Of a stretch of DNA of 56,250 nt, positions 1 to 56,250 are shown in pieces. How positions within the stretch are numbered: the stretch's first letter is position 1; every line of letters begins with the position of its first letter. The position numbers and the translations under genes are program-made. Source of the stretch: Candidatus Hodarchaeum mangrovi (GTDB lineage Archaea > Asgardarchaeota > Heimdallarchaeia > Hodarchaeales > Hodarchaeaceae). The notes under the pieces were generated by a model. It did not search any database. It had not been told where the DNA came from and saw only the letters and a program-made list of their open reading frames with translations. Location of the stretch: assembly GCA_016839515.1 (NCBI GenBank), contig JAEOUE010000054.1, forward strand, positions 1-56,250. Reading direction: 5' to 3'.

Positions 1-310
1 AAAGTTTTTCAATTTTTAACTTCTAAGGGGATGTTTGATGTCTATAATTTCGAACGTATTCATATTGTTTAAACTGCATCATGATTCTATCGAAAACTGT
101 GTTTTAACTCTAAATGTTTTTAACTTTGTTATATTCTTATACATCTAGAATCTAAAATATCAGCCCAGTCTACTAGAAATTGTTAGAATAGTGATAATAT
201 TAAAAATATAGAAAGATTTTTCCCTATATCCAGCTTTGCTCTTGCCTTAATTAATTTTTTTTTTTACCACAATTACTACAGGTAAAATCTGCAGGTTTTC
301 CACAATACAA

Positions 311-1132
311 TCATTCTTTAGCACGCTGTGATTTAACAATAAAGGCAGTCATCCTCTTCATTTCTTTTTCCATGCTATCTAGTTGAGTATTGATTTTCGT
401 TTGGACTGCAGTGTCAATTTCCTGTTGAATTACTTGTGGTAATGCAGAAAGATTTTGATTCATTCTTTCAATAGAGGTTGTGAGTCTTTGCAAGCTTTCA
501 TCTTGAAATGCCATTCGTTCGGCAACAGAAGTTTTTAGCTCGTTTACTGAGGCTTCTAGATAAATAACGATTCGATCTCTTAGAGATGATAATTCTACTT
601 GAATGATCGCATTTACACGGTCTCGGAGATCTCCAACGGTAGCGAGTTGGTCAGCTTGATTCTCGAGCAACGAATTCAATCCACTTTCAATTTGCTGCAA
701 TGCATCATTAATCATTAGAAAATTAGTTATACTAGCTTCATATTGTTCCTTTGTTTTCTCTGTTGAGGTCTTCACCATGTCACTTATTTGTAAAGAAAGA
801 TTTCGCATATTTCCAACGACATCTTCCACGTAACTAACTTTAATAAACTTCAGATCGTCTCGTGTCTCTTTAGCTAGAGATTCAAATGCCTTCTGAAATG
901 ACGAAATAGATTGTTCTAGGGTTTGAATGATCTGAGGTAATGTCTGAATCGAATTCTGTAAAGTTCCACTTATTCTTGTATTTTGAATTTCTTGAGATAA
1001 TTGATCAGTTGTTGATTTAAGATCTCCAATCGAAGCAACCATTATTTTTAAAGATGAAGTGATTTCACCAAATCTTCCCATCATTTCTTTTGTTAATTGT
1101 TCAATAGTTCTCAGTGTTTCCTCGATTCCCAT
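311..1132 (-). CDS. Coiled-coil protein, last gene of the tubulin-like cluster
   Basis: 273-aa ORF, heptad-rich (L/I/Q/E/S), with almost no Pro, Trp or Cys; SD-like GGTGAGG just upstream of the ATG. Confidence 0.8.
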   Translation of the reverse strand: MGIEETLRTIEQLTKEMMGRFGEITSSLKIMVASIGDLKSTTDQLSQEIQNTRISGTLQNSIQTLPQIIQTLEQSISSFQKAFESLAKETRDDLKFIKVSYVEDVVGNMRNLSLQISDMVKTSTEKTKEQYEASITNFLMINDALQQIESGLNSLLENQADQLATVGDLRDRVNAIIQVELSSLRDRIVIYLEASVNELKTSVAERMAFQDESLQRLTTSIERMNQNLSALPQVIQQEIDTAVQTKINTQLDSMEKEMKRMTAFIVKSQRAKE

Positions 1133-1285
1133 ATTAAAACCTCACCAATTGTTTTTTATCTTTAAATAATATCTCAGGATCGTTTTTATTATATTTAGTG
1201 CTCAAATAATTTGTTTCAATAAGGATTTTTTGGTGTATAAAATATGCTATGACTTGGTCCATCGTATCATATATGAAAGTCCATC

Positions 1286-2332
1286 CTATTTTAAACGTCT
1301 TAAATAACGAACATATCTTTCATTGGCTAAAAGAGAATCATTGATTTTATGGATAAGAATCATTGTTTCTGAATAAAGAAATTGTCTGAATTCATCTTGT
1401 GGATACATTTTCATTTCCTGATAACAAGATTTAACAATATTAAACGAAACGTTTGGAATTCGTGTTTCCAAGTCACCTGGGCCAAGATTAAAACCCCGTA
1501 GTACATTCATTGACACTCTTAGTGAGTCGGAAAGATTTCTTTTGCCCAATAAAAATGCAGAGACATTAAAAAAATATTGTTTAATTATATCTTGGACTTC
1601 TTCTTTTTCAAAAGGGAGAATTTCCTTTCCAGTTTCATCAGGAAACAACTTTTTTAAATTCTGTAACAAACGAGCTGATGGAGCTTCTCTTAATAACTTC
1701 TCGATCAGTTCCTGTAACTTTTGGGAAGGGATCTGGTATATTTCATGATTAGGAACATCATTTATTTCCTTTTGAATTCTAAATCGAAAAATCTCTTTAC
1801 AGCCTTCAAAATAATAATAGGGAAACGCAATATGAGACAGATTGGTATAGTTATCCATAAATGATCTCAATGATTCTATCAATCCCCAAGAATCGGTATA
1901 ATATGGATCTAAGTCAAAAACACCTATTTGTTCTTTTGCAGCTATAATAGGTTTTGATTGATCATTTACTTCCATTATTAAAGTTTCTTTTGGAATGTCT
2001 GTTTCAAGTAACCCATCTAATTTTGATTGAAGAGTTGTTATTTTTTCTATCAACTGTAAATCAGAATCAGGTTGAGCCTGAAGCGCTATAATGAAATCAT
2101 TAATTAATCGTACTTCTCGCATAATATCTTCTGGCACAGGTAGGGATTCTGATAGTTTTAGAAGGATTTTTATTGTGAGATTTAGGGTAAGGACATTTAA
2201 TCCTACTAAAGTATTAATTTTTTCTCCCATATTTCCTCGTGATTTCCAAAACTCTGTTTTTAAATCAGAAGGCAGAGATATTGAGGAAGAAGCATTATGA
2301 GGGTCAGTAGGAGGTGAATTTTTTTCATCCAC
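1286..2332 (-). CDS. Hypothetical alpha-helical protein
   Basis: 348-aa ORF with GTG start and AAGGTG SD-like motif; 14 bp downstream of the tubulin-like gene. Confidence 0.75.
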   Translation of the reverse strand: MDEKNSPPTDPHNASSSISLPSDLKTEFWKSRGNMGEKINTLVGLNVLTLNLTIKILLKLSESLPVPEDIMREVRLINDFIIALQAQPDSDLQLIEKITTLQSKLDGLLETDIPKETLIMEVNDQSKPIIAAKEQIGVFDLDPYYTDSWGLIESLRSFMDNYTNLSHIAFPYYYFEGCKEIFRFRIQKEINDVPNHEIYQIPSQKLQELIEKLLREAPSARLLQNLKKLFPDETGKEILPFEKEEVQDIIKQYFFNVSAFLLGKRNLSDSLRVSMNVLRGFNLGPGDLETRIPNVSFNIVKSCYQEMKMYPQDEFRQFLYSETMILIHKINDSLLANERYVRYLRRLK

Positions 2333-2346
2333 TTGTTTCCAGCACC

Positions 2347-3735
2347 TTATGTTGATTTCTGTTCTGGTGTAATGTAATAACCAAATAATTTCTCAAGATC
2401 ATTTACCGCGTTAATTAATTCTTCTCGGGTTGTACCTTTTGAACGCTTGAACCAATGTTGTTTTAACTCGGAGTCACCGCTATGTAGTTGGATCAATGAT
2501 TTGGCCTCTTCTAGAATGTCATGAAGTTCTGGAATCTTTGGAAGACCGAATAAGAGAAGTAAGGAAGCTTTGGTGGCATCATCATCATAAGCACAATAAG
2601 TTGGAGAAATACTTGCTCCTTTAGCTAAAAAAGGCGTAAGAGATTTTTTTAGAAAAGGATCAAATTCAACCCGAGCAATATCCCGGGATCCACTCAATAC
2701 AGAAAATACCGATGAAGCAGCAGGGTTATTACCCATATTGGTAAGACTACAGTTTGAAACTGTATATTCAATTGCTGTATTGAGCTGTGATCCCATTCCT
2801 CCGACTTCAGGAAAGACAGTTAAATCATTAAACATAGCAGGAACTACAACACTATCAAGTTTTAACGCAAAATCTCCGATATCAGTAGTTGGAAGTACCT
2901 CTTTTCCTATTTCAGGGACTCCAGGCGAAAGCATTTCAGCAATTGATTCCAACGCAAGAGGATTTATTAACTCCACAAATTGTTCTTCGAGTTGAGTTGG
3001 AAACTCATTAGAATCTTGTCCTAATATTATTGGAGTTGTTGACTTTAATTTCTCTTTACTTAAATCAGCTAAATCATTTCCAGTTTGTCTGCTTAAAAGA
3101 TCTACAGATTCTCCTCTTTGCATACTAAGCACCCGTTCAAGCATTGTTCGATTAGAAAGAAGAAGTATTAGATCAGGACCCATGTTTCCCTCTTCTAGCT
3201 GCAAACGAAGAAGCTTTGACAAAGCCCAAACACTATTCACAGCTTCACTTGACTGGTTATTGAATGGTAGAACACCAAAAACATAAATGAAAATCTTCCG
3301 TTTTTCTTGTTCTGCAAATCTTTTTCTTAACAAACGAATTAACGCAGGAGTTCCTCCACAACCTGTTCCCCCTCCAAAACTAGTGAAAATGCAAAATCCA
3401 CTGATTCCTTCGTATCCGAGCGCTTGTAATTGATTGAGTATAATATCTTCTGAGCTAATAACTGCATCAAATCCCGCAGAAAATTTCCCACCCACACCAA
3501 TTTCAGCATCAGAATAAAGTAAAGTTCGTTTCGACGATATTGAATATTTTTGTCTTGCTTTAAGCAAATCACCCCGATCCGTGTTCATTACTAAATATTC
3601 ACGAATTCGTGGTGGAAGTTCACCTTTTTTAGATCTAGCTAGGTAGCTCCCTACAAGATTGCTACCACATTCCCCTAAACCTATACAGAATACCTGTGAA
3701 GTATTTGAATTAACAGTTTCCATTTTTATTACCAA
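2347..3735 (-). CDS. Divergent tubulin/FtsZ-superfamily GTPase (CetZ/FtsZ-like)
   Basis: T1 IGLGECGSNL, T2 NTD, T3 GVGG, T4 signature GGGTGCG (3355-3375), VLPF, T7-like TTDIGD; true start probably the ATG at 3723. Confidence 0.9.
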   Translation of the reverse strand: MVIKMETVNSNTSQVFCIGLGECGSNLVGSYLARSKKGELPPRIREYLVMNTDRGDLLKARQKYSISSKRTLLYSDAEIGVGGKFSAGFDAVISSEDIILNQLQALGYEGISGFCIFTSFGGGTGCGGTPALIRLLRKRFAEQEKRKIFIYVFGVLPFNNQSSEAVNSVWALSKLLRLQLEEGNMGPDLILLLSNRTMLERVLSMQRGESVDLLSRQTGNDLADLSKEKLKSTTPIILGQDSNEFPTQLEEQFVELINPLALESIAEMLSPGVPEIGKEVLPTTDIGDFALKLDSVVVPAMFNDLTVFPEVGGMGSQLNTAIEYTVSNCSLTNMGNNPAASSVFSVLSGSRDIARVEFDPFLKKSLTPFLAKGASISPTYCAYDDDATKASLLLLFGLPKIPELHDILEEAKSLIQLHSGDSELKQHWFKRSKGTTREELINAVNDLEKLFGYYITPEQKST

Positions 3736-3804
3736 TTGATATCTTTCTATTCTTTCTTCAAATTTCTCATCTTTATGTTCGTTTACTATATAAGAATGCT
3801 AGAT

Positions 3805-6800
3805 TTACAGTAGTGACACTCCAGTTTTCAATTCAATAAATAATCTCATCGCTAAGGATAGATAGGCGCGAATTACTCTATTATTAGGATATGTTTCCGA
3901 TATCTTTTTTTCTATTTCCTTGAATTGTCGAATATTTTCTTCTGGGCTGTCTGTTGGAATATATCTAGGACGAAACATCCTTATTGCCCTATGCCACTTA
4001 TTTAGCTGAATTGCAACCTTCTTCCATTCTTCACGTTGATCATCAATTTGGGGAAGTAGTTCTAAAATGAAACGTAAATCATGTGATGACATTAATTCTT
4101 CCCGATCATTTACCAACTTTGACAAAGGGAAAATTTTCTTAGATGCTTCTTTTGTATAATGTTTGTATACTTCTTGTATATTAGAATAATATTCAAATTT
4201 CCCTAGTTCAGATTGAACCACAGCATTTTGTTCTTTTTCTATTTGTTTGACAATATTAATTATAATTTGCCGGACTCCAGCTAATTCTAAGATAGCTTTT
4301 GTTAATCTACCGACATGGTTAGTAGCTGCGGTCTCCTGAAATTTGTTTAAGTACATTAAATCAATACGTTCATCATGTCTTAGATCTTTTTGATAATTTA
4401 AAAAGAGATATTCAATAGTCTCTTGAATTTCAGTTATATATTTCGTTCCCATATCTCTTATAGCCTTACATGCTTTAGAATCGTTTTGTAATTGATCAAT
4501 TTCTACAAAAACTTCTGTAATCTCTTTGAGTTGAACATCTTCTTGATTTTTCACAATAATTTGGCTAAATCGTTCAATATAATGCCCGACATATTCGATG
4601 ATATTTATTCCAACTTCTTTCAAATCATTTACATTTTTTAAGACATTTCGTGATTCATTGACTGCTTGTGATAACAAGATAGCAACAATTTCAGTGTCAT
4701 ACAAATAAATTAATTGTCGTAATTTGTGAGCAAGACGTTCATGGGAAACCTCTTCAGGTTCAAAATTTGATATTTTTTCTTCTGCACTAAATATTACTGG
4801 ATCAAGGGGTGCAATTTCGTTAATTCTTGGTAAGCTTACCCTAATCCAGTTATATAAATTCTGATGAAGCTTAGCAAGGGAATCTTTTGCCATCTGGAGG
4901 CTTTCAAGACTATAACTTTCGAAAATGTTAACTAAACGAACAATATCCTTGTGAGTCTTAATTTCTTCCATCCGTTCTTTCATTAAATCAACTGTTTTAT
5001 CAAAAAACTCTGCATACTGTCGTGGGAGTTTGGAATAGTCTTGAATATGAGAAGAAATTTCTCTTTCCATTTGTTCTGCAAGTGTTGCAGATTTACGTTC
5101 AATGTAAGACTTTAATTGCCAATATTCTGTTAATGCTTCAGAATAATCAAGATTTTCAAATTCTCTCTCTGGTGTATAAGAAACTAAGACCTTTTGGGCC
5201 TTAAATAATCTATAAAGTCGTTTATCAACACCCTCTAAGCTTTCTAACCGTGTTTTTAACTCAACTAATATCTCATTTTTATTTTCTTCAATTTTTTCCA
5301 AGAATGAGATATAATCCCGAATTATTGATTCGATATCACCTGCTTCAGCGTATTTATCAACCAATGAAACTATTTCATTACGTTTTTCACGTAAATCATA
5401 TTGTGTTTCGATTGGAAGAAGAGGAAAAGGGATTGTTTTCAGATTTTCCCGAACACGGGTGGATATTTTATATTTCCAAACAGGAATTTTTTCGTATTCA
5501 TCCAATAACTCTTGAATTGAGCCTTCTGAAGCCACATTAATATCTTCACGGAACGCTTTAAGATCATCAAAGACTAAAGGAGGGACATGAGATTTCAATT
5601 TGGGAGGAATTGTCTCCAAACTTATTAGCTGATTAAGAATAGGGTGAATTTCACTATCAATAGCATTCCAAAGTTCATTTTTAATGCTTTGATTGAGACG
5701 ATTTAAACTCTCAATCTCTTTAACAAGTTCTCTTATCTCAATATCATCAGAGCTTTTTTGCGCTTTTATTACTTCGATCTTTTCTTTAAGATCATTCGAG
5801 AGAATTTTTTGGATACTTTCGCGAGAATCATAAAGATTTATCAAATTTTGACGTAAACTTTGCTGTGCAGGTTTTGAAAAGAAAGCAACGAGTCGAGTTT
5901 CCCATTCCTTAATTTCTCGTGCCTTATTAACTAATTCACTTGTAGTAAGGGAATCAAAATCCTTTATTGTTGGAATTGGAGGCCCATTACTGACATTAAT
6001 CACTTCTTGGATATGTGGATTTTCTAATAAACGGAAAAAGTAGTTTTGACAACCTTCTGCTAATTGAGATTTTAAATCATAAAATCGTTTGATTAAAAAT
6101 ACCCAATTCTGAAGACCCTGAGTTTTTTCAGCTTCCTTTTCAATTTCATGTATATTTTCAACAAAGTTTTCAGGAGTTGGAATTTTCATAGCCCCAATGG
6201 TCTTTGAGGCATTAATTAATTCTGCAGTACCTACTAATTTTTTCGCATTTAATAATTGTTGTTGGTACCAAGACCGAATTTTTTCAATATCTTGAATGAT
6301 AATAGGAATCGAAGAAGTAGAAACATCAATTTCTGGAGTTGAGGTATTGCTAATATCCATTGGCTGATCTCCTACAATCTGGAGAATCCTACCAATTTGA
6401 TCTTCTGTCTCGGTTTTAAGTGAAATTTCATAGGTTCGTAATAAATTAATATATTCTTTACTTATATTGTTCAATTGCTTTTCTAAATCAAGTAATTCTT
6501 CAACGGAGATCGTTCCTTCAATTTTTGTTCGAATTTCAAGTAGTTCTTGTTTCAAAATAAGAGGTTTATCTCCTAGATTTAATCCAATAGACTCAACTGT
6601 GTCTAGATGCTGTTGTAGTTCTGAGATCATTTGGATGATTGCAACTTGAATTTTACCTTCGGTTCCTTTTTGTTTTTGTTTCAAATAGGCATTTTCTGTT
6701 TCTAAATCATCATATAATGTTAACAAATCAGGAATAGTCATGACATGTATGCTTGCTTTTGTCATTTTACTAGTTAAACGGATTTTTTCTTCATTAAATT

Positions 6801-7320
6801 CTATGAATTTGCCATATAAATCAACGATTTCGCGGTTAAAAACAAGAGTTGAAAGGGTTTTCCCTCTTAATACTTCGGAAATCTGATTATAAATTTTCAA
6901 AACTGTAGAGCTAAATTTTATAATTTGGTCAGGATTGAAACTCGGAATTTGTAGCTTTCTGATCGCTTCTGTCTCTTGAGGGATAAACTTGGCAATTTCT
7001 TTAATATTATTTGCCAAATCAAAGTAAATTTTTCTAAATCCAACAAGCAACGTATTTAAAAGGTCTTCTGTAAGTTTTTTATACTGAACAAGGTTTTGAT
7101 CAAGAGATTTTTTTAGTCCTCTTTTTTTAAAGAACCCAGCAGTTTTAAGCTCTTTTTCTATTCTTTCAATCTCAATTACTAGTTTCTGGGCCTCATTTAC
7201 TGTTGATACTTGGACTGTGGGGTCAATTGAACGTAATTCAGTTGTTAAATCACGAATAACCACTATCTGAGCCTTGGAAACTAGATCTTTGTTTACCGAT
7301 GACATTTTCCTAGCATCCAT
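3805..7320 (-). CDS. Giant alpha-helical repeat / coiled-coil protein
   Basis: 1171-aa ORF rich in E/K/L/I, with recurring amphipathic helices; no Walker motifs and no TM segment. Confidence 0.8.
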   Translation of the reverse strand: MDARKMSSVNKDLVSKAQIVVIRDLTTELRSIDPTVQVSTVNEAQKLVIEIERIEKELKTAGFFKKRGLKKSLDQNLVQYKKLTEDLLNTLLVGFRKIYFDLANNIKEIAKFIPQETEAIRKLQIPSFNPDQIIKFSSTVLKIYNQISEVLRGKTLSTLVFNREIVDLYGKFIEFNEEKIRLTSKMTKASIHVMTIPDLLTLYDDLETENAYLKQKQKGTEGKIQVAIIQMISELQQHLDTVESIGLNLGDKPLILKQELLEIRTKIEGTISVEELLDLEKQLNNISKEYINLLRTYEISLKTETEDQIGRILQIVGDQPMDISNTSTPEIDVSTSSIPIIIQDIEKIRSWYQQQLLNAKKLVGTAELINASKTIGAMKIPTPENFVENIHEIEKEAEKTQGLQNWVFLIKRFYDLKSQLAEGCQNYFFRLLENPHIQEVINVSNGPPIPTIKDFDSLTTSELVNKAREIKEWETRLVAFFSKPAQQSLRQNLINLYDSRESIQKILSNDLKEKIEVIKAQKSSDDIEIRELVKEIESLNRLNQSIKNELWNAIDSEIHPILNQLISLETIPPKLKSHVPPLVFDDLKAFREDINVASEGSIQELLDEYEKIPVWKYKISTRVRENLKTIPFPLLPIETQYDLREKRNEIVSLVDKYAEAGDIESIIRDYISFLEKIEENKNEILVELKTRLESLEGVDKRLYRLFKAQKVLVSYTPEREFENLDYSEALTEYWQLKSYIERKSATLAEQMEREISSHIQDYSKLPRQYAEFFDKTVDLMKERMEEIKTHKDIVRLVNIFESYSLESLQMAKDSLAKLHQNLYNWIRVSLPRINEIAPLDPVIFSAEEKISNFEPEEVSHERLAHKLRQLIYLYDTEIVAILLSQAVNESRNVLKNVNDLKEVGINIIEYVGHYIERFSQIIVKNQEDVQLKEITEVFVEIDQLQNDSKACKAIRDMGTKYITEIQETIEYLFLNYQKDLRHDERIDLMYLNKFQETAATNHVGRLTKAILELAGVRQIIINIVKQIEKEQNAVVQSELGKFEYYSNIQEVYKHYTKEASKKIFPLSKLVNDREELMSSHDLRFILELLPQIDDQREEWKKVAIQLNKWHRAIRMFRPRYIPTDSPEENIRQFKEIEKKISETYPNNRVIRAYLSLAMRLFIELKTGVSLL

Positions 7321-7572
7321 AATATAATCTCTTGCTTTCTTTCTTTGAGAAAGCTACTTGTCCATACTATATAATTTAATATTATGCTTAAAACATTCTT
7401 TCACAAATGTCTTACCTTATTAAAATATAATCTAATTCAATTACTTAAAAAATTCTATTCAAATATGCTGTCTATTAATGACTTAATCTGAGTATGAATC
7501 TCTTATCAATTCAAATCAATATACATAAATTCAATAGGATTTATCATTTTATAATCTAAAACTCATCCTTTA

Positions 7573-8382
7573 ATGGTGCTGCTAATGAACCAAGTCTTAA
7601 TAATAGCAATTGGAAATGAATTGCTTTCAGGAAAAACGGTAAACACAAATTCCACTTTTCTAGCAGAAAAATTAACTAATCTTGGATTAACTGTGAAAAA
7701 AATCCTAACTCTTCCAGATGAAAGAGAAATAGTTGTATCAGAATTAACTAATGCCCTAATTAAAAAGAATTATAGAATAATAATAATAACAGGAGGATTA
7801 GGCCCTACTTGGGATGATTCCACGGCGAGTTTTCTAGCTGAGACCTTAAATGTTCCCCTTAAAATCCACCCTGAAGGAATTAATATTGTTACTCAGCGTT
7901 ACCAAGAATTGTATAGAAATGGGTTGGTTGATACAGAGAAAATTACCTCAGCACGAAAGAAGATGGCTTATTTGCCTGTAGGGGCAAAACCCATTTATAA
8001 TCCTGTTGGAACAGCACCAGGTATATATTTTGATCATAAACCTTCCAATTGTTGGATTTTTTGCTTACCTGGAGTTCCTAAAGAAATGCAAGAAATGTTT
8101 TCTATCATTGAACCTCAATTCCATGATATTCAGAAAAAAGAACATTTAGAATTCTACGAAGAAAATCTAATAGTTCCTTTTACTGATGAATCATTGTTAG
8201 CACCTTTTTTAGACCAAGTAAGAGAAAAATTCAATGTTTGGATTAAATCTCTTCCAAAAACATATCAAGAAGGGGAAAATATAATGTTAATCATATCTTT
8301 CTCATCTGATAAGAATGGGGAAGCAAAAAATACGGTTTTAAAGGCAAAAGAATATCTTAATTTATTGATTAAATCAAAATGA
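7573..8382 (+). CDS. cinA: CinA-like molybdopterin-binding-fold protein (archaeal form, no PncC domain)
   Basis: IGNELLSGKTVNTN, TGGLGPTWDD, NPVGTAPG and LPGVPKEM motifs. Confidence 0.88.
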   Translation: MVLLMNQVLIIAIGNELLSGKTVNTNSTFLAEKLTNLGLTVKKILTLPDEREIVVSELTNALIKKNYRIIIITGGLGPTWDDSTASFLAETLNVPLKIHPEGINIVTQRYQELYRNGLVDTEKITSARKKMAYLPVGAKPIYNPVGTAPGIYFDHKPSNCWIFCLPGVPKEMQEMFSIIEPQFHDIQKKEHLEFYEENLIVPFTDESLLAPFLDQVREKFNVWIKSLPKTYQEGENIMLIISFSSDKNGEAKNTVLKAKEYLNLLIKSK

Positions 8383-8605
8383 TTTAATTTTTTTTATTTT
8401 GAGATTCATTTTAATCTAGTTTATTATAAATGGTTCATTAGGTATTTATTATTATAGGTTGATTGAGGATAGGCAACTAAAGGCTATTTTTTATTCTTCT
8501 CGTTTTCTAGTGATGAATATCGGTGTGGTCATATATTCAATTATATAAATAAAGATGTACTTTTTTATTATTAAAGGGATTTTGCATTTGGAAAATTGAT
8601 GAAAA

Positions 8606-10906
8606 ATGTCTGAAGAGGATATAGGTCTAACATTAAAGGTTGCTGAAGCAAACCAAAGTGATGTTGGACGAGGATTAGTAAGAATTGATTACTCAATTAT
8701 GCGTGAATTTAACCTAGAAACTGGGGATATTGTTGAAATTTCTAGCGATAGACCAGGGGGAAGGAAAACTGGTGCTTTAGTCATTCCAGGTAGAAGGGAA
8801 GACCGAGGAAAACGTATTATACGGATGGATGGTCTTATTAGAGGGAATGTTGGTACAAGTTTGGGAGAAACAGTTCGTGTTAGAGCAATTAAAAAACGAG
8901 AAGCAAAACATATTACTATTGCTCCTGCAGAGGAACGAATTCGTTTACTTGTTAAATCTGATATTATTAGAGAACGATTACAGAATCATCCTATTTCAAG
9001 AGGAGATCTACTTGTAATTACAGGGCAGATCCGTAAAATTCCACCTTCTGGAGGTACACCTGGTAAAGGGATGGATGAATTCATTTCAAGATTTTTTGGA
9101 GCATCCAGTCCAGTAAGTCTTGGGGAAATAAAAGTTGTTGTAGTTAACACCGATCCTGATGGAATTGTCACTGTAGGTGATGGAACAGAAGTCCATATTA
9201 TTGAGGAAGCTCCTAAAGATCTTCGTATGCTTCCTCGAGTCACATATGAGGATATTGGAGGATTAGCAGAAGAAATTAAAAGAGTCAGGGAAATGATTGA
9301 ACTTCCTATGAAACATCCGGAGCTTTTTGAACGATTGGGTATAGATCCACCCAAAGGAGTACTTCTTCATGGCCCACCTGGAACTGGAAAAACTCTTCTT
9401 GCCAAAGCAGTCGCTAATGAGTCGGGAGTTAATTTTGTATCAATAGCAGGACCAGAAATCATGTCTAAATTTTATGGTGAAAGTGAACAGCGTATAAGAG
9501 AAATTTTTCAACAGGCAGAGAAGGATGCTCCTTCTATTATATTTATAGATGAATTAGATTCGATTGCTGCGAAACGAGAAGAAGTTACAGGAGAGGTTGA
9601 ACGTCGTGTGGTTGCACAACTCCTTGCTCTCATGGATGGTTTGAAAAGTCGTGGAAAAGTAATTGTTATTGGAGCTACTAATCGTCCTAATGCTCTTGAC
9701 CCTGCTTTAAGACGGCCTGGGCGCTTTGATAGGGAAATTGAAATAGGTGTTCCCTCAAGAATGGGGAGATATGAAGTACTTCTTGTACATACCCGTGGAA
9801 TGCCCTTAGCAGAGGATGTTGATTTAGAAGAATATGCAGCTAAAACTCATGGATTTGTCGGAGCGGATATTGCAGCTTTAACCAAAGAGTCAGCAATGCA
9901 TACCCTACGAAAAATCTTGCCAAAAATTGATTTTGATAAACCATTATCTCCAGAGATTCTTTCAAAATTAGTTGTCTCAAAAGAAAACTTTGATGAAGCT
10001 TTGAAAATCACTGAACCGTCTGCAATGCGAGAAGTTTTACTAGAAATACCCAATATAATGTGGGAAGATGTTGGAGGCCTAGAAGATGTCAAACAAAAAT
10101 TAATTGAAGCTGTAGATTGGCCTATTACACATCCAGAAATTTTTAAGCGACATGGTGTCAGACCTCCTCATGGTATATTATTATTTGGCCCACCAGGAAC
10201 AGGAAAAACTTTATTAGCAAAAGCAGTTGCTACCGAAAGTCAAGCTAACTTTATTGCGGTCAGAGGACCCGAATTATTATCAAAATGGGTCGGAGAAAGT
10301 GAAAAAGCTGTACGGGAAGTCTTTCGAAAAGCAAAGCAAGCTTCACCTTCAATTATTTTCTTAGATGAATTAGATTCAATTGCACCACGAAGAGGAGCCT
10401 TCACTGGAGGAAGCCATGTAACAGAGAGTGTTGTTAACCAAATCTTGTCTCTTTTAGATGGTTTAGAAAATTTATCAGATGTAGTGGTTTTAGCTGCTAG
10501 TAACCGTCCAGATATGATAGATCCAGCACTTTTACGACCTGGACGATTTGATCGTCTTTTGCTTGTACCACCTCCTGATGAGAATTCACGAATGAAGATT
10601 CTTCAGATCCATACTAAAGGTATGAAACTTTCACCCAATGTTGACCTTGCTAACTTTGCACATAAGCTAGAAGGTTATGTCGGATCCGATATTGAAGCCA
10701 TATGCCGTGAAGCGGTTATGATTGCCCTTAGAGAGGATTTAAAGACTCAAAAAATAGAATCAAGACACTTTGAAGATGCAATGAAATCAGTCCACCCAAG
10801 CTCTAATGAGAAAATTATGAGGGAATTTGAAGAAATTGAGAAAAAATTTCTCGGGAGATCAGAAATTGGCCGTAAAGATATTCTTGGTTTGAAGGATTAT
10901 TTATAG
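8606..10906 (+). CDS. cdc48: CDC48/VCP/VAT family AAA+ ATPase
   Basis: N-domain plus two AAA modules (GPPGTGKT twice, IDE/LDE Walker B, DPALxRPGRFDR twice). Confidence 0.97.
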
Positions 10907-11866
10907 CTAAACTTCTTCATTATTTTCCTCAGAATCTTGTTTAGGTTTATATATATCAAGCGGCCATTGTTTTCTTATTAATTTAGTAAGTACATGGGAA
11001 TCAAATTGATCAATTTCGATTGAGGAGGAAGCAGTTTTCATCAAACGTTCTGCAATTAGCTTTGACCGGACAACCGAGTCTGAATATCCAATTATCATTC
11101 CTACGACAAGGGGATGAGTTTTAACAACCACTAATTGGAGATCAGAAGCTGTAATTACTTCCATTCCTACAGGATTTTTCGTTAATTGACTCATTGTTTC
11201 GCTTATTCCACTATTGAACTGATCTAGGATGGTTTTGGAGATATTTACAAACTTAGCAGTCCAAATCGAATGTGACTCTAAATCAATCATGATGACTACA
11301 CGAAGTTTACAACGAAAAGTTGATTCAGATCCTGATAAAACATCTGCTAACCAATCAAAAGCATCATAGAAATTCTCCCCTGTCTTTGCAGAAATTCGGA
11401 ATAATCCAACTGGACGAGAAGAACGAACAGCATGGGTTAAATTTAAATCTTTAACAATAGAATCAAATGGTCTAGCACCTGGAAGGTCAATTTTATTAGC
11501 AATGAATAGTACAGGTGCCTCGGGATTATGTTTAATGGATTCCCAAAAAGCTTCAGAAGCTTCTTTTAATCTAATATCTGCAGAGTCTAGTACGAAGACA
11601 ATGGCTGAAATTCGTTTTTCAAGAGCTGGTTTCCATAGTAGATTCCGATATATTTCTTGACCACCCAAATCAACGATATTAAATAATATCTGACGGTATT
11701 TAACAGTTCGATAATTAACACCTAAAGTTCTGGTTGTAGGGATAAATTCAGATCGTAGCATACGGTTTACAATCGTTGTTTTTCCTGCATTATCTAACCC
11801 AATGATAACAATTTCGTAGTTTATGGTTTCTTTCCCTTTGAAAATTCTACGTAGAATACTTGACAT
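10907..11866 (-). CDS. Arf-like small GTPase fused to a C-terminal longin/roadblock-like domain
   Basis: GLDNAGKTT, DLGGQ, NKID, SAK; N-terminal amphipathic helix; about 135-aa alpha/beta C-terminal extension. Confidence 0.88.
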   Translation of the reverse strand: MSSILRRIFKGKETINYEIVIIGLDNAGKTTIVNRMLRSEFIPTTRTLGVNYRTVKYRQILFNIVDLGGQEIYRNLLWKPALEKRISAIVFVLDSADIRLKEASEAFWESIKHNPEAPVLFIANKIDLPGARPFDSIVKDLNLTHAVRSSRPVGLFRISAKTGENFYDAFDWLADVLSGSESTFRCKLRVVIMIDLESHSIWTAKFVNISKTILDQFNSGISETMSQLTKNPVGMEVITASDLQLVVVKTHPLVVGMIIGYSDSVVRSKLIAERLMKTASSSIEIDQFDSHVLTKLIRKQWPLDIYKPKQDSEENNEEV

Positions 11867-12078
11867 GAAAAAGCACCAAAACTACTGAGTATATCATAAA
11901 ATCTTATAAAACTACCTAGTAGGGGGTTGAAAGATTGTTTTACTATCTTCACTTAAATAATTATATCCTGATTCAAAAATCTTGACAAATAAGATCATTA
12001 GAACAAAATTTAATTAGATTAACTAGAAGAGGATAAAAAAAGGTATTATTTGATGTAGGAACAAAAAGAGGAATAATT

Positions 12079-13032
12079 ATGTCAAACGACTTTGCAATTA
12101 CCAAGGAGTATAAGGAACTTAAAGATACAATGAAAGATATCCAAAATCTTACCATCCAAGGTGCTACAGATGTCGCTATTTACGGTGTACGTGCATTTGC
12201 CAAGCATACACAAACAGTTCCATTAAAAGGAGAAGAATTAATAAATCATCTTGAATTCGTTGTTGAACAACTAAGTAGTGTTAGAGTGACTGAACCAGCG
12301 TTAAGAAATGGATTAAGATTTGTTATGACCGGTGTACGAGGGAAATTAGGGAAGGAGAATGCTATTGAATTAGGAGAATCTTATATTGAGTTAATTAACA
12401 AAGCAATGAAAAAGATATTCAAAATAGGGGCAGAAAGAATCCAAAATGGAGCAAGAGTATTTACTCATTGCCACTCTTCCACTACAGTAGGAATCTTTTT
12501 AGAAGCTGCAAAACAAGGGAAAGATTTCGAAGTAATTAATACAGAAACTCGACCATTATATCAAGGACGTAAAACCGCAAAAATTCTTTTAAGTAACAAT
12601 ATCAAAGTAACACACATTGTAGATTCAGCAATGAGGTGGGCAATGAATAAATTCAACCCTCATATGATTTTTCTAGGTGCAGATGCCATAACAGTTGAGG
12701 GAGTAGCTCTAAATAAAATCGGTTCCAGATTGTGTGCTTTAGCTTCTGAAGAGGAGCATATCCCATTGTATATTTGCACTCCTTTACTTAAGTATGATCA
12801 AGCTACTAGTATTGGACGTCTTAGTGAGATTGAAATGAGAGCACCCTTTGAAATATGGAATGAAAATGTTCCCCCAGGTATCAGGATTTTAAATCCCGCT
12901 TTTGAAACAATTGATCGTCGAAACATTGCAGCCTATATTACAGAAGCTGGAATTATACCTCCTCAAATTATTAGTTATACCTTTAATGGCTTGTATGGCG
13001 AGAAAATTAAGGATTTCCTTCATTTCTGGTAA
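12079..13032 (+). CDS. Ribose-1,5-bisphosphate isomerase (eIF2B alpha/beta/delta family)
   Basis: IQGA, THCHS (catalytic Cys), ETRPLYQG, GADAI (catalytic Asp), NKIG, NPAFE. Confidence 0.85.
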   Translation: MSNDFAITKEYKELKDTMKDIQNLTIQGATDVAIYGVRAFAKHTQTVPLKGEELINHLEFVVEQLSSVRVTEPALRNGLRFVMTGVRGKLGKENAIELGESYIELINKAMKKIFKIGAERIQNGARVFTHCHSSTTVGIFLEAAKQGKDFEVINTETRPLYQGRKTAKILLSNNIKVTHIVDSAMRWAMNKFNPHMIFLGADAITVEGVALNKIGSRLCALASEEEHIPLYICTPLLKYDQATSIGRLSEIEMRAPFEIWNENVPPGIRILNPAFETIDRRNIAAYITEAGIIPPQIISYTFNGLYGEKIKDFLHFW

Positions 13033-13046
13033 AGTTTTAGATTTCC

Positions 13047-13403
13047 TTATCTAATGTCAGGGCCATCCCCTAAATAATACGCATCATCTTCAATGAAACC
13101 AATTTTCTCAAATTCTTCTCTCACACTTTTTAAAATTAGCTCTGTTTCAGAATCATCATCTTCATATGGCCAAAATGTGTAACCAAGGATTATCTCAACT
13201 AGATGTGTCTCCTCATCAAAATAGTCTAATTCAACCGTGAACGCACGGGCACTCCCTGCGAATTCCTGTTCTAAATTGCGTGCTACATCATGAAGTTCAG
13301 AATCAACATCAACAAATGTGATAGATTCCTCACCTTCCCTAAATACTCCATTAAATACATAATATCTCGTAATAGCAGCAGTTAATGAATCATAATAAAC
13401 CAT
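13047..13403 (-). CDS. Hypothetical acidic protein
   Basis: 118-aa D/E-rich ORF filling the gap between flanking genes. Confidence 0.65.
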   Translation of the reverse strand: MVYYDSLTAAITRYYVFNGVFREGEESITFVDVDSELHDVARNLEQEFAGSARAFTVELDYFDEETHLVEIILGYTFWPYEDDDSETELILKSVREEFEKIGFIEDDAYYLGDGPDIR

Positions 13404-13500
13404 TGAATAGTACTCACATCTCCTTAGAACATAAATCTATTCTCATATAATTTCAAAAGAATAACACATCTTCTCTATTTCATTTTTTAGTAATTAATAC

Positions 13501-14757
13501 TTAATAAGACTGTTGTTTGAGACTCATAAAAAAATCATCTAATGTCTTTCGATTTAAGATTGGACTTCTACGATAATAGTAATTTAGAGGAACTGTTAAT
13601 TGTTTTTCAATATATTTTAAAGCGTCAATTAATGAAGTAAATTTAGCATGTGGTTGAATTAATGACTTTCTCATGTTTTCACGAACTTGCCATACTCCAA
13701 GAGGAATAGCATAACCTTTACCAACCTCACGGATTGTAACAACTGAAGAGACCCTCTTTAATTGCTCTAGCTTTTCAAGAATGGCTAACCTTGCAGCGTA
13801 ATAGCCTCCAACAGTATTTGTAGCATAGTATTTTCTACCATTAGGCCCTTCATTATCAGTTAAAATTTCTGGAGAAGGATCACTGGGATTCCAAGAACTT
13901 CCTTGCTTCCAAGATTCATGATAGTTAAATTGCCAGAAATCTTTAGGGATAAAGAGTGTCCAGAAATCATTGTCCAAATAGGAATTATGGAATACTAAAA
14001 ATTCTTCTAAAGGTTTAAATGTGCTAATTCTTTCTCGTATTGAATTCCCTATAATGTCATCTGTCGCGGTTATACTCCATCTTGTTGGGACAATTTTTCG
14101 CTTATTTTTTTCACCTAGAAGTCCAGCTGATAAAACTCGTGAAATCTGAGTCACAGAATATTTGGACTGGTAAAGATTATCTACTGCAATTAAAGCATTA
14201 AGATCAGTATCATTAACAACTTTTTCTAGTGTAGTATTAATTTTAGGATTAGATACCAGTTTTAATGAGTCAATTTTAAATCTGACTCCCAGTGGTTGGG
14301 TGTAATTATTAAAACTGAGGTCAATCTTCGGTTTTCTACTAAATTTTATTTCTAAATCAATAGGATTATCAGCTTGTATTTGCTCTTGAGTTACTTCCAA
14401 GATTTTACTTGATGAAGATATATCAGAAACATTAATAGGTTCTCCCATAAATCGAAAAAGCTTTGCTCGTATGCCTATAACATTTTCAAGAGTGAGATCT
14501 GTCTTCCATTTATCAGGTTCATCCATAATTTCAATATTATCCCAATTCATCGCGCCCATTGGGCCAATATAGACTTTTGGATACCCAAATCGGCCTACAA
14601 ATATACTAGGAGGGCTAGGCCCATAATATTCATTTTTTAATGATGGAAGGATCCTACGTATAGGAGCTAATGCCTTATTTTTAACAATAATAGGACAATA
14701 AGAAATACCACATAGAAATTTCCCCCCCTTACATCTTAAACATAATTCTTTTTTCAT
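13501..14757 (-). CDS. nreA: Archaeal DNA repair protein Nre
   Basis: N-terminal CLRCKG..LCG...CP, PPSIFVGRFGYPKV, VPTRWSITATDD, GGYYAARL, GVWQVRE; C-terminal PIP-like KTLDDFF. Confidence 0.92.
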   Translation of the reverse strand: MKKELCLRCKGGKFLCGISYCPIIVKNKALAPIRRILPSLKNEYYGPSPPSIFVGRFGYPKVYIGPMGAMNWDNIEIMDEPDKWKTDLTLENVIGIRAKLFRFMGEPINVSDISSSSKILEVTQEQIQADNPIDLEIKFSRKPKIDLSFNNYTQPLGVRFKIDSLKLVSNPKINTTLEKVVNDTDLNALIAVDNLYQSKYSVTQISRVLSAGLLGEKNKRKIVPTRWSITATDDIIGNSIRERISTFKPLEEFLVFHNSYLDNDFWTLFIPKDFWQFNYHESWKQGSSWNPSDPSPEILTDNEGPNGRKYYATNTVGGYYAARLAILEKLEQLKRVSSVVTIREVGKGYAIPLGVWQVRENMRKSLIQPHAKFTSLIDALKYIEKQLTVPLNYYYRRSPILNRKTLDDFFMSLKQQSY

Positions 14758-14781
14758 TCCACAAATACCACATATTTTGGC

Positions 14782-16164
14782 TCATAATTGGGTCTGAATT
14801 GGAGTGTTAGATCGAACTACTTTGATATCCTGATAGTTACCCTTTTGTCCTATTTTCAATGAGCCATATGTACCATCATACCCATAAGGATGAAAAGTAA
14901 AGACACCATTCTTTACTTGAATGATTGCATTTATTAAATTCTCATCTATTTGTCCTTCTAAAGAATCCTTAAGTTTGGAGACTGGAAGTTGCCAAAGAGT
15001 ACTTTCAGGGCCGATAATTTCAACTATCTTCTGATACATCGAAATAAGACGTTTTGCTGTTTTTGTCTTAATCTTATAAATGTCACTGAGAATATCTATC
15101 AATGGAACCATTCTAATAAATTTATTATGAACTTGAAATTCACCTAAACGCCTATCAGCATTTTGGGCTTTACTTATCTCACAACATCGTTGATATACAC
15201 CAATGGTTAGTGTTTTGTTGCATATAGGACAAATATCATTTGTTGGAACATGTTGAGGAGAAAAATAACAGTATTCTTTCAAACCGTGTTTTCCTGGACT
15301 CTTTCTTCCAGGACGATGACCAGTCAAAAAGAATCTTCCCTCTTCGGGTGGAAATTCAGCTGTAAGTTCAATTTTTTTGTTTCGTAAAGCAGTTATCATA
15401 TTAGGATAGGTTACTTTTGCCAAATTAATAATGGTAAATTCCCTGCCCATTCGATGTAGAGCTCCAGAGTGAGCATCAGAACAGGAAATTAATACACGAT
15501 TATCCAGTTCAGGGATAAGTGATAAAAATTCAGGATCTGCAGAAAGACCGGTTTCAAAAATAGTCATTCGGGATGTAACATCACCAAAAAACTCTTTAAG
15601 TGTATTAACTCTGATATCTGATCCATAAATCCCCTGTGGAGTCATTATATGTGCAGGTATCGCTTCAATTAAATCATCTATATCTAAGATGGAATTCAAT
15701 TTGGTGGATACTTCGCTTGAACCTCGGCATTTAATGAAAGGTCTAGCCATTTTCTCATGCTTTACATCCCATGAATCTAAATATTCACGAAAGCGATCAA
15801 CCGAATTAAAACTAGGAAAAAGGAGAAGGAGATGAACAATTTTAGATCGTACTCCTATAGGAGCTGTAAAAATTACTTCACTCTGCAAGACGAATTTAGT
15901 ATTAATCTCATCAGGAATAATAAATATACCATTTTCTTCTTCTAGAAGTATGTTTTTGAGTATTTTTGTCCAAGGTAAAAATTGGCAATCTCCTGTCCCT
16001 ATTATATCGATTCCTTTCAATGGCATTGTTTGGTTTGTTATTTCTAAGTGTTTTAGTGCTTTTTTTCTATTTTCATTCATAAGTTCAGAGGAAAGTTTTA
16101 AGGCTTGAGTTCCTCCTGCAAAAACAGAGTGGGCATGAAGATCAACTGTAATTTTCATAATCAT
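14782..16164 (-). CDS. PHP-domain endonuclease Q family protein
   Basis: DLHAHS, GTGD, PAHIMTP, ETGLSAD, SDAHS, GREFT, CPIC..LTIGV, GYDGTYG. Confidence 0.85.
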   Translation of the reverse strand: MIMKITVDLHAHSVFAGGTQALKLSSELMNENRKKALKHLEITNQTMPLKGIDIIGTGDCQFLPWTKILKNILLEEENGIFIIPDEINTKFVLQSEVIFTAPIGVRSKIVHLLLLFPSFNSVDRFREYLDSWDVKHEKMARPFIKCRGSSEVSTKLNSILDIDDLIEAIPAHIMTPQGIYGSDIRVNTLKEFFGDVTSRMTIFETGLSADPEFLSLIPELDNRVLISCSDAHSGALHRMGREFTIINLAKVTYPNMITALRNKKIELTAEFPPEEGRFFLTGHRPGRKSPGKHGLKEYCYFSPQHVPTNDICPICNKTLTIGVYQRCCEISKAQNADRRLGEFQVHNKFIRMVPLIDILSDIYKIKTKTAKRLISMYQKIVEIIGPESTLWQLPVSKLKDSLEGQIDENLINAIIQVKNGVFTFHPYGYDGTYGSLKIGQKGNYQDIKVVRSNTPIQTQL

Positions 16165-16176
16165 ACCAATTTTATT

Positions 16177-17445
16177 TCATTTCTTATTTTGGTATTCTAG
16201 AGCTTGCTCGCTTACCAGTTTTAATAGTCCTACTCCTTTTGTTGAGTCACCAACCATGAATAATGAAATATCATTTGTACTATTCTTTGCCCATTCTAAA
16301 GCAATTGTATTAGAACCATGTTGAGACATAACAATTTGTACCAATGATGTTCGAAAAAGACGAGTACATAAATGATTGGTTTCTTTATATATTTGACAAA
16401 TAAAAGCATGTTTTTTTATTATTTGTTCATTACTTGATCTTAAAGCTGTTACTTTGTTATTAGAACATTTTAACAAGGAAACGTCTGTAACTATAGGAGA
16501 ATATCCCTTTAGAAATTCAAAACTAGCATTTATATAATCATTATCTGGAAAAAGATCTATCGCATTCTCAATAGTTGTTTTATATCTTGATATGTGAACC
16601 TTTGGTTTAAATGCATTCCGTACATTCATTTCCCATAAAATTTCTCTGAAAATTCGGAATAGACTTCCCAATCTCCCTTTTCCAGAACTAAATGCGATAA
16701 CGAAATTATTTTCTATGGCGATAAGATAAAATTGTTGATTATTATATGTTTTCCCATGAATTTCTATTGGGAGAGCATCAAAGAAAGTTCCTGATATTTT
16801 CAATTCTCCTTCGTAATCTATTATCAAAGAATGGATTTGATTTACTAGTGAGATAATCTCAGGAGATAAAATAAGATTATGAACAGCTCTTATTGTACCA
16901 TCAGATATGACAACAGTTTCCTTTTCCGTACACATTTCACTAACAATAGTTTGGATAGAACTATCAATCTCCGTCAGTAAAACTTTTTTGATGTTATTGA
17001 ATATTTTTTCTAAAATATATTCGGGATAAAACTGCTCATTATGAACTTTAATATCCTGAATCGCTTCCTGAAGTATATTTGATACTGTTAATGAGTGTTG
17101 CAATAGTTTATCTTGATGAGATCGAGGAATAAATAACATAAAACTTTCTATTCGATTTTTGCCTCTAGCACGAGAGTCCTCTATCACAAACGAATGAATT
17201 AAAACTCTACCTTGTATACCTGTCACATTAATTGGGATTATTGCTGTATCAGGTTCACCAGTAGGCTCACCAACTCCTATTGCCATTGTAAATAATGTAG
17301 TTGTCACCCCTTGTAAAATAATTTTAGGGATATTTAGTTCATGTGCGAAATAGGATTTTAAAACAGGCCCGTGTTCCTCATCAAAAATAATATGAGCTAG
17401 AAAGAATTTGGTAGGAATACTCTTACTTGAATCTAATGGATTCAT
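16177..17445 (-). CDS. Longin/uDENN-like (FLCN/SMCR8-type) domain protein with further alpha/beta (roadblock-like) modules
   Basis: N-terminal FDEEHGP and DSRARGKNR motifs; G[RV]LG/GVGLL segments resemble roadblock C-terminal helices. Confidence 0.6.
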   Translation of the reverse strand: MNPLDSSKSIPTKFFLAHIIFDEEHGPVLKSYFAHELNIPKIILQGVTTTLFTMAIGVGEPTGEPDTAIIPINVTGIQGRVLIHSFVIEDSRARGKNRIESFMLFIPRSHQDKLLQHSLTVSNILQEAIQDIKVHNEQFYPEYILEKIFNNIKKVLLTEIDSSIQTIVSEMCTEKETVVISDGTIRAVHNLILSPEIISLVNQIHSLIIDYEGELKISGTFFDALPIEIHGKTYNNQQFYLIAIENNFVIAFSSGKGRLGSLFRIFREILWEMNVRNAFKPKVHISRYKTTIENAIDLFPDNDYINASFEFLKGYSPIVTDVSLLKCSNNKVTALRSSNEQIIKKHAFICQIYKETNHLCTRLFRTSLVQIVMSQHGSNTIALEWAKNSTNDISLFMVGDSTKGVGLLKLVSEQALEYQNKK

Positions 17446-17455
17446 TTCTGAACTT

Positions 17456-17818
17456 TCACACTCTTTTAGCTTTCTTCAACTTATTTTTCTTATTTTTCAA
17501 TGAATAATTAACTTTTTTATTTTTCTCTTCTATTAATCGCTTAATTTCATCCCATTGTTGTTCTGCATCAGATAATTTGGTTTGGTTTAATTTATCTTTC
17601 ACACCTAGGATATCAAGAGCCCATTGTCTTTCTTTTACTCTTCTATTTTTCTTCTTTTGTTGCCTATAGACTCCAGAACTTATCCAAGTTTCTAAAGCTG
17701 GTTCTTGTATCCCACATAAAGTACAAACATAGATTTTTTCTTCTGAATTCCAGAATAATGTACTTTTCTTACAATTCGGACAAGGAATGCGCGAATCGCG
17801 GATTGGAGGACGTCCCAT
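17456..17818 (-). CDS. Zinc-ribbon protein with basic tail
   Basis: CPNC...CTLC; Lys-rich C-terminus. Confidence 0.7.
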   Translation of the reverse strand: MGRPPIRDSRIPCPNCKKSTLFWNSEEKIYVCTLCGIQEPALETWISSGVYRQQKKKNRRVKERQWALDILGVKDKLNQTKLSDAEQQWDEIKRLIEEKNKKVNYSLKNKKNKLKKAKRV

Positions 17819-17833
17819 ATATTGTCACTTGTT

Positions 17834-18316
17834 TCACTTCAAAATTTCATCTAATTCAGCTTGAGAAATAGATAAAGAAGAAGGTAGTTCTGGTAGATTG
17901 CGCTTAATCGGTCCTTGTTGTAAAATCTCGAGAATAGCATCAATTGCAGGACCAATTATAAGGTTGAGTAATTCTAAATCAACATTTGGATCTGCTAGGA
18001 TTCCTAAAAAGGCTATTCGACCCATATCCCGAAGTAATAGCTTGAACTTATCACTTTCTGAGGTAAATGATACCCAAGGAGAACTTCCTATTTCCTTTCC
18101 TATCGTTTCTAAACTTGCGTGTATACCTGCAACTAATGAACATAATATTAAAGAACTTTCTTTCCCCATGGTTCCTTCCAAATTAACTTCTTCAATAAGA
18201 AGACCATCAGTATCAACACAGAATCCGGAATAAACCCCATCATAGGAGTTAACAATATCAGTTAGCACCTGATGAAGTGTTTTTGATTCTCTTGCTCTAT
18301 TATCTGAAAGAGACAT
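17834..18316 (-). CDS. Roadblock/LC7 domain protein
   Basis: helix-GV.....VDTDGLLI-helix-beta pattern; ADPNVDLELL end motif. Confidence 0.85.
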   Translation of the reverse strand: MSLSDNRARESKTLHQVLTDIVNSYDGVYSGFCVDTDGLLIEEVNLEGTMGKESSLILCSLVAGIHASLETIGKEIGSSPWVSFTSESDKFKLLLRDMGRIAFLGILADPNVDLELLNLIIGPAIDAILEILQQGPIKRNLPELPSSLSISQAELDEILK

Positions 18317-18426
18317 TAGTTTTCATCATCGATTTTACTTATGAGTCTGGTGATTTTGAGTTTTTAGCGGGTATTTATACATTCTTACGTTTCAGTTAAC
18401 CTCTTATCATTTCTCCTAGGCAATGC

Positions 18427-18436
18427 TTTTTTTAAG
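18427..18436 (+). promoter_or_regulatory. Putative TATA box of the SRP RNA gene
   Basis: TTTTTTTAAG about 25 nt upstream of the predicted RNA 5' end. Confidence 0.55.
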
Positions 18437-18457
18437 TTGGAATGGAGGGTGAAGATC

Positions 18458-18767
18458 GGAACAGTAGACCGGCTGGTTTAGCGGCCCAGCTATACGTAAT
18501 CGCTATATGACGGGTTTAAATCCAGAACTGAGAGACTGAAACCCTGAGCTGAGGTTCTCTGACCCTGTAGTAATGAAAGGTCCTCCTCCATGGTGACTTC
18601 ACGCTGAGATTCTTCTGGAGAGAAGAATAAGAATGTAAGGTCAAATCGGATGAGACATGGGAATGAGCAGTCCTAAGATCATGAGGTTATGCTTGAGAGG
18701 GTCTGGGCCTTGAGCTCAGTCAGATAAACTCCCCAGGTGTGGATGTACCAAAGCTCTGGTCTGTTCC
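18458..18767 (+). ncRNA. ffs: Archaeal signal recognition particle (7S) RNA
   Basis: 310-nt GC-enriched island; termini pair (GGAACAGtaGACCGG / CTGGTCTGTTCC); Alu loop-loop complement TAGCG/CGCTA; helix 6 ATTCTTCT-GGAG-AGAAGAAT; helix 8 CAT-GGGA-ATG-AGCAG. Confidence 0.9.
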
Positions 18768-18771
18768 ACTA

Positions 18772-18800
18772 TTTTTAACTTTTTTTTAAGCTATTTTTTC
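18772..18800 (+). terminator. Oligo-T terminator after the SRP RNA
   Basis: Several T tracts immediately 3' of helix 1. Confidence 0.55.
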
Positions 18801-19046
18801 CAGAAAAACGTTTATTTTTGCCTTTTTTCCCTATTTCATTATACTTTTTAGACCTAAATTTTTTTCCAAGAAGAATTCTACATTCAAAATAGATTTTATT
18901 ACGCGATGCATCAATAGCTACATTTATAAACATCAACAACACCAACACAAACAGATACTAGATGAATTCAAAACGAAATAAGGGAAGTAAATAGGGTATG
19001 GGGGTCTTTAATATTCATAAAAGTGTTGCTCTTGGAGAAATGATAA

Positions 19047-19325
19047 ATGTTAAAAATTGATCAACCTAAAAGTGAATTAGATGAGTCATACTCTACAAAT
19101 ATTGGAATATTTACACTTCCACGAAGCGCCCAAATTGTTTTCACAATTTTAAGTCAAGAGGGCCCCTTAACATCTGGGGATTTAGAAAGAAAGTGTTCTT
19201 ATTCAGATCGGACTATTCGAAATGCACTAAAACGATTGATAAAATTCGGATTAGTAAAAAAAGTGGCAAACTTTAGTGATATGAGAACATCTCTATTCAA
19301 AGTGCATTCAAATAATGCAGCTTAA
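19047..19325 (+). CDS. Small winged-helix (MarR-like) transcription regulator
   Basis: LPRSA..VF.IL..EGPLT...SDRTIRNALKRL...G.V...DMR. Confidence 0.85.
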   Translation: MLKIDQPKSELDESYSTNIGIFTLPRSAQIVFTILSQEGPLTSGDLERKCSYSDRTIRNALKRLIKFGLVKKVANFSDMRTSLFKVHSNNAA

Positions 19326-19349
19326 TCTCATTCTCAATCCCCTTATTAC

Positions 19350-19970
19350 CTAAGATCTCACTAATGAAAATATACTCTCCCCATAATGCGAGTACATTGT
19401 CTCCCAAACCCAATGAATTGGTAAACCAACTACATTATAATAATCACCTCGAATTTCTTCGATTAAAATCGCCCCTAAATCTTGTATAGCATAACCACCT
19501 GCTCTTAAATTCCATTTTTCGTTATTTAGATAAAAATTAATTTCATTTTGAGATAAATCTCGGAATTTTACTTCTGTTACAATTACCTTTTGATATTCTG
19601 TTCTTTCAGGTAGGATTAACAATGTGCACCCCGTAATTACGTCATGGACTTTATTAGAAAATCCCTCTAACATATTTTTGGCTTCTGTAAATGTAAGAGG
19701 TTTTCCTATGATTTTTCCAGAACCATTTAAAGTAATTGTATCACAGGCAATAATCACTGCTGAAATGTCATCTTGCTGTTTCAAGATCTCGTTACCAACA
19801 GCAAATGCCTTTTGAGAGGAAATTTTTGTAACTAATTCCTTTGGATTAATAGATGATATTGTTTCTTTAATATTACTTGGTTTTATTTCAAAAGAAAATC
19901 CTATCTGCTTAAGGATGTTAGCACGAGCGGGTGAATTTGAAGCCAAAATAATTTTAGGTAATTTGAGCAT
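19350..19970 (-). CDS. maf: Maf-family nucleotide pyrophosphatase
   Basis: ILASNSPAR, IACDT, IGKP, AGGYAIQ, GDYYNVVGLP. Confidence 0.93.
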   Translation of the reverse strand: MLKLPKIILASNSPARANILKQIGFSFEIKPSNIKETISSINPKELVTKISSQKAFAVGNEILKQQDDISAVIIACDTITLNGSGKIIGKPLTFTEAKNMLEGFSNKVHDVITGCTLLILPERTEYQKVIVTEVKFRDLSQNEINFYLNNEKWNLRAGGYAIQDLGAILIEEIRGDYYNVVGLPIHWVWETMYSHYGESIFSLVRS

Positions 19971-20124
19971 TATATATCCAACTTTTTACATAATTAAAAA
20001 AGGTCTTAAAGCCTCCTTTAAGTAATTTCTCTTTGTCGAAATACAGAAAGTTAATTTCGAATTACACAGTTTTTCTGCACAATCCACAACAATATAATCT
20101 CAACAGCAGGGATTTGTTTTTATC

Positions 20125-21321
20125 ATGAAAAAAAAGGCCAATTCTTTAAAAACAGTCCAATATGCCAATAGAATTCACGATATACGACCTTCAGGATTAA
20201 GAAAATTGTTTGATTTAGAGTACGAATTATCAAAATCATCTGATCTCAAAATTTTATCTTTTGGGTTAGGTAATTTAAACATTCCAGTTATGCCAGAAAT
20301 TATTGAACAACTCAAGAAGGAATTGAATGACCCAAAAAGTCATAGCTATACCTCAAATGCTGGTCTTCTTGAATTAAGAATGGCAATTGTTGAAAAATAT
20401 CGTTCTCAATATCAAATCGATTATAATCCTGAACAAGTTTTAGTCACCTCAGGATGTCTAGAAGCTCTTTTTGACACGTTTCTTGCCCTTGTAAATCCCA
20501 ATGATGAGATTTTGATTCCAGATCCTGCTTTTGGATATTATCGTAATCAAGTTCAAGCCTGTGGTGGAAAAGTTATTTCTCTCCCTCTAAATGAGCATTT
20601 TGAGCTTGATTGTGAAACAATAAATGAAGCTATTACGAGTAAAACAAAGATTTTACTACTTAATTTTCCATGCAATCCTACAGGAAGTGTAATGTCGAGA
20701 CAGAAGATGAAGAATGTTATAGAAACTGCAAATGATGCAGGAGTTTTAATAATCGCTGATGATGCCTATGAAGGACTTACTTATGAAAATCATAGACATG
20801 TGTGTGCAGCAGAATTTGATCAAGAAAATGTTTTAATTCTTTCTTCATTTTCCAAAACTTATTGCATGACTGGTTTTCGTATTGGTTATGCTATTGGTTC
20901 TTTAAATTATATCAAACCTATTAGTCTAGTCCATCAGTTAAATACAGCTTGTGCAAGCACACCAAGTCAAATTGCTGCAAAAATTGCTCTTCAATCCCCT
21001 CCTTCAATTAGAAATGTCATGCTTAAGGAACTCGCAAATAGAAGAATTGAAGTAATAAAAGCTTTCACCTCAATTGATGGTATTACTCTGAACTATAATC
21101 CTCTTGGGGCATTTTACATATATCCAGAAATTTCAGGAACTGGAATGACTGGGAATCAATTTTCTGAATATATTTTAAATCAAGCCAAAATTATTGTTGT
21201 ACCGGGCAATGAATTCGGAGATATCACAACAAATAATATTAGAGTCTCCTTTGGGTACCTATCAGTTCCTGAGATTATAGAAGCAGGGTTTCGTCTTAAA
21301 AACTGTTTAGAAAACGTTTGA
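20125..21321 (+). CDS. PLP-dependent aminotransferase class I/II
   Basis: NFPCNPTG, DDAY, SFSKTYCMTGFRIG. Confidence 0.93.
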   Translation: MKKKANSLKTVQYANRIHDIRPSGLRKLFDLEYELSKSSDLKILSFGLGNLNIPVMPEIIEQLKKELNDPKSHSYTSNAGLLELRMAIVEKYRSQYQIDYNPEQVLVTSGCLEALFDTFLALVNPNDEILIPDPAFGYYRNQVQACGGKVISLPLNEHFELDCETINEAITSKTKILLLNFPCNPTGSVMSRQKMKNVIETANDAGVLIIADDAYEGLTYENHRHVCAAEFDQENVLILSSFSKTYCMTGFRIGYAIGSLNYIKPISLVHQLNTACASTPSQIAAKIALQSPPSIRNVMLKELANRRIEVIKAFTSIDGITLNYNPLGAFYIYPEISGTGMTGNQFSEYILNQAKIIVVPGNEFGDITTNNIRVSFGYLSVPEIIEAGFRLKNCLENV

Positions 21322-21330
21322 GGTTATTCT

Positions 21331-22716
21331 ATGACTGATTTCTGTAAACGGTTACCACCCCCACCATTCAAAATTAAAGTAATTGAACCTATTAAAATGA
21401 TAACAAGACAAGAACGAAAAATGATCCTAGAGAACGCTTCTTACAATATTTTTAATATTCCAGCTGAAAAGGTCTTTATTGATTTGTTAACAGATTCTGG
21501 GACCTCTGCAATGTCCGATTATCAATGGGCTGGCATTATGTTAGGAGATGAAGCATATGCTCAATGTAAAAATTTTTTCAACCTAGAAAAGATTGTCCAA
21601 GAGATTACAGGTTATAAATATGTTATACCCACACATCAAGGAAGAGCTGCAGAAAATCTAATTTGTTATGCCTTGGATTTAAATGAAACAAAAATGGTGA
21701 TCTCAAACCAATTTTTTGATACAACACTTGCTAATATTGAAACATCAGGTGCTAAAACTCGCGAATTAGTAATTTCAGAAGCTTTTAACACATCTATTAA
21801 TTTAGATTTTAAAGGAAATATGAATATTCAGCTTTTGGAGAATATAATTCGAAAAAACAATAATGTTGCTATGATTTTATTGACTATAACAAACAATACT
21901 GGGGGAGGACAACCTGTTTCGATGCACAATATATCTGAAGTCTCAAAAATCGCTAAAAAACATAAAATTCCTTTTTTCTTTGATGCTGCCCGTTTTGCTG
22001 AAAATTCATATTTTATTAAATTACGTGAAAAGAACTACGAAAATTTTAAACCACGAGAAATTGCCAAAAAAATGTTTTCCTACGCAGACGGCTGTTTAAT
22101 GAGTGCGAAAAAAGATGGTTTGGTTAATATTGGAGGATTTATCGGATTAAATAATGAGGAATTAGCTCGTAAAATCAAGGAACGTATGGTAGTTGTAGAA
22201 GGCTTTCCAACCTATGGAGGACTAGCGGGGCGAGATTTAGAAGCTCTAGCGAGAGGATTATTAGAAGTTCTAGAGGAAGATTATCTAAGCTACCGCTATC
22301 AGCAACTTCAATACTTAGGAAAAGGATTGGAACATAAAAATGTCCCCATATTAATACCAATTGGAGGTCATTCAGTTAATATCGATGTCCGTAAGTTTCT
22401 CCCTCATATCCCACAATCTGAATTTCCTGGATGGTCTCTAACCCTTGTACTTTATGAATTGTATGGTATTAGAGCTGTTGAAATAGGTTCAGTAATGTTT
22501 GCTCACAAACAAGAGGATGGAACATGGAGATTTCCTCCCCTAGATTTAGTTCGTCTAGCACTTCCACGTCGGGTCTATTCTCAGGAACACCTTAATTATA
22601 TTATTGACTCAATTGGAGAACTTTATGAAAATAGGGATAAGATAAAAGGAATTAAAATGATTTATGACCCTGGAATCCTCAGACATTTCACAGCAAAGTT
22701 TCAGCCGATTATATAA
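21331..22716 (+). CDS. tnaA: Tryptophanase
   Basis: DLLTDSGT, HQGRAAE, SAKKD; RAVEIGS and LRHFTA favour tryptophanase over tyrosine phenol-lyase (RSMERG/LRFFTA). Confidence 0.9.
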   Translation: MTDFCKRLPPPPFKIKVIEPIKMITRQERKMILENASYNIFNIPAEKVFIDLLTDSGTSAMSDYQWAGIMLGDEAYAQCKNFFNLEKIVQEITGYKYVIPTHQGRAAENLICYALDLNETKMVISNQFFDTTLANIETSGAKTRELVISEAFNTSINLDFKGNMNIQLLENIIRKNNNVAMILLTITNNTGGGQPVSMHNISEVSKIAKKHKIPFFFDAARFAENSYFIKLREKNYENFKPREIAKKMFSYADGCLMSAKKDGLVNIGGFIGLNNEELARKIKERMVVVEGFPTYGGLAGRDLEALARGLLEVLEEDYLSYRYQQLQYLGKGLEHKNVPILIPIGGHSVNIDVRKFLPHIPQSEFPGWSLTLVLYELYGIRAVEIGSVMFAHKQEDGTWRFPPLDLVRLALPRRVYSQEHLNYIIDSIGELYENRDKIKGIKMIYDPGILRHFTAKFQPII

Positions 22717-22723
22717 GAAGAAA

Positions 22724-22796
22724 GGGAAAAAAGATTAATTTTCCCAAAGTATGTATTTTTCCACTTCCCCAAAAGATTAAGACAAGTATTTTTGGG
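22724..22796. terminator. Two stem-loops between convergent genes
   Basis: GGGAAAA..TTTTCCC (22724-22745) and CCCAAAA..TTTTGGG (22768-22796). Confidence 0.35.
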
Positions 22797-22799
22797 TAG

Positions 22800-23012
22800 C
22801 TATGCAATCAATCTTCGGGAAATAAAATCAGATAATCTTTTATCTCGGGGTATTCTGGTGACAAAAGCGTCCATACCACATTCATTACACTTCATACGAA
22901 GAGTTCCATGATTAACAATTGTGGAGATTGTATGAGTATGACAGAATGGACACGAAAGTTCCATATCAGCCCGATGATGAAGATCAACATTCTCTTCAAT
23001 TTCAATGGTCAC
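22800..23012 (-). CDS. Small zinc-ribbon protein (possibly Elf1-like)
   Basis: CPFC...CNEC; GGAGGT SD precedes a GTG at 23012 (70 aa), preferred over the ORF-track start at 23093. Confidence 0.65.
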   Translation of the reverse strand: MTIEIEENVDLHHRADMELSCPFCHTHTISTIVNHGTLRMKCNECGMDAFVTRIPRDKRLSDFISRRLIA

Positions 23013-24082
23013 TTTATTTAACCTCCTGTATTTTTTATATCTCGAAAACTTCCCAAAAAGGGCTTGTTTTCTGATACAGATTTTCTGTATCACACCGATT
23101 CTAAATCGGGGAATAATATGACAAGATACTAAAAATTAGTATCTCCTCATGCTGGATTTGTATCTTTCATCTATCTCTATAAAAATGTTGCGTTATGTAA
23201 TGTAACAAATTAATTTATTACAATAAAATAAATCCCTTGAATTTCCTTATTAAAAATTTAAAAGTTTTAAAAAAGATAATATGATCTAATTCTGAATGAA
23301 AAGCCAAATAGATAAATTTACGGAATTCAAATATAGAATAATGTTATTATAAGGAATTAAAGCTAAGTTAATCCTTATTTAAATTGTTAAAATATAATAA
23401 AGCATATAAAATTATTTTTATCGACGATTTTATAAGAAAGAGATTATAAATTGGTTATTTCTGGTTAATTCCTCCCCAAGTTTTACCTAATTTATAATAC
23501 TCATTATAAACAGTAATTTAAGGGAGTTTAATTCCATATTTATAGAATTTGTAACTTATTAATATATTAATTTTAATTTAAACCATAAAAATTCAATTTA
23601 AAAGAAAACTGTCTCCTTTTTTAACATACACTTTTGTAAGAATCAATTTAATTTGTTTTTAGTTAAAGCATACTTTAGTAAATTATTACACATTTTATAA
23701 TCTAGATGTAATCATAAATTCTTTTCTATCCATCTTGAATACCAAAAGGCATCGTAACACTTTTTTCTGTAAAATATATTGATTAAGGTAAATTAAAATT
23801 TACTTATTCAGAAAATTTTAAGCTATTTTAAATATAATAATATAATATTGAATGAAATTTTAATTACTCCTTGAATTTGTTAAATTTTGTTAACTATCCG
23901 TATTATTTCTCTTAATTAATCCCTTAAATTCTAGATTTAATTACAAGTTTAATTGAATTTTATACTAAGAATTAATTTGTAAAAAGAAATGCATTTGAAA
24001 AGTTAAAAAAAATTAATAATTTAAGAAAATATAAAGGGAAAATCAAGAAAATATTTATATAAGATTCGGAAGTATTTCTATT

Positions 24083-25255
24083 TTGGTATTCCTTCGAAAA
24101 TTATTTTTTAAATACGGATTAATTGGACCAGATTTAGATTTAGAAGAAAATGTCCTTATATCAATCGATCAAGAAGGAAAAATTAAAGAAATTAATACTA
24201 AGGTTCATTTAGCTATCACAGATAATATCCCTTATTACAATTCTCATTTATTAGTTCCAAAATTTATTAATACTCATACTCATGTAGGAGATGCTATTTT
24301 AAAGGATTTAGCATATAATAAAACTCTTGATGAAGCAGTAGGGGAGAATGGATTAAAATTTGACGTAACAAACATTCCTAAATTAGATCGTGTAAGAGCT
24401 ATGAGATTCGCATTACTCGAGATGATCGATTGTGGAATTTCTACTTGTTTTGATTTCAGAGAAAATGGATTACAAGGAATACTTGAATTATTAGAAGCTT
24501 CAAGGGATCTACCTATAAATGTTCACATTTTAGGTCGTCCTCAAAATTCTAACAAACTTGAAGAATTAGTTCCTTATATCAAGGGATTAGGATTATCCAC
24601 TCCTATCTATTATAACAAAGAAGAAATTCAATCATTTAAATTATTTGTTGATAATAAGAATCTATGGCTTGGAACTCATATAGCAGAGAACAACGATGTA
24701 GTACTGAATGCAATTAATAAATTCGGAATCTCGGATCTTCAGCTAGCGTTAAAATATCTTAAACCGAATTTTCTTGTTCATCTTACTTCTTTAAATCATG
24801 AGGAATTGCATTCCATCCCTCCTGATATTTTTCTTATATTCTGCCCCCGTTCTAATGCCTATTTCAGCCTTGGTTTTCCCCCTGTTGGCTATTTTCTCTC
24901 GAATTCAGAATATAAAATAGGATTAGGAACTGATAATGTAATGGTAACACCTCCAAATATATTAGAAGAGTTACGGTGGACACTTTATAGGTTAAAGGAA
25001 GATAATATTCATCCTTCTCCATCTCAGGCATTAAAAATGATAACTACTAATCCCTCTAGTTTTTTCTCATTGAATACAGGAATAATTCAGGTAGGAGCTT
25101 GGGCAGATTTATTAGCGGTAAATCTTCAAAATCCAAGAACAGAATATGCTAGGGATCCTAGTTATTCTCTCCTTTTTCACAGTAATATACCTCAAGATAT
25201 TGACTTAGATCTATTCCATGGAGAAGTTATTGTACATGAAAAACTCAAAATGTAG
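24083..25255 (+). CDS. Metal-dependent amidohydrolase/deaminase
   Basis: NTHTHVGD, DFRE.G, HIAE, LVH, CPRSN, GLGTDN, G..ADL. Confidence 0.9.
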   Translation: MVFLRKLFFKYGLIGPDLDLEENVLISIDQEGKIKEINTKVHLAITDNIPYYNSHLLVPKFINTHTHVGDAILKDLAYNKTLDEAVGENGLKFDVTNIPKLDRVRAMRFALLEMIDCGISTCFDFRENGLQGILELLEASRDLPINVHILGRPQNSNKLEELVPYIKGLGLSTPIYYNKEEIQSFKLFVDNKNLWLGTHIAENNDVVLNAINKFGISDLQLALKYLKPNFLVHLTSLNHEELHSIPPDIFLIFCPRSNAYFSLGFPPVGYFLSNSEYKIGLGTDNVMVTPPNILEELRWTLYRLKEDNIHPSPSQALKMITTNPSSFFSLNTGIIQVGAWADLLAVNLQNPRTEYARDPSYSLLFHSNIPQDIDLDLFHGEVIVHEKLKM

Positions 25256-25952
25256 AATTAATCGACCATATGTTATTCTCTCGGCAGCAATGAGTTTGAA
25301 TGGTTATATTAGCTCGCTAGATGGAGATTCAGAGCTATCAAATAACCAAGATTGGCAACGAGTTCATAATTTACGTATGAATTCAGATGCAATCATGGTA
25401 GGGAGTGAAACAATAAAAAAAGATGATTCAAAGCTTACCGTTAAAGAGGAATATGTAAAAAAATCAGTTTTACGTCATCCAATCAGAATTGTGGTTAGTT
25501 CAAGAGGAGATATTCCTGTTAATTCACGCATAATTACTTTTCGACCTGAAATAAAGACAATTATTGGCACAACATCATTATGTTTAAAACAGAAACAACA
25601 AGAATTAGAAAATTTAGGATGTGTGGTCATTTTATGTGGAGATGGCCCTTTAGTTGATCTTGAAATGTTGTTAAAAGTATTAAAAAAAGATTTTAAGATT
25701 AATGTGTTGATGCTTGAGGGAGGTGGAACCTTGAACGTCCAAATGCTCAAATTACAGTTTATAGATGAGATTCAGCTTGCAATAGCACCAGTAATTTGTG
25801 GATCAGGAACGAATTTATTCAATGATAAGTATCTATTTCGTAATTTTAAAGATTCTCCTCTTTTCTGTTTTAAGGAAGTTAACAGCTTAGGAGATATGAT
25901 TTTTACTCGTATCGTTCTTCAATATTCTCCAAGAATCTATTCCAATGTTTAG
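25218..25952 (+). CDS. RibD-C family pyrimidine nucleotide reductase (archaeal ArfC/Rib7-like)
   Basis: AAMSLNG, VH.LR...DAIMVG..T...DD.KL, LMLEGG, APVICG; probable start is the ATG at 25236. Confidence 0.88.
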   Translation: MEKLLYMKNSKCRINRPYVILSAAMSLNGYISSLDGDSELSNNQDWQRVHNLRMNSDAIMVGSETIKKDDSKLTVKEEYVKKSVLRHPIRIVVSSRGDIPVNSRIITFRPEIKTIIGTTSLCLKQKQQELENLGCVVILCGDGPLVDLEMLLKVLKKDFKINVLMLEGGGTLNVQMLKLQFIDEIQLAIAPVICGSGTNLFNDKYLFRNFKDSPLFCFKEVNSLGDMIFTRIVLQYSPRIYSNV

Positions 25953-26866
25953 ATAAAGAAACCACTAAGTAATATAGGTACCATAAAGGAAATTACAGTA
26001 TAAATGATTATGATTACCATTGAATTTGATCCCAGAGAATCTAATTGCCTTATACTAAGGTAAATTAAGAGGATTCCATATAAAAAGATAATTAAATTCA
26101 AAATAGAAAGAAACAATTGAAATATTTCGGAAGAGGGAGTAGCTAATAAATTTTGTAATTCAGATTGACTCGCGATAGTAGCAGTTTTCGGAGATATAAA
26201 AATTAAGTTGTGTAATATATTGATTAGTTCTTCAAAGATTCCAGGAAGAGAAGCCCATCCAATAACTGTTAAATTGACACGATAACTCCTCAATTCGGGT
26301 GAAACTTGTGTTGCAAAAAGCGAGTGTAATATCCAAAGTATTAAAGCGTTTATTACCCAATTTACGATTAATCCTAATGGAACAAATAAAGCAGATATAT
26401 ATATTGAAATTTGAATGATCGAAGTCAATTCAGCGTCACTAATTTGGCCTCTAGGTAATCCTAAACTGTTAATATAATCCTCAGTAAAAGTTAAGGAAAG
26501 TTTGGAGAAAAAAATTAGTAGTCCAATTCCCGATAATATTCCCACAATTAAAATCATTATCAATGGTTGTTTTACATTAGGTCGTTGGATGATACGTGCC
26601 ATTTCTTCTTTAGGCGAAAAAAGTACTCCACGAAAGTGAGTAAAAAAAGGTAACGGTGGTTCAAACCTCTGGGATTGAATCCGATATCCTGGTTGGTATT
26701 GCAAAGGAGGACTTGGTTTTTGCATAATAAAAGGTTTGGTTAGATTACTAGTAACAGCTTGTCCGCAATTCCCACAAAAAGTGGCATTTTCTATTAATTT
26801 TGATCCACAATTCCCACAAAATTGTGGTTTTTCTGGATCAGTTATTCCTGAATTCATTAAGATCAA
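25949..26866 (-). CDS. Zinc-ribbon plus Yip1-domain membrane protein
   Basis: FCGNCG twice at the N-terminus; VLFSP.E then about 5 TM helices with GWASLP. Confidence 0.8.
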   Translation of the reverse strand: MILMNSGITDPEKPQFCGNCGSKLIENATFCGNCGQAVTSNLTKPFIMQKPSPPLQYQPGYRIQSQRFEPPLPFFTHFRGVLFSPKEEMARIIQRPNVKQPLIMILIVGILSGIGLLIFFSKLSLTFTEDYINSLGLPRGQISDAELTSIIQISIYISALFVPLGLIVNWVINALILWILHSLFATQVSPELRSYRVNLTVIGWASLPGIFEELINILHNLIFISPKTATIASQSELQNLLATPSSEIFQLFLSILNLIIFLYGILLIYLSIRQLDSLGSNSMVIIIIYTVISFMVPILLSGFFI

Positions 26867-27034
26867 CTTAAGAGTAATTTAATTTTAGTTTTCTGCAATA
26901 TAAAGAATTATGATTAGCTATAAAAGAATTATTTCCTAAATTAGAATAAGATAGAAAAACGATTAGAATCAAAAAAAAAACTCAAATGGATGGCAATCAA
27001 AGGAATAATTCATTGATCTGATTTTAATAATTGA

Positions 27035-27352
27035 TTAAGCTAATCTTTCTTTTAAAACAACTATTGTAAACCCAGCTGTTTCATCAGGAGTGATAATAAT
27101 CTCTGATCGTGGCATTTCTACATAAACACTTTGTAATTTCCCATGATCCAAGGCATCTGAAACACTTCGAACCTTTTTTATTAGTGCAGCGACATGTGCA
27201 CTAACCCTTTCAGCATCTGACTGTGGTAGATTACTTTGGAGTGGTAAACCATCTTCATCGCAGACTAAAATTCCTTTTACTCCCCTTCTTGCTGCTAGTC
27301 TTTTAATTGTATTTTGTAGAACTGAGGGAATAACATACTCATCTTCAACCAA
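27035..27352 (-). CDS. Roadblock/LC7 protein (dynein-light-chain roadblock-like)
   Basis: TIKRL...GVKGILVCDEDGLPLQS...EIIITPD; TTG start with GGTGA. Confidence 0.9.
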   Translation of the reverse strand: MVEDEYVIPSVLQNTIKRLAARRGVKGILVCDEDGLPLQSNLPQSDAERVSAHVAALIKKVRSVSDALDHGKLQSVYVEMPRSEIIITPDETAGFTIVVLKERLA

Positions 27353-27365
27353 GTAAAATCACCAA

Positions 27366-27713
27366 CTACCTATCTGAAGAGAGAGTCATAGTACTGCTCT
27401 CTCGCTTAACTAATGCAACTATAATAATTTCTGAATCATAATCAGGTATAATCTCAACATCTCCAACTTCTAATTCAAGTCTTATTGATCTAGCGATTTC
27501 ACGTGAGATTTCTTGTGATATTGCTCTAACTTTTCCTACTAATGAAGCTACATGAGCTGCTACACGCTCAGTATCTTCAGAAGGAAGACTTGATTGAAGA
27601 GGTAAACCGTCAGTATCTGTTAGCACTGCTCCATAAACACCTTTATGCTTTCCTACCGATTCTATAACCTTTTCTAACGCTTGATGGGATAGATATCCTG
27701 CTCCTTGGGACAT
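27366..27713 (-). CDS. Roadblock/LC7 protein, paralog of the adjacent gene
   Basis: HKGVYGAVLTDTDGLPLQS..ERVAAHVA; ATG at 27713 preferred over 27782. Confidence 0.9.
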   Translation of the reverse strand: MSQGAGYLSHQALEKVIESVGKHKGVYGAVLTDTDGLPLQSSLPSEDTERVAAHVASLVGKVRAISQEISREIARSIRLELEVGDVEIIPDYDSEIIIVALVKRESSTMTLSSDR

Positions 27714-28176
27714 TATATTTTCGACTCTTTTTTCATGAATTTTTATTTGTTTTAATAGTTTAAAATATCGTTGGAACCACATTCAATTAATAATAGGGTT
27801 CTAAACGCAACCTACTAAAGTTATATTATGTTTTAGTCTATAAATGACTTTCTAATACGATTTTTTAAAAGATTCCTATCTTTTAATATATATAAGTCTT
27901 TTCAATCTTATTTAATAAATGAAACTTTGAAATAATAGCTTATTTTAATAAATAAATGAGTTTTTATAAGAATTCTTTAAGCGAATAACAAGTATAAAGA
28001 CCTAGTTACTAATCAATAGCCTTTATAGGAGATATTAAAGGTTGATATCTTTTAGTGGAAACAATAGAACTTGAATTCATGACAAAATATCAATATTGCT
28101 AAGACTGTATCAATAAATGCTTTTCTTCAACAAAGTTTTATTAGATTATCGAAAATCTTCTCTAGTTCCACATTGA

Positions 28177-28187
28177 GAAACCTTATA
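28177..28187 (+). promoter_or_regulatory. BRE/TATA promoter
   Basis: GAAACCTTATA upstream of the HTH gene; similar motifs at 44858 and 47908. Confidence 0.5.
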
Positions 28188-28231
28188 TTCATTATCCTAT
28201 TAGGTCTGGTTAGTAGTGTAAAAAGGAGCCA

Positions 28232-28657
28232 TTGGAAGTGGGCTCAGAAAAAGAAAGAAACCAACTTTCATCAACTGATAAAATTGATTTGATTTTAGAA
28301 ACAGTCATTTCTCTTAAAAAAGATGTAGATATGCTTGATAGTCGGATCTCAAGAATTGAAAACAATTTTAATCTTCCTAAGCTGGATAGTAATGAAGAAG
28401 AATCCAAAAGATCTGCTAATGTAATATTTCGTAGCTTTGAGGAGTTGGACGATCATCTTAAGAGAACATATCAAGTTATTGCTGATGAAAATAAACCTAT
28501 GACCGCCTCAGAAGTAGCAGAAAGAATGGGGCGTAGTCGAAGTACAACTAGCTATCATCTGAACCAATTAGAAAAGCTTAACTTTTTGGAGAAAGTACCA
28601 GCACCTGAAGGAAAAGCACGTCACGTTTTTTTCCAAGCAAAATTTGAAGATATATAA
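28232..28657 (+). CDS. Coiled-coil plus ArsR/TrmB-like winged-HTH regulator
   Basis: N-terminal heptads; PMTASEVAERMGRSRSTTSYHLNQLEKL. Confidence 0.85.
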   Translation: MEVGSEKERNQLSSTDKIDLILETVISLKKDVDMLDSRISRIENNFNLPKLDSNEEESKRSANVIFRSFEELDDHLKRTYQVIADENKPMTASEVAERMGRSRSTTSYHLNQLEKLNFLEKVPAPEGKARHVFFQAKFEDI

Positions 28658-28683
28658 TGTAAAAGAAAAAATTGGGAAGGGCT

Positions 28684-29232
28684 TTATTTTTTAGTATACT
28701 CCAAAATTTGCTTTCCAAGTTCGTTGAATGCTTCTTCAACGCCAGTTCCAGACTTTGCACTTGTTTCTAGGAATTTTATTCCTAGTTTAGTTGCAAGAGA
28801 TTTACCTTCTTCAGTAGAGACAGCTTCTGCTCCTTCCTCACGAAGGTCAATTTTATTAGCAAGCAAAACCACTGGTACCTTTTGATCGCGTCCCGAATGG
28901 GACCACATGTCATTTAACCATTTCTCAATATTTTGAAAGGTTAGTCTACGAGTGACATCATAAACTAACACTCCACCAAATATTTTAGTGTAGTAAGCTT
29001 TAACAACATCTTTGAAGACAGGTTGACCAGCTAAATCCCATATTTGCCAACGAATGTGGGTATTTTTAATTTCAGTATCATAAAGCGCAAAGTCAGCACC
29101 CATAGTACTCATATAATCTGTACTGAATCCTTCACCTAAGTACCTTTTCCGGAGGGAAGTTTTACCAACTGCACCATCTCCAATTAAAACAATTTTCCAT
29201 AATCGTCGATCTTCACTCATTTTCTTCACCAA
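28684..29232 (-). CDS. Rab-like small GTPase
   Basis: GDGAVGKT, YMSTMGADF, WDLAGQ, NKID, ETSAK; no C-terminal Cys; probable start is the ATG at 29220. Confidence 0.93.
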   Translation of the reverse strand: MVKKMSEDRRLWKIVLIGDGAVGKTSLRKRYLGEGFSTDYMSTMGADFALYDTEIKNTHIRWQIWDLAGQPVFKDVVKAYYTKIFGGVLVYDVTRRLTFQNIEKWLNDMWSHSGRDQKVPVVLLANKIDLREEGAEAVSTEEGKSLATKLGIKFLETSAKSGTGVEEAFNELGKQILEYTKK

Positions 29233-29239
29233 TTTAAAT

Positions 29240-29974
29240 TTATTTAGGTAATTTTAGAGAAATTAATGTGTCTTTTACCCAATTTGTAAAAGTAACAGTT
29301 TTATTTAGGATTTTATCCACTTGAATCTTATAATCATTTGCTGCAGCTTCAGTTGGAATAATTAAGAAAGCATCTTTGTTTTCAATCGGTTGCAATCGAA
29401 CCATTGGTTTTTCTAATTTTGAAGCGTCATCTGCGGCTGCTAATTCTAATTCTAAAAGAAATAGGAATTCCTGTGCTTTAATGTCATTAAAACCATATTT
29501 AACCATATTGTCATTCGGTTTTAGGTCAAGGAGAATTCGACTCCATTCAGATATCCAATATTCATCTGTGAACCAATGTTCTAAATACTCTCCTGTACGA
29601 GCTCTAATTTCACTTAGTACGACCATATATCGAATCATACCCTCACGAACCCGTTTCATGAGCTTTAACCCAGGAACATCATATAATTCATTGAATTTTG
29701 CTCTTTCTTCGCTCAAAATGACCATTATTTTTACAATTTCCTCAAGTTCTTTATCAGTGGCTATGGGAACATATTTTGAGACTTTTTCAAGCCATTTAAT
29801 AGTGGAATTCACCTCTTCTGAAGATGCCTCTTTACCCCTGATAAGGGCTAGTGTCCGTTGAACTAACCCTTTATTCCTTATTAATTCCATTCTATCTTTC
29901 TTAGGATCCATTCTACGACGTTGTAACATTTCTTCAACTTTTATTGTTGCATACATATCATGTTGGCGTTCCAA
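29240..29974 (-). CDS. Hypothetical helical protein immediately upstream of the Rab-like GTPase
   Basis: 244-aa ORF with TTG start and GGAGTGA SD; 7 bp from the GTPase ORF. Confidence 0.75.
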   Translation of the reverse strand: MERQHDMYATIKVEEMLQRRRMDPKKDRMELIRNKGLVQRTLALIRGKEASSEEVNSTIKWLEKVSKYVPIATDKELEEIVKIMVILSEERAKFNELYDVPGLKLMKRVREGMIRYMVVLSEIRARTGEYLEHWFTDEYWISEWSRILLDLKPNDNMVKYGFNDIKAQEFLFLLELELAAADDASKLEKPMVRLQPIENKDAFLIIPTEAAANDYKIQVDKILNKTVTFTNWVKDTLISLKLPK

Positions 29975-30213
29975 ATTAATTCACTCCAGTAAATACAAGT
30001 TATAAAACATAATCCGAGAATTTTCTGATAATTTTATCTAAATCAGTATATTTAAATTACTTATTCATTTTAAAACAAATAAACATATATATTATTTGAT
30101 ATCGACGTAATGTGTTCTACAAATTTCGGTTCTTATGTTTTTTGTGCAAAAAAAGAGAATTCTTCTAATCATGAATATAAAATTGAAATTCTGAACTAAC
30201 CACAATTCTCATA

Positions 30214-31902
30214 TCACTCGGGAGAAATTAATCTTACATATCCTAATTTTCTTAATTCTTCTAAGCATTGGAGTTCAATTATCTCATCTCTCTTGGTTAT
30301 TTTAGCAGCAGTTTCAGGAGAAAGTACATTAGATGTAAAAAGAGCTCTTGCTGTCGGTTTTAATTTTTCAGGGAGAGATAGAATTGCCAAAGCGTCATAT
30401 GCCTGTATTTGAACGTACTCAGGTGGTCTAGTGCAGGAACAAAGTAGATTTCCAGTTTTTGCTTCTATTTGATTTTTAAATTTATGTGGATTTAGACCTA
30501 ATTCAAGAAGAAAATTGTGGCGTGCATTATGTGTAGAAGTAAATTCTAGCATTAATAAGAACCTTATATCTTCATTCTCCAAAGAATTTTTTGCAAATTC
30601 TTTGAAAAGCTCTTCAGGATCGCCATGAAGGAGATCTTTTTGAGTTCCATAGCTTAATATTTTAGTCCGAAGGTTTTCAGAAACAGTATGGATATCAAAA
30701 ATATAAAACTCAAATATCTGTTCAACAAGTTCGCGTGCTTTTGAAAATCCTCCTATTCTCCCTGTTTTTGAAAAATCAATTATAGAATCCTTAAATTCTT
30801 TTTCAAACTTCTGAATACAATCAGAAAGGAGTGTCACCAACTGGTCATTTTCAATCGGAGTATAAAGGATTCCTAATACCATTTTACCTTTCCTTAAATA
30901 GATTTTTACATTTCCATTATCAATGAAATGGAGATCTCCTCGTCTTCCTGCTGTTTCAGATACCATTTGGGCGATACTCATCATAGCAGCTGTGATTAAG
31001 GCTGGATTCTTCATTTCATCCTCAGCTTTTCCAAAAAAGTAATAATACATTGTAGCTCCTGAAACAGTATCAGTGAAGAATAATGCAATTGGGCTTTCCT
31101 CACCGTCTCGTTTTATGTCTGGTTGTACTCTACTTGAGGCTGTAAATTCTTGAAATAAATCATTTATTTCATTAAATATCTCATTCACTGTTGAATCAGG
31201 ATTTTCAATCTGAAAAATACCTTCATTACTAAAATTATTCAATTCTTCTAACCAAGGTATTAAATACCAAATTGGTTGCCTAATTTTTTTCTCTAAGTCT
31301 TCTCTAAACCGATCAAGTTTTGTTAGTAGTAGAGGGGGTTTTATTTTATTAAATAAAAGTAGAGTTGGTTTAGTGAGAAAATTAAAGAAATTTTGGATTG
31401 CAGAACGGGTTAAGCTAACCTCAGGATACTTTTCAGTAGTCATAATCCAGATCATGTCGCTTTCGAGGATGGCATTCATACTGATTGAATTTTCCTCAAT
31501 ACTTACAGGTAATAGAAAGATTAAAAGATCTATTGTATTTCGGAAAAAAAGAGCATTTTTTCGATACTCTAATCTTTTCTTTTGATCTGGTAAAGTAATA
31601 AGGCATCCAGAAGATGGAAGAATCCTCAAAAATGATCCCTGATCTTGATCTTCAAATATCGATAGGGCTTCATTAACTAAAATATCATCAGAAATCTCAC
31701 TTAAAAAATCTGTGCTTGTAAAGGAAGATTTGCCATATTTATTTAATGAATATCTGAGCGTTTCGGGATCTAGGAAATCTACTATAAGAACCCTCATTCC
31801 TGGATTTATTTTGACATATGATAGGAAAACATTCAATGCAATAGTTTTTTTTCCGCAGCTAGAAGTACGAGAATAGATACTGATGACCTTTGGTAATGAC
31901 AA
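30214..31902 (-). CDS. Degenerate MinD/ParA-like domain + longin-like domain + C-terminal winged helix
   Basis: VISIYSRTSSCGKKT, RVLIVD, LLFNKI; central FFTDTVSGATMYYYFF..LITAAMMSIAQM..KFEKEF; terminal PETAAKIT..LEELRKLGYV. Confidence 0.7.
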   Translation of the reverse strand: MSLPKVISIYSRTSSCGKKTIALNVFLSYVKINPGMRVLIVDFLDPETLRYSLNKYGKSSFTSTDFLSEISDDILVNEALSIFEDQDQGSFLRILPSSGCLITLPDQKKRLEYRKNALFFRNTIDLLIFLLPVSIEENSISMNAILESDMIWIMTTEKYPEVSLTRSAIQNFFNFLTKPTLLLFNKIKPPLLLTKLDRFREDLEKKIRQPIWYLIPWLEELNNFSNEGIFQIENPDSTVNEIFNEINDLFQEFTASSRVQPDIKRDGEESPIALFFTDTVSGATMYYYFFGKAEDEMKNPALITAAMMSIAQMVSETAGRRGDLHFIDNGNVKIYLRKGKMVLGILYTPIENDQLVTLLSDCIQKFEKEFKDSIIDFSKTGRIGGFSKARELVEQIFEFYIFDIHTVSENLRTKILSYGTQKDLLHGDPEELFKEFAKNSLENEDIRFLLMLEFTSTHNARHNFLLELGLNPHKFKNQIEAKTGNLLCSCTRPPEYVQIQAYDALAILSLPEKLKPTARALFTSNVLSPETAAKITKRDEIIELQCLEELRKLGYVRLISPE

Positions 31903-32502
31903 AGCTTTTCACCCAATTATTTTTTATTGTACAATTTAATGAGAATTAGATGTACACTCAATTTATAGTTTTATACTAAATCATTGTAATATTTATAAAA
32001 ATCTTCTCCTGTTTTACGTCCCAATTTTCCTATTTATACCATTTTCCCTAATAAGAGAGATTTGTGAAATTTAAGTCTAAATTCATTTGTTACATATTCG
32101 AAAATATTTAATGCTGTATCTAAGCTATTTAAATCTCCTAATGGTAGACAAGTAATCATCCTTAAGGCGAATCAGTCGATTTTTGATCTATTTGAGTTTT
32201 TTTGGAAATTAAAGGATTGTTAAAATAGAAATTGATAATTTTTACCTAGTATTTCATGTTCTTCTGAATATCATCATTCCCCTCTGAAAAATGATATTAA
32301 CAAAGAAATTTGATATGGAATATATAAAATCTATTAATCTGGCAAAAAACTTCCTGATTAAGTAAATAAAACTGTATTGATAGTAAAAATTAAAAAAATT
32401 CTATAAAGTCTGTTCTAAACATTATAAACGGAGTATAGAGAATTTATATCCATTATATTTAGTGCATTAAAATCCTTATTCTTCATTTGTTTAATATGCA
32501 GG

Positions 32503-33318
32503 ATGATGTGTGGTAATATGTCCCAAGAGCTGCAAAATCAAACTCCAAATATTAAAATTTCATTAGATGAAGTTGGTGTGACTGATTTTAAAACCCAAAT
32601 CTCAATTACCCGGGGTTCAAGAATTTATCGGTATACCGTTACAGTAAGCGTGGTTATTAACCTACCTTCAAATCAAAAAGGTGCTCATTTATCACGCTTT
32701 GTTGAGACAATATCTGAAGTCTTAAGTAGTGAGATAGAAACGCACTATTCTCTTGAAGAAATGTCTATTCATGTTTTAAAAACACTTAATGATCGACATG
32801 AGTTTATTAAAGCCTCGATAAGTCTAGATTTTCTGTTTTTCACATCAAGAGTAACTCCAGTTACTAAAAAGCCGTCAAAAGAATATTATAAAGGAAAATT
32901 AATAACTTGGTGGGATAATAAAGAGATTGAACATGAATTATCTCTCGGAACCTTTGGTAATACCGTTTGTCCTCATGCTCTCTCCCGAAATTCCTCTCAA
33001 AGGACTCACATACAACGAGCGTATGCTGAAATTACTTTGAGAGGAAAAACTAAAGATATTCCTGATATGGAGGATTTAAGTAAGATCATTGATCAAAGTT
33101 TTTCTTCACCAACCTTTTCATTATTAAAATCTGAAGATGAACAATGGGTAGTAGAAAGAATGCACAGAAATCCATTATTTGTTGAGGATGTGACTCGTAA
33201 TCTATTAGAACTAGCCTCAAAACATTATTTAGAGAAAAATCTGAAGATAAAAGCACAAACCATTTCTCAAGAATCTATCCACAAACATAATGTAGTATCA
33301 CGTGGATCGATTCCTTAA
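32503..33318 (+). CDS. mptA: GTP cyclohydrolase FolE2/MptA family
   Basis: VGV, KGAHLSRF, TVCP, THIQR, LKSEDE, NPLFVEDVTR, ESIHKHN. Confidence 0.9.
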   Translation: MMCGNMSQELQNQTPNIKISLDEVGVTDFKTQISITRGSRIYRYTVTVSVVINLPSNQKGAHLSRFVETISEVLSSEIETHYSLEEMSIHVLKTLNDRHEFIKASISLDFLFFTSRVTPVTKKPSKEYYKGKLITWWDNKEIEHELSLGTFGNTVCPHALSRNSSQRTHIQRAYAEITLRGKTKDIPDMEDLSKIIDQSFSSPTFSLLKSEDEQWVVERMHRNPLFVEDVTRNLLELASKHYLEKNLKIKAQTISQESIHKHNVVSRGSIP

Positions 33319-33341
33319 AGTTTTTAGGTATTAATATTTCT

Positions 33342-34700
33342 TTAATTTTCATCTTTACCTCTTTCTCGGCCAACAAGATCACGAAATTTCTTAGCTGCTG
33401 CAAAAATTCCTATTCCACCAACAGAGAAGGCCTTTTTTCCCACAGTAAGTGCTAAATCCTTTTTCCCAACCTCTCCTCTTTTAATTTTATCTATATAATC
33501 TATAAGGTCTTCGTATGGAGGTAAAAAGTCAAATCTAATAATATCTGTTTCCCAATAACCCTTTCCTCTTTGCATCGTGTAAAAAAGCATTACAATGAGA
33601 AGGATTAATACCATAAAAGCCATTGTAATATCATGATACACTTCTGAAAGAGGTAGAGCTCCAAAAAGTAGTTCATACGCAGAAGCTAATCCACTTAAAA
33701 CTTGAAGTTGGATGAGATGAAAGCCTAAATAAAGCCCTAAATATATTAAAACAATCCCCTCTCCTCCGACAAAACCAATAAATCTTCCTATACGAAAAGG
33801 ATCCTCTTTTATTTTCCTTTTAGTGCCGGTTGTTTGGACGATTCCTTTTAATTTAACCCGACGAGAAATATTTTGTGCAGTATAAAGAAGAGAAAAAAGA
33901 ACAAAAATATAATCAAAACTAGAAACTACACTTTCTGTTCCACTCACTGAAGAAAGGAATATCAGTAATTGATTTGGGAGACTAATTATAAAGAATAAAC
34001 CTAAGATAGTATTAAAAACATCATCAGAATAGATATATCCATTGACCACAATAATTATGAGTATTGCAACTCCGGCTCCTATAAACCCTAAAACTAAATA
34101 ACTGAATCTTAATTCAGTAAATCCAATGTAAATCATTATCAAATTCCAAAACAAAGATAATATTGCAATTAATGACATCAATCCCGAAAAAATTGATTTT
34201 CTTTCAGAGATAGGTTTTCCTAGAAATAAGATACTACCTGTAAGTTTATTTGACATCATCCCCTTCGTAAAGGCAAAGGTAGCTAATGGTGCTAAAAACG
34301 CCCAACTAAGGAAAGCGAACAAAGGAAATGCTTGGGTTAATAATTCAGATACGAATTGAAAAGTATTATTATCTTGTGAAAGATAATATAAGATTTGAAC
34401 AATTAAAACGGTTATCAAAAGAATTAAAAATCTTAGTATTAGATTTAGCTTTTTAGAAAGCAATCCTGATATAATGAAGCCAATTGCAATACTAATTTGC
34501 AATAAAAACACAAAATCAACTGTAAGTAAACTGATAAATGGTATATCTTGTCCTTCGAAAACAACCACTCCAGTTGTAATGATTGAAGTTATAAACAAAA
34601 TTAAAGAAAAGAGAATAAATCTTCTAGAAATAAGAATCCTTACCCCTGAAAATAAAGTTGATTTTAAATAGTCCCAAAATGCTTTTTCAATATAACTCAA
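33342..34700 (-). CDS. Polytopic membrane protein of unknown function
   Basis: About 10 hydrophobic segments; TTG start with GAGG. Confidence 0.8.
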   Translation of the reverse strand: MSYIEKAFWDYLKSTLFSGVRILISRRFILFSLILFITSIITTGVVVFEGQDIPFISLLTVDFVFLLQISIAIGFIISGLLSKKLNLILRFLILLITVLIVQILYYLSQDNNTFQFVSELLTQAFPLFAFLSWAFLAPLATFAFTKGMMSNKLTGSILFLGKPISERKSIFSGLMSLIAILSLFWNLIMIYIGFTELRFSYLVLGFIGAGVAILIIIVVNGYIYSDDVFNTILGLFFIISLPNQLLIFLSSVSGTESVVSSFDYIFVLFSLLYTAQNISRRVKLKGIVQTTGTKRKIKEDPFRIGRFIGFVGGEGIVLIYLGLYLGFHLIQLQVLSGLASAYELLFGALPLSEVYHDITMAFMVLILLIVMLFYTMQRGKGYWETDIIRFDFLPPYEDLIDYIDKIKRGEVGKKDLALTVGKKAFSVGGIGIFAAAKKFRDLVGRERGKDEN

Positions 34701-34834
34701 CTCAAAAACCTCTTAAGAATTTGATCAATACAGCATTATGGTACAACCTAATAATTTAGTTTAAAATCTCTTCGATCTCATCAGAAGCTATCGATTTTAG
34801 TTAAATTAACACAGTATAAAATGAATTAACAAAG

Positions 34835-35143
34835 GTGATTTTGATGGAATTACAGAGTCTAGCAAAGCAAGTTGACGATTATATTATTTCACATGGTGGA
34901 TATTGGGATCTTCCTTGGCTTCTTGCAGCCATTACTGAAGAACTAGGTGAACTTGCAAGAGCTCTACAGGAGTATTTGAATGTCCGTAAGATTGATAAAA
35001 AGCGGCAGCTAGAATTCCCTTTACAACTTGTTAAAAATGAATGTGGGGATCTCTTGTTTTCATTATTTTGTTTGACCAATTTCCTCGAAATTGATTTGGG
35101 AAAAGCACTATTAGAAACATTAGACAAGTACTCCTCACGTTAA
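34835..35143 (+). CDS. MazG-like nucleotide pyrophosphohydrolase
   Basis: GGYW, TEELGELAR, ECGDLLF, IDL..AL...LDKY..R. Confidence 0.88.
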   Translation: MILMELQSLAKQVDDYIISHGGYWDLPWLLAAITEELGELARALQEYLNVRKIDKKRQLEFPLQLVKNECGDLLFSLFCLTNFLEIDLGKALLETLDKYSSR

Positions 35144-35281
35144 AAGACACTTTATATCCAATTATCCTAAATAAAGATTAAATCAAGGAGTTTGAAGATT
35201 TAGCATATTTTTACGATGCCTCGAGGCCTACTTATATAATAGTCTAAGCTTCCATTTAATTCCAGATAAATAAAAATCTAG

Positions 35282-36715
35282 ATGGTTAAAATGGTAAGTG
35301 CAGTTAAATTAATTGCTGGAATTTTTATTTTTTTGATAGGATTTCCAATATTCATCGGAGGTTCGGCAATCCTGCTAGTTGTTCCGGTATTTACCGATAA
35401 TCAAGGGTATTTTATGACTAGAAACATGCGGATTAGCGAAACTGGAGTTCAGGCAATAAGACTAGATATTCCTTTAGATACGGTGAATATTGGAGTACGA
35501 ATTGACCCCTCAAAATTCGTTACACTGAAGATGAATGCTTTCGATTCACTAGGAGATTCTGTTTTTGTGGGACTTTGTACTATGTCTAATGCAGAACAAT
35601 TCCTTTCTACCAGTATCTCTTATTTGTATATCACAAATTTTGAATATTTTGAAAATTGGGATCTTGGTGGTGAACCGTCCTATACTATTGAATATAGCAA
35701 AAGACCAAATGGTACAAATTGGCAGTTACCAAATGTGAGTTTTATATCGTGGCTTACAGGTGGAACTCTAGGAACTGAATTTATATGGAAACCTACTTAT
35801 GAGGATGTAACCAGCGGATCTATATCCCTAATTGCCATGAACGCGGATTTTGGTGCCTCTAACTCCATTGATATTACTTTCAGTGTAGGTGCTAGAGTCC
35901 CAATTATCAATGCAATTGGATGGATACTTGTTGTATTTGGTGGTTTATTCGGTTTACTCGGTATTATATTAATTTGGAGTGGTATTAGAACAAAAAGAAG
36001 ACATGAAAGGATACGATATTATCAAGGTGCCCCTACAAATATCGTTGAAGCTAAACCACGAGCTCAAACGGAATTTATGTTGCAATGTACAAACTGTGGT
36101 TCATTAAATGAACGAGATAGTGCTTTTTGTTCTCAATGTGGAGAGATATTACTCTCAGAGGATCAAAAAACAGTTAAAGAAGCGGTAAAGGACAAAGAAG
36201 CCATTACAGTCTACAAAGAACCTGTTGGTAATCGTCTCATCATTGCTGATTTTGGATCACGTTTTTGGGCTTTTTTAATTGACTGGGTAATTATCAGTTT
36301 AATAACTTCCACCTTAAGTTCGATACTATTCTTTGGATTCTGGGACTTTTGGGGTAATAGTTCTATTTCTATCTTTCCCTGGATCTTTTCTATAGGTCCT
36401 TCTTCTCTGTTATTCTTCATATACACCTTCTTGATGGAGTATTATTATGGACAAACTTTGGGAAAGATGGCCCTTAATCTAGAAGTAGTTTCTGAAAATA
36501 CAGGTGAGAAACCTCTAATAGGTGACTTGATAATCTCCTCATTAGGTAGAGCATTCTTTTTACCAATAGATCTTATCTTAGGTAGAATTATAAAGGATGA
36601 GTCTCAAATTCCTGATTTGAATCAACGATTAACTCAAAAATGGTCACGGACTGTTGTTATCAGACAACAAAAACAAAAAGAAAAAACCCCACAATTCATC
36701 TCAAGCAGATTTTAA
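35282..36715 (+). CDS. Membrane protein with ectodomain, zinc ribbon and RDD domain
   Basis: N-terminal TM, second TM near aa 210-235, CTNCG..FCSQCG, RFWAFLID, GQTLGKM, QRL. Confidence 0.85.
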   Translation: MVKMVSAVKLIAGIFIFLIGFPIFIGGSAILLVVPVFTDNQGYFMTRNMRISETGVQAIRLDIPLDTVNIGVRIDPSKFVTLKMNAFDSLGDSVFVGLCTMSNAEQFLSTSISYLYITNFEYFENWDLGGEPSYTIEYSKRPNGTNWQLPNVSFISWLTGGTLGTEFIWKPTYEDVTSGSISLIAMNADFGASNSIDITFSVGARVPIINAIGWILVVFGGLFGLLGIILIWSGIRTKRRHERIRYYQGAPTNIVEAKPRAQTEFMLQCTNCGSLNERDSAFCSQCGEILLSEDQKTVKEAVKDKEAITVYKEPVGNRLIIADFGSRFWAFLIDWVIISLITSTLSSILFFGFWDFWGNSSISIFPWIFSIGPSSLLFFIYTFLMEYYYGQTLGKMALNLEVVSENTGEKPLIGDLIISSLGRAFFLPIDLILGRIIKDESQIPDLNQRLTQKWSRTVVIRQQKQKEKTPQFISSRF

Positions 36716-36758
36716 TGTCTGCTCTTTTTTTTTAACCTATTAATTTCTCCATATCCTA

Positions 36759-37226
36759 TTAAGACAGATATTCTCGTTTTAATATTTCATGAGATTCTTT
36801 CAATACTCTTGAATAGTCCTCAAAGGTTAACATTGATAATGCTTCCTCATATGTTACCCATTTCCAATTAACATGTTCTTTGGAAATTTCAATATTCTGA
36901 GAATAGAACCGTACCAAAAAGAAAACTACTTTTTTCACAATATTTATTACTCCTCTCTTAGGAAAATAAATTGAATCACTGATTAAGCGTTTTAAAATTT
37001 TAAAATCGCTTATCCCGGTCTCTTCTCTTATCTCTCGAACCGCAGTTTCTTCATATGTTTCTCCAAAATTTTGACGGCCTTTGGGAAAAGCCCAGTATTT
37101 ATATGGTCCATTATGTAGGAGTAAAAGGTATAAAGGTTCTTGATTTTTTTCGTTTGTAAAATAAACTGGAACTCCTCCACATGAAACTTCATCAAAGACG
37201 GAAGAATCTACCGGTTTAACTGGCAT
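36759..37226 (-). CDS. NUDIX hydrolase (Ap4A hydrolase-like)
   Basis: SCGGV, WAFPKG, Nudix box G.....E...AVREIREETG, SKEH. Confidence 0.9.
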   Translation of the reverse strand: MPVKPVDSSVFDEVSCGGVPVYFTNEKNQEPLYLLLLHNGPYKYWAFPKGRQNFGETYEETAVREIREETGISDFKILKRLISDSIYFPKRGVINIVKKVVFFLVRFYSQNIEISKEHVNWKWVTYEEALSMLTFEDYSRVLKESHEILKREYLS

Positions 37227-37468
37227 TGTTCAAGGACTCACTTTTTTATTAGTTGAAAACACCTTATTTGAAAAATTATTATGAATCAATACATAGTTAA
37301 AACTGTTTTGCTGTATAGAGTTAATTATTTTTCATTATAAGCCAAGTTAATTCTTGTATGTAAATAATATGGAATAGTTAACATAAGTACTTTTTAAAAT
37401 TCAAAAATACCTGATATTTACATCAATAAAATGTAGTTTTTAATCTATTAACTCTCGGAGCTGACACC

Positions 37469-38371
37469 TTGGAAGGATCTGATACAAATCAATACAGGAT
37501 TATACTGAAAAGTGATGATTCTGATAGTAATCTTAGAAATAAAAAAGGATTATTAACTTTTCACTCAAAAAAAATAAAATTTACTCCTCAGAATAGCGAA
37601 ATAGGACACTCAAAATCGTATTCTCTTGGTAATTTAAAGAGTGCAATTCTCATATCTCAAAGAGTATTATTACGAAAAAAAGATCTTGTAAAACTTCAAT
37701 TTACCCAAAGAGAAAGCATATTAAATGTTCTTATTGAACCTTTAGATGTTTCTGCAAGATTCTTAATTGAAACGATTATCACAACAAAAGAAAACTCACA
37801 AAAATCGTCTCTACAAGGTGTATTTGGGTCATTTATTGAAAAAATGGGGGCCGAAAGTCAAAAATTTGTTAGAGAGGTTGGTGCAATCATCGAATCCTCG
37901 TCAAAAGATCTTAGTCAAGCAATTGACCAATCCATTCAATTCATTAGGGATGCCATAAATACAGCTAACCTTTTGGAATCTATAGACTTAGAAAAATCTA
38001 AAAAAGAAAAGACACTCAACTTAGAAATAAAAGATATAGATGAAATTTTACGAAGATCGCTAGCTTCTGATAAAATTGATGCAATGATTGCTGGTCTTAT
38101 TGCTAAAGGTTTAATCTCTGCACAAGACCAAAAAATCTCAGAAGCACTTGACGCTTTAAAAATTGCACGAGAAGCTGCGAAAAATGAAAATATGGAAGAA
38201 TATAGTCGGGTAGCTGATGAAAACATTAAGCAATTAGAAGAAAAACGTGCATTTGATCCTCAAGATCCAGAATTAAGTAAAAAAGCCAAAATGTATGCTG
38301 AAGAAGCAAAGCAAATCGTTGATGAGTGGGAAAAATCAAAACAAGAGGCTTTTGATGACGAAACAGCATAA
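37469..38371 (+). CDS. Hypothetical protein with PH-like beta N-terminus and helical C-terminus
   Basis: 300-aa ORF; KGLLTF..KKIKFTP strand pattern; helical hairpins at the C-terminus. Confidence 0.65.
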   Translation: MEGSDTNQYRIILKSDDSDSNLRNKKGLLTFHSKKIKFTPQNSEIGHSKSYSLGNLKSAILISQRVLLRKKDLVKLQFTQRESILNVLIEPLDVSARFLIETIITTKENSQKSSLQGVFGSFIEKMGAESQKFVREVGAIIESSSKDLSQAIDQSIQFIRDAINTANLLESIDLEKSKKEKTLNLEIKDIDEILRRSLASDKIDAMIAGLIAKGLISAQDQKISEALDALKIAREAAKNENMEEYSRVADENIKQLEEKRAFDPQDPELSKKAKMYAEEAKQIVDEWEKSKQEAFDDETA

Positions 38372-39479
38372 AAAACTTGGGACAAAAATAATTATACTAA
38401 TAGGCATATTTCTTATACTTCAAACCTCTTATTGGTTCTCTATTACTCTGAAAAGTCCAAATAGTTTCTCTAATAAATATCTAGAATCTTTTTTTAATTC
38501 AACCAAGTCATTGGAATTAATTCAGGAACAAATTAATCTGGGACCACGTATCCCTGGTTCAAATGCAATTGAAAGGACACGACACTTTATTGTTAATGAG
38601 TTACAAGATTGGAATATTGTCTTTCAGAATTTTTCAAAGGGTTGGGGATTACAAAAAGATGTACCAATTGTTAACCTTATCTGTCAGCCACCTTCTTTTC
38701 AGCAGTCAGAACAAATATTTTTGATAATGGCCCATTATGATACTCGTCTTTGGGCAGATAATGACCCAAACTATTTAAAAAGAAAGGAGCCAGTTCTTGG
38801 AGCAAATGATGGAGCTAGTGGGGTTGCAGTTTCCATAGAATTGGCCAAGGTATTGTTTAAATATCATAATCTGACAAATTTTTACCTAGTTTTTTTTGAT
38901 GCAGAAGATCAAGGTGGTATTAATGGATGGAATTGGATTCTTGGGTCACGATATTTCTCCTCATCTGATATATTGACTGATATAAATCCGTCTTTTGCAA
39001 TACTTTTAGATATGGTAGGGGCAAAAGATGCATCTTTTTTCAAGGAAATCAATTCTTTGAATTATGCCGAGGATTTAGTGGAATTTATATGGGATACAGC
39101 TCATACAATCGGTTATAACAACTATTTCATAAACAAATCAGGCAGATCAATAACTGATGATCATATCCCACTTTTAGAAAAAGGTATTCCAGCAATTGAC
39201 ATTATAGATGATTTTGATATTAGATTCACTCCATGGCATACAAGTTTTGACAATATAACCTTTATTGATATACAAACTCTTCAGGCTGTTGGAACGACAT
39301 TAGAAAATGCTCTTGTGTTATTAAATAATGAACATAAGAATCTAATCTTTCTTTCTTCCTTTCATTATTCTCCTTCTTTTGAATTTTTCTGGGTTCTAAG
39401 TCCTGGAATATTTTTAAAGTTCTATAGATGCACTCGTTCTAAAAAAAATATGAAAAAAAGTCTGGGATTTTATCCATAA
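38355..39479 (+). CDS. Membrane-anchored M28 family peptidase / glutaminyl cyclase-like protein
   Basis: N-terminal TM; AHYDTR, GANDGASG, FFDAED, LLDMVG, DDHIP, WHT; probable start is the ATG at 38355 (ORF open from 38295). Confidence 0.88.
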   Translation: MTKQHKKLGTKIIILIGIFLILQTSYWFSITLKSPNSFSNKYLESFFNSTKSLELIQEQINLGPRIPGSNAIERTRHFIVNELQDWNIVFQNFSKGWGLQKDVPIVNLICQPPSFQQSEQIFLIMAHYDTRLWADNDPNYLKRKEPVLGANDGASGVAVSIELAKVLFKYHNLTNFYLVFFDAEDQGGINGWNWILGSRYFSSSDILTDINPSFAILLDMVGAKDASFFKEINSLNYAEDLVEFIWDTAHTIGYNNYFINKSGRSITDDHIPLLEKGIPAIDIIDDFDIRFTPWHTSFDNITFIDIQTLQAVGTTLENALVLLNNEHKNLIFLSSFHYSPSFEFFWVLSPGIFLKFYRCTRSKKNMKKSLGFYP

Positions 39480-39531
39480 AGTATTTATTTTTTAACTCGG
39501 ATTCAATCCATTGTAGTAAGAGAGGATATAG

Positions 39532-40005
39532 ATGACTCCAAAAAAAGAATTACATACTCAGTTGGTATTTCGTTCCTTAACAACAAAAGACATTGATGCA
39601 ATTATTCAGATAGATCAACAAATTATTCGTAGAGAAAGATCTCCATTATTCAAAGAACAATTATTTGAGCAAATCGAAAAACATGGAGAAGAAAGTTTTG
39701 GGGCACTTACTCCCGAAGGGAAATTAGTAGGATATGTAATTGCAGAAACAAAGGTTTATATTTATGGTGATGATGATTTAAGCGCTTGGATTATTTTATT
39801 AGGCGTTGACCCAGAGTTTCAGGACAAGGGGATTGGAACTGCATTAGCCAAGCATGTCATCAATTACTTCACAAAAAAGAAAATTAAAGTAATTCGAACT
39901 GTTACTGCTTGGAATTGGGGCGATTTAGTAGAATTCTTCTCTTCGGTTGGTTTTAAACTCTCCACCTACCTCACATTGGAATTTAAAATTGGGAAAACAT
40001 CCTAA
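39532..40005 (+). CDS. GNAT family N-acetyltransferase
   Basis: LGVDPEFQDKGIGTAL acetyl-CoA motif; FFSSVGF. Confidence 0.9.
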   Translation: MTPKKELHTQLVFRSLTTKDIDAIIQIDQQIIRRERSPLFKEQLFEQIEKHGEESFGALTPEGKLVGYVIAETKVYIYGDDDLSAWIILLGVDPEFQDKGIGTALAKHVINYFTKKKIKVIRTVTAWNWGDLVEFFSSVGFKLSTYLTLEFKIGKTS

Positions 40006-40021
40006 GGGGCAAATTAATATT

Positions 40022-40168
40022 ATGAGTGACTCATTAAGACAAAGTAAATTCGAAGTTTATGGAGAGGAGATGTTGGAAAAGGAAGTAAAAAAATCAGGTA
40101 ACTCAGGAAGAGTTTATTTACCTCCAAGCTGGATTGGAAAACGCGTTAAGATCATTCGAATGGACTAA
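40022..40168 (+). CDS. DUF2080-family small protein (AbrB-like fold)
   Basis: FEVYGEEMLEKEVKKSGNSGRVYLPPSWIGKRVKIIR; ATG at 40022 gives 48 aa. Confidence 0.85.
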   Translation: MSDSLRQSKFEVYGEEMLEKEVKKSGNSGRVYLPPSWIGKRVKIIRMD

Positions 40169-40180
40169 CCATCTTATCTC

Positions 40181-41473
40181 TTAACTCTGGTCATTACTTA
40201 ACTTTTCTGATGGTTGTACTTCATCAACCTTTCTTTTAAGCAAATTTGAGGCGTTATCTCTTAATTCGGATACCATTATTCCTGCTTCACGATAGAGAGA
40301 AGTTACCTGATCTAAATCGAAAAAGAGATCATTCCTTAGCCATTTGTGTTTACGAAATTTATATAGCTGAATCGATGCAACTCGTGATTCAATCTGAGGG
40401 ATGTCTTTAACAAGTAGCTGATTTATTTCATCTTTTGAAATCTTTAATAATTTTCCAAATACTTCTTCTACGAAAACTTTACAAGTCTCGAGTTCTGTTT
40501 TGATTTTAGCTAATTCTCCTCTATATTCAGCGATGATAGGTTCTCTAACAGCTTTTACCTTCTGAACAATTAATTCATTTTCAATATTAAAGAGATACTC
40601 ATCAAATAGCTGAATAGCTACTAGTCTATCTCCCCCAGACATTTTTTCGACCTCTGATATCACATCACCTTCAGAGAACTTCTTTAATGCTTCTATCGCT
40701 TTTGTCTGCACTTCCACATCTGTATCTTGAGTAGATTTAAGTAAAGGAATAATAGATACTTTTTCTTTTATTTTCCCTAATGCCTCGGCTGCATTTGCAC
40801 GTGTTTCTTTATCGAAATCCTTTAATGTTTGAATTAAAATATCCACAGCCTGTTGATCCCCAAATTCTCCTAAGGACCAGGTAATTTTCCGTTTTGCATA
40901 ATTATCTTTCTCTTTAGCCAGTGTCTCTTTTAAAGAGTTAATAGAGGCTTTATATCTAATTTTTCCGAGCGCATAGGCTGCATTTTCTCTGATTTCAGAA
41001 TGATCTCGAGTTGATAATGCTTCAACTAATGCAGGCCCAGCTTCAAGGGCAACAGAACCCATTTCTCCAAACTGTTTAGCTATCATTGCACGAAAATCTG
41101 GATCATCATCTTTTTGTAAATACTCTATTAGAGGTTTGATAGTACTTTTATCTGCAATCTCTCCTAATGCTTCTACAGCTCCAAAGCGGACGGTCCAATA
41201 ATCAATAGCAGGATCTAAAGCTGCTAAAATCTTTGGGATAGCCATTTGGGAATGATTTAGTCCCAAATCTACTAATTGATTTACTGCTGAAGTTCGAATC
41301 AATAATTGATTGCTCTCTAAAGCTCTAATCATCACATCACATAAAACATCTGGGGGTAATTCTTGATCATCAGGGATCTGCATTATTCTTCTCAATTCAG
41401 GATCAATCTGTTCAGGATCATCTTTTTCATCAGGAACCATCGAGAGAACACCTGTTTGTGAGTTCTTTAACAA
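40181..41473 (-). CDS. HEAT (PBS-lyase-like) repeat protein with helical C-terminus
   Basis: Repeated VR..A..ALG.I units. Confidence 0.9.
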   Translation of the reverse strand: MLKNSQTGVLSMVPDEKDDPEQIDPELRRIMQIPDDQELPPDVLCDVMIRALESNQLLIRTSAVNQLVDLGLNHSQMAIPKILAALDPAIDYWTVRFGAVEALGEIADKSTIKPLIEYLQKDDDPDFRAMIAKQFGEMGSVALEAGPALVEALSTRDHSEIRENAAYALGKIRYKASINSLKETLAKEKDNYAKRKITWSLGEFGDQQAVDILIQTLKDFDKETRANAAEALGKIKEKVSIIPLLKSTQDTDVEVQTKAIEALKKFSEGDVISEVEKMSGGDRLVAIQLFDEYLFNIENELIVQKVKAVREPIIAEYRGELAKIKTELETCKVFVEEVFGKLLKISKDEINQLLVKDIPQIESRVASIQLYKFRKHKWLRNDLFFDLDQVTSLYREAGIMVSELRDNASNLLKRKVDEVQPSEKLSNDQS

Positions 41474-41659
41474 TCATTATATTGAAGAAGAGTACTATTA
41501 AATCTTTTTTTCTTCTTTGTTTAAAGAGATTTACAAATCAAATTGAAAAATAAATAAGTTGTCATAACCTAGAAAGTGTTTTTTTATTTCTAGATAACAA
41601 AATCTTAAGAATAATTAAGAGGAAAAAAAGGTAATTCACTAAAAATTTGATTTAATCCT

Positions 41660-42142
41660 TTAACCGATTCTAACTTCAACTATTTGTTGCTTAGTTCTTA
41701 ATTTAGTTGATAAGAATCGTCCTTCTGAAGATGAAAGCTCTAACATTAATGGGCTATCCATCCAAGAACATCGTATTGAGGTTCCTTCGAATGAATGGTC
41801 TGTAAATTCGGGATTCCCTCTTATGATGACTGGTTCTTGAAATTCTAACCCACTTTCACCCTCCTTAATTCCTATAGAAAAAACTGATAGTGCAATACCT
41901 CTTTTCATCATACTGGAGACATTTTCTTCAATTTCTATAGCTTGATTTTCGATATTCCAAGAAATCCGAGCTCTTATCCGGCGAGGTTCAGGCTGTTCAA
42001 TGTTGATAAATCTCATTCCAGTGATAAAAAACCCTGTTCTATTGCGTCCATCTTCATCTTTTAATCCCTTTACATTAAGGTGGCTATCTGTCCCTATAAT
42101 TGGGTATAGCTCGATCTTCTTGATTTCGTCTATCCTTGTCAT
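41660..42142 (-). CDS. Hypothetical beta-rich protein
   Basis: 160-aa ORF with GAGG before the ATG; downstream of the aminotransferase. Confidence 0.7.
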   Translation of the reverse strand: MTRIDEIKKIELYPIIGTDSHLNVKGLKDEDGRNRTGFFITGMRFINIEQPEPRRIRARISWNIENQAIEIEENVSSMMKRGIALSVFSIGIKEGESGLEFQEPVIIRGNPEFTDHSFEGTSIRCSWMDSPLMLELSSSEGRFLSTKLRTKQQIVEVRIG

Positions 42143-42166
42143 CCTCTACACATCTCATTTGTAATT

Positions 42167-43345
42167 CTATGGAATTTTTTTAAGAAATTTTTCCACTAAA
42201 TCTAATGCAATTGTCATTTCATCTTCTTGAGGGAGAACTACAGATCGAAAATGACTTTTCCCTAACTCTCCAAAGCCACTTCCAAATACAAATAATACTC
42301 CTGTTTCTTTTAATAGTTCTAGAACGAATTGACGATCAGGTATTTTTTTCTCAATTTTAGGAAAAGCATAGAATGCTCCTTCGGGAGGAGAAACTGATAA
42401 CCCATCCATCTCATTTATTCTTTTGACGAAATATAATGCGCGGTTTTCTATTTTCTTTTTAACATTGGGAAGAAAATCCATTGGTTTATTCAAAATTTCA
42501 CTTACTGCAATCTGGATTGGAGAATTTGAACATAATCTTATTCGTGATTGTTTGGCCATAGCTTCCCAAAAATTAGTATATTTCTCGTCATCATCTCTCA
42601 AGTTTGCCCATCCTAGTCGCCATCCTGGAGATAAAAATGTTTTTGAAATACCATTCAATTCCAAAACGGGAAGATCAGTTAATGAAGCTGTTGATTTAAA
42701 ATTATCTTTAAAGCTTAAGAGATCATAAATCTCATCAGAAATTATCAGAAGATCATTCTCCCCAGCTACATTAGTGATTTCTTTTACAACTTTAGGAGGA
42801 TATACTGCCCCTGTTGGATTGTTAGGATTGATTAGAAGAATTGCTCTCGTTTTTGAGGTTAATTTGTTTCTAATATCATCAATATCAGGATACCAATGGT
42901 TTTTTTCATCATTATTGTATTGAATTGGATTTATATTATAAAAATTGAAATACGAAAGATAAGAAGGATATATTGGGGAAGGAACTAACACTTCAATGCT
43001 CGGAGCCATACTAGCTGCGATAAATGATATAGCTTCAGAAACACCCGTTGTCACTAGGATTTTTTCTGGATTAAGTTTAGTACCCCACAATCTTTCTTGT
43101 CTATCAGCAATCGCCTTTCTTAGATTTTGATTTCCTGCAGAATCACTATAGGCGTTAGCAAATGGTTCATTTAAGGCTTTTATTAAAGCAGATTTTAAAT
43201 AGTTAGGTGTATCAAAATCAAATTTATCGGGATCTCCTATATTAAAATAATATAGTTTTTTTCCCTTTTTTTCAACCTCTTTTGCCGTAGAGACAATATC
43301 CCGAATAGCATATTGAATACGTTCGACATTTGGAGATAATTCCAT
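42167..43345 (-). CDS. PLP-dependent aminotransferase class I/II (alanine aminotransferase-like)
   Basis: YAIRD, FNIGDP, INPNNPTG, SDEIY, GISKTFLSPGWRLG. Confidence 0.92.
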   Translation of the reverse strand: MELSPNVERIQYAIRDIVSTAKEVEKKGKKLYYFNIGDPDKFDFDTPNYLKSALIKALNEPFANAYSDSAGNQNLRKAIADRQERLWGTKLNPEKILVTTGVSEAISFIAASMAPSIEVLVPSPIYPSYLSYFNFYNINPIQYNNDEKNHWYPDIDDIRNKLTSKTRAILLINPNNPTGAVYPPKVVKEITNVAGENDLLIISDEIYDLLSFKDNFKSTASLTDLPVLELNGISKTFLSPGWRLGWANLRDDDEKYTNFWEAMAKQSRIRLCSNSPIQIAVSEILNKPMDFLPNVKKKIENRALYFVKRINEMDGLSVSPPEGAFYAFPKIEKKIPDRQFVLELLKETGVLFVFGSGFGELGKSHFRSVVLPQEDEMTIALDLVEKFLKKIP

Positions 43346-43626
43346 ATATTGACCATCTCTACTAATGTAATATCCATAATTATTGGGGTTACTTTACTTA
43401 AAAACTAAATGCAGTGATATAATATTATTTAATAAGATTATAATGGTATAATTATCTTATTTGGAGGTATTGCCCAACATTCCTATAAGTTTTACCCATC
43501 GCGATATTTGTACCTTGAACAAATTGATTCCTTTATTGAAAATTCGTAAATCTTATTTACATACACTTTTTATTTGAAGATAAATTCCTTATATAAGCTA
43601 ATGTATCAGACTGGGAAGGTAACTGA

Positions 43627-44310
43627 ATGTCAACAGATGTTGAATCTTTATCCGTGGTAATCGCTTCAATTGTGGATTTAGGAGCTAAAATTTGTGTCTT
43701 ATCCGATGAATCTGGTTTACCTATAATTACACGCTCAAAAGTAGATAACGAAGATGTAGAACTAGCTTTAAGTGCATTAAGTAGTCTTGTTACCTCTACA
43801 GGAGATACGATATCGCGTGAACTTTCAGGGGCTTTTGTTAATATGACAGTGAGGACAACAGGAGGATTACTCCTTTCAACTGTAATTAATTCAACTCCAA
43901 AGGTTGTATTAACTGCAATAGTTGATGAAAACCTCGAAACGACAATTATTCATGAAATGAATCGGCTAGAACCAACAATTGCGAATGCTATAGTAGGAAT
44001 TGCAGTCGAAATTAAAGAGAGGGAAAAATTGCAATCAACGGATTCGCGAAGAGTTTCCTCTTTCTTTGATTCATTTGCTGCTAAAATTAAAAATGCTGAT
44101 TCAGCTCAAGGTATGGTAAATATAATTAGATCGAGCAAAGATGATCTATTCACCCTTATTTATTCAGGGACTATTTCCTATGAAATGAATCGTTTTGCTT
44201 TAAATCTCGAAAAATTGTCTCGTAGTAAAACAATAACTCAGGAAAGTTTAATTAAGATTAAAGAAGAAATTTTAAAGTCAGTTGAAAATTGGAAATCAAG
44301 ACTCTCTTAA
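43627..44310 (+). CDS. Roadblock/LC7 domain fused to a helical C-terminal domain
   Basis: VLSDESGLPI...LALSALSS..beta strands; about 90-aa helical tail. Confidence 0.8.
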   Translation: MSTDVESLSVVIASIVDLGAKICVLSDESGLPIITRSKVDNEDVELALSALSSLVTSTGDTISRELSGAFVNMTVRTTGGLLLSTVINSTPKVVLTAIVDENLETTIIHEMNRLEPTIANAIVGIAVEIKEREKLQSTDSRRVSSFFDSFAAKIKNADSAQGMVNIIRSSKDDLFTLIYSGTISYEMNRFALNLEKLSRSKTITQESLIKIKEEILKSVENWKSRLS

Positions 44311-44857
44311 GTGATACAACTTTAAAGAACATAACATTAAGATTGACTTGGAAACCTAGAATAAAATAATTATTCTCCAATATTTTGATAACCTATGCAA
44401 AGAGCTTTATATTATCATTAAAAACTTGTTTTTAAAGGAAAAGGAAAAAATGTTAGAAATCTAATTTTATCGGAGGTTTAGTCACTTTTTAAATAAAAAA
44501 CTATTTAGATAATAGAGATAATGGCTTTAAATCAGTAAAAAACGATATTTCCTATTTAGAGTCTTACATTGATTTTTATGATATGCATTTCAATGTTACT
44601 TACCTCAGAAGAAGTAATATCATCTAGCCTTTTCCTCGAAATAGTGGTTTGATAGGGATAAATTGTTGAAGCTACTTGATGTGTATTACATCAGTTGAGT
44701 AACTCGAGTTAGAACTTATTCATAGATACGATAATGCGAAGGAACATGATGCATTATCATGCTTTTACTTTGATACCATTAGCAAAATAAGTCATAAATT
44801 AAAAGAAAAAACGGTCTATTTAACTCTGTTTTCTTAAAAAAAGGAAATGTATAAACA

Positions 44858-44871
44858 GGAAACCTTATAAG
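44858..44871 (+). promoter_or_regulatory. BRE/TATA-like promoter with no downstream ORF
   Basis: GGAAACCTTATAAG, matching the motifs at 28177 and 47908. Confidence 0.5.
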
Positions 44872-44895
44872 AAAGAAGGTATATTGGTTAAATAA

Positions 44896-44960
44896 GAAAA
44901 GAAAAGCGATTGTTCAATAACTTACTCTTCTTAAGGTTACTGCAACCGACTTTTCTTTTC
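44896..44960. ncRNA. Candidate small hairpin RNA
   Basis: GAAAAGAAAAG...CTTTTCTTTTC perfect 11-bp arms with an imperfect inner stem; begins about 25 nt after the TATA. Confidence 0.35.
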
Positions 44961-45163
44961 ACCTTTTCTCCCTTCATAAGTATTTTAGCATCTGATGCAA
45001 ATTTTTATTTTAATTTTCTATATTCCTAACATTCTTGATTGAAATATCGAACTATTTTTTAATAATCTGATTTATCAACTTTAATAATCCATATTCTTTA
45101 AAATAGGAATTTTTCTCACTATAATTTTGGTCTAGATAATCCTCCTAATAATAAGGTTAGTTC

Positions 45164-45853
45164 TTACTCTGCAGAAAGTTTTTGTACGAAATTCATAACT
45201 TGACCTGCGTTTTCAGGTGCTTCTTTTTGAATTCCACAGCTTGGACAAACTGAATATTCAATTTGTAAACTTTTTCCCCAATAATTAATCTGATATTTTC
45301 CCTTATGATAAATACCCCCACAACTACACATGTCGCTGAGAACTTCTTCAAAGAAAGGTAATATTTCTTTTATTTGACTAACTACTTTCCTAAGGTAAAT
45401 AGAGGGATTTCCAATGGCATGGATACTTTTCGGTTCAAATCTAGTTTCTAAAAAGGTTATTTCTTTTAAAAAATTGTAATTTGATAAGAATTCTTCACTC
45501 ACCAAAGTTGGAATTAATACCCCATTTGTTACAAAGATATAATGGATATTTTCTAGACCTTTACCTTTAAGTGCCGATAAACTCTCATTCAAAGAGTAAT
45601 CTCCATGAAAATGAGCAACCAAATCATCAAATTGAACACTTTTCACAAAAGTTTTATATGAATTGGCGTCTAATGTTAATATATCAGCAACATATCCATC
45701 AATATAAGGAATAAGAGATTTCAAATCTTCTCTCGATGATAAGGGGTTTGGAGTCCTTGTCAACACGTGATGTGCGATTCTATGGCTGTTGATTTTTAGA
45801 TAATCAATAATTACTTGTAAATACAGAAATCGATCACGGTTTACATCTTGCAT
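45164..45853 (-). CDS. Hypothetical protein with C-terminal zinc ribbon
   Basis: CSCGG...CPSCG; AGGAGT SD. Confidence 0.75.
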   Translation of the reverse strand: MQDVNRDRFLYLQVIIDYLKINSHRIAHHVLTRTPNPLSSREDLKSLIPYIDGYVADILTLDANSYKTFVKSVQFDDLVAHFHGDYSLNESLSALKGKGLENIHYIFVTNGVLIPTLVSEEFLSNYNFLKEITFLETRFEPKSIHAIGNPSIYLRKVVSQIKEILPFFEEVLSDMCSCGGIYHKGKYQINYWGKSLQIEYSVCPSCGIQKEAPENAGQVMNFVQKLSAE

Positions 45854-46039
45854 ATCTGTTTACTCCTAAATTTTTAATCAAAAAGAATAATGTAGCTTTA
45901 TTGTAAAATTATAATGATTTACAGCTACATTCTTCATCTAAAACTAATCAAACGATCATTATACGGAAAATGATACCAAGTTTTCCTCTACTAATTAATA
46001 GAATAGTATTAATTTAATTTATCAACATTTGGATTTATT

Positions 46040-46087
46040 AATACAACATGTTGTATTTTTAATTTACATGTGAAAAGTATTTTCACA
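46040..46087. promoter_or_regulatory. Palindromic operator candidates
   Basis: Perfect 18-bp palindrome AATACAACATGTTGTATT (46040-46057) and TGTGAAAA-gta-TTTTCACA (46069-46087). Confidence 0.45.
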
Positions 46088-46107
46088 ATTTCAATCTGGG
46101 TAGCCAT

Positions 46108-47259
46108 ATGCAAGAATTAAGAGATTCTAAACGAGTTTTGATTATTGGATATGAAGTAGGATCACTAGTCCGCTCGATTAAGTCCAAATTCCCAGATATA
46201 CAAATTGGATCCGTTGATCTTATGGGTAATCTTGAAGTAAGAAAATATGCGAATTGGAAATTTTCAGTTGTTAAACAGGCAGTTAAAGAAGAGATTTCTA
46301 CTCCAGATCAGCGCTCTATTGACCAATACCTTTTTGAATTGACTCTTATTATGATCGAGGAAATAGAATTTGATTTTTTAATAGCATGTTCGCCTTTCCA
46401 TAGAGATGCAAAACAATTCTCCTCTATTGCAAATAACATAAAGAATTCTTTTCCATTTAAAAGTACAACTCAGTTATTTCTCTCTGATTATGATTTTTTT
46501 AAGAAAATTAGAGAAGAATCAATAATTCAATCAAATTTCATAATCCAATCAGCTTCTGAGCTAGAAATTATAGAAACTAATCCAATAATTTTTCTCTGTC
46601 CTGAAAATTCATTTTATATTCCATCCCAAGCTATATTGCAGAAGATTCAAAAAAATTATAGCGGGATTACTGTACCCGCTTCTAGGATTCATTCTATAGC
46701 ATTTATGAAGAGCCAAAAACAAGTAATTTGCTTAGGTCTCCAAACCTTAGTTGAACCAAATAATCATCAATCTCTCCTCTATCCATTAGAAAAAAACGCT
46801 TTATTCCCTTTTATTACTACTAGTAATTTAACACAGGATTCAATTATTAATAGTTTCAAGAGAATAATCCATTTTCTGGAAATTACTGGCTTTTACACCA
46901 TTTATTTCACAATAAAAGATAATGAATTATTTCCATTTTCAATTGTACCTACCTTTGATGAAAATTTTCGCCTTTGGGAATTAAAATTAGGTCGTAGTAT
47001 AATCCAAAGTTTCATTAAGGATACTTTTAATCGAAAAATTAAAAGTTATGGATTAAAACTCCCTATCTATTTCCCTAACTCTAAATTAGTGCCAAAAATC
47101 CCATTTAGGATTGCTTCACACATTAGTATTCCTGGTACTTATTCTCACCCTCATTATCCAATTTGTAAAATTTTTGAGGTTGCTTCTACAGTTGATAAAT
47201 TACAACATCGTATGAATAAAAGAAAAAAAATTCTTTATTCACGTTTTGGTTCAGAATAA
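46108..47259 (+). CDS. Divergent ATP-grasp-like protein
   Basis: N-terminal VDLMGNLE and C-terminal IPGT....YPIC resemble archaeal ATP-grasp carboligases; core motifs are eroded. Confidence 0.5.
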   Translation: MQELRDSKRVLIIGYEVGSLVRSIKSKFPDIQIGSVDLMGNLEVRKYANWKFSVVKQAVKEEISTPDQRSIDQYLFELTLIMIEEIEFDFLIACSPFHRDAKQFSSIANNIKNSFPFKSTTQLFLSDYDFFKKIREESIIQSNFIIQSASELEIIETNPIIFLCPENSFYIPSQAILQKIQKNYSGITVPASRIHSIAFMKSQKQVICLGLQTLVEPNNHQSLLYPLEKNALFPFITTSNLTQDSIINSFKRIIHFLEITGFYTIYFTIKDNELFPFSIVPTFDENFRLWELKLGRSIIQSFIKDTFNRKIKSYGLKLPIYFPNSKLVPKIPFRIASHISIPGTYSHPHYPICKIFEVASTVDKLQHRMNKRKKILYSRFGSE

Positions 47260-47260
47260 A

Positions 47261-47539
47261 TCATTGATTCCCGGTACTAGGTACTGAAGGTGAGTTCATT
47301 ATTTCAGAATCCCAAGATTTATCCTTTAACTCTAACCATGTAGGCTTATACAAACCCAATTCAATGGCAAGAATAAGATCTTTTTCAGTTTGCTCTATTT
47401 TTTCAACAAATCGTGAATAGATGCGGGAAACATTATTCTCATGAGAAATACCATATTTTTGGGCTAATTCAGCATTCTTCTGGTTTTCTAGAACCTTTCC
47501 TTTAGCGATCTCCCATTCTATATCACGGATAGGGGGCAA
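47261..47539 (-). CDS. Small HTH protein
   Basis: KNAELAQKYGISHENNVSRIY; TTG start with AGGTGG. Confidence 0.7.
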   Translation of the reverse strand: MPPIRDIEWEIAKGKVLENQKNAELAQKYGISHENNVSRIYSRFVEKIEQTEKDLILAIELGLYKPTWLELKDKSWDSEIMNSPSVPSTGNQ

Positions 47540-47955
47540 CTTTTTCCACCTTTAAAATGAATAATGATCACTTCATTTTAAGTATTATAAATAAACTGAA
47601 AGATAGATATTGTAATCTATTTTAAATCCTTGGTCATATGCAATAGTATTTTTGAATGAAACAAACTGCTGAAATGATTTGAAAAAGGTGACAAAACTTG
47701 AATCATCAGAATTTTGGTCTTTTCAGGTTTTTGTTCATTTTAAAGAGTTTTTAATAATTTATTTATTCTAAAAATCTTGGAAGATCAAGTTTAAGAAAAT
47801 CATTTATTTTTTTACCACTATTTGCTAAAATAAGAAAAATTCTTAATTTAAAACAAAAAATCTAATTCCATAGAGGTGCTCTAATTCCTATTAAAGCCGA
47901 AAAATATGGAAACCTTTAATAAGGCAACGATTTAAGAGTCTCCCAGTGATCGAAT

Positions 47956-48360
47956 GTGGTTGGTATAAACTTAGAAGAGAACCTTCCCAAGGAAGCCTTT
48001 AAAAAATGTTCCCCAGAGCTAGCTTTTCGGTTTTTTGGGAGTAATGGAAAAGTTCTAGCTACAATTACCAATCTTCCCGAATTGATCTCAATTCTTCCTG
48101 AGATTCCAGCAACTATTGCTCAATTTCATGTCTTTAGAGAAACTACTTATGATTTTTTTGAGGACCGTGAGTTAGATGGCCCAGTTATAAGGTCTGATTT
48201 AGCGTTATGGATTAATTATGTCTTGGGAGATGTTGAATTATCACGTCGAATTTATGATATCGGTAAATCAATAAAAGATGCACAGCTGCTAAAAGAAACT
48301 GTTATAGAAGTACTTCGTAAACGTGAACAAGAATTAATGAATTTTATTCGTTCTCTATAA
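47956..48360 (+). CDS. DUF5752-like protein
   Basis: AFRF..., L.EL...L..I, FH, SDLALWINYVLGDVELSRRI. Confidence 0.65.
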   Translation: MVGINLEENLPKEAFKKCSPELAFRFFGSNGKVLATITNLPELISILPEIPATIAQFHVFRETTYDFFEDRELDGPVIRSDLALWINYVLGDVELSRRIYDIGKSIKDAQLLKETVIEVLRKREQELMNFIRSL

Positions 48361-48545
48361 GCCTATAACGAATTCACCTTTTTATTCTTTAAATTTTTTT
48401 AGTTTCCTAGCCATTTGGTTTTTCTAATTCCCTCAAAATTCTTATTTCTAACGCAACAATTTTACTACAAACTTTCAAAAATAATATGAGAATCCAATTA
48501 TTTTGTTGAAACATTCAATTTCTTAAAGCCATTAATAATTATCAA

Positions 48546-49817
48546 GTGATTATAATGTCCTTTTTAAAAAAATTCTTTCAACCTAATCCAGAGCTTGATC
48601 TAGAGAAAGGCCAAGAAGCATATTCGAAAAAACAATATAAATTGGCCTTAAAATCATTTCAAAAGGCATATAAACATTTTCAAAAGCAAGGAGCTTTAGA
48701 AAATCAGATTATTTGTTTGGATAATGCTGCATTGAGCGCAGAGAAAGCTGAAATGCATGAACTTTCCCTTACATTATATTATGACCTACTAGATTCTCGT
48801 CTTAACTCCAAATACACCATTAAAGAGATCTTAAAAGATATAGAGCGGGGATTATTAATGGCTCGTATAAGTAAAAATCCTCCTATCTCAAAGTTTAAAT
48901 TTGAATATATGAAATTTCTTATTCATCTTGCTGAAAAAGACTTCAAGTTCTTAGCTATAATGTATAAAAAACTTAAATTTAATCCTAAGGATGAATATTC
49001 TAATTCTATACAGGTAAGTTGGAATCTTATTCACTCAAGTGATACATTTCTAGAGAAGAAAAACCTTCCAAAAACTGGTCTTCCATTCGGCTTTGCAACA
49101 ATTTTAAAAACTGCAGAACTTGTAATGCAGAGGTGTTCTTTATGTGAAGTTGAAATATCTCTTACTAATCTAGAGATGAAAGACCAAATTCAAAAAGGTG
49201 AAGAATTTTCCGTCTCTGCGAAGCTTACAGCCTATGCACCTTTAGCCATCAAAACATTAAATTTAAAAACCACTAATTTCAGGTTGATTAGTTCAACAAT
49301 GCCTGAGCTCCCTTTAAAAATGAGTACTGGGGAAAATTATACAGGCATTTTTACTTTAATACCAAATCTACCTGGAAAATGGGAAATTGGACCAATATCA
49401 TTACAATATATTATTCCTTCGGAAGAAGGTGATTATCCAGGTTTATCAAATACCCTTTCTATTAATGTTAATGATGCTACCCCAGCTCTTAAAATAAAAA
49501 TGGAATCAGATACCATAGAAGAAGATTTGGACTATTTTGTAACCATTCGTGCTGAAAATATTGGAAAACTTGCTCTTCAAAATCTAGAAATTAAGGTTCA
49601 AATCCCAAAAGAGGTTGAAATTTATGAAGGTACCTCTGAAAAGTTGATTTCAACTCTTGTCGAAGGCGAAACATTTAATTTTAGCATTGGGGTAAGATTT
49701 AGTTTAGATAAAACTCATTTTGAAGGACATATTCTACGTGCGGAAGGATTTATTGAAAATAATCAAATTAGACTAGCTAAATCATCCATTAAACTTGGGG
49801 GAAGTCACACAGAATAA
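48546..49817 (+). CDS. TPR/alpha-solenoid plus two Ig-like beta-sandwich domains
   Basis: KGQEAY..KQYKLALKSFQKA TPR; C-terminal PGKWEIGPISLQY and ENIGK..L.NL.I beta patterns. Confidence 0.7.
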   Translation: MIIMSFLKKFFQPNPELDLEKGQEAYSKKQYKLALKSFQKAYKHFQKQGALENQIICLDNAALSAEKAEMHELSLTLYYDLLDSRLNSKYTIKEILKDIERGLLMARISKNPPISKFKFEYMKFLIHLAEKDFKFLAIMYKKLKFNPKDEYSNSIQVSWNLIHSSDTFLEKKNLPKTGLPFGFATILKTAELVMQRCSLCEVEISLTNLEMKDQIQKGEEFSVSAKLTAYAPLAIKTLNLKTTNFRLISSTMPELPLKMSTGENYTGIFTLIPNLPGKWEIGPISLQYIIPSEEGDYPGLSNTLSINVNDATPALKIKMESDTIEEDLDYFVTIRAENIGKLALQNLEIKVQIPKEVEIYEGTSEKLISTLVEGETFNFSIGVRFSLDKTHFEGHILRAEGFIENNQIRLAKSSIKLGGSHTE

Positions 49818-49884
49818 TATTCAAGGCAAAATTTTTTCTACAAGAATGCTATTAGAAGAATTTTCTTCTTCAATTACGATAGTG

Positions 49885-50169
49885 TCATTGTATTCTTCTT
49901 AGTGCCGACATCTCTCCCTTGAAAAGGTTAATATTTGCACTATATACTGTCTGACGCATATCTTCGAGGCATGGATGTCTTTCCACATATTCGTTATCCA
50001 AAAGTCGTTTTAGTGCGTATCGAACTGACCGAGTAGAACAGGATACTCTTGACACAATTTCTTTTGAACTTAGAGGCCCTTCTTCTATAATAACGCTGAA
50101 TACTTTTTTACAGGAATCAGGGAGTTCAGCTTCTTCTACTATAGTCTCGACCGTGACAACAACCTCCAA
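49885..50169 (-). CDS. Small winged-helix (MarR-like) regulator, paralog of 19047-19325
   Basis: LPDSC..VF....EEGPLS...STRSVRYALKRL...DMRQ. Confidence 0.85.
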   Translation of the reverse strand: MEVVVTVETIVEEAELPDSCKKVFSVIIEEGPLSSKEIVSRVSCSTRSVRYALKRLLDNEYVERHPCLEDMRQTVYSANINLFKGEMSALRRIQ

Positions 50170-50289
50170 GACTGCTAATGTGCTATTTTACTCGATTAAT
50201 AGGTAGACCCTTTAAATAAGTATTATGGTAAATGCAATTAAAAACATTTCATTGAAAATTATAACGTTCCATGAAATTAATTTCTTAGG

Positions 50290-52434
50290 TTATGTTGGTC
50301 TAAGACCTAATCGAGTAATAAATGTTGAATAAAAAGCAAAGCAATCAACTGATTCCTTTTCATCTAAGGTAACGGATGAATGTACAATCCTATTTCGTAA
50401 ATTACGGAAATGTGCAATTTTTTTGTCGTTTGGAAGATCAAATCCACGTTCTCTTAATTCTGTTATTTGAACCTGAAAATCAGGTTTATCGTAAAGATTG
50501 TTAGAAACAATTTGTAAATAACGAGTAGTTAGAAGATTTTTTACTGCTGCATCTGCTTTTATCACAAAAAGTTCATAATTATTTTCTTTAAACGCATGTT
50601 TAGCTTGATTCCAAAGGACCCGAACATAATTGATATTTTTCAATGCTTGTGCAGGATCAATACTTGGGGTAATTATACCTTCAGTTTTTGTATGTGCATA
50701 ATTATTTACAATAAAATTAACACGACTAACTAATTGAGTGTAGGTAATATAAGATGAAATGTTAATAAATAACACAAAAATTGCTAGAATAACAGTAGGC
50801 CCCGCAAGACTCAGAAATAACTCTGTGAGGTTAGCAATATAGAATGGTAACAAATGTTGAGAGAAAATTGTAAAATGAATTAAATTTACAATATCAAAAA
50901 TAAAAAAACCAATCAAAAAAAACATTACCCATTCGATTCGTCGTTTTATTCTTTTACAAAACACTAAGGTTTCTGACTCTGACGACTCGATGAAATTCAA
51001 TATTCCAAATGTGGGTAAGGGGATACTTGATATCCGAATTAAAATCGAATCATTGGGAACCTCTTTTATATTAAATAATCCACTAAAATTATATTTAAAA
51101 AATTTATAGGTTTCCTCCAAAGAAAATTCAACAGTCCATTGATCTATACGATACCATCTTCCTGTATGATTAATGTATATTAATGATCCTGGTAGTGCTA
51201 GTAGAAAAATAAAGGTTAGAAATATAGAGAAGGGATTCCAAATGAAGGGTTTTGGTAATCGTACTTCATATAAGATTCCAAAGGTCCCTACTGCATTACT
51301 TTGAGGAGAAATTACAAGATAGTATTTTCCTCCATCTAAAGTATCCGTGTAATTAATTTCGCCATCTCTTAGCTCTTGGCCTTCATCTCCAATGAAGAGT
51401 CGATTCTGTCCCCATTCATCGAAAATCTCCACGATAGCAAAATCTAAAACAGAATTAGTAGTAAAATTAAATTCAAAAACACTTATTTTTGCTATTGAAG
51501 GACTAGAGTTTACCTCAAACCAGAAATAGAACTTTATTCGGGGAGTATAACCCCTTTCAAGATTAACTGAAATTGTCTTATTATGAGGAAGGATATTTGC
51601 TGTGTCAAAATTGTACCCGCTACTTTGAGCTGAAAACGAAATGTTGTATGTTCCAATAGGAAAGCCTAACTCAACTAAATGATTAATTCTTATAATATAA
51701 GTATCGGTTGACCTAGCAATCCAAGTGAAATTATATGACCCCTCTGCTGGTTTTATTTGAGCTCCTCTAATTACAGGGTTTTGTAAACCAATCGAACGCG
51801 GATATATTGTAATTTCAGAATCTAAAAGTACATTTGGTGTTCCTTCTTTCAAAAATAAGGTACCATTTTGATTTTCAGCCAAAACCACCTTCCAATAATG
51901 CACTTCATGATTGTGAGAAAAATTACCTAGGTATTGGCTTTCACTAATTAGTTCTGCAGAAGCCTCATTGAATTTAGTCTCTGGAATGGATACTAATATA
52001 GTGTAAGATTGATTGTTAGGACTCGTAGAAATACCAACTTGAATATACCAATTACCAGGACTTGATACAGTCCATGAACCCAAAAAGGGTTGAACTGGGT
52101 ATGGTGTTTCTTGAAAAATAATTTCTATCCCAATTGGATTAAACACTTTTACTGATAATTCTGATTTTATTAAGCTATTATTTGGATAAATTGAGAAAAA
52201 AACAACTTGACTTAGAGCTAGATCTTCTAAGAGCCAATTATGCATTTGAGAATCATTAGTAAAAAAGCCTTTTTGACCAATTCCATCTTCTATAACCGTA
52301 TAATTTTCAAACTGGGATTTAAAGATAGGAGCTTTTTCAAATTCATCTAATGCCGATATTAAATCCGAAGGCTGAAAAATAATAATGGAATTAATATAAA
52401 GAAGGCCAATAATCAGTATTCTTAGCTTATTCAT
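50290..52434 (-). CDS. Receptor-like membrane protein: signal/anchor, beta-sandwich ectodomain repeats, 3 TM, C-terminal HEPN-like domain
   Basis: N-terminal hydrophobic segment; three G.WYIQV / TYIIRI / GKYYLVI repeats; three TM segments; RNRIVH at 50380-50397. Confidence 0.75.
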   Translation of the reverse strand: MNKLRILIIGLLYINSIIIFQPSDLISALDEFEKAPIFKSQFENYTVIEDGIGQKGFFTNDSQMHNWLLEDLALSQVVFFSIYPNNSLIKSELSVKVFNPIGIEIIFQETPYPVQPFLGSWTVSSPGNWYIQVGISTSPNNQSYTILVSIPETKFNEASAELISESQYLGNFSHNHEVHYWKVVLAENQNGTLFLKEGTPNVLLDSEITIYPRSIGLQNPVIRGAQIKPAEGSYNFTWIARSTDTYIIRINHLVELGFPIGTYNISFSAQSSGYNFDTANILPHNKTISVNLERGYTPRIKFYFWFEVNSSPSIAKISVFEFNFTTNSVLDFAIVEIFDEWGQNRLFIGDEGQELRDGEINYTDTLDGGKYYLVISPQSNAVGTFGILYEVRLPKPFIWNPFSIFLTFIFLLALPGSLIYINHTGRWYRIDQWTVEFSLEETYKFFKYNFSGLFNIKEVPNDSILIRISSIPLPTFGILNFIESSESETLVFCKRIKRRIEWVMFFLIGFFIFDIVNLIHFTIFSQHLLPFYIANLTELFLSLAGPTVILAIFVLFINISSYITYTQLVSRVNFIVNNYAHTKTEGIITPSIDPAQALKNINYVRVLWNQAKHAFKENNYELFVIKADAAVKNLLTTRYLQIVSNNLYDKPDFQVQITELRERGFDLPNDKKIAHFRNLRNRIVHSSVTLDEKESVDCFAFYSTFITRLGLRPT

Positions 52435-52595
52435 CCATTATTCCCATGCTTTAACTTTATCTGATGAATTCTTACAAATGATCATGATTATGAATGAATG
52501 TTTACTCGATTGATTAACTTTATTTATTGTTTGAATATACCACATTCTCGAAATATAGCTACAAAAGTTTATGTTTTTTTACGTTATGGTTTGGA

Positions 52596-53240
52596 ATGAT
52601 ATTGAGTCAAAAGATACGTGTGTTTAAAAAACGAATCCAAATTTCTCAAAAAAAGTGGAATTCAGTCCAAAACGAATCTCTTCGAATAATTAACTCTATA
52701 CTTACAATTATTTCTCGTTTAACTCTAACTCAGAAAAATGGTACTTTTTCTGAAAATTTATTAGAAAAATTCCCAGAAGTCCCCGATAGAATTGCATTTT
52801 ATTTGACTGATATTATAAATCATAATATTTCCGAGCTTAACTCTTACATTCAGCAATTTACAGAAATTCTTAATGAAATGAAGAAAATTGAAAAGGAATT
52901 CAAACAGGATTTTTTTGTGTTAATAAAAAAACAAGTAATTGATCATCGTAACCCATCTTCATTAGATTTAGAGATAATTGAGCAAGCAGAGGAGACCATT
53001 CAAGAGATAGTGGATATGTATCAAGTTGAACTTGCTTTAAGAAATCAAATTTTTCATGAACTTCAAAATCCAAGTGATTTTAAACCTGCAAGAATAACAG
53101 CGAATTTAGTTCTTTGGTCTGCGGAGGTGTATATCGAATCCTCACGTATTCGTGATTTATTTGAAGGATTTTCCTTAGTTGAGAAACTTTGTGAGAAAAT
53201 TCAAACAGAAAATTCATTAAATTCTTTATCTAAATCTTAG
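52596..53240 (+). CDS. Helical protein resembling eukaryotic C1orf109 (AIRIM)/CINP
   Basis: W.S......I.S...I..RL, L.KFPEV.DR, I.EIV.MY..EL.LR..I, terminal W..E.YI; ATG at 52596 preferred (ORF open from 52527). Confidence 0.55.
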   Translation: MILSQKIRVFKKRIQISQKKWNSVQNESLRIINSILTIISRLTLTQKNGTFSENLLEKFPEVPDRIAFYLTDIINHNISELNSYIQQFTEILNEMKKIEKEFKQDFFVLIKKQVIDHRNPSSLDLEIIEQAEETIQEIVDMYQVELALRNQIFHELQNPSDFKPARITANLVLWSAEVYIESSRIRDLFEGFSLVEKLCEKIQTENSLNSLSKS

Positions 53241-53260
53241 AAGTAAATATCAAAATGAAA

Positions 53261-54664
53261 TTAACTTGCATGAAAATCAGTTATTTGAAAAAAACCTTCT
53301 AAAGCTCCAGATTTATAACCACTTACCAACAATCCCTGAATTTTATCATTAATCGCATATTCTGGCTCACCTTTCTCAAGATATTTTTTAACTAGATTCA
53401 TAGAAAACAGTAAAGTACTTTTTGCTACAGATTCCTGTCCTATAGCACAAACTGCCACTCCTCTTAACTGAATATCTGAAGGACCGGCTTGAGATAAAAA
53501 CACACATTGTTTATCACCAGCTGAAAGAAAATCAGGAGTATGGCCAATTAAATCTGAACTCATTGATTGAATAGCAGAAAATAAACCTGTGTAAAGACAA
53601 ACTTCTTGGCCTGCAGGTTTATGACTTGCAAAAAGAGGGAGTCCGCTATCATCAAAAATATAAACTTCAGAAGTGGAAAATATTCTACTCAAAACATTAA
53701 ATCGTTCCTCTTCCTCTGAATATTCATTATCTGGGGGATTTTTTTTATCGTGATTGTTTGAACATGGTGTTTTTTGTTGAATTTCAATTAACTCATCAAA
53801 TCCACTATAGCGGGGTAAGATACTGTTAACTGGATTAAAATCAGTAAGAATTAATGAGACATTATACTCTTGAACTTCGGAATTAATTGCATTTGTAAAT
53901 CTAATTTCAATCTCCTTGCCAAATGTGCTTATTAATTTTTTTGTGATTTTATTCATAGAATGAAGACTTATTGGTCTTGATGAGATGACAGAGATAAAAA
54001 TGATCTGTAACTTTTCAAATTCTTCTGGGAAGATATTTACTAGATGATCACCCACTGTTGTTATTGCATCTTGTAAGGCCTCATCTAAATCCGTTGAATA
54101 AGCTATTCCCTCTAGTAAAATTTTAGAATTCCCAAATATTTGAATTAAGTCAGGAAAGGAAATACCCAATCCAGAATTTGGATTTAAGCTTGTAATTAAA
54201 GAATCTAAAAGAATTTTGAACTTTTTACGATTATTTTCAGAAGAAAAATCAAAATGAAAATAACAGGGACCGAAAAAATTGATTTGTTGAGTTTTTAATC
54301 CTGGTCCTGTATCAAAAAAGAGAGGAATTGAATCTGAAAATTCAATTGATGCTAGAATACTTCCTAATATTTGAAAAATTCCAATTTCCGATGAATTAAA
54401 AACAAAAAAAATGAAATAAGAATTTAAAAGAAATTGCACTTGAGAAAGCATTTTCTCTGAATCAAAAATTACCGCTTGATCACAGCTATCCGTTGGTAAA
54501 GTACTTGGAGCTAATAAAAGGAGTGGTATCCTAGATTCAGTTTTTGAATTTAAAAACTCATTTAATAACCGGAGCTCACTACTTACAGCATCCCCAACAC
54601 ATACAATTTTCCCTCGTGGACGAAAATATTCTATTAATGAGTTATTTTCATATATAATGCTCAA
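53261..54664 (-). CDS. Degenerate FtsZ-fold protein fused to a longin/roadblock-like domain
   Basis: GLGISFPDL (compare FtsZ GLINLDFADV), EALQDAI, ISLHSMNKI, IRFTNAIN..YNVSLILTDF match the FtsZ C-domain; no GGGTG; C-terminal VYIFDDSGLPLF..LYTGLFSAIQSMS. Confidence 0.65.
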   Translation of the reverse strand: MSIIYENNSLIEYFRPRGKIVCVGDAVSSELRLLNEFLNSKTESRIPLLLLAPSTLPTDSCDQAVIFDSEKMLSQVQFLLNSYFIFFVFNSSEIGIFQILGSILASIEFSDSIPLFFDTGPGLKTQQINFFGPCYFHFDFSSENNRKKFKILLDSLITSLNPNSGLGISFPDLIQIFGNSKILLEGIAYSTDLDEALQDAITTVGDHLVNIFPEEFEKLQIIFISVISSRPISLHSMNKITKKLISTFGKEIEIRFTNAINSEVQEYNVSLILTDFNPVNSILPRYSGFDELIEIQQKTPCSNNHDKKNPPDNEYSEEEERFNVLSRIFSTSEVYIFDDSGLPLFASHKPAGQEVCLYTGLFSAIQSMSSDLIGHTPDFLSAGDKQCVFLSQAGPSDIQLRGVAVCAIGQESVAKSTLLFSMNLVKKYLEKGEPEYAINDKIQGLLVSGYKSGALEGFFQITDFHAS

Positions 54665-54922
54665 GGTGATATTCTCTTCTTCAAATTAGTTAATTTCTTA
54701 TCTTTTTTTCAAGAGATTCTTATGTCAGAGATTACTAATAAGTAACAAAAATATTCATTGTGACTTCCTCTATCAACTCCCATAATATGAGAAGACTATC
54801 TCAATATAGTAGGCTCTTATTATTATTCCATATGGATTTAAGCTTAAATAAGAAAATAAAGAATCAAGAAAATACTGAGATACAGTATAATATAAATTTA
54901 AATAATAATTTAGGAGATAAGA

Positions 54923-56250
54923 ATGTCATTTGAGATTTTTAAAGTAGAAGGATGCGGGAGATTGGGACAATTCAAAGATATTCAATTTGAAACTCCAAAT
55001 TTATTTTTATCACGTTATTATTCTGAAAATGAATCACAAACAACACTTAACCACACTCTTAATGAGATTAAAAAGCTTTCAGGGATTCAACCTGCCTTTA
55101 AAATGGACATACCAGCCGATTACAGCATTAAATGTATTAATTATCCTTCATTACAAACTCAGAATAAAAATATTGATGAACTAAAAGCATTGGAAGATTT
55201 ATTTCCTATAAATACTTTAGAAACATCTGTACCTACCTTTCATGTCATTCCTTGGGACACTTCTAGTCTATATCTTAATGAAGGTGAAAGTTTCATTGAA
55301 AGACTTAATCAATTAAAGAAAATAGACATTAGAAATTCAAATTTTTTTGTATTAAATGTACCCTTTCAACAGAAAGAACTCACAATACCTCCCCCTTCTT
55401 TTGTGTCTGTTCTTATGCTTGGTGATATCTCTTCTCTCCTAAATCATCCAAAATTCTTATTACAATATATTCGATCAGTTCAACAAATAACCCCTCCTAA
55501 TGTAACGCTTTTTGCTCCAATGGTACCAAGTAGTTATATGCCGTTTTTAAATTATTTGGGTATTGATTTCTTTGATTTTACATATTTAGACATATTTTAC
55601 TCAGATACTAAAATAAAAAATGATTTTATTCTAGATTTAAACCCAACTACTAAAAATTTTACAGATGTTCTCACATTAATTAAGAGAGCTATTGATTCAG
55701 GAAATTTAAGAAATTTAGTTCGAATCTATGCGAATTCAAATCCCTCTTTAAAGACAATGTTAAAATTAGCTGATTCCATAAACATTTTTGAAGAAAATAC
55801 TCCTATTTATTTTAAGAAAAAGATGTTTTGCACAGATGAAACAGATTTAACTAGAGTAGAAGTTATAAGATTTCGTGAAAGGATCGCTTCACGGTATTTT
55901 CCTCCCTCTAAATTGAAAGGTGTAATTTTTCTTCCATGTTCTGCAAAGAAACCTTATTCAACTTCTAAATCCCATCGATTGTTTCATAATGTAATAAAAC
56001 GAACCTTAAAAAGTAAACGTCATTCAATTTTAGAATTAATACTTACTAGTCCTCTGGGGGTTGTTCCAAGAGAACTTGAATATACTTTTCCTGCAGGTCA
56101 TTATGATATTCCAGTAACTGGCCATTGGAGTGATCTAGAAAAAAAACATCTTGCCCAAGATATTAGTTCGATTCTGTCAAAAATTGACTTCTCAATTCCT
56201 TTAGTTGGATATGTAAAAGGATCTGAAAGAAAAGTCTTAAAAAAAGTTTG
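54923..56250 (+). CDS. arcS: Archaeosine synthase ArcS/TgtA2-like, truncated by the window end
   Basis: AGGAG SD plus ATG at 54923 (MSFEIFKVEGCGRLG); LPCSAKKPYS.SKSH and TSPLGVVPRELE..PAGHYDIPVTG.W are in the same frame; absent from the ORF track because no stop lies in the window. Confidence 0.88.
   Translation, partial: MSFEIFKVEGCGRLGQFKDIQFETPNLFLSRYYSENESQTTLNHTLNEIKKLSGIQPAFKMDIPADYSIKCINYPSLQTQNKNIDELKALEDLFPINTLETSVPTFHVIPWDTSSLYLNEGESFIERLNQLKKIDIRNSNFFVLNVPFQQKELTIPPPSFVSVLMLGDISSLLNHPKFLLQYIRSVQQITPPNVTLFAPMVPSSYMPFLNYLGIDFFDFTYLDIFYSDTKIKNDFILDLNPTTKNFTDVLTLIKRAIDSGNLRNLVRIYANSNPSLKTMLKLADSINIFEENTPIYFKKKMFCTDETDLTRVEVIRFRERIASRYFPPSKLKGVIFLPCSAKKPYSTSKSHRLFHNVIKRTLKSKRHSILELILTSPLGVVPRELEYTFPAGHYDIPVTGHWSDLEKKHLAQDISSILSKIDFSIPLVGYVKGSERKVLKKV

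Follow-up and report, generated by a model that had tools for sequence, protein, structure and literature searches.

A conserved module of Asgard archaea comprising genes for an Asg.Tub tubulin-family GTPase, a giant helical rod protein and a helical partner

Introduction

What kind of system is encoded where the gene of a tubulin-superfamily GTPase stands in line with genes for large helical proteins? The question is raised by a locus of Candidatus Hodarchaeum mangrovi (assembly GCA_016839515.1, contig JAEOUE010000054.1), analysed here in a window of 56,250 nucleotides (positions 1 to 56,250, forward strand). The original prediction had proposed a four-gene "dedicated filament plus scaffold/adaptor module" without a described system to match.

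Research into the tubulins of Asgard archaea has concentrated on the true ones (Odin, AtubA/B, Heimdall alpha/beta), for which abstracts report that microtubule formation was shown. The more widespread Asg.Tub family has served only as a tree outgroup. It was presented by Santana-Molina, del Saz-Navarro and Devos in 2023 (PMC9871819) as a 'CetZ-like group in Asgardarchaeota', built from four sequences (NSEQ 4) and located outside CetZ in the published trees, at an unstable position. The accessible text of that paper describes the Asg.Tub neighbours as unknown, mostly coiled-coil genes and the gene contexts of CetZ and CetZ-like groups as unrelated. Beyond PMC9871819, no use of the name 'Asg.Tub' was found in the literature searched.

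Results

The four genes lie in a row on the minus strand. The first encodes the giant all-helical rod protein (3805..7320, 1171 aa, ATG start) and is followed by the tubulin-like GTPase (2347..3735, an ORF of 462 aa with a TTG start), by the helical partner P3 (1286..2332, 348 aa, GTG start) and by the coiled-coil protein P4 (311..1132, 273 aa), whose ATG is preceded by a ribosome-binding-like GGTGAGG motif. Sizes, common orientation and gaps of 69, 14 and 153 bp had been predicted and agree with the ORF list. Since all four genes have homologues in related genomes, arranged in the same order, the ORFs are real rather than due to chance. For the tubulin gene, an ATG four codons in, at 3723, appears the more likely start (about 458 aa), because the closest homologues are 454-461 aa long and align from there. 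The gene upstream of the rod gene (7573-8382) is on the opposite strand, and the AT-rich intergenic region of 252 bp 5' of the giant gene (7321..7572) is presumed to contain its promoter since the flanking genes diverge. The neighbours of the module encode a MoCF-type protein, a CDC48 ATPase and an Arf-family GTPase. No division genes were found near the module, sepF included, as had been noted before, and SepF (PF04472) had no match in the whole H. mangrovi genome, which is 91.3% complete.

Only the 462-aa protein matched a family in Pfam and NCBIfam; rod, P3 and P4 had no match above cut-off in either collection. The match was to the Tubulin/FtsZ GTPase domain PF00091 at residues 15-175 (E 1.4e-15, 58.5 bits against a cut-off of 33), a domain carried by 120 of the 120 homologues among the matches listed. 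The best solved relatives in a profile search were CetZ1 (4b46, E 1.6e-13), CetZ (3zid, E 2e-8) and CetZ2 (4b45, E 1.9e-7). Tubulins ranked after the CetZ entries, with OdinTubulin (E 3.3e-6) and AtubA (E 3e-5) as weak profile matches, and no FtsZ was among the best 60 solved matches. Similarity to CetZ covered residues 16-176, that is the GTPase domain, the second domain contributing about 0 bits. We rejected an assignment as FtsZ, given that the FtsZ equivalog model TIGR00065 scored 28.1 bits against a cut-off of 295.2 and that the real FtsZ of the genome sits on contig C63. A eukaryote-type tubulin was rejected as well; the matches (E 4e-7 to 6e-5) were confined to some 60-130 residues surrounding T4. 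Altogether the H. mangrovi genome holds three PF00091 loci, one for FtsZ and two for Asg.Tub paralogues.

The affiliation with Asg.Tub was assessed with the published profile Asg.Tub-C.hmm, over 26 of its 237 nodes. The consensus of nodes 18-43 matches the helix-7 region of the family, and agreement reaches 17 of 18 defined positions for the family consensus, 20 of 22 for a Thor-type row and 15 of 22 for the H. mangrovi protein. Judged by these sequence comparisons, the 462-aa protein belongs to Asg.Tub, the CetZ-like Asgard clade named in 2023. Among 21 Asg.Tub orthologues and paralogues, the T1 loop G19-x-G21-E22-x-G24-x-N26, the T4 signature G121-G-G-T-G-C-G127 and the residues N167, N195 and N258 were invariant. 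The same was true of D285 and D288, which we infer to be T7 residues; their stretch lines up with T-D-L-G-D-F of CetZ 3zid, in a weak second alignment domain. In FtsZ and tubulin polymers, GTP hydrolysis is activated by acidic T7-loop residues, with which each subunit completes the active site of its neighbour. Mean column identity was 65% for the tubulin versus 29% and 35% for its partners.

The three other proteins had been expected to be helical, and the models of rod and P3 agree with this, P4 giving sub-threshold coiled-coil Pfam matches only. Neither rod nor P3 matched a recognisable fold or known family, and for the 1171-aa rod no Pfam family appeared at E values up to 1. Its AlphaFold2 model is entirely alpha-helical (pLDDT 83.1, pTM 0.40). 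When alignment slices were compared profile to profile, residues 261-390 matched residues 391-520 with a probability of 95.8% (E 7.8e-9). Thor-type orthologues (873-932 aa) are gapped across residues 361-645 of the H. mangrovi rod; this lineage-specific stretch (5386..6240, minus strand), delimited by orthologue alignment, corresponds to approximately two extra 130-residue repeats. In the Hodarchaeum genus the family profile of the rod matches in two overlapping pieces. Model and alignments together indicate that the rod is a chain of helical repeats of about 130 residues, two of them extra in the H. mangrovi lineage. This predicted architecture and the lineage-specific extra repeats are new in this analysis. 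A relation to GCP/Spc97-Spc98 (GRIP) proteins was also considered: no GCP family was among the 25 Pfam families listed for 23 rod orthologues and no GCP chain among the Foldseek or VIA matches listed for the rod, whose model is too long for the sensitive per-domain search.

P3 consists of a variable N-terminal helical bundle, a disordered linker and a conserved C-terminal domain (residues about 131-348, nt 1289-1942). Its all-helical model has a pLDDT of 79.3, mostly above 90 in the C-terminal domain, and D147, P171, P218, L222, G284, E289, R291 and K348 were invariant in 21 sequences. Its family comprises only 51 cluster representatives among 1.84 billion proteins. For P4, 127 relatives were found, with Hodarchaeales-type labels or none; some of them have an N-terminal zinc ribbon or weak apolipoprotein-type matches.

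Profile searches of the same 400 Asgard genomes detected the rod in 129, the tubulin in 126 and P3 in 123, and each of the three in 32 of 90 high-quality genomes; P3 is a single-copy gene in nearly all genomes that have it. The trio was present in the genome families f1, f2, f8, f10, f11, f12, f28, f30 and the f31 group, and absent from f4 (0/31), f20 (0/135) and f19 (0/14). Asg.Tub homologues among the 120 matches listed had an Asgard label, the label 'archaeon' or no source name; within these homologues and the 400 genomes, the family occurs in Asgard archaea only, in what GTDB calls Heimdallarchaeia and Lokiarchaeia. The rod gene was directly upstream on the same strand at 115 of 139 tubulin matches, with a median gap of 59 nt. 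In all complete loci examined, paralogous ones aside, P3 followed directly 3' of the tubulin gene. The order rod-tubulin-P3 was kept in 19 of 19 non-paralogous distant loci, often with overlapping stop and start codons, and was conserved over at least nine genome families, between which the flanking genes are completely different. Even a metagenome contig of 1669 bp with a very divergent P3 carried an Asg.Tub C-terminus directly upstream. Linkage is not absolute: in some genomes of the Hodarchaeum genus (G057, G060) 4.3 or 9.8 kb separate the rod gene from that of the tubulin, an unrelated 1202-aa gene stands between the two at locus L015, no rod gene was found within 8 kb upstream of the tubulin at L014, and P3 is about 8 kb away in G387.

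P4 was present in 17 of 19 close loci and in none of 20 distant or paralogous loci; it is an add-on of the Hodarchaeum genus. The conserved unit is therefore the trio of rod, tubulin and P3 and not a quartet. Synteny across Asgard genomes, proposed beforehand as a check, thus upheld three genes in fixed order, strictly co-conserved across distant lineages, and removed the fourth, confined to one genus, from the predicted module.

A second rod-tubulin pair, on contig C186, shows 24% identity for the rod and 53% for the tubulin. Such a pair, without P3, occurs in 8 of 22 genomes of the Hodarchaeum genus. In both the tubulin and the rod tree, the sister group of the paralogues consists of f2 and the main copies from the Hodarchaeum genus, the enclosing clade being supported with 100/97 and 100, respectively. 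These congruent trees point to a joint duplication of rod and tubulin within the Hodarchaeales-type lineage; the paralogous pair and its joint duplication are new in this analysis. As the pair has no P3 of its own, P3 would be dispensable for some rod-tubulin pairs, or shared. Both trees follow the genome families, which argues for vertical descent. The locus is an operon-like module of Asgard archaea that is chromosomal and inherited vertically.

Discussion

The GTPase of this locus does have a published counterpart, contrary to the original prediction. PMC9871819 describes the same family, Asgard-restricted and with mostly coiled-coil neighbours, but its accessible text defines neither a partner set nor an operon and reports no distribution or function. 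The possibility raised beforehand, that the GTPase would fall inside a characterised clade with known partners, did not materialise. Nor does that account, as far as it is accessible, contain the fixed trio, the rod repeats, the paralogous pair or a fourth gene specific to one genus.

The conserved gene cluster probably encodes a filament system. We consider it likely that an Asg.Tub filament, a rod scaffold and a P3 adaptor act together in cell shape or organisation. Of the module originally predicted, a dedicated unit of a GTPase with helical partners stands, while P4 falls outside it. Asg.Tub would bind and hydrolyse GTP and polymerise head-to-tail like CetZ, FtsZ and tubulin, as expected because the nucleotide-contact motifs and both acidic T7 residues are invariant. 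The rod, as a chain of helical-bundle repeats of lineage-dependent number, may bind along these filaments or cross-link them, serving as scaffold or spacer. P3 may be a stoichiometric adaptor, cap or regulator acting via its conserved C-terminal domain, and its hydrophobic N-terminal helix possibly links the polymer to another structure. As neither partner has a recognisable fold, the terms scaffold and adaptor are taken from architecture and gene linkage. A more specific version, which we hold to be rather unlikely, is a composite cytoskeleton in which a spectrin-like ruler decorates or cross-links the tubulin-family polymer. Repeat number (about 7 in Thor-type, 9 in Hodarchaeales-type and more in one sister lineage) would set filament spacing or length, and P3, together with P4 in the Hodarchaeum genus, would couple the polymer to the membrane.

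The near one-to-one phyletic pattern and the tight coupling of the trio would also suit stoichiometric subunits, so that Asg.Tub might be the GTPase of a discrete, non-polymeric complex with rod and P3, working as a nucleotide-dependent switch or assembly factor. The unusual conservation of the tubulin relative to its partners could be read in the same way. The invariant D285 and D288 speak against such a complex, as does the fact that all characterised close relatives known to us, CetZ and the tubulins, form polymers, and we judge it unlikely. Membership in the tubulin/FtsZ superfamily, together with a genome that has one canonical FtsZ and no PF04472 match, might instead suggest an auxiliary or alternative division apparatus with rod and P3 in place of anchors such as SepF. 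Canonical FtsZ (TIGR00065), however, was found in 189 of 189 Asgard genomes at least 90% complete, which makes a core division role unlikely, and the module in only about a third. FtsZ copy number is one in the Hodarchaeum genus and two in f31, and one or two genes occur with the module or without it alike. With the profile matches to CetZ and tubulins rather than FtsZ and no division genes nearby, we find this explanation quite improbable; the likely role of the Asg.Tub filament would, as for CetZ, lie in cell shape, protrusion or the internal organisation of the cell and not in core division.

That linkage is broken in a few genomes might indicate genes that are merely co-regulated neighbours in one process, their products never binding each other. 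An order kept over at least nine genome families despite completely different flanks, overlapping stop and start codons and an adjacent pair duplicated together with congruent trees make this very improbable. TubZ and PhuZ are tubulin relatives serving plasmids and phages (PMC12583498), and TubZ-TubR-tubC and PhuZ likewise have dedicated adaptor genes beside the tubulin relative. DNA partition of the TubZ type or anti-virus defence on a mobile element would also fit the patchy distribution across the phylum. We nevertheless regard a mobile-element function as extremely improbable and rejected TubZRC-type partition: none of the four proteins has a Pfam DNA-binding domain, PADLOC gave no meaningful match, the locus is flanked by chromosomal housekeeping genes that the genus has kept in place, and the trees indicate vertical descent.

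Several known systems resemble the proposed Asg.Tub filament with its partners. CetZ shares the GTPase-domain motifs and a T-D-x-G-D-F T7-type motif, but the likeness is limited to the N-terminal GTPase domain and CetZ, according to the accessible text of PMC9871819, is without fixed operon partners. The same source describes BtubA/BtubB-BtubC of Prosthecobacter, where a tubulin-superfamily polymer likewise shares its operon with a helical-repeat protein, by which the filament is stabilised. That system uses heterodimers of true tubulins (BtubA/B) and, as the partner, a 'kinesin light chain' protein of the TPR type (BtubC), whereas the Asgard module has only one GTPase, which is CetZ-like, a rod (900-1300 aa) that matches neither TPR nor any other Pfam family, and a third protein. 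OdinTubulin, AtubA/B and Heimdall alpha/beta-tubulin belong to the tubulin superfamily of Asgard archaea too, but to a different family. The architecture predicted for the rod resembles that of spectrin/plakin-type three-helix-bundle rods, elongated tandem arrays of helical-bundle repeats of about 110-130 residues in variable number.

All in all, the module is a defined three-protein system, one GTPase with two obligate-looking partners, found in roughly one third of the Asgard genomes sampled. It offers two natural experiments, the variation in rod repeat number and the duplicated rod-tubulin pair without the third gene. A Hodarchaeales member has been cultured, as cited in PMC12583498, and localisation studies may therefore become possible. 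Few known lineages stand closer to the eukaryotic host lineage than Hodarchaeales-type and Thor-type Asgard archaea, and the module touches the question of how tubulin cytoskeletons acquired partner proteins. If the rod were indeed a ruler for the polymer, the module would prefigure in prokaryotes, by analogy or descent, those tubulin polymers that are controlled by structural proteins dedicated to them; in the Hodarchaeum genus it would already have split into two specialised rod-tubulin pairs, much as tubulin isotypes have diversified.

The gene cluster and its surroundings

The four genes lie co-oriented on the minus strand, and the ORF positions bore out the predicted sizes and intergenic gaps (69, 14 and 153 bp): a rod-like giant protein of 1171 aa at 3805-7320, a tubulin homologue of 462 aa at 2347-3735, P3 of 348 aa at 1286-2332 and P4 of 273 aa at 311-1132. 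The window is AT-rich, with a G+C content of 29-36%. The tubulin ORF opens with TTG, but an ATG four codons further in is preferred as the start because the homologues are 454-461 aa long and align from that ATG. Only the 462-aa protein matched a family (PF00091, Tubulin/FtsZ GTPase, 58.5 bits, cut-off 33). The FtsZ equivalog TIGR00065 reached 28 bits, with a cut-off at 295, and rod, P3 and P4 gave no family above cut-off in Pfam or NCBIfam.

The neighbours of the cluster, which encode a MoCF-type protein, a CDC48 ATPase and an Arf-family GTPase, are not related to division, and the lack of division genes such as sepF was confirmed: PF04472 (SepF) found no match across the whole 91.3%-complete genome. 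A SepF too divergent for this model may explain the missing match.

The Arf-family GTPase (10907-11866, minus strand), three genes away from the cluster, is extended at its C-terminus by about 140 aa. Like a Ras-family GTPase further along (28684-29232, minus strand), it is a small GTPase of the eukaryote-like kind that Asgard genomes typically encode. At 14782-17445 (minus strand), a 422-aa protein with a Folliculin N-terminal domain (PF11704, 28 bits, cut-off 23.3) adjoins a 460-aa protein without family, followed by two small ORFs of 120 and 160 aa; the two larger proteins may constitute a folliculin/FNIP-like longin-DENN pair. At 52527-53240 (plus strand), a 237-aa protein matches PF15011, a C1orf109-like family of eukaryotic ribosome biogenesis (42 bits, cut-off 27).

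Identity of the GTPase

A profile built from 21 tubulin orthologues and paralogues matched, as top solved structures, three CetZ entries (4b46, E = 1.6e-13; 3zid, 2e-8; 4b45, 1.9e-7). Beta-tubulin (4e-7) and OdinTubulin (3.3e-6) came next, then gamma-tubulin, BtubA and AtubA, and FtsZ was not found among the best 60 structures. All these matches were confined to the N-terminal GTPase domain. The motifs G19-x-G21-E22-x-G24-x-N26 and G121-G-G-T-G-C-G127, as well as N167, N195 and N258, were invariant in all 21 sequences. So were D285 and D288 within T-T-D-x-x-D, which aligned, if weakly, with the T7-type stretch of CetZ. In the tubulin/FtsZ superfamily, the acidic residues of T7 act on the nucleotide of the neighbouring subunit within the polymer. 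The invariance of D285 and D288 is the main reason why we infer that the 462-aa protein is a polymerising GTPase.

According to the original prediction, the system could not be matched to anything described. For the GTPase this did not hold. A "CetZ-like" Asgard group was named Asg.Tub by Santana-Molina et al. in 2023 (PMC9871819); the paper describes its placement between CetZ and tubulins as unstable and its neighbours as "unknown genes", mostly with coiled-coil regions. The consensus of the authors' Asg.Tub-C.hmm was compared over nodes 18-43, 26 of its 237 nodes. Our family consensus shared 17 of 18 defined positions with it, a Thor-type orthologue 20 of 22 and the window protein 15 of 22. 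This agreement identifies the family as Asg.Tub, as far as these 26 nodes reach. The name turned up in this one paper only, and the literature searched contained no description of Asg.Tub partner proteins.

Conservation of rod, tubulin and P3

Synteny was compared at two distances. Among 19 loci of near relatives, whose labels were either Hodarchaeales-type or wrong, giant, tubulin, P3 and P4 kept this order. The rod gene was present in 17 of them, the misses being a contig that begins inside the tubulin gene and a locus without rod within 8 kb, P3 in 18 and P4 in 17, with both P4 absences at contig ends. A distant set comprised 20 loci, one of them paralogous and the other 19 from eight other genome families, and all their ORFs were searched iteratively. 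Giant, tubulin and P3 followed each other on one strand in this order in all 19 non-paralogous loci, where the stop codon of one gene often overlapped the start codon of the next. P4 was found in none of the 20. The genes flanking the module were completely different between genome families.

In scans of the same 400 Asgard genomes the tubulin was found in 126, the giant (profile A1) in 129 and P3 (profile A2) in 123, each in 32 of 90 high-quality genomes. Related genomes do not count as separate observations, so these numbers are inflated; what can be treated as independent is the genome family, of which there are about nine. The family tallies of the three genes coincided: all were present in f1, f2, f8, f10, f11, f12, f28, f30 and the f31 group, and all were absent from every other family scanned, including f19 (0/14), f20 (0/135) and f4 (0/31), the last of which belongs to the same class as the window. 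The rod lay directly upstream and on the same strand in at least 115 of the 139 tubulin matches listed, at a median gap of 59 nt. Another twenty had no rod on their contig among the matches listed, many of them being contig-end fragments, and in four it was farther off. P3 was 8 kb away from the tubulin gene in one genome.

The conserved unit is therefore the trio of rod, tubulin and P3, with P4 as a genus-specific gene. The predicted dedicated module stands for these three genes, which are co-conserved across Asgard families; it does not stand as a quartet.

The linkage is occasionally broken. In one genome of the genus a co-oriented ORF of 1202 aa (locus L015, 4145-7753) separates the rod from the tubulin gene, and two of the four displaced rods belong to other genomes of the genus that have gaps of 4.3 and 9.8 kb at this very place. 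This suggests that the rod-tubulin junction is a recurrent insertion site in the genus. The 1202-aa gene was considered as a third rod paralogue and discarded (hhalign probability 0.3%, no Pfam family).

Properties of the rod, P3 and P4

The model of the rod was wholly alpha-helical, with 44 helices, a mean pLDDT of 83.1 and a pTM of 0.40, the latter as expected of an elongated multi-domain chain. When 130-residue slices of its alignment were compared profile to profile, the rod showed internal repeats that were in register. The slice 261-390 matched the slice 391-520 with a probability of 95.8% (E = 7.8e-9), and several other pairs reached 70-94%. The number of repeats is approximate, since helical segments of like composition can score too high in this kind of comparison. 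The parts of the rod conserved between lineages are residues 1-360 and 650-1171. Thor-type orthologues (873-932 aa) lack residues 361-645 of the window rod, and the family profile hits the rods of the window's genus as two overlapping pieces. Judged from these alignments, about two repeats were gained in the window's lineage. Elsewhere the rod measures about 1025 aa (f10, f11) or 1311 aa (one f2 genome).

No known fold emerged for the rod, which had no match in Pfam, NCBIfam or PDB profiles. In Foldseek the top rows were dynein tails, at E = 0.05 and TM of at most 0.12, in the ESM Atlas only a Thorarchaeota hypothetical protein of its own family, and in a VIA-wide search only generic helical bundles. 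Homology to GCP, gamma-tubulin-complex-type proteins, TBCD or other tubulin binders was unsupported, the long model being a poor query.

In the model of P3, a helical bundle of variable sequence at the N-terminus is joined by a low-confidence linker to a helical domain at the C-terminus (about 131-348), where pLDDT mostly exceeds 90. E-A-P-x-A-R-L-L-Q, W-G-G-P-D-L-E-K-R and a C-terminal lysine are among its conserved motifs. There was no Foldseek match (best E 0.19), and the VIA matches were confined to the N-terminal bundle. The first helix is hydrophobic, with a 19-residue Kyte-Doolittle mean of 1.64 in the window protein; close relatives reach values as high as 2.25, and most other lineages lie at 1.2-1.8. 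No stretch of rod, tubulin or P4 reached a mean of 1.6. This helix could associate with a membrane or simply form the core of the bundle.

The P3 family is tiny: among 1.84 billion cluster representatives its profile picked out 51 proteins, and the 11 of these that were scanned contained no Pfam domain. It includes a divergent subgroup seen only in metagenomes; P0152, of this group, had no relatives among genome contigs. On one 1669-bp metagenome contig of the subgroup, P3 is directly preceded by an Asg.Tub C-terminus 59-61% identical to Hodarchaeales-type proteins. Another family member, P0149 (602 aa), is longer at its N-terminus by about 285 residues; this additional region is acidic, serine-rich, without Pfam family and probably disordered.

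P4 is a coiled-coil protein and a genus-level add-on. Its 127 relatives bear Hodarchaeales-type labels or none, and some begin with a zinc ribbon or give weak matches of apolipoprotein type. The 153-bp region upstream of P4 is its own and is accompanied by a ribosome-binding-like motif. A 201-aa ORF that follows P3 in a sister-family locus (L024) was not matched by the P4 profile and was rejected as a diverged P4. The zinc-ribbon family of some P4 homologues (PF13240) also occurs N-terminally in a Yip1-domain membrane protein of the window (25949-26866, minus strand).

A second rod-tubulin pair

Outside the window, the same genome carries on contig C186 (locus L004, 3040-7821) a rod paralogue of 1143 aa directly upstream of a tubulin paralogue of 445 aa, 24% and 53% identical to the respective window copies. 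This pair has neither P3 nor P4 and lies between two genes for Gtr1/RagA-family GTPases, one of 301 aa and one encoding a 612-aa fusion; the contig ends with a third related ORF. Upstream of the rod paralogue is a 310-aa gene, which was rejected as a diverged P3 (hhalign probability 0.1%). Of the 22 genomes of the genus, 8 have the pair, with its two genes adjacent in every case, and P3 was single-copy in all eight.

In the tubulin tree the paralogues formed a long-branched clade, sister to f2 plus the main copies of the genus (enclosing clade 100/97). The rod tree was computed by a fast method, and its branch support consists of SH-aLRT values alone; it had the same arrangement with a support of 100. 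The timing of the duplication is provisional because both trees were midpoint-rooted without outgroup. The congruence of the two trees indicates that the adjacent genes duplicated and diverged together, and among the present results this co-duplication speaks most strongly for rod and tubulin working as a pair.

Function of the module

Canonical FtsZ was present in all 189 Asgard genomes at least 90% complete, as a single copy in the window's genus (11/11, including the present genome) and as two copies in f31 (40/40). Lineages without the module likewise had one or two. Since FtsZ occurs in all these genomes and its copy number is unrelated to the module, the latter is an accessory system and no substitute for the division protein. 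Replacement of a lost FtsZ paralogue fails as well, the distributions of both being unrelated. A role in TubZ-type partition or in defence was also considered. Pfam detected no DNA-binding domain in the module, its context was not that of a mobile element, and hits in the defence-system libraries were limited to a weak coiled-coil similarity between P4 and ZorA, all of which argues against both. A CetZ-like structural role is favoured.

Such a module would have a GTP-dependent Asg.Tub polymer as its structural core. The modular rod and the smaller adaptor P3 would bind and organise this polymer, to which the window's genus would have added P4 as a coiled-coil accessory.

In conclusion, the Asg.Tub family had already been named; a module with defined partners, a rod built of repeats and a duplicated pair is undescribed in the literature searched. 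The module is a good target for biochemistry.

Follow-up and report, generated by a model that had tools for sequence, protein, structure and literature searches.

A Hodarchaeales core protein with a beta-sandwich ectodomain, three membrane helices, and a cytoplasmic HEPN-fold domain as a candidate surface-coupled RNase

The window, a 56,250-nt stretch from Candidatus Hodarchaeum mangrovi, contains on its minus strand a gene of 714 codons plus stop (50290..52434) with an ATG start and 63 homologues. The open reading frame proposed here in an initial annotation is real, and the anatomy that it gave to the 714-aa protein is correct: a signal or anchor, beta repeats, one transmembrane (TM) segment, a loop, two further TM segments, and a helical domain with a HEPN motif. 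The whole protein matched no family in Pfam, NCBIfam, PADLOC, or PHROGs, and a Pfam scan relaxed to E ≤ 1 yielded zero families and no kinase domain. Its neighbors code for a wHTH protein (49885..50169, minus strand; MarR match, E 5.4e-7), located downstream as first described, a C1orf109-like protein, a BatD/TPR-like protein, and a 467-aa protein without a family. Family scans of these neighbors found no adjoining MNT or cas gene, again as first described, and no antitoxin-like partner was found beside the HEPN gene. The rest of the window holds housekeeping and eukaryote-like genes and no defense island.

The protein begins with a hydrophobic signal peptide or signal anchor (residues 1–22; 52369..52434, minus strand; hydropathy maximum 1.78), modeled by AlphaFold2 as a helix (residues 2–19) followed by a low-confidence stretch (residues 20–39). 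Mean pLDDT of the full model is 81.8, and residues 45–392 are all-beta. Outside the membrane lie three tandem PPC/CUB-like beta-sandwich modules, identified from the model and hhalign and all encoded on the minus strand: domain 1 (residues 40–158; 51961..52317), domain 2 (residues 159–278; 51601..51960), and domain 3 (residues 279–395; 51250..51600), the last with a PPC-like "GxYYLxI" end. Comparison by hhalign gave 90.8% for domains 1 and 2, 95.5% for domains 2 and 3, and only 5.8% for domains 1 and 3. The three are homologous repeats, as had been proposed. A distant homologue (P0069) matches Pfam PPC at E 3.6e-5, with 25.0 bits, below the cut-off of 25.9. Foldseek searches with the full model returned ColG collagen-binding (PPC) domains, CUB domains, and SIDT1/2 ectodomains, but whole-chain TM-scores of 0.1–0.2 indicate only a generic beta-sandwich likeness, and we do not take them as a sign of SID-1 kinship. 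The ectodomain is also rich in N-X-S/T sequons, as had been noted: there are 12 in residues 21–395 (4.2 expected from shuffling) and 0 in residues 570–714 (1.5 expected). Across 32 homologues, the ectodomain has a density of 3.29 sequons per 100 aa, against 0.08 for the C-terminal domain. Judged by these sequons, the ectodomain would evidently be glycosylated.

A 19-residue Kyte-Doolittle scan identified four hydrophobic segments (residues 1–22, 396–423, 500–525, and 536–566), which correspond to the annotated signal or anchor, first TM, and later pair of TMs. Hydropathy and the model agree on TM helix 1 (residues 396–423; 51166..51249), running from out to in with support from its charge flanks, TM helix 2 (residues 500–525; 50860..50937), from in to out, and TM helix 3 (residues 536–566; 50737..50829), from out to in, all on the minus strand. 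Between helices 1 and 2 is a cytoplasmic alpha/beta insert of 76 aa (residues 424–499; 50938..51165, minus strand), modeled as beta-alpha-beta4 with strands at 430–435, 454–459, 463–468, 475–483, and 489–496 and a helix at 439–450. The insert is basic (mean K+R 12.7 vs D+E 6.8) and has 63% identity within the main clade; it matched no family, and its best ESM Atlas score was 0.78, under the lead level of 0.9. The region before the HEPN domain thus consists of TM helices and this insert, with no kinase or pseudokinase. In the model, TM helix 3 continues as a single helix to residue 584, into a linker defined from the model and the homologue alignment (residues 567–593; 50656..50736, minus strand) that is the least conserved part of the protein and has pLDDT < 50 at 583–590. 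The cytoplasmic sides of the TM segments are flanked by positive charges in 32 homologues, the TM2–TM3 loop is almost devoid of K/R, and sequons occur only in the protein's outer parts. Together these features place the C-terminal domain inside the cell, giving the receptor-like architecture of a beta-sandwich ectodomain, three TMs, and an inner C-terminal domain that the initial annotation had proposed.

This C-terminal domain (residues 594–714; 50293..50655, minus strand) is a DUF4145-like, five-helix domain whose helices form an up-down bundle of the HEPN type. All of its best 10 Foldseek matches are HEPN or HEPN-related, in agreement with the fold first assigned to it. The segment FRNLRNRIVHSS (residues 676–687) holds the motif RNLRNRIVH, or R-x2-R-N-x3-H (residues 677–685; 50380..50406, minus strand). 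R677, R680, N681, H685, S686, and S687 are invariant in 32/32 aligned homologues with 24%–88% identity, all of which have the HEPN R-x4-6-H motif and a polar residue directly following its R (R680-N681-x3-H685); the conservation that the RNase proposal calls for is present. Across the wider HEPN domain family, the motif R is invariant in 18/18 aligned sequences and N104 is nearly invariant. The domain is the most conserved part of the protein (80% identity vs 47% for the ectodomain), also in comparison with three distant members (54% vs 20%).

Kinship to a known HEPN family was found by aligning the domain with 12 bona fide DUF4145 domains (hhalign 93.8%, E 1.8e-7, 98 columns), in which R677, N681, and H685 fall in the columns of the R, N, and H that this family conserves. 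At the DUF4145 helix-2 E/Q column there is an invariant K632, with an invariant D628 four residues, or one helical turn, earlier; the remark that the upstream glutamate appears as Asp/Lys (ADAAVK) was accurate. No Pfam HEPN model scores the domain at or above its gathering cut-off (17.3 vs 28.4 bits, and 15.1 vs 23.1 bits for DUF4145, PF13643, E 0.025), and the best relative, P0097, likewise stays under the DUF4145 cut-off (21.8 vs 23.1 bits). HEPN_RiboL-PSP was matched by 16 of 21 family members and DUF4145 by 5 of 21 (E ≤ 0.1), all below cut-off. Sequence searches against solved structures gave two matches for the domain alone (E of at least 0.81) and a best E of 0.29 for a clean domain profile (A4). 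Matches of another profile (A3) to Toll-like receptors and internalins in the same structures were an artefact of an LRR overhang in one profile sequence, and its only other match was 1nig (E 0.0097). The best ESM Atlas score for the HEPN part was 0.85, also under 0.9. One report (PMC13607799, 2026) mentions an archaeal HEPN-like dark domain, EPP00023009, and leaves it unplaced.

A homodimer of the HEPN domain was predicted with an ipSAE of 0.48 (best control, 0.11). This mark was reached by 20/30 proteins whose solved structures pair one chain with itself and by 1/23 solved as single chains. Contacts agreed fully between runs (100%), with pLDDT ≥ 87. HEPN dimers have already been solved, so the prediction may have passed on its resemblance to them. 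The listed interface covers domain positions 17, 20–21, 24, 64–65, 85–89, and 130–135, with residues outside the list uncertain, and omits the motif at positions 100–108, whose expected location, to judge by helix order, is the other end of the bundle. The prediction did not come down in favor of the RxxxxH motifs meeting in the dimer, and a composite two-motif active site is unsupported by the model. Interface residues are not enriched in invariant columns (7/17 vs 42/121 for the whole domain, hand count).

This interface bears on whether the domain is catalytic at all. The protein could instead serve as a surface receptor, an adhesin, or a component of the envelope, with a cytoplasmic domain that binds or scaffolds nucleotide, protein, or RNA. 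The omission of the motif from the interface fits such a role, as do the Lys at the canonical helix-2 E/Q position and conservation that extends over the whole domain surface and not the motif alone. The closest structures among the best 50 fold matches, AF_0298 and the sacsin HEPN domain, also point this way; we know of no demonstration that either is an RNase. The sister family with a Zn-ribbon and TMs is still highly conserved despite a motif altered to R-E-x3-K. Many HEPN-fold domains are without catalysis (PMC3710099). Against this, R680, N681, and H685 remain unchanged even in homologues with only 24% overall identity and the R, N, and H align with the DUF4145 motif, and where HEPN catalysis is lost the motif usually decays, as in that sister family. 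We regard a non-catalytic domain as possible but unlikely.

The family is present in 24/24 genomes of the order Hodarchaeales and in 0/59 genomes of other families of the class, with one copy in the window's own genome. It is a single-copy core gene of Hodarchaeales, lineage-specific and kept vertically. Flanking genes are preserved in 15/15 same-genus loci, a conserved housekeeping synteny without defense, MNT, or cas neighbors. The wHTH gene, which the initial annotation noted as the next gene, occupies the downstream position in only 9/15 of these loci and was rejected as a functional partner; in the other 6/15 the BatD/TPR-like gene is, by coordinates, the immediate neighbor of the HEPN gene. 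No operon partner conserved across the order was found, nor a substrate, and two sister-family loci have different neighbors, one of which shares a 100-aa C-terminal stretch with the 467-aa gene of the window (E 8e-8).

These patterns weigh on a role in antiviral defense or abortive infection, in which the HEPN RNase would shut the cell down once the ectodomain had detected a virus or damage to the envelope. DUF4145-like and most prokaryotic HEPN domains occur in conflict systems (PMC3710099), a faster-evolving surface ectodomain would suit contact with viruses, and one relative has an LRR-HEPN architecture. Yet the gene is universal in the order, single-copy, and stable in synteny, unlike bona fide DUF4145, which is patchy (12/83 genomes). 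It also lacks an antitoxin-like partner and sits in a wider window of housekeeping genes, and searches of the HEPN gene and its four nearest neighbors against PADLOC and PHROGs returned only weak wHTH and coiled-coil noise, none of it for the gene itself. The virus trigger proposed initially is therefore disfavored, and we consider a defense role improbable. A true evolutionary link to the HEPN RNases of the eukaryotic ER membrane (the Ire1 KEN domain and C6orf70/ERMARD), as their relative or precursor, is highly improbable: the equivalent topology (exoplasmic sensor, cytosolic HEPN domain), the Hodarchaeales host, and a window rich in eukaryote-like genes would fit, but there is no kinase domain, neither KEN nor DUF4209 was matched (only RiboL-PSP-HEPN and DUF4145 among matches listed at E ≤ 10, and neither among the 25 listed of 32 families matched by 21 members), the best 50 fold matches include neither Ire1 nor RNase L chains, and the nearest sequence family is the prokaryotic DUF4145.

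The best explanation is a surface-coupled, membrane-tethered HEPN RNase that serves cellular regulation or quality control and is not an optional antiviral suicide module, to which we assign a probability of about 0.5. The membrane would anchor a DUF4145-like HEPN domain at its inner face, and the three beta-sandwiches would bind or sense something outside the cell. The TM helices and the long extension of TM3 could relay the state of the ectodomain to the HEPN domain, possibly by an oligomeric switch. In favor of this reading, the HEPN subfamily is also found behind other candidate sensor modules, namely LRR, Zn-ribbon, and Zn-ribbon with TMs. As a predicted metal-independent endoribonuclease, this domain would most likely cut RNA at the membrane, and transcripts on membrane-bound ribosomes are possible substrates. 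A more specific form of the RNase reading is doubtful. It would make the protein a plasma-membrane counterpart of Ire1 and C6orf70, in which exoplasmic sensing of stress or occupancy leads to cytosolic cutting of membrane-localized mRNAs or a specific RNA, as part of an archaeal RNA-decay pathway for secretion or envelope stress that predates or parallels the unfolded-protein response.

To our knowledge, no membrane-tethered HEPN RNase has been characterized at the bench outside the eukaryotes, and the membrane HEPN class had so far been no more than a prediction, made for bacteria in 2013. The Hodarchaeales family offers a clean test case, being universal and single-copy, with a large sensor-like ectodomain and with the HEPN domain as by far its most conserved part. 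If the domain is active, coupling of a surface sensor to RNA cleavage would be a core function in close archaeal relatives of eukaryotes, Hodarchaeales being archaea placed near the root of eukaryotes, and a tractable soluble domain of ~125 aa would be available for biochemistry. An inactive domain would be informative too, as a case of an intact HEPN motif conserved for a non-catalytic use.

Among known systems, bacterial TM-HEPN proteins are those for which coupling of surface sensing to RNA cleavage at the inner face was proposed and likened to Ire1 (Anantharaman et al. 2013, PMC3710099). This was the only literature found on membrane HEPN proteins. Searches found no literature joining HEPN with Hodarchaeales or linking the HEPN superfamily with RiboL-PSP and transmembrane, and "Asgard" was absent among the listed matches of the Ire1/KEN-domain literature. 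By hydropathy, K/R flanks, and sequons, the Hodarchaeales protein shares with the 2013 class its TM segments and a HEPN domain on the cytoplasmic side, and one bacterial membrane group overlaps DUF4145 (PMC3710099, section 15). The proteins of that section come from bacteria and have one or two TMs and a WP-signature TM module, an alpha-helical outer domain, or a Zn-ribbon, whereas the protein described here is archaeal and universal in its order, with a triple beta-sandwich ectodomain of ~370 aa that is putatively glycosylated, three TMs, and a cytoplasmic insert.

DUF4145 (PF13643) has the same helical HEPN fold with R677, N681, and H685 on the family R, N, and H, and some true members also carry R-x2-R-N-x3-H. 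The Hodarchaeales protein differs in scoring below the Pfam cut-off and in replacing the helix-2 E/Q with an invariant Lys, and it is core, single-copy, and membrane-tethered whereas DUF4145 is patchy and defense-linked. Ire1 is activated by oligomerization, and its KEN domain corresponds to Pfam Ribonuc_2-5A. Likeness to Ire1 and RNase L is in layout only, with an exoplasmic or lumenal sensor and a cytosolic HEPN-superfamily RNase domain; the Hodarchaeales protein has neither a kinase domain nor a KEN match, and it has three TMs instead of one. Of the Ire1-like logic in the initial annotation, the analogy of layout holds and the kinship does not. Compared with HepT-MntA (HEPN-MNT), the Hodarchaeales locus has no adjoining MNT gene and its motif is followed by S-S, not x-Y; HepT-MntA is mobile, whereas the Hodarchaeales protein is membrane-anchored and core.

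The HEPN gene (50290..52434, minus strand) is one long ORF with an ATG start that codes for 714 amino acids. A 19-residue hydropathy scan identified four hydrophobic segments, at residues 1–22, 396–423, 500–525, and 536–566. The protein has 17 N-X-S/T sequons, 12 of which fall within residues 21–395 (4.2 expected from shuffling), while residues 570–714 have none (1.5 expected). The 76-aa loop between the first and second transmembrane helices (TM1 and TM2) has three (0.8 expected), with a mean of only 1.0 over 32 homologues; the sequon near P460 is not conserved. Among these homologues, sequon density per 100 aa is 3.29 in the ectodomain and 0.08 in the C-terminal domain, and mean K+R counts are 2.7 after TM1, 4.1 before TM2, 0.1 in the short TM2–TM3 loop, and 1.2 after TM3. 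Because sequon distribution and K+R flanks both fit it, a topology with the N-terminal region outside, the 76-aa loop inside, the TM2–TM3 loop outside, and the C-terminus inside is well indicated, though not proven. This agrees with the initial annotation, which had placed the HEPN domain inside the cell; its observation of a receptor-like protein with a C-terminal HEPN motif is confirmed by the ORF, segments, sequons, and conserved motif.

An AlphaFold2 model of the full protein, built with 32 homologues as input (mean pLDDT 81.8, pTM 0.51), is all-beta at residues 45–392, followed by helices at 401–423, 499–524, and 536–584, a small beta-alpha-beta4 unit at 430–496, and five helices at 594–708. 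The three beta-sandwich parts, D1 (40–158), D2 (159–278), and D3 (279–395), are homologous repeats, with hhalign probabilities of 90.8% for D1–D2, 95.5% for D2–D3, and 5.8% for D1–D3. Foldseek grouped them with ColG collagen-binding (PPC) domains (E 3.0e-10), and CUB domains and other jelly rolls were likewise near. One distant homologue nearly reached the Pfam PPC cut-off (25.0 versus 25.9 bits). The cytoplasmic insert (residues 424–499) had no match in the family scan or the ESM Atlas.

The C-terminal domain was under every curated sequence threshold in the Pfam family scan, with matches to HEPN_RiboL-PSP (E 0.0046, 17.3 bits versus a cut-off of 28.4) and DUF4145 (E 0.025, 15.1 bits versus 23.1). 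When 21 members of the domain family were scanned, 16 matched RiboL-PSP-HEPN and five DUF4145 at E <= 0.1. Sequences of solved structures gave no useful match. The domain model (pLDDT 88.2, pTM 0.81) is consistent with a HEPN fold, and its leading VIA-align rows include the HEPN domains of AF_0298 (2hsb; 12.0, rmsd 2.5, 116 aligned), sacsin (3o10; 10.6), and AbiA (8oz7; 10.3), together with TT1696 (1ufb; 10.0), a HEPN domain protein (4nqf; 9.8), HI0074 (1jog; 9.7), Csm6 (8jbc; 9.5), and HepT (5yep; 9.3). We built a DUF4145 profile from 12 bona fide domains encoded in genomes of the host's own class; hhalign aligned the domain profile to it at 93.8% (E 1.8e-7, 98 columns), pairing R677, N681, and H685 with conserved R, N, and H columns and R680 with a G/R column. 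Some true DUF4145 members also have R-x2-R-N-x3-H. Given this alignment and the consistent fold, the C-terminal domain is a HEPN domain of the DUF4145-like kind, divergent in sequence but with its motif intact. It differs from DUF4145 in helix 2, where the E/Q column is an invariant K632 and an invariant D628 lies one turn earlier, upholding an earlier doubt about the upstream HEPN glutamate (ADAAVK).

Residues R677, R680, N681, H685, S686, and S687 are invariant in 32/32 homologues with 24–88% overall identity. The HEPN domain is more conserved than any other part of the protein, with 80% identity within the main clade versus 47% for the ectodomain, and 54% versus 20% against three distant members. 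The same HEPN subfamily occurs elsewhere in LRR-HEPN (P0099), Zn-ribbon-HEPN (P0094), TM-HEPN (P0097), and stand-alone homologues, and in a conserved Zn-ribbon-4TM form with the motif altered to R-E-x3-K (invariant in 9/9 aligned members). The Zn-ribbon-4TM sister family (P0102 and P0112–P0122, from other Asgard MAGs) has ~330 aa, a Zn-ribbon, and about four TM helices before a HEPN domain of this subfamily, and was found in 4/5 genomes of a further family (f28) within the phylum. Since architectures vary in this way, the HEPN domain behaves as an output module that follows input modules of different kinds. Motif loss can be seen where it occurs, which makes strict retention in the HEPN protein meaningful. 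We favor, at a probability of about 0.5, a membrane-tethered HEPN endoribonuclease whose activity would depend on the state of its glycosylated ectodomain. Its targets would be RNA on the inner membrane face, and its function in the lineage would be regulation or quality control. A surface protein in which the HEPN domain is a non-catalytic adaptor is rather unlikely.

Two copies of the HEPN domain were predicted to bind, with an ipSAE of 0.48 versus 0.11 for the best control; 20/30 proteins solved as one-chain pairs attained that mark, and so did 1/23 solved as single chains. Because HEPN dimers have already been solved, this pass may reflect likeness to them. Contacts agreed 100% over three runs (pLDDT >= 87). 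Confident contacts at domain positions 17, 20–21, 24, 64–65, 85–89, and 130–135 correspond to residues 594–601, 641–642, 662–666, and 707–712, and the predicted interface includes invariant G664, D666, and R708-L709-G710. Both N-termini lie together there, which suits a parallel, membrane-tethered pair. The motif (domain positions 100–108) is absent from the confident contacts and, judging from helix order, probably lies on helix 4 at the end remote from the interface. The dimer model thus does not show the two RxxxxH motifs meeting.

We found 63 relatives in a collection of 5.8 billion proteins and 40 among 1.84 billion cluster representatives; the named ones are all hypothetical proteins from Hodarchaeales, Heimdallarchaeota, or similarly labelled MAGs. 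The HEPN protein occurs once in its own genome, in 21/21 other genomes of the genus-level group, in 2/2 of the sister family, and in 0/59 from the five remaining families of the class. Bona fide DUF4145, by contrast, is patchy (12/83 genomes). Domain-profile matches occurred in 44 of 400 genomes of the phylum, comprising 24 of Hodarchaeales, 4/5 of another family (a ~345-aa form), and scattered weak matches. An antiviral or abortive-infection device is improbable because the distribution is core, single-copy, and syntenic, and the virus trigger in the initial annotation is disfavored on the same grounds; its HEPN interpretation is supported by the divergent DUF4145-like domain and invariant motif. 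Family scans around the gene were negative for MNT, cas, PADLOC, and PHROGs, bearing out the reported lack of an adjacent MNT antitoxin or cas gene.

Flanking genes keep their order in 15/15 same-genus loci, but since this is general synteny, it does not prove that the genes are linked in function. The wHTH gene said to follow is present in the window (49885–50169, minus strand; 94 aa, MarR E 5.4e-7) but is not an obligate partner, since it holds this downstream position in only 9/15 same-genus loci. A TPR and BatD-like gene (48546–49817, plus; 423 aa, BatD-like E 2.4e-4, below cut-off) is convergent with the HEPN and wHTH genes and adjoins a DUF5752 gene (47956–48360, plus; E 6.8e-7); these two are kept in 15/15 loci, as is a CA109-like (C1orf109-like ribosome biogenesis) gene that is transcribed divergently from the HEPN gene (52527–53240, plus; 237 aa, Pfam E 9.6e-11, 42.2 bits versus a cut-off of 27), possibly a eukaryote-signature protein. 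A gene at 53261–54664 (minus) codes for a 467-aa protein without a Pfam family in the scan; its C-terminal ~100 aa resemble a protein (30% identity, E 8e-8) whose gene (6488–7975, plus, of sister-family locus L036) adjoins the HEPN gene there. A DUF5591 gene (54923–56248, plus; E 2.8e-38) runs off the window, and its homologue at a sister-family locus, again ~2.3 kb or less from the HEPN gene, looks ArcS-like because PUA and weak TGT domains are also present. The two sister-family loci have different neighbors: radical-SAM enzymes, an RHH protein, a Zn-ribbon/RING protein, and an ArcS-like gene. The remaining window holds housekeeping and eukaryote-like genes, the latter coding for tubulin/FtsZ-family, Cdc48, Arf- and Ras-family GTPase, Roadblock/LC7, Yip1, and folliculin-like proteins (cluster at 2350–3735, 8606–10903, 10910–11866, 16180–17445, 25952–26866, 27038–27782, and 28687–29232), with two Roadblock/LC7 genes adjoining a Ras-family GTPase gene.

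True kinship with the Ire1 KEN domain, to which the protein had been likened, or with C6orf70 is highly improbable, as no sequence or fold evidence for it was found. A literature search, with the supplements of PMC3710099 outside its scope, found no paper on a Hodarchaeales membrane HEPN family; an unplaced archaeal HEPN-like domain mentioned in the available text of a 2026 paper (PMC13607799) could not be matched to this domain. The value of the family lies in its host lineage and in a hypothesis directly testable on a small soluble domain. The concept of a surface-sensing TM-HEPN RNase is not new: in section 15 of their 2013 paper (PMC3710099), Anantharaman et al. set out three groups of bacterial HEPN domains linked to TM segments, one of which overlaps DUF4145, and propose that sensing at the surface is coupled to cleavage of RNA, "similar to the Ire1 and C6orf70 proteins". 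Those groups are bacterial, whereas what is new here is the archaeal family itself, its combination of a triple beta-sandwich ectodomain, three TMs, and a cytoplasmic insert, and its standing as a core gene of Hodarchaeales.
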